Positions 1-64,000 of a DNA stretch of 64,000 nucleotides are shown in pieces. The stretch is from Adineta vaga (taxonomy: Eukaryota > Animalia > Rotifera): positions 14,119,769-14,183,768 of the forward strand of contig CP075492.1 in NCBI GenBank assembly GCA_021613535.1, read 5' to 3'. Every line of letters starts with the position of its first letter. Position 1 is the stretch's first letter. The notes under the pieces were generated by a model. The model ran no database searches, was not told the DNA's origin, and saw nothing but the letters and a program-made list of their open reading frames with translations. The translations under genes were made by a program, and so were the position numbers.

Positions 1-21
1 TCTCCTCATCTTCATACCCTG

Positions 22-507
22 ATGATGAATAATTGCTGGAAGATTGACATAGATGAAACTTTTCTAACACAATCCTATCTACAATTGAACTCATTAACCT
101 TTAATGATTTACAAATGACTATGGATAAACTTGAATATTGTCTTGGGTTTTTACCATCGCTTATTCATCTGGATCTTACGAGTTCAGGTAAACCATTTGA
201 ATTCATTCAACGTTTATCGCAATGGGAAGAATTTCTTCGATTACGATTACCACGACTTAGTCAATTGGAAATTTGTATCTTTTGTTATTGTTGTGATTGG
301 AATCATTTCGATGCAATAATAAATGCATTTCGAACTCCATTCTGGCTTGAAGAGAAACAATGGTTTATTACGTGTCAATTTCGTGATGATTGGACATCTA
401 GTTTTACTTTCTTTACATCACCAGAATCATCATCAGTTCAATACACGAAAGAAAAACATCATTTTGATAGAATTGTATGTTCTAATTTACGAGATAAGAC
501 TTTATAA
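22..507 (+). CDS. F-box family protein, 3' part only (5' end cut by window edge)
   Basis: ORF in frame from the window start to TAA at 505-507. Its C-terminal region (…QWEEFLRLRLPRLSQLEICIF…FWLEEKQWFITCQF) is paralogous to the middle region of the F-box protein at 48669..50150 (…RWENLIRRHLPSLKYFHFKIH…FWSDQHQWFIHCDY). Confidence 0.45.
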   Translation: MMNNCWKIDIDETFLTQSYLQLNSLTFNDLQMTMDKLEYCLGFLPSLIHLDLTSSGKPFEFIQRLSQWEEFLRLRLPRLSQLEICIFCYCCDWNHFDAIINAFRTPFWLEEKQWFITCQFRDDWTSSFTFFTSPESSSVQYTKEKHHFDRIVCSNLRDKTL

Positions 508-566
508 GTTTATAAAATTATATTTTTACAACAAAAAAAGACAAAAAAATGACTGTGTTACAATTT

Positions 567-1199
567 TTATAAATCATAATATAATTTAAAATATTGATTC
601 AATAAAATACGTTGATAAGTATCTAGAAGTTTATCATAAACATGTTCACGTTCTTCAGGAGTTGCCATTTGAGGTTCATCGGTTGGTGCTTCAATAGTAT
701 CTGAAGAACTCAGTACATATGTCTTTTTTGCAGCTGTTTTACAGAGTTTTCTAGCAACGAATGTTAATACTTCATTGTGTTGTTGAGTTATTGGAGATAT
801 TGAATGAAATTGATTTGGTTCCACATGTAGTGTATTGCCCGGAAAATGGTCGTTAGTTTTTACCACGCGTAGAGCACCTGGTACACGAAAACTAGGATCA
901 AATTTATTACCCAAGGTTCTGGGAAATTGATATGTCATTGTGTCACTATGATCATCAATTATTTCCCACACATTCTCGATGTATTCGCCTTCCAAACAAT
1001 ATGTATCAAATGCATATCGATGATTATGGATATAAGTTTCAGAACAATCAAGAAACCAATGAAAACGATATTCGAAATTTGCATTAGTATTCTTTTCTGT
1101 ACAAATCACTTGATACATAACTCCCGGTAAAACACGAACAGTAACTGTTGACCAGTTCTGTAATACATAACATAAGTATCTCATGCTTTTTTCTTCCAT
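567..1199 (-). CDS. cupin-type thiol dioxygenase-like protein (ADO/PCO-like), 210 aa
   Basis: True ATG at 1199-1197 (cat on the plus strand). IHNHRYAFDTYCLEGEY resembles the cupin H-x-H…G motif of cysteamine and plant cysteine oxidases, and a later GNTLHV stretch looks like the third His region. The family call is tentative. Confidence 0.45.
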   Translation of the reverse strand: MEEKSMRYLCYVLQNWSTVTVRVLPGVMYQVICTEKNTNANFEYRFHWFLDCSETYIHNHRYAFDTYCLEGEYIENVWEIIDDHSDTMTYQFPRTLGNKFDPSFRVPGALRVVKTNDHFPGNTLHVEPNQFHSISPITQQHNEVLTFVARKLCKTAAKKTYVLSSSDTIEAPTDEPQMATPEEREHVYDKLLDTYQRILLNQYFKLYYDL

Positions 1200-2016
1200 T
1201 GTAGAATTTTATTTTTATCAACTGCGGTAGGAAGATACCTTCCTTAAATACGAGTGTGGATGTGAGATGGGAAAGTCACAAATCATTTTACCCACTGATA
1301 TAATAGCACAGTGTGTTAGAAAAATCCATCATTTTTCTCCAGACAACTGGCATGAGTCAATCCTTTGACGAAGAGAACAGCTGCTGTCATCTTATATAAA
1401 GCATATAACGAGTCAAATTTCAATTATTTTTTCTCGTTCTGTAAGTTTAAAGAAGTTTGCATAATGATAGAATTTCAAATGAAGTTCACTGAATTTACTA
1501 TATACAATGGTTGTTTTGCATTGATCAATTATAAAGACATTGAATATATTCAGATATACTTGATAATTTCTATCTATACATTCTAACATGCAATTGTTTC
1601 AATTTACATTTTATTTATCAGACAGAATGCAAAAAGCGACTCCTATCAAACTTGATTATACAGCGACTGCCTCGTGCTATTGGTTTCATTTTTATGCCAT
1701 TGAGAATTTTATTGATTTTGAATGCCACAGAGGAAACCATGCAACTATACGTAATTATGCTTCATTTCTTTTTCTTACTTGTAATCTCGTCTGGTTACGA
1801 TTCTGTTCACCCTTATTGTTACCGATCCAATAGTTAAAGCGACATATTTAATAATGTTCAGTTTGTGGCACAAGAATCCTCAATCAACATCCATTAAGCA
1901 TTTAAAACAAGAGTCTCTTTTGCTGCAACAGAATTATCCAATTTATCAAACAAAAGTGAAGGTAAATACGAACAACTTCAAATACTTTAAACACCCTTAT
2001 CATAAAATGTGTTATC

Positions 2017-2032
2017 GTATATATATATATAT
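2017..2032. repeat. (TA)n microsatellite in the promoter region of the beta-helix gene
   Basis: cgtatatatatatatatgac read directly, about 90 bp upstream of ATG 2119. Confidence 0.7.
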
Positions 2033-2118
2033 GACAAAGCTCTTTTATATAATGAAAAAAAAGATAATATATATAAACCTCTTCTTTGTCTATATAGTTC
2101 AAGAGCAATTCTACAACG

Positions 2119-4671
2119 ATGATATCTTTTGCTTGTATATTACTTATGTTGATAATTATGCTGTACGATTTACATAGTACGGTTACTTATTCAATGAGTA
2201 ATTTTGCATCAGAAAATTTAACTAAAATTAATCCTCGTTATGGAAGAGTCGACAATCCGAATGTTGCTCTCAAAGATGATTGTGCATTGCGAGCTTTTAC
2301 CATTGAAATGGCTGGTTATATAGCACCATCATTTTGGAAAAATAATTGGACGGCACTTAGTGAAAGTGCCTTTCAAATGAATGAATGTAATGGAACGAGT
2401 TATCATACCTCTAGATCGTCTAAAGCTCGGCAACCATTTCGAACGCCAGAAAGAATAAAAACAAATGTTTGTTATCGCTCGGTATTTGTAAATGGTGAAT
2501 CAGGTGATGATCGATCGAATGGAACATTCGAAAAGCCACTGAAAACGATACAAGCAGCTGTATCGTTGACACGAACTCTTCGCATTGCTTACGGTAGAAA
2601 CAATACAATGTGCATTATCCTGCGAGTAGGAACGTATTATTTGGGCACGAATGCTACTTCTTCATCGAGTAGTCAAATTGGTGCAATTGCATTAACAAGC
2701 GATGATAGTAATCTCGTGATTGAAAACTATCAAAATGAGCGTGTCGTAGTAAGCGGTGGTACTTTATTGCAATTACAATGGTCTGTTTATCAGAAAACAT
2801 CGACTGGTAGTACCATTATGAAAGCTCGAATACCAGCATATGTTGATCTCAATCAGTTTAATGAATTATATATCGATGGGAAAAGAGCTATTGTAGCTAA
2901 ATATCCTAATGGTGATCCTTCTACTCAAGGTCTGTATGCTAAAAACCCGGGATTTTGTTTCGAATGGCAAAAATGGTGGGGTCCTAGTTTCAATCGAACC
3001 GTAGAACTTCATGTACAAGAACCTTATCGCAATGGTACAGTATTCACAAACTTTCAACTTGGTATTGGTGGTGGTGCTTCTGTCTTTAATCCACCTACTA
3101 ATTTTTGGAGTACGGCTTCACCACCTGCAGGTGACAATTATGTCACGACTCGTGGTATTACTGTGAATAAAGACACATTGCCTCGTATAGCTAATTGGAC
3201 TAAACCAACGAATGGTATTGTACATACTTTTCAAGGAGAATATTGGGGTAGTTGGATATTTGAAATAGCATCGGTGAATAGCACTGAATATACGATTATG
3301 TTTGGTCGAGGAGGATTTCAAGAAGCGCGTGGTTTAAGTTGGGGTGGAGCATTCTATGTTGCGAATATATTCGAAGAACTCGATTCACCTAACGAATGGT
3401 TTCTAGACAAAGATACTCGTACTCTCTTTTTTATGCCCAATGAAACGATGCCAGAGACATTTATAGCCAGTCAAATTCCTTGTCTCATCTCTTTGCGTGG
3501 CAATAGTATTAATGATCCTATCCAGAATGTTTGGATACAAGGTTTGATCCTTTCAGAAACAACTAATACATATATGAGAGACTACATGGTACCGGGTGGT
3601 GGTGATTGGGCCGTTCATCGTGGTGGTACTATATATTTAACCAACACGAAAGATATTACTCTTGCACACAATTTATTTACACAATTAGGTAGCAATGGTG
3701 TCGCTTTAATTGATTATAATGATGGTACTTCTATTATTATGAATGAATTTGTCTGGTTGGCTGATTCAGCTATTATTCTTGTTGGTAGTACAAATGGAAT
3801 CGATGGTTTTAGTGTGGCTAGTCAACCTGCCAATACACTTATCCAATCAAATCTAATACATGAGACAGGCATCTATGTAAAACAATCATCTCCAATATTA
3901 ATTGCTGTAAGTAGAAGCGTGTCTATTATTGGTAATCTTATGTTCAATATACCGCGAGCAGCCATCAATATCAATGATGGCTTCTATGGTAATCATACAC
4001 TGAGTTGGAATGTGATGTTTAATACTGTACGAGAAACAAGTGATCATGGACCTATCAATACATGGGATCGTCAACCATTTTTGAGTGATGCTTCGCAATC
4101 TGGTATACCTTCACTATGGCAACATTACAGTTATATTCATCATAATACTATCTTCAATAATTATAATGCTTTATGGCCTATTGATCATGATGATGGCAGT
4201 TGTTTTTATGAAGATTCTTATAATTTTCATGTTTATGGTGGAAAGAAAAATTTTCTCGGTCACTCAAAATCAGATCATCATCAAATTTATGTCTATTCAG
4301 ATATGAATAAAGGTGATTATGGTAGTAATGTATGTCTAGGTTTTTATGCACCTAGACGAGGTTTTAGTGGTTGGGATGAAATTTGGGTTCAAAATACGTG
4401 CATACTTTACAAAATACCAATTCCTTACATTATCGGTAATTGTGAAACAACCGATCTATTTGTACCGTATTTAGCAAATAATAAAATATATATTCCAAAT
4501 GGTACTGAAGTGATATTTACATGTAATATTAATGGTACAAGTACAAAACTTAATTTAGAACAATGGCAATCATATGGAGTAGATATTGGTACTAGTATTT
4601 CTTCGACACCTGATGTTCAAACAATTATTGAATGGGGTCGTGAAATGTTGCAACCAACAACAACAGAGTAA
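2119..4671 (+). CDS. secreted right-handed parallel beta-helix (pectate-lyase-fold, PbH1-repeat) protein, 850 aa, single exon
   Basis: ATG at 2119 and TAA at 4669-4671. There is a hydrophobic N-terminus (MISFACILLMLIIMLY). PbH1-like repeats are present (NLFTQLGSNGVALIDYNDGTSIIMNEFVWLADSAIILVGSTNG; IHETGIYV…IIGNLMFN). Many N-x-S/T sites occur. It is a paralogous fold to the gene at 52964..54431. Confidence 0.75.
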   Translation: MISFACILLMLIIMLYDLHSTVTYSMSNFASENLTKINPRYGRVDNPNVALKDDCALRAFTIEMAGYIAPSFWKNNWTALSESAFQMNECNGTSYHTSRSSKARQPFRTPERIKTNVCYRSVFVNGESGDDRSNGTFEKPLKTIQAAVSLTRTLRIAYGRNNTMCIILRVGTYYLGTNATSSSSSQIGAIALTSDDSNLVIENYQNERVVVSGGTLLQLQWSVYQKTSTGSTIMKARIPAYVDLNQFNELYIDGKRAIVAKYPNGDPSTQGLYAKNPGFCFEWQKWWGPSFNRTVELHVQEPYRNGTVFTNFQLGIGGGASVFNPPTNFWSTASPPAGDNYVTTRGITVNKDTLPRIANWTKPTNGIVHTFQGEYWGSWIFEIASVNSTEYTIMFGRGGFQEARGLSWGGAFYVANIFEELDSPNEWFLDKDTRTLFFMPNETMPETFIASQIPCLISLRGNSINDPIQNVWIQGLILSETTNTYMRDYMVPGGGDWAVHRGGTIYLTNTKDITLAHNLFTQLGSNGVALIDYNDGTSIIMNEFVWLADSAIILVGSTNGIDGFSVASQPANTLIQSNLIHETGIYVKQSSPILIAVSRSVSIIGNLMFNIPRAAININDGFYGNHTLSWNVMFNTVRETSDHGPINTWDRQPFLSDASQSGIPSLWQHYSYIHHNTIFNNYNALWPIDHDDGSCFYEDSYNFHVYGGKKNFLGHSKSDHHQIYVYSDMNKGDYGSNVCLGFYAPRRGFSGWDEIWVQNTCILYKIPIPYIIGNCETTDLFVPYLANNKIYIPNGTEVIFTCNINGTSTKLNLEQWQSYGVDIGTSISSTPDVQTIIEWGREMLQPTTTE

Positions 4672-5048
4672 TATCTATTGAAGGTGGATGTTCATGTGGA
4701 CTCTATGTGAGTTATTCATACACCTACCATTAGGCATCTTTATGATAATTATACTTAATCAAAAGAGAAGAACCAATGGAACACATCGTAAACAATTTTG
4801 CGATTTAGCTTTTCGTAGTTTTTGAATTTGCCCATATTTTTAGATCGTTTTTGAACTACAGTAGTATAATTTTATAAATATTATAAAAATCAAACGTTGC
4901 GATATTTTATACAGTAATCAACGAAAATAAATTCACTTTCACATCATATAATCTTATTACTACGAGCAGTGACTATCGATAAAGTGCCTTATTTTTCAAC
5001 TAGTGCTGCTACGATAATCGATTAGCTCGTCATTTCGTCACATCAAGA

Positions 5049-5101
5049 ATCGCTTCGAGGGTGTGAACGAGGGTATAGTTTCTTCACATATATACGCTCA
5101 C
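5049..5101. repeat. short hairpin-forming element, copy 1 (gagggtgtg…cttc…ctcactctccccc)
   Basis: Alignable with the copies at 13836..13888, 38691..38740 and 54961..55010. They share GAGG(G/A)TGTGGGTG, GAATGAGGGT-like and CTTCTT blocks plus an inverted CACCCACACC-type arm. Confidence 0.35.
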
Positions 5102-5301
5102 TCTCCCCCGTGAAATATTTTGTATATTTAAAAGTATACATTTAGTAGGAGAGGAAAAAGAACATGTGCAAATGAATTCTAAAAACATTTCAACTTTTTG
5201 ATCGTTATGTTGTTCAAAAACCTTCATAATTTTCAGTTCATTAAATTATAGTAGAACTCGTATAAAAAATTTGTTTATTACAAGATTCGTGTTTCGTCAG
5301 A

Positions 5302-7103
5302 TTAAGACAAAGTAACAGAAACCATCCGACTTGCTACAGTTCCAGTTACTTTCAAACAAAATCGAATCGAATAACTTTGTCCGGTTGTTACGAAAAACGA
5401 CTGACTGATTTCATCAGCAACGTTTGCACACCAACTGTCTACACGGTAAGAACCAGTACGAGCTAAACCGCCCATAACTTGACTACCACTAGAGAATTGA
5501 CAAGCTCCATTTGGTATTGATCTTGTCCAACCAGGTGAGAAAGAGCCGTATTCAAAACCACCGTTGACTAATAATTCTGTAGTTCCATTAGTTACTGTTA
5601 CGTCATCTAAATACCAATGATCAATATTACTTCGAAATTGAAATACGAGGTTAACAGAGCCTGTAGTACTAGCTATCCATTCAGCATAACAACAAGTATA
5701 TGAAGTAAATGAAAATGTTGTTGAAGAAAATAAACTGGAAGATCCCACATTTATAGGAGTACCACATGGATTTGCAGTAGTAGTTGCTATTAAACAAGAA
5801 TGATGGAAAAATAAAGTAAAAGTTTTCAAAAAAAAATGACTAATTTACTCGCTATTTTACTAACTACAGAAAATAAACAATAGAAAGATTTTTAAGAAAA
5901 ACAATTCAATCATTTATCCGAATATTTACCAGAGTCTTTTTTTTCTACTGAATTTTGCTGTCTCTTTAATATTATCAGGTACTAAAATTGTTGACTTCAT
6001 TTTATCATAATGTAGATAATCTATGTTAGTCCTATATTTCTGGAATATGAATACGTAGAAATCATCATTATCACTAATTAAAAAGCTTCGACAACTAAGT
6101 TAAAATATGAACAGATGGGAAAGTGACATTTTCTCATGTAAATGTAAATAGATATCAACGACTTACATGTTGATGAAGTGCTGCTAGTCGATGATGATGT
6201 TGATGTGGAACTAGTAGTTGTTACGGATGCTATGAATTATAGAAATCTTCGGATGTAGATATATCAATTTGAAAAAGAAATATATACTTGTTGTTGTAGT
6301 AACAGTAGAAGTGGTCTCTGTTGTAGTAGTTGAAGTAGTTTCCGATGTGGTAGTAGATGTGCTCGTTGTTGTCGTGGTAGTTGCAGAGGTCGTGGTAGTC
6401 GTTGTTTCTGATGTAGTGCTTGTTGCTTTGTAATGATAAAAATAATAAATATAATTTTTTAGATGAAAATTTATAATTACTTGTGCTTGATGTAGTTGTC
6501 GTAACTGTTGTGATTGTCCTCTTGACAAAGAGACCTGCAAGTATACCAGCAAGACCAATGGCGAGTAATATAGCAATGATTATTGATGCAAGACAACAAT
6601 ATCGTGATCGAAGTCGACGGACTTTACGATTAAGATTAGGGTTCATATTTTCTTTCGTGCCTGTTTGGTTGAATCTGATGGTTTTAACTTTACTAAAACT
6701 TGATTTTGATCGCTTATGTTTGAGTCGTTTTGTTTTTCGTAATTGTTGTTCTTTAGACTGAGCACTACTATTGGAAAACGATTTTTGCGTGTTTGTCGAT
6801 GTTTTAGTTTCGCATATCGATCTGGATGGTATTGACAATGGAAGAGTCTGTAGAGGCAATATATAATGATTAATTGTAAACATTCATATTCAATAGTAAA
6901 ACAACTCCTACTTTGGATGAATCCATGAATTGATTAGAATTTCGTGGTAATATATTTGCATGAAAATCAAACTTCTTGTTCTGATATGATGATTGTAATC
7001 CAGAATTGATCGATGATGGTACAGATTGAGTTAGAAGAGGCGAAAATAACTTCACTCTATCTTGGCTCGATGGAAGTATTCGAGGCACTATACTTTCAAC
7101 CAT
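5302..7103 (-). CDS. multi-exon gene: single-pass TM protein with Thr/Ser-rich mucin-like stalk and C-terminal CBM4_9 (galactose-binding-like) domain
   Basis: Proposed exons on the minus strand: ~7103..6912 (ATG at 7103; donor AAA|GTAGGA), 6847..6481 (basic cytoplasmic tail KHKRSKSS, TM CCLASIIIAILLAIGLAGILAGLFV, donor CAA|GTAATT), 6425..6288 (TTSETTTTTTSATTTTTTSTSTTTSETT), 6229..6167 (all Ser/Thr codons, donor T|GTAAGT) and 5786..5302. All splice phases are consistent. Introns are 64, 55, 58 and ~380 bp. The terminal 'ORF' 5302..5829 has no ATG (the listed start is TTG) but carries the CBM_4_9 signature LLVNGGFEYGSFSPGW. Confidence 0.55.
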
Positions 7104-8176
7104 AGAAGTTTTTGCATTCAACTAAAAATATACGTTTAAATGCTTTTAAAATAACTTGATATATCTAAGAAAGATGCGTAGAAAAAACAAGCACTTTCTT
7201 TCTGCTCAGTGTTTACATTACAGATTATTCATAAGAACTTAAAACACTATCTACTTGAATTATACTAGGTATAGCAATCTTACTTGTCTAAGAACGCTGG
7301 CATGAATAGTGGACGTCGTTGTTGTGATTTAATTCGTTTCACACGTGTTACAGTAACATGACTCTTAAATAAAAAACAAGATGTTTTGAAAACATATACA
7401 ACAATTAATCCTACTTTGTCTTGATATGACCAGCGTTGAGATCTCGATTTCAAAGATTGCTCTGTTTTCATCATGTAGTTCGATTTTATTCTTCTAATCA
7501 AAATATTCTACTCACATATCATTCTGAAATCAAAGAAACTGAATATTTTTATCATTAAAAATCGACTAAGAATGGAATTCAATTTGACATAAATAGGTTT
7601 CTCCATGGAATATATAAGTCTTATTGTCATTAATGTAATTCATATTTGTTATTGTTTGGTATGTTCTCGAAATAAAGGTAAAGAACATTTCTTAATATCG
7701 AATTTGCGTTTCTTCTCTACAAATTATAGAAAAAGAATAATTGTATGGCAAGCCCTGTTTTTTGTTGGAAAAATAAAGTAATAAGAGAGGAAACATTTGC
7801 AAAAATTATTTTCGATATTGTAAGATTTCGTACATTGAATAATCATCGACAGCTAATAAAGAAAATCTTAAGTAGAAAGAAAAACAATGATTGTATAGTC
7901 TGCCGTATTTTTATTTTAAGTCAATAAAGAGTATTGATTATAGTTATATATTTATAGAGTTATATTATGTCTTAATTTTTTTTGCTATGAAATTAACCTC
8001 TCATTTTATTTGTGAGAGTCATTTGTAATCAAATTATTTAATGGGAAAGTCACACGTGTCATTGCATGTGATATACATATATATATCTGAAACTCTTTAT
8101 GTCAATGACTATTAGGATTATAATTATATTATTATGTTATGTGCAGTATAAAAATCAACGTTAAAAATTAGAAAGT

Positions 8177-10735
8177 TTAAAAACGCGTGTGAATTGTCTC
8201 TCCATCTTGTGTTTTGAAATAATCAGGTGGTGAAGAATTGATCTCGATGTTCATTTTCTCATTGAATCTTGCGCCATTCATTGACATTCGAACATGCGGA
8301 TAAGCTGCTTGAGTTTGTTGTATTTCAGCCATTGCAATACCAAGAGAATCCTGTGGAATCCATACAATTGGTTTCGGTTCTCGTAATGCTGGATTCATAT
8401 ATGCATTTTCCATTGTATTATCATAAAAATCCACCACAGCATCATTCATATCAGAAACACTACTAATATCATCAGTCGATCGGCAATGCGTCAATACTTT
8501 TATTGCTGTTTTTGTTACGGGAAATCGGCTCGCATGAGGATTTTCCAATCGTACATATTCTTCAGCATCAACTGGTAAATAATACGTCAGTGGATCGAAA
8601 CTAGAACGCATTGTCATGTACACAATAACAGTCAATACAATCAATATGCACATGAGAATACCTTGAGGAATAGCGGCTTGTCTACCGGATTCATTTTGTA
8701 CTAGAAAAAATAATGCTGCAAGCATGATTTCCATTAAATAAACGCCAGTAAATGATTGATAAATAGCTCGCGGAAAAGCAAGACCACCAGAATCATTGGG
8801 AAAGTCGTTCACATAGAACATTGTATAAGTATAGGCAATATAATATAAAGCAAATGCAATACCAGATATGATGAGCATAAGAGGAGCAACAATCGAATAA
8901 ACTAAAGTAATGACAATAAAATTTGTAAAAACGGGAAATATTGTTCCCCAATCGAGACTTGAAAGTGTAAAATATCGTCGCCATTTTTTTCGTGGTGTAT
9001 TATCGAATAATTTTCCAAGAAGATAAAATGAAATCAATGTTACAACTTGTAATAAAACACCACAAGCAATACTTAATCCTTGTAAGGCAATAAAACTAAA
9101 GAAGAAATTACTTGCCGTTGGAATATTTGCAGCAAGTATTGTTGCAGCACTCGGCGGATTTTGAAAAATATCAACAATAACACTGGAAACACTACTAGAT
9201 ATAGTAACAAATAAGAAAACATGCGTGACTTGAAAAACAAAATAGGATCCTTGTACATAACGATCAATTGCATCCGTAGTAGGTTTGCCAGATAATTTCG
9301 CCAATAATTTCAATATGATCGGTAGTATTGACATTAAAATAGCTAATAGAACAGTTGGTAGAAGACCAGTAACTAGACCAAGAAGTGATGTTGGTAATTT
9401 ATAAATAACTTGAAGAAATGTTACTTTATCTGTAAGATACGTAATATTAGAGAGTATACCGACAAATGTAACAGGAATAGCCCAGAAGACGATAAGAGCG
9501 GCTGTTGCTGCTAACATAATAAGTTTTCTTAGTTTTTGTTCATAATAGCTTAATTTTAAATTTGACCAAACGATATTCAATGGTTTAATATCAATAAATC
9601 GAGGTGACATCGCTAAAGGAATGGACGCTGCTACACTTTGAACAGCCATATGAGCTGCTATTTGTGTATGAAATTGAATAAATGCTGAATTAATCGGTTT
9701 ATAATTGTTCAAACGTGTTTTTTCTGTTTCAATTTCTGTATTTAATTGTGAGATGGTCGTTTTACAGTATGTCAGAGCATCGACTTTCTTACCACAGCAG
9801 AGAGATGAAAGTATAGGAATTATTCCAATTCGCATTGTTGGTCGTTTGCTTTGTGGAATATAATGATCTATAATCTCTTCTTCATTAATCGTAAGAGTTT
9901 GTTCAGAATTGATCGTGTTTTTCTTTTTCTTCTGTTTAGCATCGTTTTTCAACGCTGTTTTAAGTAATTTACATTCAATTGCTTCGAGTTTTTCGACTAA
10001 TTTCATACGTTGAGCTACTTTATCAGGAAGATTTTCAAGATTTCGATTGAGCCATATATATTTTACTCCACCGGGAAATTGATTAAAAATTCGAAAGAGT
10101 ATATCGGTATCCAAATATACTTTTGGTATTGCAGTAACAAGAATCGTCGTTGCACTAGCACGAGATTGATATATCGAACTTCGTAATAATGCTTGACGTT
10201 TTTCTACAAAAACTTTCATTTCAATATAAAGAAGAAAGAGATATGCACCAAGAAAAACATATGCAAGTACCAATGGAGCTATGTATCGTAAAGAATGACG
10301 TGATGGTATATTACCAAATGTTAGAATATCGAGTCCTGTTTTTCCATATGCTTTACCTTTTCCATCAATTGTATAAATTGGAAATAGAATGATTGCTATA
10401 AGAACGAATGAACTTAGGAAGAAGATAGCATGAATGTAGAGATAACGTGCGAAGAAATAAGCATCAAGACCTGAAGTACGAATAAGATCTTCTTTTGGCA
10501 TCTTTAATAGAGCGGGTAACCAACCATAAGGTGTACGAGGCAAAGATTCCACACGTCGTTTTTCATCTCCTAAATATGTTTTTGGTTCATAGATACGTTT
10601 AAATATTGTTCTAATAGCAACGAATAAAACGACTTCAATTGCACCAATTGTAGCAGAAGCAATGAGTGTTGTAAAAAATTGTGAGAGTGAATAACCCTGC
10701 ATGCTTTGAATAGCTTTGGTTGTATTACTTGCCAT
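8177..10735 (-). CDS. CSC1/OSCA/TMEM63-family (DUF221) stress-gated calcium-permeable cation channel, ~852 aa, single exon
   Basis: The real ATG is at 10735-10733 (MASNTTKAIQ…); the ORF-track start at 10789 is TTG. The N-terminus matches the family (…FVAIRTIFKRIYEPKTY…) and the long multi-TM C-terminal half is typical of RSN1_7TM/PHM7. Confidence 0.8.
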   Translation of the reverse strand: MASNTTKAIQSMQGYSLSQFFTTLIASATIGAIEVVLFVAIRTIFKRIYEPKTYLGDEKRRVESLPRTPYGWLPALLKMPKEDLIRTSGLDAYFFARYLYIHAIFFLSSFVLIAIILFPIYTIDGKGKAYGKTGLDILTFGNIPSRHSLRYIAPLVLAYVFLGAYLFLLYIEMKVFVEKRQALLRSSIYQSRASATTILVTAIPKVYLDTDILFRIFNQFPGGVKYIWLNRNLENLPDKVAQRMKLVEKLEAIECKLLKTALKNDAKQKKKKNTINSEQTLTINEEEIIDHYIPQSKRPTMRIGIIPILSSLCCGKKVDALTYCKTTISQLNTEIETEKTRLNNYKPINSAFIQFHTQIAAHMAVQSVAASIPLAMSPRFIDIKPLNIVWSNLKLSYYEQKLRKLIMLAATAALIVFWAIPVTFVGILSNITYLTDKVTFLQVIYKLPTSLLGLVTGLLPTVLLAILMSILPIILKLLAKLSGKPTTDAIDRYVQGSYFVFQVTHVFLFVTISSSVSSVIVDIFQNPPSAATILAANIPTASNFFFSFIALQGLSIACGVLLQVVTLISFYLLGKLFDNTPRKKWRRYFTLSSLDWGTIFPVFTNFIVITLVYSIVAPLMLIISGIAFALYYIAYTYTMFYVNDFPNDSGGLAFPRAIYQSFTGVYLMEIMLAALFFLVQNESGRQAAIPQGILMCILIVLTVIVYMTMRSSFDPLTYYLPVDAEEYVRLENPHASRFPVTKTAIKVLTHCRSTDDISSVSDMNDAVVDFYDNTMENAYMNPALREPKPIVWIPQDSLGIAMAEIQQTQAAYPHVRMSMNGARFNEKMNIEINSSPPDYFKTQDGETIHTRF

Positions 10736-11510
10736 TTTCAGATAAATATTCGACAGAGTGATGTGAAGAAATAATACTAAAAACGACAAAACTATGAGTA
10801 TATGAATTATATAATATACGAAGTATATCAGTAGGTGTTTGCATGAAAATATGAAAGAGAATCGTTTTGAAGACTATATTCTTTGATACAGAATGGTAAA
10901 AAAAATAATAAACGTTGCCACGATATGTTGAAGGAATGGTAATTTTTTTATGTTGATCTATGAAGCGACAGTATTCTACAACGTGAGAAGAGAATCGAAA
11001 CAGCCAGAAAAAAGATGGTAATGGAGGAAAAAATGATACACATGCCTTCAAGTGACTGACTCATTTATTCAATGAGTAATTGTCAAACATATACGAATGA
11101 ATGTGAAAAGATTAATCGTATGAAATCTTTTACAAAAAAGAAAATTCAAAGAGAATACAAAAATGTTACGATTTCATCGTTATATGATTTGATCATATCA
11201 TAAACTTTATTTTGTATTCTGTTTTATTGACATTAAACACTCGCATATATACATATATATATATATATAGCAATTAACATTGATAATGAAATATCTCTAT
11301 AAATATGTTTTGAAAAATGAATAAGTATTCATTAGTTTGATTGTACGATTGTTTTATGGGATTACGTTGAATAACTATGAAAAGTTTTTTTTCCACTGAG
11401 TGACTATTTTAATGAAAGGAATCAACAACAACATCATGCAGTTTTACTTATTTTGAATACAATCATTCATTTGATTATTCTACTTCGAAGAAATAACTCA
11501 CGACTAAACT
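10736..11510. promoter_or_regulatory. divergent intergenic/promoter region between the CSC1-like (-) and GPCR (+) genes; contains a (TA)n-rich tract at ~11245..11269
   Basis: It lies between two divergently oriented start codons, is AT-rich and contains TA repeats. No experimental support. Confidence 0.3.
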
Positions 11511-12476
11511 ATGCCAGTGACCATTTTACCATCGATACAACGAGAAATCATTCGATATGGTGTTAGCATATATCTTATATTCGGTCTTGTGGGTAATCTC
11601 TGTAATTGTGTAATGTTTACACGAAATTCATATCGCCGCAGTCCTAGTTCAATTTATCTTCTTTCACTTTCAATATTTTCTATAATTTATCTTATTTGGA
11701 CATTTGCTCCACTTTTCTATACACTTAATTATATAGATCCTCAAACTCAATCAATAATCTATTGTAAAGTACGACAATATGGTAGTCATACTCTTAGTCT
11801 TCATATTCGTTATGCAGTTGTACTTGCATGTTTTGACCGATTTCTTGTTACACGAACAAATGTTCGTATCCGTTCATTGAGCACCATTAAAACAGCAAGA
11901 ATTCTTACTTGTATCATGTGTTTTGTATGTTTATTAATTGCTTTACATATGCCTGTTGAAATGACTATCAATACTAGTAGAGTCTGTGGAATGTTCGGCA
12001 TGTACAAGTTATCGTATGCAATTTATCAAATTATAATTTTTACTTTAACACCACCTATCTTAATGATTCTATTCAGTATTTTTACGATTCATGATCTTCA
12101 GCAACGACATAATATAAATCAAAGTCATGCAAGAAAAAGAGATCGTCATCTTGCATATATGGTTATTGCGGAAGTAGCAATAAATATCATTTCATCAGTT
12201 CCATATGCAGCTAATCTTCTCTATGGTGCATTGACATATTATGTAACAAATAAAAGTACAGAAAGAGCAGAGATTGAAGCATTTTTAACTTTTATTACTC
12301 AATTTTTTATCTATTTCTTGGGCGTTGTTCCATTTTATCTATTCATATTAGTATCAAAACCATTTCGAGATGAATTCATGGATTTTCTTATCAATAATTG
12401 GTACAAATATATTTTACGACAAACACGAGTGGTTCCAACACATGAATTAAACGTTCTAGCTACAAACAATCATTGA
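11511..12476 (+). CDS. class-A-like orphan GPCR (7TM), 321 aa
   Basis: ATG at 11511. TM1 GLVGNLCNCVMFTR (GN…R), a DRY-like ACFDRFLVT at the end of TM3 and seven hydrophobic segments. TM7 …PFYLFILVSKPFRDEF. Confidence 0.7.
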   Translation: MPVTILPSIQREIIRYGVSIYLIFGLVGNLCNCVMFTRNSYRRSPSSIYLLSLSIFSIIYLIWTFAPLFYTLNYIDPQTQSIIYCKVRQYGSHTLSLHIRYAVVLACFDRFLVTRTNVRIRSLSTIKTARILTCIMCFVCLLIALHMPVEMTINTSRVCGMFGMYKLSYAIYQIIIFTLTPPILMILFSIFTIHDLQQRHNINQSHARKRDRHLAYMVIAEVAINIISSVPYAANLLYGALTYYVTNKSTERAEIEAFLTFITQFFIYFLGVVPFYLFILVSKPFRDEFMDFLINNWYKYILRQTRVVPTHELNVLATNNH

Positions 12477-12488
12477 ACAATATAATAT

Positions 12489-13520
12489 TTAATGATGTAA
12501 AGTTGTCGTATGTTTAGCATGCATTGCAGCCATAGGTATGGTATGCATATTAGTTCGACTATCATGATCAGCCGGCATTTGTCGATAAAACCATCTCATT
12601 CGTTTCAAAAGACGAAATAATTTTCGACGAAATGTTGGACTAGATAGTGTATGTAAATAAAATGCAGCACTAAAATTTAAATATGGTAATGTAAATGACA
12701 TATTGATCATGAATACACCTATTAATGTAATTTGAGTGCTTTGTGGCGCAGGATAGATCAAACTATAGATTAGATAGACGGCATATAATATATTACATAA
12801 AAGATCAGTGATGACCTGAGCCAATAACATTGTTATATATTGACCAATGATTTGACGTTCGTTATGTATAACATCATTCGTTGGTAAAATTCGTCTTTGC
12901 ATTGTTTTTAAATGACAAAAAGTAATCAGACCACATATAATCATACTTAATGGAATAGATATGCCTTGAATCAATGCAGATATTGTAGTATAAATAGCAT
13001 ACGTTGAATTTGGTGGTGATAAACATTGACCATAGATTATTGTATGATATATTAAAGCGGGTGACGAATACACGAAGGAAAAAATCCATATAAAAACAAT
13101 CAAATAATACGCTACTTTTGGTCGACTTTCCATACGCATCCATGCACTTCTCGAACTAGCACACATTCGATCAACGCAAGCAAATAAAATTGATAATCGA
13201 TAAATTAAGAAAGAAGTACTAGTCAAATAAGTACGTAAACGACAGAACCATAATGAAGTTAGAGCAGGATCAATATTGTAAAGACCACGAACAAGACGTA
13301 GTACAAGACCAAAATTTAATATAAATATATCAATAATTGATGCAGATAAAAAGTAAAGTAAACAAGAATTTGAACGTGATGTTGGTCGAGCAAATATTAA
13401 CAAATTCAAACAATTACCAATATTTCCCAATATAAAACAAATTGGTAATATAATATAATTAAAAGACCAATTCACATCATTGAATATAGTTGTTAAACTA
13501 GAAACGAAAGTGCCTGACAT
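12489..13520 (-). CDS. class-A-like orphan GPCR (7TM), paralog of 11511..12476, 343 aa
   Basis: ATG at 13520-13518. LGNIGNCLNLLIFAR and ACVDRMCASS motifs. It is tail-to-tail with the previous gene, with only 12 bp between the stop codons. Confidence 0.7.
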   Translation of the reverse strand: MSGTFVSSLTTIFNDVNWSFNYIILPICFILGNIGNCLNLLIFARPTSRSNSCLLYFLSASIIDIFILNFGLVLRLVRGLYNIDPALTSLWFCRLRTYLTSTSFLIYRLSILFACVDRMCASSRSAWMRMESRPKVAYYLIVFIWIFSFVYSSPALIYHTIIYGQCLSPPNSTYAIYTTISALIQGISIPLSMIICGLITFCHLKTMQRRILPTNDVIHNERQIIGQYITMLLAQVITDLLCNILYAVYLIYSLIYPAPQSTQITLIGVFMINMSFTLPYLNFSAAFYLHTLSSPTFRRKLFRLLKRMRWFYRQMPADHDSRTNMHTIPMAAMHAKHTTTLHH

Positions 13521-13835
13521 TTCTACTGATTATATCTTAGCAGCTTTATCTTAGTTTATAGTTCTTTTCTGTGAATTGTCAGAAGAAAATGAAGAAAGAA
13601 ATTCATTTATAAATGACGCATTTTGTGCTGTCAAAATCAGATTTACTATAAATATTACGAAGAGCGTTATCTTGTCATATTTCAGATCGTGATAAGTTCC
13701 AACTTCAGATAAACAACGTTTCTGACAGATCTAATTAGTTTTACAAGAGACACGATATATTTCCTTCGTTATTGAAGTTAGCGTAAACAAACATTTTCTC
13801 TAAATCTACAGTTTTGTTCATATCCTGAGGATGTG

Positions 13836-13888
13836 GGTGAATGAGGGTCTTCTTATGATTTATACTCACACCCACACCTTCAGGTCCA
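13836..13888. repeat. short hairpin element, copy 2 (gaggatgtgggtgaatgagggtcttcttatgatttatactcacacccacaccttc)
   Basis: Inverted arms GATGTGGGTG / CACCCACACC with a ~30-nt loop. Related to the copies at 5049, 38691 and 54961. Confidence 0.4.
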
Positions 13889-14367
13889 ACTGATGTATAC
13901 TGTGTTCGAAATAATGAGATTGTTGTGTAGACGAAAGTCTTTTAATAAAACCAGCATCTTATCGAAAGGGAAAAAACACATTTTTTTAACCTGTAATTAC
14001 ACAAGAAAGTATGTCTAATCGTGACAGAAAGCAAAAAAACCATACCCACGTCATTTTATTTTTTTTCTCACGAACATCAGCAAGGACAACGCATACATTG
14101 CTTCTGTTGTTGTGTTTGTTGTTAACAGGTAAGAAAAAGAATTCTTATTTCGGAAGAAAATAAACGCAAAGTTTTTGCATCTGAGAGACTCTCCTATAAA
14201 TCCAATCCCTAGGGAACCGTGTAGTTAACTCATCAATGATTTATCTGCGAACTTGAAGGTTAGAATATGTGGTTTTTTTTCGAAAAAAGATATATAATTT
14301 AATTTTACTCTTCTACACACGAATGATTCATTTCAGAACATAATATATACTTTACTAGTCTTCTACC

Positions 14368-15225
14368 ATGAGCGGCTCCGGAGAGCGTTTTACAGACGTT
14401 GATGTAACCAATAAACGCTTACCAGCGTGTTTTGGTTATATCGCATGGAAGGTATTACCTATTGAACAAGCTATGGCAGACTTAAATAGTTGTCTGCGCG
14501 AAATCAACAGATTTGTCAAGCTTGCCAAGAGATACTGTACATTTCCAAATGACCATCAGTTGACTAAAGATGAAGCCACGGCCATATATATTTATACTAT
14601 GGAAATGTCGGAAGATGAATGCATCTACCGTATATTAAATCAAACGTTACGTCTCGAAGATCGAACTAAAGTTCGGCCATGGTTCCCGTATTTAAAATTA
14701 TTTGACTCTGCAGTAGCTAAATTACCAACGTTCAAAGGTGTCGTCTGGCGTGGCGTTAATAAAGATGTCAGCCAGTCGTTCAAAAAAGGCCAAAAACTAA
14801 CTTGGTGGAGTATTAGCTCATGCTCAACATCAGTAAAGGTTATTTCATCGTTTTTGGGTGAAGTTCCTGAAAGCACTCTTTTTAACATTCAATGTTCGAC
14901 TGGAAAATGTATTGCAGCATACACATGTTACCCAAGTGAAAATGAAATTATCTTAATGCCAGGTACAACATTTGAAGTTGTAGACGATCCATTACATCAT
15001 CATGGTGGTTTACATATAGTTCATTTAAAAGAAATCAACGAGGAAGATGATAACGAAGACGATGATAAACAAAGAGAATCCATAGAATTAGCAACTCCCC
15101 AACCTATGGCTGCTGCTTCTGTGTCACAAAAATTCGAAAAATTGATCATAGGTAAAAATAACATGCAGGGTACTTCCTCTAAATTTACTGATCGACTCCG
15201 CAGTCTTTTTCTTACAATTTCTCAA
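14368..15225 (+). CDS. R-S-ExE mono-ADP-ribosyltransferase (ART/toxin-like, PF01129-type), first coding exon
   Basis: ATG at 14368. AIYIYTMEMSEDECIYRILNQTLR (aromatic-R block), VWRGV (the Arg in the hvYRG-like block), WWSISSCSTS (STS) and YPSENEIILMPGTTFEV (Q/E-x-E) are present. A consensus donor CAA|GTAAGT lies at 15226 and an AG acceptor 60 bp later at 15285, so the 3' end is probably spliced. A Pro-rich candidate downstream exon lies at ~15581..15696. Confidence 0.7.
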
Positions 15226-18200
15226 GTAAGTGCTCGCATTGACCTGCATCCTGTCATGGCTCTTCTCTGCTGGATAATATTCTAGGGGAAAGTACACAGT
15301 CCGATAATCTTAGAAAACTGAGAAGAATTCAATAGTATCTATTGGAACTCACATTACTCTCTTTAGTTCATTTTCTGGAGAGAAGTAAAAACTGACTTTA
15401 TAGTTCGCAAATACAATAGAGAATGGTTAGAGTACATCTAGTGAAGATATATTTGAATCAGTATTATGCTTTTATACCGCAATTATTCTGTTACTCGGAT
15501 TACACTCGTGAAGAAAAGATAATGTTTTATCTATGAGTATCAGTATGAACATGGAGTTATAAGAAATGGTCTCTTTCTCTATTTAGACCCTTATCACGCA
15601 AGTCCTTCAAAACCCAGCGATACATTTCATGGTACGAAGAACACAATGACATCAACTGAGCCATTGCCTAAACCTGTATCTATGCCAAAACCAGGTATGT
15701 TAATTTGAAGAAATTTACAATCTTTTCCTCACATCTAACCTCTCCATCGGTTTCAACATGGAAGAATTCTATTCGATCCACATAGAAGTCTCTATCTCTG
15801 ACGAACTATATCATAGTATCAAAATTCCTCACTTTCTATTCCAACGTATCTTTGATAGTTCTGCTCCTATTTTATTTAATACTTGTGCTTTGAAAAATTA
15901 TAAATTTTCTACGCAACATATGTGTGGCAGTCGGTTAGGGAATTTAGTTGAGATTGGAATATAGAAAAATACTATCTAAATCTATATTTTTATTTGTAGA
16001 GAGGAAAAATAGAATTGATAATTGTATATTAAAGAAAACAGTTATAATTTATTTAACTATGTTATGAAACGTTAAATAATTGTTTTATAAAGAGGATATT
16101 GATTTTTGTAAAAGTAGACAGATTTTTTTCATGAGCGGGACATGCGGGACATTGAAATTTTATATTGAAAGATAGAGATTTTCGTAGAAAAAATAGTTTT
16201 CTTTTCTAGGTGAGAAATGCGGCACATAGAGTTTTCTTTCGTTTTGTATTAAGAGAAAGATTTCTGCTACCTATTTTTCCTGTTACGGTTTATTTGACAC
16301 TGATTTAAATAAATCTTTCTCTTTCCCTTTTTTAAAAATTAGTTTTCTGCAATTTCTTATTTAGAATATAGGTGAGGCTGCTTCCGAATATTTCAATGTA
16401 TAAAAAAATATATTCGTATGCATAGAATAAGTATTTGCGAAGCATAAATTATATGGATGAAAAATGAATTATCTCTCAGATTTTTTTTAGAAAATAGAGG
16501 TTTTGTTAAATATTTTTATTGACTAACTAGAAATAGAATGTAATGAGTGGTACACTACTTTAGATATTGATAAAAATTTAGACAAGTTTGAAAACATTAC
16601 GAGCAGAGAGCTGATGAAAATGGCAACATAAATTAAAACGAGAAATAAAGCAGTTCAGTTTGAGGAATAGGAATATCGTTTTTTAGTGCCCCTTGAAATC
16701 AAAATAAAGTTGGAATAGTTTAGACGAAATGATTTCGAGTAGGAGGTAAAAAAGGCAGGGAGTACAATTGGTTAATGAAGTAAATATTTCTACAAAATTT
16801 GACAAGTTAAACATGTAACAAAGAGTTTAATAACTTAATTTAAAATGATTATCATAGGACTATCGCTAAATCTTCATTTTGTAGGAACGAACATCTACTA
16901 AGAGAATATAAAATAGAGAAATGATTGTGTCACTTAGATTTCTTACATAATAATATTTTGAAACACACTCTTTTATTCTTTGATAAAAAGAAAACGGTGT
17001 GAATGACAAAATGTTTCTTTATGAAAATCCGTTTATAATATTCCATTCGATTCAGATAGATTTATTGATGAAGAAATCTATTTAATTTTCGTTTCTCTTG
17101 TTTCTGTCTATTTTTTTCGCGCATTCCAATCTCAACTGAATTCTCATGTCAACTGTGACATTTTTATTTATAGATTTAGCAGTATCGTTCTGAGCTGTAG
17201 TAGATCTAAACACACAGGTAGTACTAGTTATTGATGGTAATACAGATAGAGACACAGAAAGTAAACATACAAGAGAAGAGATAGTTGACATGAAATACTC
17301 GCAGTCTTCACTTTAGCTAAATACTATAGTCATTAATCGAATGTTTTCCAGCATACTATTGTTCATCTCCTTCATAACTCTGTAACAGCTATGAATTTTT
17401 GTTTTAGAAGATAAAGAATTTGCTGAGCCTGGTAGCTGTGACAAACTCTATCACAATTATTCATTTGTTCTATGTCCAATAACTAACGAAGCATAGTAAG
17501 ACAACGGATTTAGACAAAATAATGTAAACGAATACAACTTTTGTCATAGGCAATCGTATATTCGATGCTTTATTGCAAATATATTCTAGCAGAACTTCCA
17601 TGTCTAGTGCGAGAAATATATGAACGAAATGCTGAAGGGCGTCGTATCTATTCATTTTGTCTGTCAACTATGAACTGTCCATGAAGTGTTATATTTGACT
17701 GAAAAGAACAAATAATAATCGAATGCTATGATCCTTGTGCAAAATGTCACAAGTGTCGTTGTTCTTATTCTATTATCGTATAATCAGAAATTAACAAATG
17801 AACTTCAGACTTTTATGAGATTAAGAAAAATAATGGAATAGAACTTTGATTTAAACGATTCAAAGGACATACTTTTTCTTTATGTTGATCGATTGAGTAA
17901 TATCGCTTTCAAACAACTGAAGTAGATGAATATGATCATTGGAATTTTCTAAATCATTCATGTGCTGCGTGAATATCAGTGGTCTATCCGTCTGAAATAT
18001 GAGCATTATTGTAGACAAAATAGGCTAATACAATCTACTGGTGATAGTAATTATTCATTTAATCAGTGAAACGTAAAGCTATGATTATGAACGAGTCATT
18101 CATTTCATATTAGTGAAATAGATGAATAGAAATGTCTGCCCATGTGGAAAATGATTGTACATTTAGTATGTAATGTTTTCATCTGAAGCAATAAAGAACA

Positions 18201-19597
18201 GCTTGTTTCTAGAGGAGTCGTATTAATAAACGAGACTATTGGGTACTGACAATTTGTTTTTCATGTGATTATTTATTGTCTGCGTAGATTGGATACTTCG
18301 CATCGTTGTAGGTGAAATAGTTGAATAATATGAATGTAATAAGAATAATTTAGTTTTCATGTGATCATTTCACAGGTGAACAACATTCAATATCAAATAC
18401 AAAGTGATTAGTATAGGAGATCATGGCCATTACGACAATTATAACCAACCATTTATAGTGCCATCGTCGAACTGTGAGTATGCTTCGATCTTTCTTTGAT
18501 GATATATCTTATTACTGAATAAGAACATTGGAGTCCGGAAGACAAGAAAATAATCATTCATTTTACATGGAATAACCTGTCTCAAAGAATAATTAACGTC
18601 TTCAATTTTAGGATCTTCGAAATAAGTGAATTCATCTCGCTGTGGTAAATAGTGATGGATGTATCATGAGATGTATGATTCACTTTGTCATTCGCATACA
18701 TTAGTAGGATCTTTATGAGATAGATGAACAGAATACCGATCATAGTCATCTATGAGTGATACATCTTCAATCCATATTGTAACTTGAAAAGTATTTCTGG
18801 TCCATGAGAATGATAAGCGAACGTCACGATGGTGGAAATAATATATTTGCCATATTACCTTTCATATTCTTGTCAACTCGTTGTACTTCTTCGAATTATA
18901 AAGTAAATAAATGAATGAATCCTTCGTTCGTATAATACCATTTTGATACGAACTATATTTATTTAAATTAGGGCTGATTTTAAAACTGAGTCGCAAATAT
19001 ACATGAATAAAGTACTTACAATCCTACTATTCATTTATATCGTACATTTCTTTTATTCAAACTGATTGAATTAAACCTTGATAGGAAATATTATTCAAGA
19101 ATGGAATTTGCTTCGCTTTTATTCGTTAACAATGTCATATTAACTCTATTGCATTCATTTCTATCAACCGCTTCTAAATAATCTTGATAATTGAACCGGC
19201 ATATTTCACAAAGCGTTGTCACTATTCATCTCACCTACGATCATTGATGACCTAGAACCAGGGCACCTATATTCATTACAAAGGAATGAATTTTGCGAAC
19301 AGATCTGTCTCAACAATTCATTTAATACGTGATAACAAATTGGCTGCATGAATTTTTCTATCTTTCCGGAGTCTCATATACGAACAGAGTAATGATCTCA
19401 TATATTCATTAACTTTGTGATATGTTCTCAAACATCAAACTTGAAAGCTCTCTTCAAGAGCTCATCCAACTAATAGAGAAATCTTTGGTACAAACTATTT
19501 ACCTACCATACAATCTTCAAATAAGTGATCCACACGTAGATATTACTTCACTGTCTTAACAAATACATGAATATGATATTGCGACTTGTTACTCGTA

Positions 19598-22500
19598 TTC
19601 AGTTGTTGTGTGATAGAGGTTGATGTGATTGAATGTTGATGTTGGTATGGAAGTGGGAAAGAGAGTTGAATAGAAGAATTATGAGAGATGTTCAGTTGTT
19701 GTGTGATAGAGGATGATGTGATTGAATGTTTATGTTGGTATGGAAGTGGGAAAGAGAGTTGAATAGAAGAATTATGAGAGATGTTCAGTTGTTGTGTGAT
19801 AGAGGATGATGTGATTGAATGTTGATGTTGGTATGGAAGTGGGAAAGAGAGTTGAATAGAAGAATGATGAGAGATGTTCAGTTGTTGTGTGATAGAGGAT
19901 GATGTGATTGAATGTTGATGTTGGTATGGAAGTGGGAAAGGGAGTTGAATAGTCGATTCGTGGTAGATGTTCAGTTGTTGTGTGATAGAGGATGATGTGA
20001 TTGAATGTTGATGTTGGTATGGAAGTGGGAAGGAGAGTTGAATTTCGGAGTGGTGGTAGATGTTCAGTTGTTGTGTGATAGAGGATGATGTGATTGAATG
20101 TTGATGTTGGTATGGAAGTGGGAAAGAGAGTTGAATAGAAGAATGATGAGAGATGTTCAGTTGTTGTGTGATAGAGGATGATGTGATTGAATGTTGATGT
20201 TGGTATGGAAGTGGGAAAGAGAGTTGAATAGAAGAATTATGAGAGATGTTCAGTTGTTGTGTGATAGAGGATGATGTGATTGAATGTTGATGTTGGTATG
20301 GAAGTGGGAAAGAGAGTTGAATAGAAGAATGATGAGAGATGTTCAGTTGTTGTGTGATAGAGGATGATGTGATTGAATGTTGATGTTGGTATGGAAGTGG
20401 GAAAGAGAGTTGAATAGAAGAATGATGAGAGATGTTCAGTTGTTGTGTGATAGAGGATGATGTGATTGAATGTTGATGTTGGTATGGAAGTGGGAAAGAG
20501 AGTTGAATAGAAGAATTATGAGAGATGTTCAGTTGTTGTGTGATAGAGGATGATGTGATTGAATGTTGATGTTGGTATGGAAGTGGGAAGGAGAGTTGAA
20601 TAGAGGAATGATGAGAGATGTTCAGTTGTTGTGTGATAGAGGATGATGTGATTGAATGTTGATGTTGGTATGGAAGTGGGAAAGAGAGTTGAATAGAGGA
20701 ATTATGGTAGATGTTCAGTTGTTGTGTGATAGAGGATGATGTGATTGAATGTTGATGTTGGTATGGAAGTGGGAAAGAGAGTTGAATAGTGGAGTAGTGG
20801 TAGATGTTCAGTTGTTGTGTGATAGAGGATGATGTGATTGAATGTTGATGTTGGTATGGAAGTGGGAAAGAGAGTTGAATAGAGGAATCGTGGTAGATGT
20901 TCAGTTGTTGTGTGATAGAGGATGATGTGATTGAATGTTGATGTTGGTATGGAAGTGGGAAAGAGAGTTGAATTTAGGATTGGTGGTAGATGTTCAGTTG
21001 TTGTGTGATAGAGGATGATGTGATTGAATGTTGATGTTGGTATGGAAGTGGGAAAGAGAGTTGAATAGAAGAATTATGAGAGATGTTCAGTTGTTGTGTG
21101 ATAGAGGATGATGTGATTGAATGTTGATGTTGGTATGGAAGTGGGAAGGAGAGTTGAATTTCGGAGTGGTGGTAGATGTTCAGTTGTTGTGTGATAGAGG
21201 ATGATGTGATTGAATGTTTATGTTGGTATGGAAGTGGGAAGGAGAGTTGAATTTCGGAGTAGTGGTAGATGTTCAGTTGTTGTGTGATAGAGGATGATGT
21301 GATTGAATGTTGATGTTGGTATGGAAGTGGGAAAGAGAGTTGAATTTCGGAGTGGTGGTAGATGTTCAGTTGTTGTGTGATAGAGGATGATGTGATTGAA
21401 TGTTGATGTTGGTATGGAAGTGGGAAAGAGAGTTGAATAGAAGAATGATGAGAGATGTTCAGTTGTTGTGTGATAGAGGATGATGTGATTGAATGTTGAT
21501 GTTGGTATGGAAGTGGGAAGGAGAGTTGAATAGAAGAATGATGAGAGATGTTCAGTTGTTGTGTGATAGAGGATGATGTGATTGAATGTTTATGTTGGTA
21601 TGGAAGTGGGAAAGAGAGTTGAATAGAAGAATTATGAGAGATGTTCAGTTGTTGTGTGATAGAGGATGATGTGATTGAATGTTGATGTTGGTATGGAAGT
21701 GGGAAAGAGTTGAATAGAAGAATGATGAGAGATGTTCAGTTGTTGTGTGATAGAGGATGATGTGATTGAATGTTGATGTTGGTATGGAAGTGGGAAAGGG
21801 AGTTGAATAGTCGATTCGTGGTAGATGTTCAGTTGTTGTGTGATAGAGGATGATGTGATTGAATGTTGATGTTGGTATGGAAGTGGGAAGGAGAGTTGAA
21901 TTTCGGAGTGGTGGTAGATGTTCAGTTGTTGTGTGATAGAGGATGATGTGATTGAATGTTGATGTTGGTATGGAAGTGGGAAGGAGAGTTGAATAGAAGA
22001 ATGATGAGAGATGTTCAGTTGTTGTGTGATAGAGGATGATGTGATTGAATGTTGATGTTGGTATGGAAGTGGGAAAGAGAGTTGAATTTAGGAGTCTTGA
22101 GAGATGTTCAGTTGTTGTGTGATAGAGGATGATGTGATTGAATGTTGATGTTGGTATGGAAGTGGGAAAGAGAGTTGAATTTCGGAGTGGTGGTAGATGT
22201 TCAGTTGTTGTGTGATAGAGGATGATGTGATTGAATGTTGATGTTGGTATGGAAGTGGGAAAGAGAGTTGAATAGAAGAATTATGAGAGATGTTCAGTTG
22301 TTGTGTGATAGAGGATGATGTGATTGAATGTTGATGTTGGTATGGAAGTGGGAAGGAGAGTTGAATTTCGGAGTGGTGGTAGATGTTCAGTTGTTGTGTG
22401 ATAGAGGATGATGTGATTGAATGTTTATGTTGGTATGGAAGTGGGAAGGAGAGTTGAATTTCGGAGTAGTGGTAGATGTTCAGTTGTTGTGTGATAGAGG

Positions 22501-25048
22501 ATGATGTGATTGAATGTTGATGTTGGTATGGAAGTGGGAAGGAGAGTTGAATTTCGGAGTGGTGGTAGATGTTCAGTTGTTGTGTGATAGAGGATGATGT
22601 GATTGAATGTTGATGTTGGTATGGAAGTGGGAAAGAGAGTTGAATAGAAGAATTATGAGAGATGTTCAGTTGTTGTGTGATAGAGGATGATGTGATTGAA
22701 TGTTGATGTTGGTATGGAAGTGGGAAAGAGAGTTGAATAGAAGAATTATGAGAGATGTTCAGTTGTTGTGTGATAGAGGATGATGTGATTGAATGTTTAT
22801 GTTGGTATGGAAGTGGGAAGGAGAGTTGAATTTCGGAGTGGTGGTAGATGTTCAGTTGTTGTGTGATAGAGGATGATGTGATTGAATGTTGATGTTGGTA
22901 TGGAAGTGGGAAAGAGAGTTGAATAGAAGAATGATGAGAGATGTTCAGTTGTTGTGTGATAGAGGATGATGTGATTGAATGTTGATGTTGGTATGGAAGT
23001 GGGAAGGAGAGTTGAATAGAAGAATGATGAGAGATGTTCAGTTGTTGTGTGATAGAGGATGATGTGATTGAATGTTTATGTTGGTATGGAAGTGGGAAAG
23101 AGAGTTGAATAGAAGAATTATGAGAGATGTTCAGTTGTTGTGTGATAGAGGATGATGTGATTGAATGTTGATGTTGGTATGGAAGTGGGAAAGAGAGTTG
23201 AATAGAAGAATGATGAGAGATGTTCAGTTGTTGTGTGATAGAGGATGATGTGATTGAATGTTGATGTTGGTATGGAAGTGGGAAAGGGAGTTGAATAGTC
23301 GATTCGTGGTAGATGTTCAGTTGTTGTGTGATAGAGGATGATGTGATTGAATGTTGATGTTGGTATGGAAGTGGGAAGGAGAGTTGAATTTCGGAGTGGT
23401 GGTAGATGTTCAGTTGTTGTGTGATAGAGGATGATGTGATTGAATGTTGATGTTGGTATGGAAGTGGGAAGGAGAGTTGAATAGAAGAATGATGAGAGAT
23501 GTTCAGTTGTTGTGTGATAGAGGATGATGTGATTGAATGTTGATGTTGGTATGGAAGTGGGAAAGAGAGTTGAATAGTGGAGTCTTGAGAGATGTTCAGT
23601 TGTTGTGTGATAGAGGATGATGTGATTGAATGTTGATGTTGGTATGGAAGTGGGAAAGAGAGTTGAATTTCGGAGTGGTGGTAGATGTTCAGTTGTTGTG
23701 TGATAGAGGATGATGTGATTGAATGTTGATGTTGGTATGGAAGTGGGAAAGAGAGTTGAATAGAAGAATTATGAGAGATGTTCAGTTGTTGTGTGATAGA
23801 GGATGATGTGATTGAATGTTGATGTTGGTATGGAAGTGGGAAGGAGAGTTGAATTTCGGAGTGGTGGTAGATGTTCAGTTGTTGTGTGATAGAGGATGAT
23901 GTGATTGAATGTTTATGTTGGTATGGAAGTGGGAAGGAGAGTTGAATTTCGGAGTAGTGGTAGATGTTCAGTTGTTGTGTGATAGAGGATGATGTGATTG
24001 AATGTTGATGTTGGTATGGAAGTGGGAAGGAGAGTTGAATTTCGGAGTGGTGGTAGATGTTCAGTTGTTGTGTGATAGAGGATGATGTGATTGAATGTTG
24101 ATGTTGGTATGGAAGTGGGAAAGAGAGTTGAATAGAAGAATTATGAGAGATGTTCAGTTGTTGTGTGATAGAGGATGATGTGATTGAATGTTGATGTTGG
24201 TATGGAAGTGGGAAAGAGAGTTGAATAGAAGAATTATGAGAGATGTTCAGTTGTTGTGTGATAGAGGATGATGTGATTGAATGTTTATGTTGGTATGGAA
24301 GTGGGAAGGAGAGTTGAATTTCGGAGTGGTGGTAGATGTTCAGTTGTTGTGTGATAGAGGATGATGTGATTGAATGTTGATGTTGGTATGGAAGTGGGAA
24401 AGAGAGTTGAATTTAGGAGTCTTGATAGATGTTCAGTTGTTGTGTGATAGAGGATGATGTGATTGAATGTTGATGTTGGTATGGAAGTGGGAAAGAGAGT
24501 TGAATTTAGGAGTCTTGAGAGATGTTCAGTTGTTGTGTGATAGAGGATGATGTGATTGAATGTTTATGTTGGTATGGAAGTGGGAAGGAGAGTTGAATTT
24601 CGGAGTGGTGGTAGATGTTCAGTTGTTGTGTGATAGAGGATGATGTGATTGAATGTTGATGTTGGTATGGAAGTGGGAAAGAGAGTTGAATAGTCGATTC
24701 GTGCTAGATGTTCAGTTGTTGTGTGATAGAGGATGATGTGATTGAATGTTGATGTTGGTATGGAAGTGTGAAAGAGAGTTGAATTTAGGAGTCTTGATAG
24801 ATGTTCAGTTGTTGTGTGATAGAGGATGATGTGATTGAATGTTGATGTTGGTATGGAAGTGGGAAAGAGAGTTGAATTTAGGAGTCTTGAGAGATGTTCA
24901 GTTGTTGTGTGATAGAGGATGATGTGATTGAATGTTGATGTTGGTATGGAAGTGGGAAAGAGAGTTGAATTTAGGAGTGGTGGTAGATGTTCAGTTGTTG
25001 TGTGATAGAGGATGATGTGATTGAATGTTGATGTTGGTATGGAAGTGG
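19598..25048. repeat. tandem satellite array: ~58 copies of a 93-bp monomer with a ~1.5-kb (16-monomer) higher-order repeat
   Basis: Monomer: gatgttcagttgttgtgtgatagaggatgatgtgattgaatgttgatgttggtatggaagtgggaaagagagttgaat plus a 15-nt variable cassette (agaagaattatgaga, agaagaatgatgaga, ttcggagtggtggta, agtcgattcgtggta, ttaggagtcttgaga and others). Monomer starts at 19690, 19783, 19876 and 19969 give a 93-bp period. The diagnostic variant agtcgattcg recurs at ~19951, 21808, 23297 and 24688, and the run 21421-22200 is repeated at 22921-23700. Confidence 0.95.
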
Positions 25049-25701
25049 CAGCCAAAGATGGATTACATCCTCATGTATGCCTATGCGAGATGCATTAACT
25101 TGTTCAATGAACATTCTGCGACTGAGGATAACACTCTTTGTAAATCGATTCGTTGGATGATAATTTAATATTCTTAAAATAAAAAATGACTGGAAACCAG
25201 AAAAGGGACACAGCGCGTTAATGCGAGCAAGCGCAAGCGCTTGCGAGCACGCTCCGAAAAACCGTCGATAGACGGCGCTAATTTACGGTGAATTAATTTT
25301 TTCCCTTATAAACATAAATACTTATATACGTAGCCACTGCAAAAGGACACAGAATAATGAAACATTTCAAGTGATACTGAGATATATATCCTTTCGCAAA
25401 CGCACCCGCTATGAATACCGTTCTGCTCACACTTTGCAAGGATTGCTTAATCTCAATCTACCATACAATTGCCACGGGATGTTGCTTTAACTGCACATCT
25501 GCTTCGAAATATAAACTGAACAAATCCTTTATACACATATTTTACGCATATTGAAAAATCACGATCGCCCTCTGATCTGCGCATCTAAAACGAAGAAATC
25601 CTCTTTCTGCACAATGCATTCAAACCAAGGCAACTTTAAACTGCACTATAAAGCACTCGAAAAGGTTCCCTTTATCACCCATACAATCACACTTAAGGTT
25701 T

Positions 25702-25735
25702 CCTCTCTTTCCCACTTCCATACCAACATCAACAC
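25702..25735. repeat. isolated inverted fragment of the satellite monomer
   Basis: ctttcccacttccataccaacatcaacac is the reverse complement of the monomer core gtgttgatgttggtatggaagtgggaaag. It lies ~650 bp beyond the array end. Confidence 0.7.
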
Positions 25736-26699
25736 TGAAACGTATTCGCTCTTTAGTGCAGAAGTGTTTTCATTCTAATATTGGAATGGGAAGAAACTCG
25801 TGAAAATGTTCGACGTATAGAAGTCGGTAGTTTGACAAGCGTCGCTAGTGATTCGAAGTTGTTTGCCGGTTTCATTTGTGTTTAAGAAAGGCGAACTGTT
25901 TAAGTTGCTGGTCTAAATTCATCAATTTTTACTCTTGCGGATAGTAATATAAAATGAAAGTAGTCAATCAGTACATTAATAACGTGAAATCCGATTCTCC
26001 AGAGAGTTCGATATTTTTAGCTGTTTTCTTTGGTTCAACAGGCCATTTTGACACAGTATGAAGGTAATCATGATTAAAATCGCTTTATATAAGACAAAAT
26101 CTTGATTAATAAGAGACAAGAGCAGATGAGATGAATGGGGAATTGCCGCTGTACTTATCAAGTGTCTTCATTTTATGATATTTTCAGCGTGTGTAAAAAA
26201 TGATGATTTTTCGACCATCCCCTTTATTCAAATCTGACTGCACAACAAGGTTATTCTATATTCGTATTGTTAGTTGAGATGGTAAAGGGCACTCTAGTAT
26301 TTATCTTCGTCGAGCCGCTCCTGCGGTCTTTTTGCAGTGTTCATGTTGGGCGCTCGGAATCTTTTCGTCAGGAAATCATTTTTAAATCAGGTTAATATTC
26401 GTACACATGGGCCACTTATAAGTCTGATAAATATTCAGCAGTTTTTCATTTATCGGTTGATGAATTTATTATTTAATAATTATTGCAGATGAGTCGATAT
26501 ACTCATCAAGTAGATTAAAAAAAAATAAGCGAAGAATGAGAAATCTTCGGAAAGGGTATATGACGTTAAACTCAGTTTATGTACATGAATAGTTTTTTGC
26601 TTTTGTAAAAATTAGATCGCAATTATTAGATGTATGTCTGAATAAGAAAAGTACTTCTAGTTCGGTTCGTTCGATTGCATCGGATCGTCTTCTCTCGAC

Positions 26700-26905
26700 C
26701 AAAGACTCGTTATCCTTCGGGAAGACCAGGGGCGTCCCGAGAGGGGGGCGCGTGGGGCGTAACGCCCCCCCCTGCTTCGGGAAAATTTTTGTTTTTTTTG
26801 CTCGCCAAAATTTTTTGCAGCAGAAAAAAAAAATTTTTTCGGAAAATTTTCAAAAATTTTTCGCTGCGCCCCCCCTGCTTTTGGCACCTCGGGACGCCCC
26901 TGACG
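26700..26905. repeat. GC-rich nested inverted-repeat (hairpin) island flanked by A/T homopolymer runs
   Basis: Outer arms aggggcgtcccgag (26731-) and ctcgggacgcccct (-26892). Inner arms aggggggcgcg…cgccccccc, with a duplicated gcccccccctgctt block. The three overlapping ORFs across it on both strands indicate low-complexity DNA, not coding sequence. Confidence 0.6.
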
Positions 26906-27197
26906 ATTCGTATACTTGAACGAAGCCTTTTCAGATTCAAGATCATAGTAAATTTCAATCGTTTTCGCCACTGTATGATATTGACTATTCGATCTAGTGA
27001 TAACAGCAATTGAGATAATGAAACCATTCTGCTTCAGTTTTTCTGCCATTTGTGTGCTTTTGTGACTGAAGAAGAATGGCTATAGCGACATCGATGAACA
27101 TAATATTGAGTAATTATATACAACTAAATCGTTACATTAGCTATTGTTTCGTCCTCTCTCATCTTTGTTCCTGAAAAGTTGAGTAGAATCAATTTCT

Positions 27198-28193
27198 TTA
27201 CCTAAATTTTGCTATACTGAACACTTTAGCAATGACAGTCGTAATACAGTTGCTTTCGTTGAATCCATCACCTACCACCAGTTTTAACGTATGAATATAG
27301 CAGGGTATTCGTAAAAGTTCGCTGGTACTGAGCGATGTATCACACCAGTGACAAATCACATCTTTTTCGTTTCCACTTCCTATTTCATCATCATCTTGTT
27401 CGTCAACAGATTCACTTGAAGGTTCCTCAAAGTAAGTTTCGAAACCAGGCACAATAACAGTACCATACGCTTTGATATTGTACGATGTCGTGATCATTTC
27501 GTATTCTTTGAACAATTTTTCGACGGTATGGCTGCCTTAACAGAAACATTTGACAGAAAAGAGTTTTAAATAAGTACATGGTTTGATATGCATATCAGAC
27601 AGATATTTGAATGCCAAAAAATGAGAATGAAAAATATTTTGATCTATCAAATGAATGGTGATATGGCATAGAAGGAACGCACTCTGCGATGAGTCCAAAG
27701 ATCAAATCATGTGTTATCATTCTTGACAATTCGACTTGTCGTGGATGGTTACTTGAATATTTTGTTCCATCTTGAGGGCTTGTCATTGCTGTCTTGCTAT
27801 CCGGTTGTTGAGATAGAATTTTCTCTTCTTTCAAAGCCAATATATTCGACCATCTCTTATATTCATCCATGTGATGGCGTTTAACGTGACGTACAAAATT
27901 GAAATATGAATCACCAGAGTTATTCACGGTACCACTGCAGAGTAAGCACATAGCCGACTTGTGCCAAACAGGATGATCCAAGCTTTATCTTTTGCGTTGG
28001 AATCTGCCACGATTGTTGGGCTCACAAGAACGGCAGGATCGTCATCAATTGTAATCGTTGCAGCATCATAAGATTTATCAGGATCAGAAGCCATTTTAAA
28101 TGAAAGACAAATAGCACAGCTTCTCAGAAATCGTCCGTATGCAATATAGCAAGCAAAGTTTGTTTGTGTACAGCTCGTTGTGCTTGCTAACAA
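27198..28193 (-). mobile_element. hAT-superfamily transposase relic (N-terminal half: BED zinc finger plus the C..H-TLKL block), frameshifted
   Basis: Three ORFs in different frames. 27981..27595 carries a BED finger (HPVWHKSAMCLLCSGTVNNSGDSYFNFVRHVKRHH). 27515..27198 has CYIHTLKLVVGDGF, resembling the conserved hAT RCxAHTLNL block. There is a frame switch near 27990 and no C-terminal hAT dimerisation domain. Confidence 0.55.
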
Positions 28194-28324
28194 ATTCCCT
28201 CTCTAATCGTACGGCCTGTTTGTTAAGTATGTTAATAATTTACACGTAAATTTATTCTGTTACAAAAAAAAGGCCTCCAGATTAGAATACTTAAAGTGTT
28301 AAAATAAAGAAAAATTCATTTAGT

Positions 28325-30878
28325 TTAGCTATTAATCGGATCGTTGCTAAGAAGCAGATGTTGAATAAACATATCCCATGATGAATCGTTGAGTTCTAAT
28401 TGTTTACAATAGATACCATGACGTTGGCTGGTATGCTGATAGAAATCAATCGCTTTGTATATCTGTTCGTTCATATTAGTAGATGAATTCTTGCAAATAT
28501 AGTCCTAAATGGTATTGAGAAATTTAAAGGAAAATCAAAGAAGATTTAATTTACTTTAATTTGTTCGATATTAAATGGAAATTCAAATGTATCATGATGT
28601 AAAATTTGCATTTGAAGAACGAGCCATAAGAGGATAACACCTGTACCAATCAAACGAAGAATTTCATTTTGTAAATTTAATGCTAATAAAATGATAGTTC
28701 ATATTTCTTTATAGTTTATATTGATAGTACGCAGTCGCTTACCGAGTGATTTTAAACCATGTTCGTTTAAATAATACTCAAGATTATGAAAAATAGTCTG
28801 ATCAAGGTGAAACACATCAGCTAACTCTTTATTTAATAGAAATGATCCATTCTATATTCGAATATTAAGAACATGTAACAAATAAATAATGAAATTTCGA
28901 AGAATTCTTACTTCAGATTGAAGTTTTAGTAGTTCATTCATCATTATTGGTGTCGATTGAATATCTTTCAATTGTCGGAGAAATGAAATATCAGTTGTCT
29001 TTTCTAAATGCAAATGCTATAACAATGTATAACAATGACAAGAGATAAATTACTAGAGAAATTCTGTATTATAGTCTGAACATGACCAGCAAGCTGCGAT
29101 AAAAGATTTCAAGATATAGTACAAAATCAAATTAGAATACGAACTTGATACAAAGGATCATCTGATTTGCGAGCATAAACTATATAAAGAAAACAAGAAT
29201 TAAATATTATTTATATTGGTTTAAAACTGACCCGATTTAGCTACAGCATTGGCTTGACTTTCAACGTATGCAATATGTTGTTCAATCCAGTCTTTTGTTG
29301 ATCCTAGATAATATAAATAATATTCTATCTATAGGTAAATCGCTGTCGAACTTTGATGATTAGAATCAACAGTATATGAAACTTTGGCACCTGAACGTGC
29401 TTCTTCAGCATCAACATGAAGTATACCATTTGCATCAATATTCATGCGAACAGCTATTTCAAGTGTTTGAGCAGCAAAGTTGTTTGTTAAACCAGAAAGA
29501 TTGAACTCTCCCAGAAACATCTACGATGAAACAAGATCATTTAAATCATATTTTAAACTGATTGAAATATGACGTACATTGTATTTTGTCAGAGTATGTT
29601 CACCTTCAAAAATGCGAATGGTAGCTGTTGTTTGATAAGCATATGCATTTGTAAATATTGACCAAAGTTCAGTACGAACTGGAATAGTTGTATTGCGACG
29701 AATAAGTGTATGCATATGACCATGAATATCTTCAATGCCCAATCCAAGTGGACAAACATCGAGAAGTAATAAGTCACAGATAGGAGTAATGCATGCTGCA
29801 TCATTCTTTTTTCTTAATCCAAAGTAAAATATTATCGATGAGAAATAGTGGTTCTTGTGAAACTTTGTAATACTTACAGTTTTTCTTGTCTACATTCATC
29901 TCCATCGAGAAGTGGTTTATTCGTAGGTACTGATCTACACTTACTGATCTTTAACTTTGGTTCTAATGCAATCGATGGCCCCATACAGCCACTACTCATT
30001 TGCTGTGTATTCGATGCTGCCTCTTCTGCTAATGATATTGTTCGATATGCTCTTTCTGGTGATAGTAGTCTGGCAGGTGAATTAGAATACAGACAGTTAG
30101 TATTAAGGTTGTCCATACGATTGAATGTTGTTTCATATTGTGGTACTCCTCCGGATAGCTCCTCCTCTATGCTTGACATCGGAGAAACGGATGCTGGTTG
30201 ATTTTGAAGCAACTGAGATGAAAGTTCAAGAGTATCTGTGAGAGTGAGACGAGACGATTCACCATTTTCACCGCCAACACAATCATTTTTACAGGCTGAA
30301 TCAGTTCGTTTTGATCGTAGTTCTGATAACCGGCTTGCTAAAAATAAAGATTGTTTACTGCTATATTTACATTTATGAAGATACTTTCATAAGTATGAAT
30401 ACAGAAACAAGTTCCGCACATCTCATGTTATCTTTAAATAGTATTACTAACTAAAGTCAATATAGGATGTTTCATCCATACAGTCTAAAAAGCCAAGATC
30501 GACATTATTCCAATCATCTGCTGTTTCTAATTCTTCTAGCACATGTTGCCATGGACAGTCTTCCTTTGTGAGTTCTTCCTCAATCTTGTCAAGATACATC
30601 ATATTATCAGTAGTTGGAAGCTGTTTGTTACATATTGTTGATGAACTTGCTGTTGCTGCTGCTGTTGATGGTTGAAGGAAGTCATTGGTATAATCAGGTA
30701 CGTCATCTAGCTAATAAAGAAACAGTCTAAATATAGAGTATTGAATTAGGTACCGAAGTGCATAGTTTTCTTATCTCTTCTGTTTTTTCATTTATAAGTA
30801 CTAAATTGTTCGCTTGACATTGTTGTTCTAATGCTTGTCGTTCTTCTGCAGTTGCACCAGCCATTTCCGTTATTATAT
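28325..30878 (-). CDS. HSP70 substrate-binding-domain-like exons, probably the 3' part of the PARP4-like gene (alternatively a separate downstream gene)
   Basis: Exon ~29818..29578 encodes KKNDAACITPICDLLLLDVCPLGLGIEDIHGHMHTLIRRNTTIPVRTELWSIFTNAYAYQTTATIRIFEGEHTLTKYN. After a 57-bp intron (donor AAT|GTACGT), exon 29520..~29350 encodes MFLGEFNLSGLTNNFAAQTLEIAVRMNIDANGILHVDAEEARSGAKV. Together these are a clear HSP70 SBD-beta match (LLLLDV, GIET, RNTTIPT, EGER, DIDANGIL). Upstream exons 30878..30804, 30713..~30445 and 30339..29876 were mapped with consistent phases. More 3' exons run to the stop at ~28325. A donor GAC G|GTATAT at 30941 and the acceptor at 30879 join this frame to the PARP4-like exon ending at 30942. 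Confidence 0.55.
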
Positions 30879-30896
30879 CTATTTTTTTCAAATTCA

Positions 30897-30923
30897 TTAT
30901 ATATATATATGTGTGTGTGTGTG
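30897..30923. repeat. (TA)n(TG)n compound microsatellite inside the proposed 63-bp intron
   Basis: atatatatatgtgtgtgtgtgtg read directly. Confidence 0.8.
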
Positions 30924-30933
30924 AATAGTCATT

Positions 30934-33900
30934 TTATATACCGTCTCGCATTTTCTGTTCAAATTCATCTGCTTTATTGTATTCATTCAATGAATAGCGA
31001 TATGTTCGTATAATACTCATCATTATGTCAAATTTCACATCTTCACTTGCTCGATAAGAAATATCCTGACAGATTTTTTCAATATCATGAATAACATCTT
31101 TTTTTCTTGCAATCGATGCACTTTCAAGTGCAATACGTGCATCAATTAATTTCTGTTTAATTAATGATAAATTTGACACATCACCATCCCATCTCATATA
31201 TGGAAATAAATCAACATCATGTTCAAGCATAACATCAAGAAGACGAACACCTACAATAGATAGTACATCATTTTACTAATAACGCTGTGCACGAATATAC
31301 CTGGTACAGATGTTTTTAAATCTGTTTTCATATCACGTTCTTCAATAGCAACAAAACTTGTATATGCACTAACAACAGAATGTTTTATACTTAGGTCAAT
31401 AAGATCTCGTTTATATTGAATTTTCATCAATTCATTTTCACTTTCGTCCAAATCGAATAATCCATTTTCATAATCATCAATAATCGTTCGAGCAGTTAAA
31501 CAGTGTAAAATACGACCGGTAGTTGCTGTCATTGAACTACTAAATACATTGGTCACAAATTCTTGTCCATCAATCAGTACTGACAATGTTGCTTTATGAC
31601 AATTTCGTATAAATCGATAGACAGTAAGTCGCATTCCATTGAATAATGATCGAATCATTTTCGGTGCTTGCATGTGAAATTTTTCTTGTTCATCTACATG
31701 ACCATGCCAATCAATCGAAATACTTGTCACACATGGTTGTCGAACATAATCGAGAATATTCAATACTTTTGTTTTCCATTTCGATCGATAATTTGAATCG
31801 AATATTGTTGCTAGACCACCTCCACTTGCTCCATTAGCTAACTGTTTTAAACAATGTTTATTCGCAACATTACCAATCGAACACGTAAATAGACGATCAT
31901 AACGCATAGTGAGCTGTTGTTTCAGTAGAATAAGAATCGAATTGAGATCATTAATATGTCCATCAGATACGAGAATAAACTGACGAGCTACCTTCGATGG
32001 TAATAATGAATAACGATGAAGAACAGAGAATAGATCTGTATTTCCACGATGAATCAATGAATGCTGAAATACATGAAAAGAATAAGATATACTTCAATTT
32101 CAAAGTAGATTACAAACCAAAACAAAATGTTTAGCTCTATCAAGATTCTCTTTTGTAGTTGGTACGGATATTGGAAAACATTCATCATTATCTAAGTAGT
32201 TTAAATGAAAAGAATAGAAAACGATCCCTGTATTCTACCTGATCCGAAAGTAATGAGATTAAAATATGTATTTTCATCATCGATTTTCATATTTGTTAAA
32301 AACAAATGAGTCAATTGTTTTGCCTGTTGTGAATGATTTCCATCCATTGAATTCGATACATCAATAATGAAAATAATTTCAATTTGTTCATTTGTATTCA
32401 TTAATGTTTCAAATCGTGGATAGAAAGTTAACATACATGCTTGAGAAGTGAAATAATCTGATGATAATGTTTCAATGGACATTCGAGGTAAATTAGGATT
32501 ATGTAATGTGATTGAAAGAATGAAATCTCGATCGAGTAAAACATTATCCACTAGTTCAATCATAGCAATACAATTTGTTAATTTTCGACGAAGACGATGC
32601 GTTGGTGAAAAAAGTTTTGTTATATTATATGGCATTCGAATGGATGTTTTAAAAGTAAATTCGACTTTTTCATTTATAATACCAAATGATCGTAAAATTG
32701 ATTGATCTCTTGTTTCAATTGCTTGTTTTGATTGCCATGATGTCATTTTAGCTGGAAGACGAAATATAATATCATCATTTTCAATTTCTAATTCAGCGAC
32801 ATAGGTTATTTTAATGATCACTTCATTATTTGCTGGCAGATTACCAACAGCTACACTGAAGACTTGTGCTTCTTCCTGATGCATTAAATACGCACCATGA
32901 CCTTTTTCAATTGCTTCTCGATATTCTTGTTTAGCTTGTTCTTTTTCTTTTACAACTCCTTTGATTACTTTATTATTAATATGTGCTTCAAAACCACAAA
33001 CCGTGGAATTTTCATCAAGTGGAAATACATATTTAGCTTCGATTGGTACGGAACTTGTATTGTGATAGACTTGATACATAACAACCTTTGTTTAGGAAAT
33101 AGAAATCGCGAATGTATTAACTTTGATAGAAGAATTAACTGTATATTACTTCAACTGTAGTATCAACAATTTGTGCACGAATATGAAATGATTTCAGTGG
33201 TACAAGTTTTCCTGATGATGGACATATTAAACCATAATCTTGTTCAGCTACTTCAATAATTTCATCATCGATGGTCATGAGAACTTCGACTATATGACCT
33301 TACCGTCATAGGTTTATTTCTAATCAAGAAAGACTTATTCTTACCATGTTCACTTAACTTCAATGTATATTGATCATGATGAGTTATTGATAAGCGTTCA
33401 AATTCATTATTTAGAACATCCTTCGGTAACCATGATACTTCCACAATATAGAGTAGAAGTTGTTGATCCAGTCGATAGATTGCATATTCATTATCCTAGT
33501 TGAATAGCAATCACTTTTATTTTTGGAGTTTTCAAATTCGAAAAGATACTTACAATAAACATTGAATGATTCTCTTCAGTTCGTTTAATTCCATGAGTAC
33601 TATGAAATCCATCGGCAGGTTTAGTAAGGGTTGGTGAAAATGAATAATATTTGGCAGATTCACCTAGTGCTACTCGACAAATGCATAATAACCGACGACC
33701 TGGTCGTACTGTGCTTGCTGTCGTATATTGGAGTGAAGTTGAAACGGAATCAGAAAAATATATTCCATAACCAAGACAACCAACATCCGTACGTGTGACA
33801 CCTAATTCTTCAACTACCATTTTCGGCATCACTAAACCGCTGAATATACAGCATACATTTACTACGTAAATATTTAAGAAATGCAATATAAATATATACT

Positions 33901-35678
33901 ACCGTGAAAGAATTCCAAGAAAATTAGTATATTTTGAACCATGGAATAATTGTTGTTGATGGGATAATGTGGTAGAAAAATTAAAAGTATCAGTCTGTTT
34001 AGCGACACTAAATATGTTATGAATAACGATCTGCTCACCACTTAGTATGAACAAATAAGTCTATATTATATTTATCAAGTTAAATTTCAAATATATTTTA
34101 CCTGTCTGTTGATGATTCAATAAGTTTTACAATATTCTTATATTCAGGTGTTGAACTAGATAATGTTTCAATGTAACATTTTAATGCTCGATATTTTGCT
34201 TCGATCGGTGCTTTCATATTCCAATTCGTCAGTTCATTGACTGTCAGCATATCTCGAAGCATCTTTGAATTGTACAGACGTTCTAGTAGAGCAAATCAAA
34301 AGAATATATCAATACATACTTGACATAAGTCTAATTTTTCAATCAATACTCGACGATTGTTGATGAGATCAATTTGATACTGTGATCGATGTGGTAAGAA
34401 TGAATAGAAACGAGTTACAGCAGTAGGATCATTGGTAGATTTCAATTCCAGTAGTGCAGCTTCAGCTTCAATGATCTATACAATAATTTTGGATATGAAC
34501 TATATTTTATACGCATGTAGAACAATGAATGTGAATACCGTTTTAAGAGTGATGGATTCCAGTGATATACTCAACATTTTATTCAGATCACCAATGGATT
34601 CTAACCAAATTGATTCAATGAATTGACACACATTTTCGTCAAGTATTTGTGCATCAAGACGATGAGTAAATAATGACTAAGTACAATAAGATCATTATTC
34701 AGTTATTGATTCAATATCATTTTGCTTACGCGTAATAATAATTTTGAACCTAATTTATTCGGTAATATGTCACGAATTCGTGTTATACGTGGCATTGTAG
34801 ATATTCGATTATAGTAAGATGCAAATAATTGTTGTTGTTCATTCGGATCATTACCAAATGCATACTGTATTAAAACATTCTTATCGTGTTGCTGCACTCG
34901 TTCATCAACGATCTGTTTTTCATATCGAAATCGTATACGATAATCACTTGTCTTCGAATTGTAGTATTGTTCAGGAATAATTTGAAGTTCGAGAGCAAAG
35001 AAAACAGTTGAACTATCATTCGTTTCCTATATTATGAACAATAAAACTTGTAGAAATTCGAACATAAGTATGTACTTTGAAAATTGCCCATTTACCAATC
35101 GTACAATGTGTTAATTCATCAAAATGAGGTAAATTTCTATCGTCTGCATTCCATAGTTTGATCTTATTTAAATCGAGTTTAATGATTTTAGTCGCATTTG
35201 CTCGAGATTCTATATCGATTAAGAAAATATAAAACCAATGCAAATAAAAAATACAATACAGTACCTGTAAGAGTAATTGTGCCAGTCTTAGTAAAATTGT
35301 CTTGATCTTCAACTGATTTGATACTAAATTTATTAATATCGATCGATATTTGATCAGACGATAGGCAACGACATTGATACACATATTCAACATCGATTAC
35401 TGGTATACCAAGCTTTTTAGCACGACGTATTTTATAACTATCCACATTGTTTGTAGTTAAAACATAATCAGTCTTAAAGAAAATTTAAACTATGTGTTTA
35501 CGGACGAGAAGAGATAGAAGGAAAACAAACATACACTAGCGGTAAGAATATATGAGATCTGTGCGTGTTGTTCTCGTAGATAATTGATCAAGTCTTTTTT
35601 AGCTTTGAAGCTTTTTTCATGACCAAGTTCCAATACAATAGTTTTTCCGTTGAATGGCGATATACGTGAAGAAGTCAT
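30934..35678 (-). CDS. vault-PARP (PARP4)-like multi-exon gene: BRCT - PARP catalytic - VIT - VWA
   Basis: ATG at 35678. BRCT-like exons lie at 35678..35490 and 35445..35188 (…SYKIRRAKKLGIPVIDVEYVYQC). The PARP catalytic exon is 33886..33491 (GYGIYFSDSVSTSLQY, RRLLCICRVALGES). The VIT domain is at 33079.. (MYQVYHNTSSVPIEAKYVFPLDENSTVCGFEAHINNKVIKGVVKEKEQAKQEYREAIEKG…). The VWA domain has the MIDAS motif IIFIIDVSNSMDG and LVSDGHIND (32300..31251). Frame changes between ORF blocks imply many short introns that were not all mapped. Confidence 0.7.
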
Positions 35679-35986
35679 CGATGATATTTAAGGTAATTTT
35701 CGATATAAACGTGCAAAAATATAAGTATGGTTACTCTGACTCACATACATTTTACACGTTGCGCGTTATTGCACAAGCCGTTGAAATACGTGTATGGTGA
35801 ATGTTTTCTCCAGTCATGCAAGAAGGATTGTCGCTAATTGTCTTAGAGAATGAATATTTTTTACTGGAAAAAGTACCTTTTATAAATCTACAGTTTGATA
35901 ACATGAAACTGAATTTAATCAACGAGGAATCGCTCTAGACAACGGTAATTGAAAGTTAGAATTAATCTACGTTAAGCTGTCTATAT

Positions 35987-36352
35987 TTGATCAGTATAGG
36001 AACATGTGATCATGATACTTGTCAATGCGATAAAGTTGCTGTTGAATGTTTTCTTCGTCATAGAAATACTACTTATGATCGTGATTTCAATAATTGGAAA
36101 GGTCTATGTACTAAAACATCCAACGAACCATCAGATGATCCTCAGAGATGTCCACCTGTTTGGAATAAGAAAACAAAATATATGCGTAATAATTTAGTAA
36201 GTATCAATGGAATTGTATATCAATATCTTCAGACAAATAATCCAGGTGAAAATCCCAAGAAAAAACTACCCAGTATGAATATACTAGAACGTGAAGCACG
36301 ATGGAAAAAGTTGAAACGATGCCGACGTATGGACATAGTGAATGACTTTTAA
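35987..36352 (+). CDS. group-III (bee-venom-type) secreted phospholipase A2-like, C-terminal exon
   Basis: TCDHDTCQCDKVAVECFLRH resembles the SCDCDDKFYDCLKN block of group III sPLA2. The catalytic CCxxHDxC block would lie in an unlocated upstream exon. An acceptor …tttgatcag|TATAGG lies immediately upstream. The gene is divergent from the PARP4-like start 300 bp away. Confidence 0.35.
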   Translation: MISIGTCDHDTCQCDKVAVECFLRHRNTTYDRDFNNWKGLCTKTSNEPSDDPQRCPPVWNKKTKYMRNNLVSINGIVYQYLQTNNPGENPKKKLPSMNILEREARWKKLKRCRRMDIVNDF

Positions 36353-36666
36353 AACTTGAAAATAAATCATCATGATAGTAGTAAAATGGTTAACAGATAT
36401 TTATATATTGTGGAATTCTACGATATAACGCGTGATGTATGATTCATCCTTTCAGTTATACACATTTCATAGTGATTCACACATATGTTAATATATAGAG
36501 AAAACGAAAAAAAGATAAAAGATAACTATATCTGACTATATATATGCACATGTTCGAGGATAGAAAGTCAAAGAAAAGAAGATAAAACTACACAATATAT
36601 GTTCGCATTTTAACGATCACATCCAAGTGACTTTTCTTTCTTAAAACATTTTCGTCGAAAATCATT

Positions 36667-37931
36667 ATGTATACACTTTCATACGATACATTTATTAACA
36701 ATAATGATATCTGTTTATTACCTGGTATTAATCCTCAAACAATTGAAACTTGCTGTGATCTACTTCAAAAGAATCGTGAAACTCATCATGTTTTTTTCTA
36801 TATACCAGGTGGTTTTCATAATCATATTGCACATCATCTTTTAGCTGCTCTTGGACTAGGTGCTTCATCTTCTACATTGAAACATATCTATGAAAAGCAA
36901 ACAAAGATTCAACAACCATTAGTTGCACTTAATCAGAAAAATGATTTTAATGCAGAAAAATGTTTAGGTAATGATAATTATTATCATAATTATTTGGAAT
37001 TCTTTGAAAACGAATTGAAAAATGAAAAATATCATGGAAGTAGTATTGATTTAATTGAAGATTATGTGTTCAATAAAGGTTATCTTGGTCTTATATTAGG
37101 TGGTGCTTATCATCCATTTATTCATCTTGGATATGCTCTCGAATTTCAATCGAAAATAATGACTATTGAAGGTTTAGCGATGGCAGCAGTTGATCGAATC
37201 AATATGAACGAGATTGTCGAACATTTAAATTATGATCAAATAAATAACGATGGTAATCGAACAGCTTTAGAAATTATTGACTTAATTTTGAACGATCGTC
37301 GTTTTGATGAAATGATTTTTTATACAGATCCGAGACCAAAAACAGATACATTCTTGAAAAGAGGTGGTGCTCCATTGATTGCAGAATATGCTCGAATGTG
37401 GAAAGTAGATTTAAATGAAGCAAGACAAATTAGTATCTTAGTGAATACGGCTGCTCTACGACCAAAGAAAGAACCACGTTTAGATTTTTTTCTTATGCAT
37501 GCAACAACAAGTGGTTTATTCTTGGATATCATTGTTCATTCATTAAAAAACAAAGAAAATCAATTGAAATTAATAAGAGCTAAATTTGCCGTCGATCTTT
37601 TTATTACGTTGCACGTGGACGACCAAAATTAAATATAGATTACTTATGTAATGAATATCAAGTCTCAAAAGAACATTTATATGCTGATGCAACAAATCCA
37701 TGGTTACCTCTTATTGATAAATGTTTAACACATTCAGATGAACATGTACCAAAGACAATAAGAGCATTGATCTATGCAGAAAAATTTGATAAGGCACAAG
37801 ATAAAGAGAAATTACCGTATTTAAAAATTGCACAAATGGTTATGGATACTTTATTTCCAATTGGAGAAAAAGATTGGGTTGAAGAAGGGATTGGTTGGGA
37901 TGAATATTGGATGACTGTAAACGATTTGTAA
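36667..37931 (+). CDS. questin-oxidase-like (DUF4243, AflY-like) oxidoreductase, interrupted by a single +1 frame switch near 37600
   Basis: ATG at 36667. The family signature HNHIAHHLLAALGLGASSSTLKHIY is present. The ORF stops at 37632, but the next frame continues with a convincing C-terminus (YVARGRPKLNIDYLCNEY…GIGWDEYWMTVNDL*) to 37931. No GT-AG intron can explain a 1-nt shift. Confidence 0.6.
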
Positions 37932-38355
37932 AGATTTTGATGTCATCTTTGAAATAAACTTTATCTTTGATCATTAGTTTTAATATTTTATATTTAAAGT
38001 CTTTCAAAACAATACTAAAAAGTAGAGTGAAATGATTGTTTATTGGTTTTAACTGATTGACGAATACTTCAAACAAAATTATTTCAGTTGAAATTACAAT
38101 CAGTAATTACAACAACATCAATATATAGTTTTTACAAATTATTACGAATAGAGAAATAATCGTCTACGGAATACGTTTCTATTTCAGCATCATGCCAATC
38201 ATATATAGTTATATTATCAGATTATTCGCCATTCACTTTTATACTTTATAGATAATAATAGTCAAGAGAATTAGTTATGAGTATTAGTAAAAAGCATCTT
38301 ATGTTAGTATCTACGGATGATAAGAAAACGTTTCTTTCCATGTTCCATCAGTTGT

Positions 38356-38668
38356 TTAACATGGTTTTAGAACATTTTCCTCATATAGATCGGCCATATT
38401 TCCACCTGAAACATAGTTTCCAACGACATACAAAGTGTTGCTCTTAGACACTGCTCTACCAATACTCGAACGTGTTGTACTTTTCCAGACTACTTGCGTG
38501 AAATGTCCAGTAAGCTTCTCCACCTTTTGAGAACAAGAAGAAAGTTTTAGATGCGAAAATGAAACAGATATTATGATTTACCTTCGCTGGATACTACTGA
38601 ACCCGATGAACTAGCTGAATAAAAGTTCTCACCCATCCATTCTCCATGGAATTTATTTCCACTGTGCT
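38356..38668 (-). CDS. CAP/SCP (GAPR-1/GLIPR2-like) protein, two 3' exons (model incomplete)
   Basis: The last exon 38523..38356 encodes VEKLTGHFTQVVWKSTTRSSIGRAVSKSNTLYVVGNYVSGGNMADLYEENVLKPC*, carrying the CAP1 (GHFTQVVW) and CAP4 motifs. The exon 38668..38582 encodes …HSGNKFHGEWMGENFYSASSSG. The 58-bp intron between them has good signals but the phases do not reconcile (phase 1 versus phase 0), so a frameshift or a missed micro-exon is possible. Confidence 0.5.
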
Positions 38669-38690
38669 CTAAATACATCATTATTTGAGG

Positions 38691-38740
38691 GTGTGGGTGT
38701 GGCAATTGATAAGTTAAACGAATGAAGGGTAAAGTACTAC
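38691..38740. repeat. short hairpin element, copy 4 (gagggtgtgggtgtgg…gaatgaagggt), inside the CAP gene
   Basis: Shares the GAGGGTGTGGGTG and GAATGA(A)GGGT blocks with the copies at 5049 and 13836. It is probably intronic. Confidence 0.35.
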
Positions 38741-39219
38741 TTGACATGAAATAGAGATTTATTTGCGAAGATCACTTTACAACCATCAGGACTATATGAT
38801 ATGGTTCAACGTTTGGCAATGATCATACTTGGTATACATAGATAACAAAAACTATTGTAACTTGACAAGTGCGTACAGTTATCTCAATACACACATTCTT
38901 ATGAACTTCTTCATTTGAATTCGTAATATCTAGCTCAAACATTGTAAGAAAATTGTGTTTTGTCTAGAAAGCAATAAACATACTTCGCCAAGGTTTGATA
39001 AGAAGGGAATATAGAACGTAAAAAACAAATATAATTTCGCAACGTGTTAGCCGAAGGTGACGTTTTATATGGTTATCGATATGAAAAATCCAAATCATCA
39101 TTCTGTATGCCTTACGCAATACGTTTACGATTCATAAGACTATAAAACAGTAGGATATCAATGATATACTATCGAAAATGAGCTCAGACATTATTACTAA
39201 CGATAGAACGAAAACAGTC

Positions 39220-40255
39220 ATGAAAAAAACTGTTTTACTTGATATTCCACCACGATTACAATGGGATCATGGCAATGGTTTCTGTGGTGAAACATCGCTT
39301 CAATCTATCGGTAAATAAAATTCGACTTTTTTTACAAACTCTCACTATAAATGATAATTATTTGATATTATTAGGTCTAAAGTATGGTGCTTGGATTTCA
39401 CAAAAATTAATTCGTGATATTAACAAAGGTGAATACCTTTTACAACCAATGTCCTCCAATGATCGTCGAAATTCATTACGTACTTTGGCAAAACTTCATT
39501 TCACATATGACGAATGGGATTGGAAGAATTCTCCTCAACCACAATTCCATCAGTTTTGTCTTTGGATGAAACGATGTATTTTACAACGATGTCCTATTAT
39601 ATTTGCTATTTTTCTTCCTGGTATGGATTATGAAGATTATGATCATATTGTTCCTGCAGTTGGCATACAATATCAAAATGAAGATGAATACGATCCAGAT
39701 GATAAACTGATCTATTATGATTTATACGCGAAGAAACAAATTAAAAAAAGACTCAATAACGAGGAATTCGGTGCAACTAGAAGAACTATTGATTACAAAA
39801 AGAATGCTGGCGATGGATGTTTACCAATTGATGTAAGCTTTTTCATTCTAATTCTATATCATCATTGAATACAGACATAGAAATCTTTTCTGATATCGTA
39901 GATTGATTATGGTATTGCTATCACTGGTATAGTCGATGAAGATCAAGTAACATTACCAATTCATTTATCTGTTTCTGCGTGTGATGAACCTGATCCAATC
40001 TTTTGTGAAGCTCCACGAGAAATGACTGGAATCATTACCGTAGAAAATCTAACAATTGGAATGTTTTACGCTCTACTAAGATATTCATCCTACAAACATG
40101 TGCCAACAAAAGGTGATGCGGATGCTTTTCTTCAATCGAACTTTGATGAAATACATGTATTTATGGCAATGGAAACGAACTATGTGTATGAAGATCCAAA
40201 GCAAATATCATCAAAACGATCCGTTTATTATCGATGTGTTATAGTACCTGAATAA
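39220..40255 (+). CDS. three-exon gene encoding a papain-like (peptidase C39-like / BtrH-N-like) cysteine-peptidase-domain protein, 300 aa
   Basis: Exons 39220..39310, 39375..39832 and 39902..40255. Introns are 64 bp (GTAAAT…ttattag) and 69 bp (GTAAGC…atcgtag), with phases 1 and 0 consistent. The N-terminus MKKTVLLDIPPRLQWDHGNGFCGETSLQSIG|LKYGAWISQ carries a C39-like Cys block, and DHIVPAVGIQY later supplies a His. The family call is tentative. Confidence 0.6.
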
Positions 40256-40868
40256 TATTTGTCAAATTTCATACAGATGTAAACAGATGAATAACAACTA
40301 CCAATGTCGACTTTTATCAAGCGATTTTTTGATGAAAATATTGCAAGAAATTGATTGTCTTATACTTTACAGATGTTAGATTATGGAGTTAGGTTTTTTT
40401 TCTGTAATTATAAATTTGTGAAAACTAAACGCAAAGGATGTATTCGTAACATAAATAAAACGAAGCGTACAAGGAAAAACGATATCGAAGTTTAGAAGGA
40501 CATCTATTTATCAGTGAGAAAAATGTGTTTGTGTATATCCTTCGTTATACAGTAATCTGATCGAAGGAAATAAATCAAAGAAAACTGTTTTGAATGTAGA
40601 GCTATAAAATATCAAGTTTTGAACTTTTATTAACAAAATACATCCGACGTATGCGTCTCAAAGAAAACGTATCATTGATTTTTGTCGTAAGAAAAGAAAG
40701 AAAACATGCCTGTCTATAGAACACTATGATGATTTTGCATATACTATAACCAAGGGTATCAATGGTATATTTAGAAAAACTTTCTATAAGATAGTTATAT
40801 TTTATTCAGACATACTGCATGAAACTCATCTTAACATTCATCACAGTGTCTCTTTCGTTTTTTTTTAT

Positions 40869-43800
40869 TATGTTTGTGAAGATGGTTGTGAATTAACATT
40901 TGATCGAGCCAATGCTTCTGTTAATCGTTTTAATGTGATTGTAATCTATGAAGAAAAGAAAATCAGAATACGTTAGACAAATATGATATAGTTTCAAAAC
41001 ATACTTCATTCAATTGTCTTTGCATATCTTCATATGTATTCCCGTTGATTGAACTAAAAAGATATTCAATGAATCATACAGTAAACTTATATTCAATACA
41101 TGTCTCTCTACTAACGATTCCAGTAATTTTCTTTGTTGATTTAAATTCTTTTCCTTCTCGAAATTTACAACCGATCTAGCATAACCATACGTTGCAGCAT
41201 TTTCAAATTTACTCCATCGTTTATGAAGTACTTGACGATTTAATGGAATTATCTCTAAAAAATATTATCTATGCTTCATCTTGAATCTCTTTTAATTCTA
41301 TTATTCTTACTAAAAATCGGTGTTGTAACAGAATTATGTTCAGTTCTGATACTATCAAGATTTGAAGAGCAACATTTCTTCCACAGAGCAAGACACACAA
41401 TCCATATATGTGGTATAAGTATCAATGGTGGATAAGCTAACCATGGACGCTCGAAATATTCACGTACAAATGAATATCGTTGAAAACGCCAGTAGAATTC
41501 TGTATTTTCTTGAACTTCATGAATAGTACGGCTATAAAAGAAAAGAAATTTGATTGCCTAAATCGTCTCGAAAAATACAAGTATGTTGTTACGTAAAAAC
41601 AGCAATTAATAAATTCAACAATAAGATATTAATGAATAACATATGAAATGCTAAAAGAACATGTGTCGCAGTTGCTTCAGCAATAAATGTACTATTTTCG
41701 TTATGTATTATATCTATAGACGAAATATTTAGTCTATATGCATAAGAAAAAAGGCAAGCCTATCAAATGTTCTTACTATCTAGTGTGATTGTGTCGTTAT
41801 ATTGTCCATGAATGAACCAATATGGTGAATAAAATATATTCTCAAATATACCTTGACCAGTAAATGGTACTTGTTTGTACATAAAAAGTGCACGTGAAAC
41901 AACACCATATGCAGCAATAGCAATAAATATCATATACACAAATGCACCTAAATCACGCAACTAAAATAATCAAAGATAAACTATCTATACAATAATCTTA
42001 ATTATTTACCATATTTCTCAGCATAAAAAGTTTTGGTCCTAAAAATTTGAGAGCAATCACAAATTTTAATGAACGAAGATACCACAATTCTAAATCGAAT
42101 GCCATGATAATTCGTGCTGCTGATAAGACACTTGGTGTATTACCAAATGCATAACGTAACAAGATTCCAAGATAGAAAAGAAGAAATGGTAGAGCATAGA
42201 AAGGATTAGCTAACTTAGTAAGAATTAAATGAGTAGTTGTATTCCATTTCTCGAGCATTCTTGTATGCAAATCATGAACAATCTAGAAGTTCAAGATGAA
42301 TAAAAAGAGAAAATTCATTATTTCACATTACATACTTGTCGTATTTCTTCGAGAAACATGGTAGTAACAATAATGATGATTGCATATTCAGTCCAATGTA
42401 GTTTACCATTTGTATATGCAAGTGAATCGAAATGATAAAGCATCATATAACTGAATATCAACAAGAAGAAAATATATGAAATCTAAATTGAAATACAAAA
42501 AATGATGTAGAATCGTTTGATCGAATTGTTTACTTACGACATGATAGCACATTTTAACGAGTGGAGTTTCGTGAAAACTAACGAATTTCTTCCAAAAACT
42601 AGGTTGATCTTCATCAATATCATAATTGATACCATTTTCAGATAATCTAAATAAAAATTAATTGATGAAATACTTCGAACATGAATGTAGTATTCCAAAA
42701 TATTAACATACTTTACATTTCTCGTATGATCATCAAATGCTTCCTAAAATGCAAAGAAATGAGAGAAAATAGTTGTGAAGTAATTCTATACATACATTAG
42801 AATGATAATCTTCTTTTGATCGATATTCAAGAACTTTAGGTGCAACAAGTCCAAATGTTGCTATACTACATGTCAACCAAATTTTCGAGGAAAGAGATTT
42901 GTTTGAAAGAGCCAATTTATTATACCAAATTTGATTGAGTACATGATCAAAACATGCTGTTTCTAAGAATTTAGCATTCTTTCCAGATATTGCAATCTAT
43001 ATCAAGAATTGTCGTAATTATATGACCAAAGTAATTTGATAAAGAATACTCACCTGCATACATGTGACATTTCCAAATGAAGGAATTACTCTCATTAGTA
43101 ATTGACAAGTGAGTGCTTCATTAATTTCATAGCAGAAATTAACACATTGTGCTGAATAATTTTCGAATTCAATCACTTGTCGATTGAGTCTATCTCTAAC
43201 ATCAATAATTGGTGTTTCATTTGCATAACTCTTGAAGATTTTTGCAGCAATCAATGAAGCAGAAATACGTTCTTTCATATGAATTAAAATAGTCTTTGCC
43301 ATTAATGAAAGATCCATGAATACAGACCAAAGAAATAGATCTCTTAACATATCTTGTTGCGAATAATTGTAGTTACTGTCATTTGCTGTCGTATTGTTCG
43401 GATTAATACCTATTGTAGTAATGTTTTGAACAGTTTTCATACCTTCCAATACATCCTGATGAACTTGTAGAATAATATTTTCATTCTCAGACGCAACTTG
43501 ATTCTTGAAATATTTCACGGAAGACCAATTTGCTGAGGGTGTCCTTGGTGCAGTCGGAGGAAGAGAATGATATACAGAATCAACGTATGAACCTAACCAT
43601 TTCCTTAACTTTTTATTCAGTATTCGAATATTTGTCAAGTCTTCATTTCTTTGACCATAAAATAACTTTACTGATTCTTTGTTATGATACTACAATGAAA
43701 AGATTTTCAAGAAAGTGTATTCGAATAGAATAAGTGACAAAGTTTTATTAACTTCGTGTGCGTTATCTTTGATATGCTTGTATAAGCTAAGAACAAACGT

Positions 43801-45728
43801 TTGACATGCTGTTGCGGTGTCTACGTTGGGTGTTTCAGATTCAAGTTGTTCATTATTGGAAGAAGTTTGACCGGTAAGACTTGATAAATCTCTTGGATCA
43901 CAATCACAACGTAGGAAATAGTCAACGAAAGACGGACGATTTTGTTCTAATGCTAGTTTCAATAATTTTCCACGAAGATACTTATCCTAAATTGTAAAGA
44001 ACATAAAAAATGTAGTTCAAAAAATAATATTTCAATTACCTTTGTTTGACCGTCTTTTTCTCTTTTCGTATTATTTACTTCAAGTAATTGTTTTGCACCA
44101 TCTAAAAAATTCCATCTGATAGATAAATCTAGTAATCGTGCACGTTTCTCATCATCGGGATTGTCTTTGTAAGCTAGAAAGAATCAAACAATTAGTTTTT
44201 ATACAAAATACAAGGATCACTTGCAATGACTTACCTGAGAAAATAGCTTGAAATATAGTTTCTGAAACATTTTTCTCTGCATCAAGTTGATATACGTGCA
44301 ATAAATATCGATTGCTACTTTTCATTACGTCAATGATCTGTTTGATACGAGTGGATCGATCTTTGTCTCCTATTAGCGCAGGAAAATAGGTATCTAGCTG
44401 CTCTTCTATTTCAGATTCTGTCGGTTCTCTAGAGAAAAGATCTGTGACGAAATAGAAACTATTCAGTACACGATAAAAGCATACCGTAATTTAGTTCGAT
44501 CAGTATTTGTTGTCAACTGTATGAGACTGGCTAATACATCAGATATTCGACCACTTTTCTAAACAAAGATTTCATACAAAGTTCGGCATGATTGTCGGAT
44601 CAACATCAATACTATCGATACAAACTTGCAATAAAACAACAGGTCTTTTTACTCCAAGATCAGCTTGTATTACTTCTAAAGTATTAGCACCTCCTTCTAC
44701 TATGATTGTTACCCCATAGCCTAAATATGATACATTTAAATTAGAATATATCGCACCATGTAATAGGAAAAATATGTCTGAAAAGTGATACTCGATACTT
44801 ACAACTTCCATCGCGTGTTGCTTGTTCGACAAATTGTGCTCTTGGCATATCACTCAGATGACCACACAATTGACCGTTGTCTAATATTAAGTGATGGGTA
44901 TGATTTAATTCTAGTGAATCTGCTTCTTCTTGCCAGTTTGGATCAGTTTGTCTAATACGTTTCAATTCTTCGGGATAATCCTTAATATAACATTATAAGA
45001 GAAATAGATTAGTGCAATCTGTAATAGCTCAGAATAGCTTACAGGTGAGTTCTGCTTCAACATCATTCGTGTTTGTTCCGTTAGACTACCCCATTGTGTT
45101 AGACCAATACATGTTATATTTTTAGGATGTTGTTTTAAAACTCGATATTGTGAAATGCCTTCTCCAATTAGATTTGCCACACCATTATTCACACCAGCTG
45201 TTAGAATCCATGCATCTATTTAAAATGAAAATTAAATTCATATTCTAGAATCTGTCAAAATCATGATCATCTACCAGCTCTCGTTGCTAAATCAATAATA
45301 CCAGTAACAAAATCTTTTTCTATTCGTTCACTCAATGTAAAATATCTTGCACCACCATAGGCACTTATTAATAGATTGGGCTTTTGATTGTTACAGTCGT
45401 TAAGAATTAAATTGTATAATGCTACCGATTTTGTACGATTCTCGCAACGAACAAATTTCGGACCATTGGATGATAATTGACCATAAATATTAATATCAAC
45501 TGCAGCTGTGTCTTTTCCTTCATTCCATTTAGTATTGATATCATCGTTTTCGTTAAGAGTTCCCTGATGAAGTGTGACATAGCTATGCCTTGATTTTAAA
45601 CGACCACATTGACACAAATCTTTTTCTTGATGTGCTACATAGATTTTACACGTTCGTGACTTCAATTGTTTATTCTGTTTAAGATCGACTATTCGATCGG
45701 TCCATCTAAGAGACGATGCCGTACTCAT
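40869..45728 (-). CDS. TRPM-family cation channel, multi-exon
   Basis: ATG at 45728. N-terminal TRPM homology blocks: KIYVAHQEKDLCQCGRLKSRH, NLLISAYGGARYF, VNNGVANLIGEGI, LNHTHHLILDNG, GVTIIVEGGANTLEV and RPVVLLQVCIDS. Transmembrane region: AARIIMAFDLELWYLRSLKF, MIFIAIAAYGVVSRALF. A TRP box YWRFQRY lies at ~41440. The terminal exon ends …ARSNVNSQPSSQT* at ~40869. Confidence 0.8.
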
Positions 45729-46113
45729 TAAATAAGAATTATGAAATCATACAGTAGAAAAGTATTTCAACTTTTAGAGTAGTGTCGAGTTTGTATGCTG
45801 ATGTAACTTATGTTTGTGTAATATGAAGTTTGTTGTTACTAATGAAAAGAACAGGAGACGTTATAGCCACGTGTTTATTGCAACAGCATACAGTGAAGAA
45901 ATGAACGCAAGAAAGACATTTTTCATTCTTTTCAACAAGTTTTAAAATATTGACTGAAGAACAAGAAAAAAAAATGGTTGCTACTATGAATATTTAATCA
46001 AAAAGCAGATCAATGGTAATTTACCCAAATATTTTATTAAAATGATGATAGTTATTGTAATTATGAAACAAAGATTTTATTCATATGATAAACTATGTTA
46101 TAAATTTAAATCT

Positions 46114-48330
46114 TTATAAAAGTTCAATTTTCAGATGAATATTACTACATATCGCCGTATGATTATCACTCGTATCAAATAAAACTTCTATTTCAAGGTC
46201 AGTTGTTGCAACATTGAGAATTCTACTATCGGAATGTTCAAAAACTTTCCAAACATTTAAAATCTTCTCATTTACATTTCGTTCAATGATTGTAAATTTA
46301 ACATAACTATTACAATTACCATTCAAATGTACACTACACAAACGACGACTAATAATCGATTGATAACGTGTCATATTAATTCGTTGATTCATTTTTGCTT
46401 TCGTTAAAGATCGAACGGAAAGAAATACACAATTATTTTCTTCCGTTTGTTTACTTGTTACAATTGAATAAGGTGGCTCGACTTTCCAATCTTGTTCAAG
46501 AGATCGATTACACTGAGGATATCCATTTTGAATCAGTCGACTATCGTGTGCAATAGTTCCATTCGGTAATGTTGTATTTTCAATTGAGAATGCAGCATGA
46601 AATTGTTCATCGGTTATATGAGCATTTAACAAATTTGAATGAGATAGATCAACCATCGATAGATCAGCACCAGTTAGATCTACCTTCATTAAATTGCTTT
46701 CTAACAATCGACTAGCAAACATTTTTGCATTGGTTAAATTTGCTTCATACATATTAACTTGATAAAATTCACAAAGATTAGCTGTAATATTTTGCATTTG
46801 AGCTCGATGAAACGTATCTCTGAAAAAATAAGTATAATCCGAAAAGGTAACATTATCTTGAAAATTAGCATTTTCTAAATTAACGTCGATAATACTTCCT
46901 TGAAATATAACATTTGACATTGTCATATTCATCAACAAACAATCTTCGAAGTAAGAGGTGAAGAAAGTTGAATCGTTAATTGTTGTATTGATAAATGATG
47001 ATTGAGAGAATGGTAGATTAAGAAATTCAATTTGTTTCATGTGAGCAAAATTAAAATTGTTTTTTCCAAATCTCGTAGAACCATCTCTGGCAAGAAGTTT
47101 CACATTGTCTAAAGTAGCCATATAAAACGTTACGTTCATTAAATCACGTAAATCAGAAAATATAACATCACCAGACAATTCTGCGTATGAAAAATCCAAA
47201 TTCTGTGCAGAAACTCGTTCAAATATTGTAAAACCGAATGATGTATTCGAAAAATTGATAAGATCTAAATCACCCTGGAAATATACACTTCCAAAATTAA
47301 CTCCAACGAAACAAGTATATTGTAATTGAGTATTACTGAAATTCATAGACAATAAATATCCGTTACGAAACCATTCGTTGGCATTCGAATAAGGTTTTGT
47401 TATACTTGTAAAATCAATACCTTTTAGATCGGCATTAACGAAATTAATATTATGTAAGAAAGCATTCTGAATATTGAATGAACCATTGAATATCGCACCA
47501 GAAAAATCTAGATGAGTTAATATTGTTGAAGAAAAATTGACATCACGCAAGATAGACAATGAAAAATTACTTCCATTTAAATCTTGATGAGCAAATGAAC
47601 TACCGGTTAGATCAACATTTGATAGATGAATATGATTCATATGACCACGAGGTTTCGTAGAATTCAAATTGAGATTATGTAATTCAGCATCAGTTAAATC
47701 AAGAGATGATTTCGGTCGTGTATCTAATTGACCAGCATCATAAAGTAAACGAATTACTTGACTAATTCGATTAGAATCAAGTTGACGAATTAATGTTAAT
47801 GTTTTCAAACGTGTTAATTTTGCGATAAGGTCTGTTTTTGTTAAACTTCCATTATTTTTTTCTAACAAATCACTTATTTCAATAATATAATTCGTGAGAA
47901 GACCGTCTTGATAATGTTTATCTTCTAATGTTAATTCATGTTTTCGATTTTGTTCAGTTTGATTTCGTCTTTCATTAGCAATTGTACGTTCAACTTCTCG
48001 TTGCAATGTTGTTTGATTTAGATCTTGGAATCGTTGTTCACGTGCTATTTCCCTATCTTCACGTCTTTGTTCACGTGATATATTTAAATCTTGTTCACGT
48101 TGTTCATCCGCTAATCGTCGATCTTCCAATCGTTGTTGAGCTGCTGAATATTTCTGATCAAACGTAATAACTACTGTGAATATGCCTAACATCAATGGAA
48201 GGGCAAGTGAAGTTAAAATAGTTAAAATCTCTTTTCGTGTTAGACCACAATACTTTCGAGTTGATCGAGTACGATGATTATACATGGGTAATAATCGACG
48301 TCGTTGACGAAAGCTATATCGTGATGACAT
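46114..48330 (-). CDS. single-pass TM protein with a charged coiled-coil segment and a long pentapeptide-repeat domain, 738 aa, single exon
   Basis: ATG at 48330. TM LTILTSLALPLMLGIFTVVITF. Then RLEDRRLADEQREQDLNISREQRREDREIAREQRF. Then about 300 aa of A(D/N)LxG-type pentapeptide repeats (NVDLTGSSFAHQDLNGSNFSLSILRDVNFSSTILTHLDFSGAIFNGSFNIQNAFLHNINFVNADLKGIDF…). Confidence 0.75.
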   Translation of the reverse strand: MSSRYSFRQRRRLLPMYNHRTRSTRKYCGLTRKEILTILTSLALPLMLGIFTVVITFDQKYSAAQQRLEDRRLADEQREQDLNISREQRREDREIAREQRFQDLNQTTLQREVERTIANERRNQTEQNRKHELTLEDKHYQDGLLTNYIIEISDLLEKNNGSLTKTDLIAKLTRLKTLTLIRQLDSNRISQVIRLLYDAGQLDTRPKSSLDLTDAELHNLNLNSTKPRGHMNHIHLSNVDLTGSSFAHQDLNGSNFSLSILRDVNFSSTILTHLDFSGAIFNGSFNIQNAFLHNINFVNADLKGIDFTSITKPYSNANEWFRNGYLLSMNFSNTQLQYTCFVGVNFGSVYFQGDLDLINFSNTSFGFTIFERVSAQNLDFSYAELSGDVIFSDLRDLMNVTFYMATLDNVKLLARDGSTRFGKNNFNFAHMKQIEFLNLPFSQSSFINTTINDSTFFTSYFEDCLLMNMTMSNVIFQGSIIDVNLENANFQDNVTFSDYTYFFRDTFHRAQMQNITANLCEFYQVNMYEANLTNAKMFASRLLESNLMKVDLTGADLSMVDLSHSNLLNAHITDEQFHAAFSIENTTLPNGTIAHDSRLIQNGYPQCNRSLEQDWKVEPPYSIVTSKQTEENNCVFLSVRSLTKAKMNQRINMTRYQSIISRRLCSVHLNGNCNSYVKFTIIERNVNEKILNVWKVFEHSDSRILNVATTDLEIEVLFDTSDNHTAICSNIHLKIELL

Positions 48331-48668
48331 TCTTGTTTTTTCTTATATGAAATTTTATCAAATCTTGTTATATCGATATTTATTATTTAGATTAGATTTT
48401 ACGTAGTGACATATGAATATTAAATTTCAAGTACGTCATTAGAAATGAATTCTTACTAACAACACAAATGATAAAAATAGAATTGATCAATAATGACTAA
48501 TCCATAAGAGTAATAAACTTTCTGTGTTAGTTTGAAATCGAATTTGATAAGTAAAATTCTTCAATCTTGGAACATTGTCTGTTAACCATTCAAATATTTG
48601 TTCATTATTCATTCGTACATCAGTTGAATCATATTCTACTACCATACTATGTACTTTCAACATAGCAT

Positions 48669-50150
48669 TTAATAATAGGGAACATCATGAAGAGATCTAA
48701 CAGATACGTTTAATTTTTCGAGGTTAATTGAAAATATTTTGATAAGATTTATAATCGCTTGACATTTGTTTTGTTCAATTTTCGATAGCGATTGTGATAT
48801 ATGTAAACATTTGATTTGTTTTGTTAGTAATGAACATACATGTTGATTGGTAAAATCTCCAGTTATTTCTCTCAATGTTTGCCAAGGAACTTGTAATGAA
48901 TGAAGATTAATTGAATATGTTAAAATTTCAGAAAAGAATTGTTCCGAAGATATAGTATTACTTTTTTCAATAGTTAAATGCTTGATTTGAGAAAGATCAA
49001 TAAAACCAATTAATGGTATAAAAACAAATAAATTTTGAATGGTCAATGAATTAAGGTTGGGAAAATAATATTGTTGGAGAATATGTGAATGATACTCACA
49101 ATTAATAACTAAACGTAATTTTTTAATGGTTTGATACACATCTTTTTTCAGTTTAGTTAAAGATTGTATTGATGTAGATAAATAAAATTCTTCATCACAA
49201 TATGGTAATGTATAGAGATGAATATTTTTTATAGTATGAAATGCCGAATTCATCGTCTCATCATAATCACAATGAATAAACCATTGATGTTGATCTGACC
49301 AGAATGATGTTTGAAATGGAGCAAACAATTGTATAGTATTAACACTATCTAAACTTGGATGAATTTTAAAATGAAAATATTTTAAACTAGGTAAATGTCT
49401 TCGAATAAGATTTTCCCATCGATCACCATTAACTAATCGAAATCCTTTTTTTGCACAAACTGTTAACACTTCCAATTTGGACATACAAGCAAATAGTGTG
49501 TCAAGTTCATCAAATGTAACATTAGATTTTTCTGGAAGTTTTAATATTAATTGACAAATATTCAGATCCATTGGATTCATACTGAATATATCACCTGTGT
49601 TTGATACTTCAGCAAACAATTGAACTTCTATTTTTCTTAACATTGGCGTATGTACTAACCATTGATGCAGATTTCGGACTGGACATAAACCTAAAGTTAA
49701 ATATTTTAATGGTAATTCTGTGGTTATTGGTGACAGTTGATGAGAAGATTGAATGGAAAGTGAAGTTAACTTTGGAAGATAATGAAGTTTTCGAGCGATT
49801 TTAATCCAATCTAGTTCTGATATTTCATTTAATGTTAATAATTTGAGATTAATACATCGTCGAATATAAAATGATCGAAAGAATAAATGAATTTGTCGAA
49901 CTGTATCATTTGTATCAGATAATATTAATGATTGAATTTGTTCAGGAGAAATCGATTGACGAACAAAATCAAATTTTGATTTCGGCCAAGATTGAAAATT
50001 CAAATTATATTTATCATAATTATTTAAAAGTTTATTGATACGTTTATTAATTCCTTGAAATGCATAGAGAATGTCATAAATTGTCAAATACTCAAATACT
50101 TCGTAAAGTAATTCATTTGGAAAACGATCAAACATGGTTCGCATCGGCAT
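48669..50150 (-). CDS. F-box domain protein with LRR-like C-terminal region, 493 aa
   Basis: ATG at 50150. F-box: FDRFPNELLYEVFEYLTIYDILYAFQGINKRINKLL. It is a paralog of the partial gene at 22..507. Confidence 0.7.
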   Translation of the reverse strand: MPMRTMFDRFPNELLYEVFEYLTIYDILYAFQGINKRINKLLNNYDKYNLNFQSWPKSKFDFVRQSISPEQIQSLILSDTNDTVRQIHLFFRSFYIRRCINLKLLTLNEISELDWIKIARKLHYLPKLTSLSIQSSHQLSPITTELPLKYLTLGLCPVRNLHQWLVHTPMLRKIEVQLFAEVSNTGDIFSMNPMDLNICQLILKLPEKSNVTFDELDTLFACMSKLEVLTVCAKKGFRLVNGDRWENLIRRHLPSLKYFHFKIHPSLDSVNTIQLFAPFQTSFWSDQHQWFIHCDYDETMNSAFHTIKNIHLYTLPYCDEEFYLSTSIQSLTKLKKDVYQTIKKLRLVINCEYHSHILQQYYFPNLNSLTIQNLFVFIPLIGFIDLSQIKHLTIEKSNTISSEQFFSEILTYSINLHSLQVPWQTLREITGDFTNQHVCSLLTKQIKCLHISQSLSKIEQNKCQAIINLIKIFSINLEKLNVSVRSLHDVPYY

Positions 50151-50695
50151 CTTAATGTAAAAGAATTACGAATATCTTATATTTTTCAAAAGTGATGTGA
50201 AATTACTCTTGATATTAGTTAGTCACCATGAGCAACAGTCTCGCTACTGTTCTATTCAATGTTTCAAACTAATCAATAGTAAATATGATAGAGGGCACAT
50301 TGTACCGGAATGGAAATGCATTGATTTCGTGTTTTATTCTCTTCCAGAAGACAAATATAGAACATTAGTAGGCAATTGCACATTTCATATTTGGAGGTTT
50401 GTTCATCCATTTAAAAGTCGTGGTCAGGTCATATCGTGAATGTATTAAAGACGAGTTTGTTGAGTTGAATTAAATTACAAATGAGACGTGAAGGAGAAAA
50501 GATCAGATTATTGAGAAAGACAAATTTTTTATAAAGAAGTTCATTTGCTAACACAGACTTCTATATATGCATTATAGTCTCACTGTAGAATTTAAAAATA
50601 ATCTTTCATTCAATTCATATTTATTATTCTGTATGTTAGAAGATATTTTACGATTACAATGTAATATTTTTAAATAATATTCATTGAATTGAAAA

Positions 50696-51076
50696 TTATC
50701 GTGGTAGGACAATAGTAGCTTTTGTATTAGCACCACCTGAGATTTGAATAGATGCACCAGTATAATAACTAGTATCTAATCCAACCGTTTGAATATTAAT
50801 TGAAATTTGACGACCGATGATAGCATCACAGTAATCATCTAATGTTAAATCAACTAATTTAGCATCACATTGAACAGGATAAGATTCACGACAAGTGCCC
50901 ATTTTCAATTCAAATTTATGTTCTGCACAGCCACCACTATATTGAAGATTAATATCGATGGTTTTTGTTTGTTTATTATAACGCGCATCTTTAATAAAAG
51001 GCATATATTCTGCATTTATTATTGAAAAACAGAGCAGAAAAACAGTCACGACACTTTTTTGTAATTGATAAGCCAT
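50696..51076 (-). CDS. small secreted Cys-containing protein, ~126 aa, unknown family
   Basis: The real ATG is at 51076 (MAYQLQKSVVTVFLLCFSIINA signal-peptide-like); the ORF-track start at 51088 is TTG. Confidence 0.4.
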   Translation of the reverse strand: MAYQLQKSVVTVFLLCFSIINAEYMPFIKDARYNKQTKTIDINLQYSGGCAEHKFELKMGTCRESYPVQCDAKLVDLTLDDYCDAIIGRQISINIQTVGLDTSYYTGASIQISGGANTKATIVLPR

Positions 51077-51583
51077 GAGATAGAGCAAAAAAAACGATAA
51101 ATGAAGCTTGATTGTAATTCCTTATTTTTATATATTGATCCTCACCAGATGCAAACTTGAATAATACAAAAGAAAAAAGTATTTTTTATTTTATACCTTC
51201 TTTCTTTTTCGTTCGCCAATCGAATGATCGAATGTATGTATTGTAACACGTGATTTTTCGTTTCTTCCAATTTATAACGTCGTTGAAGTGTAATTGATCG
51301 ATATGAGTCATACGAAATTCAACAGGTGAATATATGAAAGAAGTCGAACGTTCAAAGTAATCTAGCTTATCTTCGTCTGTAAAAAAAGAATTAGTCTAGA
51401 GGATGGGTGTGCATGTGCCTGTTTTGCAAATCAAAACTGAATACGTTTAAAAAATGTTGATAAAATAGAAGATATCTGAAAGAAGAAAGAAAATAAAAGA
51501 TACCATATTGTTGATGACAAGTATAAGTAAGCAACGAATATATTCTCACTTCTCTCTTAGAAAAGAACCATTTTCAAATAACT

Positions 51584-52511
51584 ATGTTAAATACAACAAA
51601 GGATTCATTATTTATGGCTTATTATCCATTAACTCTAGTCATTGTTGGTACTATATTAAATCTTTTAACATTCATTGTACTTTGTCGACCAATATTTCGT
51701 GATACAATAAAAAGACAACCTGTTATTCATTATATGCGTACAATAGCAATCTTTGATATTCTGATGGTATATAGATGGAATCTTGATCATTATCTTTCAG
51801 AATTGTTCATGGTTATATTCTTTTAACATATTCAATAGCGTCATGTAAGATTTTTGGTTTTATGAATTATTTTGCATGTCAATCATCAGCTTGGCTTCGA
51901 GTATTCATTTGTTTGGATCGATATTTATCTGCTAATCGTCTTCATCGAACATGGTTTAGCCGTCAAAAAAATGTTTTAATCATCATTATTTCAGTGATTA
52001 CAATTATAATTTTATTTAATTTTCATTTCTTTATATTTACATGTTACTATAGATCTAATGGTACTATCAATCCTAATGCTCAATTATATCAGGTTTATCC
52101 ACTTTGGGATTATATTAATCTCAGTGTATACCATTTATTCTTATGGTTACATTTAATAGTGGTGTAATTTATCATTTATTTCATCGTAAACAATCACAGA
52201 TGATTCAACATTCACGTATACCTTATCAAACAATCTCAATAACATTGTTAATTACAACATTTCTCTTTTTAATTATGACAATTCCAGCAACGATTGTGGT
52301 AGCATTCTTTTTCACAATACCAACATCTACATTAGCTAAAATATTAGGTTCGATACTTTATACATATCATATAATATCCTTTTCACTTTATTTTCGTACA
52401 TTTAAAGAATTTCGTCAAGAATGTATCATGATGATTACATGTAGAAAAAATCATCATCGAATTAGACCAATTTTGACAACGATTCGTGCAGAAAAAATGC
52501 TCAATAAATGA
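51584..52511 (+). pseudogene. GPCR paralog (same family as 11511 and 12489) split over three frames; probable pseudogene
   Basis: ATG at 51584. TM3 SIASCKIFGFMNYFACQSSAWLRVFICLDRYLSANRL (DRY), TM5 CIPFILMVTFNSGVIYHLFHRK and TM7 ISFSLYFRTFKEFRQE are present. The frame switch at ~51795 has no phase-compatible GT-AG, so it is a true frameshift. The second switch at ~52120 could be a 32-bp GT..AG interval (52093..52124), but that is shorter than every other intron in the window. Confidence 0.55.
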
Positions 52512-52963
52512 ACGGTTGAATATACGCCTTCGGTCTATTTCTTGTCCAATATATAAATAAAAATATTTACGTGAATAAGCATGACTTCTCTCCATTTAAT
52601 TAAAGGAGGAAATCTTAAAAAAATCTGTTCTTCATGTTATTATTTGCGAAAAAGTGTTGGAATAAAGAAAAGCATATTGTACATACGTAGAACGTTAGTA
52701 ATAAAAAAAACACAAATCTTATTCGTTTGAAGAAATAAAAGTGACATGACTATTTACTTTTACTTTAATTCACAACTACAAGTAAGTGATATTTAAAGGT
52801 TTGATACATTGATGTGATACTATTCAGTATAACTAAGTTTTATGATGATTTTACATATGCAATTGATTTGTTTCGTCAATGTTCTACTCTGGATTCAAAT
52901 AAGTATGTGTCAGACACTATATGTATGTTCTTAGATGAAACCTTTTCTATGTTTATCACATAG

Positions 52964-54431
52964 CAGCAGGCAAGTCTTATTATGTAACAAAATCTGGTAA
53001 GGATAGTAATGCGGGAACGACTGAAGCAACTGCTTGGTTTACCATACAAAAGGCAGCAAATTCAGCAACACCTGGTTCGACTGTTTATATTGGTGCTGGC
53101 ATTTATTATGAAGCAGTCACAGTAAACGTGCAAGGCAATGCAATAGACGGTCCGATTACTTTCACTAATTTAACACCAAATAAAATACCTGTTATTTCTG
53201 GCAAACAAACGACTATTGCATCTCCTGATGGAACTTTAAATGTAATTTATATTCAAGATAAGAGCTACTTACGTTTTATCAATCTTGAATTAACAGAATT
53301 AAAAGCAGTTGAATGTAGTGGAGTAAGAATTGTGGGCAGTGGAACCAATATTGGTGAGTTTTTTTTTAAAATTTTGATTTCTCTGATAGAAATCGATATT
53401 CTATTCTACCCTTGTAGAACTACGAAATTTACACATTTATAATATCCGTGGTGGAGATGAAAGTGGTGGTGCAATGGGAATTACTGTCTATAATAATAAT
53501 CAAAAAACAAGTCGTCGTCAACTGATCATTGACAATTGTACACTTCATGATTGTGATCCAGCATGGAGTGAAGCATTGACATTGAATGGCAATATTGAAC
53601 AATTTCAAGTGACGAATAATCGAGTATACAATATGAACAATATTGGAATTGATTTTATTGGTAAGTGTAGTTTCATGCATCATCAGAGATATTTTGATTC
53701 CCTTTTCGAATAGCTGGCGAAAATTGGTTAAGCGGTTTAGGAACTCGATCAGGTCTATGTGCTAATAACACTGTCTGGAATATTCATTCAGTTTATGACT
53801 CTAGTGCAGCTGGCATCTACGTTGACGGCGCTTCCAATATAACTTTAGAAGGAAATGAAGTTCATCATTCAGATATGGGAATAGAAGTAGGTGCCGAAAA
53901 TAAAGGACAAGTAGCAACAAAAATGCTTGTTCGAAGTAATTATCTTCATCATAATGATAAATTTGGATTAGCCTTTGGAGGATACGATTCTCAGTAAGTC
54001 ATCCAAACATTCTTTTGCAAAATAAAACGAATATATTGATGATTTATAGACGAGGTCGGGTTACAAATAGTTTATTCATATCTAATCGACTTGAACAAAA
54101 CGATATGATGCATACAGGTGGTGGAGAAATATCTATTTCATTTGCTTCTGACAATACAGTTCTTCGCAATATCGTGAAGCCAAATGATCAAAATATCATT
54201 CTTCTTGCAAATCAAGATGGTGGTTTAAATAATCAATTCGATTATCAAATATATTATCCAAATGGACAAGGTGCAACACAAGAAAAACTTATTTTCTATT
54301 GGGGAAACACAGAGTGTGATGGTTTACGTGCATTTCAACAAAATAGCAAACAAGAAATGCATGCTCAAACCAATGCAGTGAAACGTGCCTTCGGAATAAA
54401 AGGTTTTTTTCCACGAAAGTTTTATTTCTAA
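52964..54431 (+). CDS. secreted right-handed beta-helix (DUF1565 / pectate-lyase-fold) protein, four mapped exons; 5' signal exon not resolved
   Basis: Exons ~52964..53353, 53418..53660, 53714..53993 and 54050..54431. Introns are 64, 53 and 56 bp with donors GTGAGT, GTAAGT and GTAAGT. The phases 1/1/2 are all consistent. The N-terminal domain SYYVTKSGKDSNAGTTEATAWFTIQKAANSATPGSTVYIGAGIYYEAVTV is typical of bacterial-type beta-helix proteins. A candidate ATG at 52746 is followed by the donor CAA|GTAAGT, but its phase does not fit. Confidence 0.7.
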
Positions 54432-54960
54432 TGAAACAACATACAAATACATATACTATAATTTAAATGCGATATAGTTAGATCCAAATAAAAATAAAGC
54501 TCCGTTTGAATCAATATACGCCTTGTAATTTTAACGAAAAATATAATGATATGGTCGCGAAGTATCATTTGCTGACAAATTTACTTCACATATCTTTCAA
54601 TGATTCAGAATACGAAATCACGACTGTTTTCTTTTCTTAAATGCGTAAAGTGCATTAATTGCGTTGAAAGGTTAGTATAACACAATGTCTGAAATGCTTT
54701 TTAACTGTGTAATCGAAAACGAAGTAAAATCAGTGAAGAAAAATTAAAATTAACTAAATATTTTTTTTTGGATATCTGCCTTGGCAACGTTGATAGTATA
54801 TAACGAAGAAGAAAACTGTGCTGGACACAATTCGTATTTACTGACTTGATCATGTTTATTCAAGTAAAGATTATATGTCTCATGAATGCACTTTTATGGA
54901 CTCAGACATGTAAGCATGAAAAATTCTATGATAATATATAGGTTTTTGCTGAATTTCTGT

Positions 54961-55010
54961 TATGTAGTGGGTGTGGGTGTATAACTTCTTCTCTTACCCA
55001 CACCCTCAAA
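54961..55010. repeat. hairpin (GTGGGTGTGGGTG … CACCCACACCC) at the junction between the beta-helix gene and its truncated copy; element copy 3
   Basis: agtgggtgtgggtgtataacttcttctcttacccacaccctc. The arms are (TGTGGG)2-like and the loop contains CTTCTT, as in the other copies. Confidence 0.45.
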
Positions 55011-55680
55011 GTGACGAATAATCGAGTATAGAATATAAATAATATTGGAATTGATTTCATTGGTAGGTTCTGGACCGTTTCTTTAGTTTAAACTTAACTA
55101 TCTTTTTTTTTATTCGCTGGAGAAAGTTGAGCCGGTGGTTTAGGAACTCGACCTGGCTGATGTGGTAATAATACTGTTTGGAATATTCATTCAGTTTATG
55201 ACTCTAGTCCAGCTGGCATCTACATTGATGGGGCTTCCCGATATGACTTTAGAAGGCAATGAAGTTCGTCATTGAGATACGGGAATAGAATTAGGTGCAG
55301 AGAATAAAGGACAAAAAGCAATCCAACTGACTCTCAGATATAATTATGTTCATCGTAATGATAAATTTGGATTGGCTTTTGAAGGATATGATTCTAAGTA
55401 AATGAATAGATTTTTGTATGATAATGAAAATGATAATTTGATTTCGTAGACTCAGCCAAGTCATCAATCGTTTATTTGCCGATAATCGTCTTGAAGAAAA
55501 CGATGGTAATCATGCAATTGGTTTAAAAAATACATTTGATTATCAAGTGTATTATTCAAATGGACAAGGTGCAACACAAGCAGATCTTATATTCTCATGG
55601 GGAAACACTGAATATAATGGATTGAGTGCTTTTCAAAAGAAAACTAAACAAGAATCGCAAGCTCAAATTATTTCTGGTTA
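54990..55680 (+). pseudogene. truncated tandem duplicate of exons 3-5 of the beta-helix gene, with an in-frame stop
   Basis: It starts in mid exon 3 (…GTGACGAATAATCGAGTATAGAATATAAATAATATTGGAATTGATTTCATTGGTAGG), keeps the intron positions, and carries CGTCATTGAGATACGG where the parent has CATCATTCAGATATGG (a stop). Its 3' end is diverged. Confidence 0.7.
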
Positions 55681-55753
55681 GAAGATATTTTTCGACAACA
55701 GAAATGACACATTTTAAACTCTTTTATAGTTCTCGAAATTTTTCCAAAAGTAT

Positions 55754-57604
55754 TTATCCATCAAATACATAGCTAAATCGACCATCCGGAGCAGTGTCTC
55801 CATTCTGAATAAGACTGAGAATATCACCATCGCGTATCATATTGTCTATCCATTTGAAATTAAACTTAACGGGAGTAGTACTATTGAATCCGAGCAATGT
55901 TCGCGGAACCGCGAATTGTAATTCATTACCGATCGTAACAAAAGGAATTTGTGAAACAAATTGCCAAATCCAACCAGATTGACTTCTTTCAATAGAAGTG
56001 AGAGAACCATTGAGATGTCGATTAATAACAATATCGAATCCTTCCCATCCTGTTGTAAAATTTTGATCAATATCAATGAATAGCAGCATCCAATTGGAGC
56101 TATTGCTCGGATTTGTTAATGATCGATTAGTTCGAGCATAGAAATAAACGTTATTGATGTCTCTCGCCACTTTTGCAAGTACAATATCGTTTCGACCTGT
56201 ATCATCTGTGTATCGAATATTAGTATTATAACCGATCTCGTCACGATGTTCTATATCATTGATATGATCCATAAATGAAGGTCCAACATTGTCCCATTGT
56301 TTAAAATCTGATCCAATGGTAATGGTAACGGGTGCAGTAGGCGTTGGGACCATTCGAGTACCTTTGTAATGACGAATATTAGTTACCAATTGATAGTAAT
56401 ATGCATCCTGGTAATAATTTCCTTAGAAAATAGCATGCATCGTGTATAAAACAAATATAAATTAACTGTTTCAACTCATACCTTCTGGAAATCCTCCACT
56501 GATTCCACCAGCACAAGGTTCAATATCACGACTATGTTCCCAATCAAATTCATCTACAAACATGACTGGAAGTTTGATACTAGCAAATTCAGATAGACGT
56601 AAAGCAATCCATTCATTCCAACCAGTGACGAAAACGAATTCGGGATCAACTTGTAAAGCACGTTCCCATTGTTCTTGTATATTGAGTCCATACGGTGTTG
56701 ATGTTTTTCCAGATGGAATCGTATTATTATGAAAACTACGTCCTCGAGCACCGACTTCACTCATTGATCCAATACGATTACCAACTGCATTTTGTCCTAC
56801 ACCAACAGTCATTTGTTCAGCTACGTTCGCACTATTTTTAAATATATGTTGCGGATATACTTCTAACCAACCCCATTGGTTTACGTCAGTTGGACCAATG
56901 AAATAACTAGGTTGAGGAGTTCTAAATGTAAAAAAATTCAAGATATCTGGACGTGATGGAAAAAATTGTGGATTAGTGAGAATCAATGGTTTTCCTTCCC
57001 ACATAAACCATAGTTCTGGATGATAATTGATTTTATAGATGTTATCGAAAAGAGTTTGTACTGTTTGAAAAGGTGCTCCAAAAGGTGTAAGAAATGCGAC
57101 TTGAGGCGTCGATCCACCTAATGCACGAACATCGGAAAATGCTTGACATAAAGCTTGAAAAGATTCTAGATAAACACGATCATTTGTTACATCGAAGAAA
57201 ATAACATCTACACCAGCATTAGAAAGCATTCTAGCATGTCGTCGAATAACCCATTGATCTGTTGAACGATAATAACCAAAATAAGCTTCACCCCAATGAT
57301 GATAATGATTCATTGGTCCCCACGCTGAATTATTTGGCTCTAACATTGCATTCGGATTAGCCGTTAGAATTTTGCTTATATCAAACGGTCCATCGGTTGT
57401 TTCAAATCCAAGCCAAAGAAAATAAAACACACCAACAAATCGATCTGTTCGTGGTGATCGCACTGTTTTAGGTAAAGAACGACCAAGACCATCTGTTGCC
57501 GTCCATGTATCACTCATCAAATCCAATGAAGAAACAATTCCATTCCATGTTAATAAGAGACAGAGAAGTGAAGAAAATAAGGATAGATTGACATGTAACA
57601 TCAT
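55754..57604 (-). CDS. secreted TIM-barrel glycoside-hydrolase-like protein (GH99/GH71-like pattern) with a C-terminal beta-sandwich domain, two exons
   Basis: Exons 57604..56482 and 56421..55754 with a 60-bp intron (G|GTATGAG…tttctaag|GA, phase 1 consistent). ATG at 57604 (MMLHVNLSLFSSLLCLLLTWNG signal; the track start at 57652 is GTG). VGVFYFLWLGFETTDG…NHYHHWGEAYFGYYRSTDQWVIRRHARMLSNAGVDVIFFDVTN matches the hxFYxxWxG…G.Y.S.D..VI..H…aGvDVi pattern of GH99-type enzymes. The family call is tentative. Confidence 0.65.
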
Positions 57605-58303
57605 ACTATTTGTAATATAATCAACGCAGAAAAACAGTAAAATAATTGTCACTCTATTCTCTCACAAATAGAAAGATGAAATCATTGTTTCTTATCTTAT
57701 AGTTGCAGAAGACCAACAATTTTATCTTTTCAACAGAATATTTTACCTGTATAGTTTTTGTATACATTTGAAGATACCATCCATCCTACATAATTCATGA
57801 CATTCGTCTTCTATACTATTTTTATTCAAGTCTTTCTATTCCTAGATGTAACTGACTAGTTATCTAATTAATATAGATTAGAACTGATCATGTCTATATC
57901 AGGTACAATTACTCGTTATCAAATGGTTTGTCCATCGTCCGAATATTTATGCTTATCAAACAACCTTCCACAGACGATCATTGTACTATGCTATCGATTA
58001 CATAATTATCAATCAAATCTTACCAAAGAAGCTCTTCTTTTAAGATACAACAAGCTACAGTAGTAATGACTATCTCACACCTTATCATCATGGATCATAT
58101 TTAAACCCGGAAAAACAAGCATTCGGATGGAGTGCAAAGCAAATAGGCAATACATGAACTCAACATGTGATTTCTAACTCTCATATCAACATTATCAATG
58201 CAAACATTATATTACGTAAACCTCATTCATTCTTTGCTGTTGGCTATTCGATTGAAACAGATACAGCACGATTTCGTACAATCAATCATATTCCTGTACT
58301 GTA

Positions 58304-58774
58304 ATGTCACCTATGGATCGTAGTTATTCACATATCGAACGTCGAACAATAAAACCAGATAGACGTACGACGGATCTAAATTGTAGTCAATTTGTGATTT
58401 GGGATAGTTTGACAGTTGATAAACGAATAATTACTGGTCGTAATATGGATGGTGAATGTGATATTCGTCGTGTAACTGTATCGACAACTTTACTATTTGC
58501 TATAAACAGTTCAGATGTGTCAAAACAGTATCGTTATATTAATTTAATATGGCGTGGAATGGTAGGAGCATTACCTGGAGTCAATGAAACGGGTTTCTAT
58601 TGTATAGAAAATGCTGGATCTTCTCAAATTGGATGTCAGATTAAAGGTTTAACACCAGTTTCCTATGTAGCAACTCATGCACTAAGAACGCTCAATGCTC
58701 GTACAGCTACAAAAAACTATGTCAAACTTGCATTTGAAGCATTCATACTCGATTCTACACTCAAGAAGCGATGA
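58304..58774 (+). CDS. choloylglycine-hydrolase / linear-amide C-N hydrolase (Ntn, peptidase C59)-like N-terminal fragment, 156 aa; probably truncated
   Basis: ATG at 58304. The catalytic-Cys block LNCSQFVIWDSLTVDKRIITGRNMDGE and GALPGVNETGFYCIENAG are present. Only ~300 bp remain before the convergent lectin gene, so the C-terminal half of the fold is missing. Confidence 0.45.
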   Translation: MSPMDRSYSHIERRTIKPDRRTTDLNCSQFVIWDSLTVDKRIITGRNMDGECDIRRVTVSTTLLFAINSSDVSKQYRYINLIWRGMVGALPGVNETGFYCIENAGSSQIGCQIKGLTPVSYVATHALRTLNARTATKNYVKLAFEAFILDSTLKKR

Positions 58775-59081
58775 CTGATTCGAAAGGTCTTATTTGTGGT
58801 TCTGGAGGGTGTGGGACTATTTCAACAATTTGAATGTTCTCTTACTTGTCAACAATGTGGTCATTCACTACAAATAAAACATTTAAAACTGAGAAACTTC
58901 ATTCCAAATAAAGTTGACTATTTTAATTCAGAAAATTTTCGAAGATCTGTTTTAGTTTTTATTATTATCAAACTCAAGAAGTAATCCTTTTTCATTTGAA
59001 AAACAATTGATAGAGAATTGTTTAAATGAATTTCATAAGGGCAATCACACACGTTAATTAACAATAAGATGACGAAAAAAA

Positions 59082-60058
59082 TTATCCACTTTGTGTCGTA
59101 TTTGTTTGCCAAACAATTGACTTAGTTTTATCAGTCCATATTAGATTTCCTGAATCTAATATTTCGAAACAGAAAGGAGTTCCACTACCATTATTATAAA
59201 TCGCAGCTGTCCATAGTACTTGCATAGTACCCAATGCATAAACAACTAAATTACGATCATACTGTAATGCAAGAAAACATGAAATTGATGTTGATATTTG
59301 ATTTGCAGTCCAGAGTGTTGTTGAAGTAACATTTCCATAGCTGTAAGCACTATAAACACCGAATTGATTATTTAACATACCGACTGCATAAGTTTGTGAA
59401 GTTGGTGAATAGATAAATTCATCATTATAAAAGTATATACTGTTATTATATACGCAAACGGACGACGGAGGAGCTACAACATAGAAAAAAACGAAAAATG
59501 ATCAGTAGTCATTTACATAATTCATCTACATTTCTCAAACCTGTCGTAGTTGTTGCAGTTGTTGTGCTTGTAGCTAGAAAACAAATGAGAAAGAATTTCT
59601 ACTTTAATATACTCAATCATCCTTCTTTTACTTGCAGTAGTACTTTTCGTTGTCGTGCTAGTGAAATTTATAGTAGTAGAAGTCATTACTATAAAGAAAA
59701 AAGGACACATGTATTATTTTCTTCGGAGTAGCTTACAGTTGATTGATGCCGTAGTTGAATCTGTTCCTGTTGACAAGAAATTAGAAAATATACATTCATT
59801 AATTTTATCTGATTCTCTGAATTAAACTTTTTGCTTACCTGATCTTTGCCATAAAACAACAACAACAGCCAAAACATTTCCTGCTACTAATAAACCCAAA
59901 ACTAATCCAATTACAAACATTGTTTTTGCTGAAGTAGTTGATTGTTTCGTTGTTGATTGTATTGTAGTAGAATCATGATCAACACTATCTACTTCAGACA
60001 ACCCATGAGTACTAGCATCCAAGGTTTGTAATTCATAGCCATTTTCTAACGTATTCAT
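59082..60058 (-). CDS. multi-exon gene: N-terminal TM anchor, Thr-rich mucin-like stalk and C-terminal bulb-type (B_lectin) mannose-binding lectin domain
   Basis: ATG at 60058. Exon 1 runs to ~59839 with donor G|GTAAGC and contains the TM FVIGLVLGLLVAGNVLAVVVVL. Short exons follow, with Thr-rich stretches (TSTTINFTSTTTKSTTA, TTSTTTATTTT) and ~55-60-bp introns. The terminal exon ends at 59082 (…NLVVYALGTMQVLWTAAIYNNGSGTPFCFEILDSGNLIWTDKTKSIVWQTNT…), the B_lectin signature. Internal exon boundaries are approximate. Confidence 0.55.
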
Positions 60059-60702
60059 ACTTCTTATTTTGCGATTTTTTACTAACTATGATGTACTTTT
60101 CTGCTCATTATCATTTTCAATTACTTATGTTTCATCAGATTATGGACAAAAATAATTAAAAAAGAGGCCATAGTATAATGCAGTCTATTGAAGAAAAGAA
60201 AAGTAATGATTGTTTAAATATATCCACATGATGTAAGTACCCGCATGCACAGAGAAATAAAAGGTTATACGTATTTATTCCAACATGTCGATGAAGGTGA
60301 AGATGTGGAAACATATTTTTTTCATGAATGTCAAGATTCTCTTTTTTAGATTGAGAACTATAATAAAAGACACGTAACTTCCATCAACGAAACAATCGTT
60401 TTAAATTCAGATCCTACATTTTTATCAGATAACTTCTAATTTGATGTGCTTTTCGATGATCCATCATTTTCATGACTATGAAGTGTTTTCACCATTGTTT
60501 TTTATCCTTACTCTATCAGTAAACTACGATGTTTACAATAATTCGATTGAAATAGATATATCCCACCGAAAAATCATGTTCATACAACGCTGATGTTTAT
60601 TTCAACGGCTTTTCATTTGAAAAGAAAATCATTTGAATATCAATGATGTATAGAATTATTTTACAATTCCTTTTCTGTTATAAAAAAAACAAAGTTTTCA
60701 TT

Positions 60703-62238
60703 CTAATAGTTTTCTGCACGTTTTTTACTGTTGTTTAACCATTGTTGAAGATCATCTAAATTTCTTGGTTCAAAACGACATTTAAACATTTTCGGTTGAA
60801 CAACGAGTGCTGTAGGTCGTGTATTGACTTCCATACCATCTAAAATTGCTGCGTATTCTTTATTCAATGGTTCAAGAATTCGAAAACCAACGATAAGACG
60901 AATAAAAAATGTAAATAATTCTCGATTTGCTAAATGAGCACCAATACACATTCTTGTTCCAGCACCATAAGCATAGTGAGGTGTGCCATCAGCATCACCA
61001 AGATAACGATCTGGATTAAAAGTATATGGATCTTCAAAATGATTTTCATCATAATCACCAGCAAATGCATTCATATAAAATGAAGTACCAGCAGGAATTC
61101 GTGCACCTTCATATTCAATCTCTTGAATACTGCGACGAGGAAGACTCATATGATGAACAGTATAAAAACGAAGAATTTCTTTATATAAAGCAGTTACATA
61201 TGGAACACGTTCCTCGTCTATACATCGATCCCATGCATCACCATCGGGATAAACATCGAGAATTTCTCTATAGGCACGTTCTTGAATATCTTGACCATGT
61301 GGTGAAGAAAGATAACCAATACCAAGAATAATATTTGTTGGAACTGTTTCAAGAGCAGCACTAATCATTGTCAAGCAAATACTTCGAATTTCTGTTTCAT
61401 TCAATTTTGCAGATGGATCTTTGAGAATATTACCGGTAATACATGGTTTATCTACTCCATTAGCAATATCTTTTTTTAAACCCTCTAATAATTGTCCGAG
61501 ATAACGATCACGACGAAGACGAATCGTCGCAGCTTCATTCGATCGGGCTGGAAATAAACGTAGAAGAGGAACATAATCTTGCCAATTATTTGATGCTGAT
61601 CGCAGTTGTGCAACAGCTCCTTCGACTATCACAATTTCTTTGAGAAGTTCATCAGATGATGAACCAATACGTGTACCATAATTCAATGTTAACGATGTAT
61701 TTAAAGCAAATCGTTGAAGATGAGGAATAATATTAATATCTGCTTGACCATTTTGACATTCATGTAGTATTTCATTAATAGCGACATAGGATTCGAGATC
61801 AATAATGGGCATATAGGATTGAACAGCTGGTTTATTCAGTGCTGTTGCTGCTGCTTTACGACGTTGTTTACATGATTCATCCCAAGGTGAAGTACCGATC
61901 GATAATACTTGACTACTTACAACATTGTGAAATGTATGTAATGTAGGTCGACTGATTAATGCTGCTTGATTTTTAACCCAAAAATATTTGATTGAATCAT
62001 AAGAATTAGCAATGACGATACGTTTGTTTCCCATACGAATTTGAAAAACAGGACCCAGTTTTTTCGCAAGTTTTGAAAGAGATTTTGAATGATTGTCACC
62101 CAATAGAAATAGACTTCCAAATATAGGCCAACCAGATGCTTCGGGAAGTCCATGAATCTTAGGAATTTCGGTTGTATCGAATATTTTGATGAGAAGTAAA
62201 AGAATAACGATGACACCAAATAAAACAAGAATCATCAT
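60703..62238 (-). CDS. cytochrome P450 monooxygenase, single exon, ~511 aa
   Basis: The real ATG is at 62238 (MMILVLFGVIVILLLLIKIF membrane anchor); the track start at 62283 is TTG. Heme loop YGAGTRMCIGAHLANREL (FxxGxRxCxG). PERF-like DPYTFNPDRY. ExxR-like EILRFYT. Confidence 0.8.
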   Translation of the reverse strand: MMILVLFGVIVILLLLIKIFDTTEIPKIHGLPEASGWPIFGSLFLLGDNHSKSLSKLAKKLGPVFQIRMGNKRIVIANSYDSIKYFWVKNQAALISRPTLHTFHNVVSSQVLSIGTSPWDESCKQRRKAAATALNKPAVQSYMPIIDLESYVAINEILHECQNGQADINIIPHLQRFALNTSLTLNYGTRIGSSSDELLKEIVIVEGAVAQLRSASNNWQDYVPLLRLFPARSNEAATIRLRRDRYLGQLLEGLKKDIANGVDKPCITGNILKDPSAKLNETEIRSICLTMISAALETVPTNIILGIGYLSSPHGQDIQERAYREILDVYPDGDAWDRCIDEERVPYVTALYKEILRFYTVHHMSLPRRSIQEIEYEGARIPAGTSFYMNAFAGDYDENHFEDPYTFNPDRYLGDADGTPHYAYGAGTRMCIGAHLANRELFTFFIRLIVGFRILEPLNKEYAAILDGMEVNTRPTALVVQPKMFKCRFEPRNLDDLQQWLNNSKKRAENY

Positions 62239-62879
62239 GTAATAAAAAAAAGAAGAAGAAACGTAATAGTGATGCAGTTGCAATCGTGTTGAATATATAT
62301 GAGATTTATTTTTTCATTCTATACTCTTTATAATACTGATAACACATTTTATCTCTTCATCTTTTTCACACAATGTGTTTCGTTACTTTGTCATATAGAC
62401 GTTATAATAGGCGTATCTGATTTTTTGTACGCTGATCTGTTATATCTAATTGTGTGCAAGTGATATTATCGATTGCGTAATTGATAAAAAGGAAGCTAAA
62501 ACAAACAGTAAGAGAATTCTGATTACATTAATATGCCAATCAAATAGTTGATGTAATCACTTTTTGGTCCGCGAAACAAGAAACAAGCCATATTGTACGA
62601 TAATAGTTAGCATAAACTAATAAAAAAAATATTTTCTGTAAATAATAAATCATTTCGAAAATCTTATGATATATTAATTCACATATGATGAAGTTTTATT
62701 TTCTTAGCAGTAGTTCTCAATTGGTACTTATTGTTTCAGAAAATACGTCAAGTTCATGATAGAGATTGTCGCTTATTTCATTTACTTCCAATCTAGATTT
62801 CAAACATATCAAACTGGAGAAAAATGAGAAAATCGTTCGCTATTACAAAAAAGAATGGTATTGAAATGAATGGATAAGA

Positions 62880-63300
62880 AATATCTTACAATGTTGTCAA
62901 CCTACGACGATGATGATGATGTGACGATTATTCATAAAAGAAACAAACAAACTGAAACAATATCACTATGGGAGGCATTGATCTGGCCGACCAACAGATA
63001 ACACCTTACAGTGTTCCTCGAAAACGGTTGAAAAAATATTACAAAAAATATTTATGATTTTATCAGATTTAGCTATACTGAACTCTTATAATTTATGTAA
63101 AATACAGACTCTTCAAACAAATCATACTGTGATGACACAACTTCAACCTACACTAATCCATTTGATTGGATGTCATTTTCCGTCTACAATTCTCCCTAAC
63201 TCAAATACAAAACGTTCAAGAAGACGATGTTTTGTTTGCAGTCATACAAAATCCCAAAGCAATCGAAGACGACGTGAAACAACATACATGAATCTTCAAT
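62880..63300 (+). mobile_element. piggyBac-type transposase C-terminal relic (frameshifted)
   Basis: …MGGIDLADQQITPYSVPRKRLKKYYKK (the conserved MGGVDxxDQ…KKWYKK block). After a frame switch comes IFMILSDLAILNSYNL… and then KRSRRRCFVCSHTKSQSNRRRRETTYMC, resembling the Cys-rich C-terminus. No upstream DDE region remains. Confidence 0.45.
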
Positions 63301-64000
63301 TTTTAGTGTTCAGCTTTGTATTGATCTATGTTTTCGCATTTATCATACTGTACTGAATTTTTAAACAAAACATTCTATTTTGAAAAAATTTACTGAAAGA
63401 AATATTTTGCTATTTCTTGTTCAAAAGTAACATCTGTCTCATACACATATATATATATATCAACAAAAGGTTCATTACTCTTAAAGACCCATAAATTTGT
63501 AAAATTTTAGGAAAAAAGAATTTTTAGTTAGTGAAAAAACTTAACAGTCAAGATGGTTAAAGACTTATCACCAGTTCCATTTTTTTCCCGTGAAATATCA
63601 TGTCAAAAACGCGTTAACTATAGTGCCACCAATATAGTGGAACTGGCTTTTATCAGAAAAAAGTATAGTTTGAATAAAGAATTATTTTATGATATTTCTG
63701 TGATATTTTTTTCAGTCTTTCGTAGTAAATTTCAGATGTCGCCACGCGTTTTCAGTTGTTAGTGATTGGCATTTCTATTTTACTGTTTTTCATCAGATTA
63801 ACGTACTAATGAGATATTTCTACTATGTTTTCTGTAATCGAATCTATTGGACAAGCTATCCGTCCAATTATTTTTTTTGTTTTCTTGTCGCTCACATTCT
63901 ATATACATGCCATGTGCCAAACGTAAGAACGCCATTTTCTCTTCACACACGATTACGATCGTACACATAAGCAGTTTACATAACATATTTACTAACTATA

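Follow-up and report, generated by a model that had tools for sequence, protein, structure and literature searches.

Massive acquisition of bacterial and fungal genes is a textbook feature of bdelloid rotifers. A 64,000-nt stretch of Adineta vaga DNA (the window) carries two neighbouring genes of foreign appearance, here called gene A and gene B, and it raises the questions of whether they belong to the host chromosome and of what interrupts the reading frame of gene A. Searches returned 100% matches to A. vaga I4U23_015387 (gene A) and I4U23_015388 (gene B), which lie on a 20.35-Mb chromosome of the AV20 assembly and are already present in the public annotation as hypothetical proteins. The answer that we favour, with slightly more confidence than doubt, is that this A. 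vaga segment carries two ancient, host-adapted foreign genes and that the break in gene A is a real, very young deletion. The coordinates of the features are given in Table 1.

Table 1. Positions in the window of the parts of genes A and B
Feature	Position	Strand	Remarks
Gene A (I4U23_015387), upstream part, codons 1-312	36667..37602	+	ORF; PF14027; His53, His149, His278; 100% identical to P0004
Frame break, T5 run, one base short compared with intact orthologues	37598..37602	+	three-frame translations; DNA alignment
Out-of-frame tail ITLHVDDQN and TAA, ending the 321-aa product	37603..37632	+	P0004 ends ...AVDLFITLHVDDQN
Gene A, downstream part, -1 frame, codons 313-421 and stop	37602..37931	+	invariant GRP motif, His360, carboxylated-lysine position Lys363
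Gene B (I4U23_015388), exon 1	39178..39310	+	annotated ATG 39178; ATG of the earlier note 39220; Gln14, Cys22 (numbering from 39220)
Gene B, intron 1	39311..39374	+	64 nt, GT..AG, phase 1; position conserved in A. ricciae
Gene B, exon 2	39375..39832	+	rest of papain-like domain (His121, Asp140) and linker
Gene B, intron 2	39833..39901	+	69 nt, GT..AG, phase 0; position conserved in A. ricciae
Gene B, exon 3	39902..40255	+	C-terminal beta-sandwich domain and stop; strands E187-297, pLDDT above 90

Gene A (36667-37931) is an intronless, full-length Questin_oxidase/DUF4243 gene. When the ORF at 36667-37632 (321 aa) is continued in the frame ending at 37931, a repaired protein of 421 aa is obtained, which matches PF14027 (Questin_oxidase) with 261.1 bits (cut-off 27; E=2.7e-77) over positions 1-340 of 340, and the match runs unbroken over the frame-break site. 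The 321-aa ORF alone is also labelled PF14027 in a public database (P0004). The earlier note had assigned the gene to this family from its HxxHHLLAALGLGAS signature; the motif lies at residues 53-67, and the profile match bears the assignment out. In profile comparisons with solved structures, gene A matches AflY (8yxs, 1.9e-57), BTG13 (7y3w) and PaD (8z4q), with E-values of 1e-45 to 1e-57. Thus gene A shares with BTG13, GedK, AflY (HypA) and PaD, enzymes of fungal polyketide pathways, a full-length match to their PF14027 profile. The solved fungal enzymes are only moderately similar to gene A (phmmer E 1e-26 to 1e-30), and its identity to other fungal homologues is 24-39%.

The metal ligands of PaD are H63, H166, H317, H394 and K397 (PMC11371914), and they align with H53, H149, H278, H360 and K363 of gene A, five positions that are invariant in 12 aligned homologues. 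The repaired reading of gene A therefore has five of the five ligands, keeping all four histidines and the carboxylated-lysine position of BTG13 and PaD. Unlike the fungal DUF4243 enzymes, however, this copy as encoded ends before His360 and Lys363. It also differs from them in being animal-encoded and in lying outside any recognisable polyketide cluster; its neighbours are a PLA2 gene and the peptidase-like gene B, and no biosynthetic cluster that would hint at a substrate surrounds it. From family and fold, an intact gene A is predicted to encode a non-haem Fe(II) dioxygenase of the questin-oxidase/AflY/PaD type with ring-cleaving activity, which would open hydroquinone or anthraquinone rings at an iron that has four histidines and a carboxylated lysine as its ligands. 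Our literature search found no work tying bdelloids to DUF4243, questin oxidase or AflY, and the supplements of Nowell 2024, consulted for expression or pathogen-response evidence, gave no match to the family names of either gene other than the letters 'afly' within protein sequences.

The interruption of gene A is confined to a single site. When gene A is aligned at the DNA level with two A. ricciae assemblies, one 1-nt gap appears, at the T5 run, where A. ricciae reads GAC CTT TTA TAC TAC and the window reads GAT CTT TT- TAT TAC; homologues read DLLYYVARGRPKL across the site. The single break near 37600 and the convincing C-terminus behind it, both pointed out in the earlier note, are thus borne out by the one-base gap, the homologue alignment and the PF14027 match straight across. 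The break had also been described as +1, which is incorrect: the downstream frame is -1 (that is, +2) relative to the upstream frame, so that one base is missing compared with A. ricciae. The downstream part is well preserved, with an identity to orthologues of 80-84% compared with 72-73% for the upstream part, and none of its 33 bdelloid-invariant positions is changed. Its 109 codons are free of stops, for which the chance probability calculated from base composition is about 4e-5, and the remaining two frames over the same stretch contain 8 and 11 stops. Such a complete lack of decay would be equally expected from an assembly artefact. Every other full-length bdelloid homologue examined is intact and in one frame. 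In the public protein clusters the 321-aa ORF stands alone, represented by one contig, and a set of 5.8 billion proteins contains no near-identical intact protein.

A short intron could in principle join the two frames of gene A, as the GT..AG introns of the adjoining gene B are short (64 and 69 nt). In an exhaustive search for GT/GC..AG pairs, however, the frame-restoring candidates are all at least 125 nt long, and splicing out any of them would cost 42 or more conserved codons, with the GRP motif or His360/Lys363 among them. The A. ricciae orthologue, moreover, is a single 1269-nt exon in which every codon is aligned on either side of the 1-nt gap. An intron bridging the break was therefore rejected, and we consider its probability negligible.

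Besides a sequencing error and a recent pseudogene, the earlier note had offered programmed frameshifting as an explanation. In this scheme the deletion would be genuine and fixed, and some full-length dioxygenase would still be made by a -1 slip of the ribosome or a stutter of the polymerase on the U5/T5 run. A tRNA-Phe on UUU (37600-37602) could indeed re-pair with UUU at 37599-37601, with UAU as the next codon; such re-pairing gives exactly the conserved ...DLFYYVARGRP..., and the downstream frame is fully preserved. However, the zero-frame codons are CUU UUU AUU and no X XXY YYZ heptamer stands in register, the fold of the 98 nt that follow is on a par with that of shuffled sequences (z = -0.07) and so offers no stimulatory structure, and an Rfam search gave no match. 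The site is also unconserved, A. ricciae and the other bdelloid homologues examined having one frame, whereas programmed sites are normally conserved. Recoding is thus very improbable here. If it were true, slippage on U5/T5 would be a young recoding event in a horizontally acquired animal gene, and the preserved 109 codons would be a sign of continuing selection and not of a young break or an artefact.

Because the downstream part has not decayed, the other bdelloid copies are intact, and neither a slippery heptamer nor a structure is present, the break is therefore either a very recent deletion, possibly on one haplotype, or a residual assembly error. Indels around T/A runs are the typical residual errors of Nanopore data, and polishing may miss individual places or heterozygous sites. 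AV20 was assembled from Nanopore reads with NextDenovo, the diploid genome being collapsed to a haploid one (PMC8494291). An assembly or polishing artefact, in which the true gene has one extra base (T6 or TTTTAT) and its full 421-aa dioxygenase is intact and functional, is also in keeping with the perfect conservation of the downstream part and with the intact state of all other full-length bdelloid homologues examined. On the other hand, the polishing of AV20 with HyPo drew on both Illumina and PacBio reads (PMC8494291). Other homopolymers of at least 5 nt are all in frame, both in 15.4 kb of other open exons (90 runs) and inside gene A itself (12 runs, including T7, T7, T6 and A6), so the local polishing looks good, which favours a real deletion. 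In addition, the A. ricciae site reads TTTTAT, so that the missing base may be an A between T runs and the difference would not be a homopolymer-length error. An artefact thus has a sizeable chance of being the explanation, though we lean against it.

From the undecayed state of the downstream part, we infer a real and very young deletion. Loss of one base at 37598-37602 would stop translation after 312 native and 9 aberrant residues, thereby removing His360 and Lys363, and the encoded 321-aa product, judged by its sequence, should be catalytically dead. The deletion would make this copy a nascent null allele of a gene with at least one intact paralogue, and most plausibly one of the two haplotypes that were merged in the haploid assembly would carry it.

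Gene B is intact. It had been described as a clean three-exon gene at 39220-40255, and this structure holds: both introns have GT..AG borders, and the exons from 39220 (39220-39310, 39375-39832 and 39902-40255) encode a 300-aa protein identical to I4U23_015388 except that the annotated start lies 14 codons further 5', at 39178. Most rotifer homologues of gene B have a similar hydrophilic extension at the N-terminus, which makes 39178 the more likely start codon on sequence comparison. The HGNGFCGETS block, singled out earlier as a C39-like cysteine block, contains Cys22, which is invariant in the family together with Q14 and H121, while D140 is nearly so. The AlphaFold model of gene B has a pLDDT of 95.7. 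The hallmarks of a papain-like fold are all found, namely a Cys at the N-terminus of a helix, a His on a beta-strand, an Asp/Asn as the third residue and an upstream oxyanion-hole Gln.

The match of gene B to PF13529 (Peptidase_C39_2) is weak (16.3 bits, E=0.016) and below the cut-off of 24, and the Pfam search gave no PF03412 match. Nevertheless, the weak PF13529 signal recurs in 27 of the 41 family members (E<=0.1; best E 4.9e-07), and the family shares with Peptidase_C39_2 (e.g. PDB 3erv) the invariant or nearly invariant Gln/Cys/His/Asp arrangement. Gene B differs from C39-like proteins in falling below the Pfam threshold and in its additional C-terminal beta-sandwich domain, and it differs from the C39 double-glycine peptidase domains of PCAT/ComA transporters, which form the N-terminus of ABC exporters and cleave double-glycine leader peptides, in being a stand-alone protein of 300-314 aa with no ABC domains. 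No transporter gene is found in the bacterial or rotifer neighbourhoods of gene B. When gene B was compared by sequence profile with solved structures, it gave matches at chance level only, and a fold search was used in its place. PeiR (C71) and staphopain (C47) match gene B about as well as C39-like proteins do, and the C39-like label thus applies at the level of the fold and not of the subfamily. Family and fold together suggest that gene B encodes a cysteine peptidase-like protein, with a papain-like, C39-like domain (Gln14, Cys22, His121 and Asp140) followed by a beta-sandwich.

The earlier note held both genes to be non-metazoan-like and proposed a taxonomic distribution and an alien index as checks; both analyses support the claim. 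The protein search with gene A gave 96 matches, every named one belonging to rotifers or fungi. That with gene B gave 84 matches; those with a name belong to rotifers or bacteria, and those without a name, where checked, lie on bacterial contigs or MAGs. No non-rotifer animal homologue of either gene was present among these 96 and 84 matches, in a search seeded on shared 5-residue words that could miss very distant animal homologues. With the metazoan E-value taken as 1, the crude alien index is about 112 for gene A (fungal 1.3e-49) and ranges for gene B from about 38 (Pseudomonas sp., 6.6e-17) to about 163 (1.3e-71, P0125), P0125 being the best-scoring gene B homologue that groups with contig-verified bacterial sequences in the neighbour-joining tree. 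In crude neighbour-joining trees without support values, the bdelloid DUF4243 copies, which are intronless, form one clade beside fungal sequences, the closest non-rotifer relatives of gene A being two environmental sequences and not named fungi, and the rotifer gene B sequences are monophyletic within a bacterial radiation.

Relatives of gene B, for which genomes were scanned with a 13-sequence subset of the 41-sequence alignment, are located on bacterial contigs and MAGs of Holophaga, Polyangiaceae, Kofleriaceae, Myxococcales, Bacteroidia and Clostridia. The bacterial relatives have signal- or lipoprotein-like leaders (alignment read by eye), a T9SS tail or RTX repeats, whereas the rotifer members have none of these. 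On this comparison, the ancestor of gene B would have belonged to a family of lipoproteins and exoproteins that bacteria secrete, and since the transfer gene B would have lost its signal peptide and gained two spliceosomal introns, the positions of which are common to A. vaga and A. ricciae. Since the signal peptide is lost, the gene B product probably works intracellularly, and its probable target, judged from family and fold, is a peptide or isopeptide bond.

The closest non-rotifer relatives of the two genes are fungal or bacterial, as contamination or misassembly would also have it, yet the setting of the two genes is that of a host chromosome. Contig L001 of A. ricciae is collinear with A. 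vaga across PARP4-like, PLA2, gene A, gene B and TRPM, and genes of animal type are among the neighbours (an RSN1_7TM channel, GPCRs, VIT/VWA and TRPM2). The GC contents of gene A (30%) and gene B (34%) are close to that of the whole window (33%), compared with 52-72% for the bacterial contigs carrying gene B homologues, and third-position GC (GC3) is host-like in both genes. Gene B has conserved spliceosomal introns, and independent assemblies hold orthologues of both genes in Adineta and Rotaria and of gene A in Didymodactylos. Contamination or misassembly is thus out of serious consideration. Paralogues are present on other A. vaga chromosomes. Two CAP-like ORFs, probably a remnant, lie between genes A and B; neither ORF alone has a Pfam match, and inspection by eye showed no GT..AG intron that would bring their frames together.

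Co-transfer of the two genes was considered and rejected: their donor lineages, as read from crude neighbour-joining trees without support values, differ, and Rotaria sp. Silwood2 lacks the adjacency, having no gene B within about 10 kb downstream of its gene A orthologue. On these sequence comparisons, the two genes come from separate donor lineages, and their adjacency is a feature of Adineta and not a donor operon.

The window had been called unusually rich in non-metazoan-like genes; its genes are indeed foreign-looking, but such richness is expected in A. vaga, as the AV20 annotation contains 2679 horizontal gene transfer candidates (HGTc), or about 8.3% of genes (PMC8494291). Genes A and B are alike in kind to these: they share with them the lack of non-rotifer animal homologues, fungal or bacterial relatives, host integration, adapted base composition and paralogues on other chromosomes, and gene B also shares intron gain. 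Horizontal gene transfer into bdelloids is already well documented, and both genes are ordinary for A. vaga.

The value of these results is therefore mainly for annotation. The entry for I4U23_015387, a 321-aa product without His360 and Lys363 among its five metal ligands, deserves a flag that marks it either as a frameshifted allele or as a possible error of assembly. Gene B shows the domestication of a secreted bacterial peptidase, the signal peptide being gone and two Adineta-conserved introns gained. Bdelloids also hold a conserved, multi-copy clade of predicted DUF4243 ring-cleaving dioxygenases, and because the fungal DUF4243 enzymes use anthraquinone or hydroquinone polyketides, the rotifer copies are candidates for acting on fungal or dietary aromatics.

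The predicted proteins of the Questin_oxidase/DUF4243-type gene (gene A) and of the C39-like peptidase gene (gene B) are 100% identical to I4U23_015387 (321 aa) and I4U23_015388 (314 aa), both on a 20.35-Mb chromosome-scale A. vaga contig, and this identifies the bdelloid's AV20 assembly as the source. The first ORF of gene A runs from 36667 to a stop at 37632, and a second frame is open from 37602 to a stop at 37931. Passing from one frame to the other at the T run yields a protein of 421 aa, which covers the whole Pfam Questin_oxidase profile (PF14027; E=2.7e-77) and aligns without gaps across the junction with intact bdelloid homologues of 416-434 aa, which read ...AKFAVDLLYYVARGRPKLN... 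where the window reads ...AKFAVDLF/YYVARGRPKLN.... When the DNA is aligned with the A. ricciae orthologue, a single exon in two independent assemblies, exactly one base is missing (GAC CTT TTA TAC TAC in A. ricciae and GAT CTT TT- TAT TAC in the window). A 1-nt deletion at 37598-37602 thus accounts for the break and shifts the downstream frame by -1; the earlier note, which had called a +1 break, described a real feature and read it correctly in outline, but the sign has to be reversed. An intron across the break was rejected, since the frame-restoring GT/GC..AG pairs are all at least 125 nt and each would remove at least 42 conserved codons.

The 109 codons after the break show no decay. Identity to the closest orthologues is 80-84% after the break compared to 72-73% before it, all 33 positions at which 18 other bdelloid sequences are invariant remain unaltered, and the downstream frame is free of stops (P about 4e-5 from base composition), with 8 and 11 stops in the other two frames. 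The event must therefore be very young, if it is real at all. The AV20 assembly, built from Nanopore data, was polished in HyPo with both Illumina and PacBio reads, and it collapses a diploid genome into one haploid sequence (PMC8494291). All 90 homopolymers of at least 5 nt in the other open exons of the window (15.4 kb) are in frame, as are all 12 others inside gene A, including two T7 runs; should the ancestral site have matched the TTTTAT of A. ricciae, a miscounted homopolymer would not explain the lost base. The polishing, the in-frame homopolymers and the TTTTAT site argue against a residual assembly error, which we nevertheless consider quite possible; taken together with the haploid collapse, they incline us towards a real, young, possibly heterozygous deletion. 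Slippage of a single tRNA by -1 on UUU would yield the conserved reading, but it is very improbable that programmed frameshifting bypasses the break, given that no X XXY YYZ heptamer lies in register there, the RNA after it folds like shuffles (z = -0.07), no Rfam match occurs at the site, and every full-length orthologue examined is in one frame.

Solved relatives of the gene A protein are AflY (8yxs), questin oxidase BTG13 (7y3w), and hydroquinone dioxygenase PaD (8z4q). PaD and BTG13 bind their iron through four histidines and a carboxylated lysine; in PaD these residues are H63, H166, H317, H394, and K397 (PMC11371914). Counted along the alignment, these match H53, H149, H278, H360, and K363 of the repaired 421-aa reading, and all five positions are invariant among 12 aligned homologues. 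Because the break falls at residue 312, the annotated product of 321 aa consists of 312 native residues followed by ITLHVDDQN; two of the five ligands are missing from it, and, judging from its family, it should be inactive.

The joined exons of gene B reproduce the public protein exactly, and both intron positions are common to A. ricciae. The three-exon structure in the earlier note therefore stands, while its start at 39220 gives way to the annotated start 14 codons upstream (39178), which is likelier because most rotifer homologues carry a similar hydrophilic N-terminal extension. Counted from the ATG at 39220, Gln14, Cys22, and His121 are invariant across the family, Asp140 is nearly invariant, and residues ~185-300 form a beta-sandwich. 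The product may work like a C39-like cysteine peptidase. Compared to C39 proper, the protein has no ABC transporter fusion and its Peptidase_C39_2 score is sub-threshold (16.3 bits vs. 24), so it is not a demonstrated member; the weak match recurs in 27 of the 41 family members.

Coordinates of the two genes and values from the gene B comparisons
Entry	Position	Strand	Structure or compared protein	Comparison value
Gene A	36667-37931	+
Gene B	39178/39220-40255	+	three exons, two GT..AG introns (64, 69 nt)
Gene B comparison			C39-like peptidase 3erv	13.7
Gene B comparison			Pseudomurein endoisopeptidase PeiR	13.6
Gene B comparison			Staphopain C	12.8
Gene B comparison			C39 domains of PCAT/ComA	12.1-12.5
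Gene B comparison			AvrRpt2	11.3
Gene B comparison			BtrH-type CtaG	8.6

The window (33% GC) contains animal-type ORFs (an RSN1_7TM/OSCA-like channel, two rhodopsin-type GPCRs, a PARP4-like VIT/VWA gene, and a TRPM2-like channel) and foreign-looking ones (pentapeptide-repeat, ART, P450, and weak glycoside-hydrolase matches). Its 29-44 kb segment is collinear with an A. ricciae contig (L001) in the order PARP4-like, PLA2, gene A, gene B, TRPM. On L001, an 822-aa gene without Pfam domains (11644-14258) is sited between genes A and B, and a BTB gene (16033-18075) follows gene B; no DNA-level counterpart of either is present in the window at 37932-39177 or 40256-41004, so the two Adineta species differ here by local gain or loss of genes. 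The ORF at 35987-36352 (+) aligns with an A. ricciae gene annotated Phospholip_A2_1, and its only Pfam match is a weak one to CBM_5_12. ORFs at 48669-50150 (-; 493 aa) and 31251-32057 (-; 268 aa) have no Pfam match at E<=0.001, and the latter, inside the PARP4-like gene region, is probably one of that gene's exons. Between genes A and B, two short minus-strand ORFs (38356-38747) contain GHFTQVVW and HSG...GEN, which we take to be typical CAP/SCP/PR-1 domain motifs. Neither ORF alone has a Pfam match, their frames are not joinable across a GT..AG intron, and no gene is annotated there (I4U23_015387 and I4U23_015388 are consecutive locus tags); the pair is probably a gene remnant. A 5.45-kb tandem array at 19598-25048 (93-bp unit, 58.6 copies, 94% matches) is nearly C-free on the plus strand (GC skew about 0.92). 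Its only ORF of at least 110 aa is a 163-aa one at its 3' end (24564-25055, minus strand), so it resembles a satellite more than a coding repeat.

Neither protein search returned a non-rotifer animal homologue of gene A or gene B, and the named non-rotifer relatives are fungal for gene A and bacterial for gene B, which bears out the foreign origin suggested for both. GC and GC3 of the two genes are host-like; this composition, together with synteny and introns, excludes contamination. Gene-dense bacterial contigs with 52-72% GC carry the closest non-rotifer relatives of gene B (36-48% identity), and such relatives also occur in Holophaga, Polyangiaceae, Kofleriaceae, Myxococcales, Bacteroidia, and Clostridia MAGs. 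By eye, many of the non-rotifer relatives appear to have leaders of lipoprotein type; a T9SS tail occurs in one and RTX repeats in two, and the rotifer proteins lack all of these features. In a crude neighbour-joining tree, the rotifer sequences are monophyletic within the bacterial radiation. A 311-aa protein from a 1018-bp Logan contig, 47% identical to gene B, is sister to the whole rotifer clade in that tree, closer than any bacterial sequence.

The donor lineages of genes A and B differ. In Rotaria sp. Silwood2, the first 10 kb or so downstream of the gene A orthologue contain no homologue of gene B, so we rejected a co-transferred unit. Both genes are already public, and horizontal acquisition is ordinary for A. 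vaga, in which 2679 candidates (8.3% of genes) constitute a published hallmark (PMC8494291); we found no literature tying bdelloids to DUF4243 specifically. The named non-rotifer matches of gene A are all fungi (24-39% identity). A crude neighbour-joining tree places the bdelloids (Adineta, Rotaria, and Didymodactylos) in one clade, sister to two environmental sequences and adjoining Mucoromycota. The closest non-bdelloid relative (37% identity) resides on a 40-kb metagenome contig of 37% GC (L006, ENA ERZ747223), which looks eukaryotic; there it belongs to a tandem array of six Questin_oxidase genes (1-14152) adjoining a protein kinase gene and EF-hand genes. This array could bear on the donor lineage of the rotifer dioxygenase.
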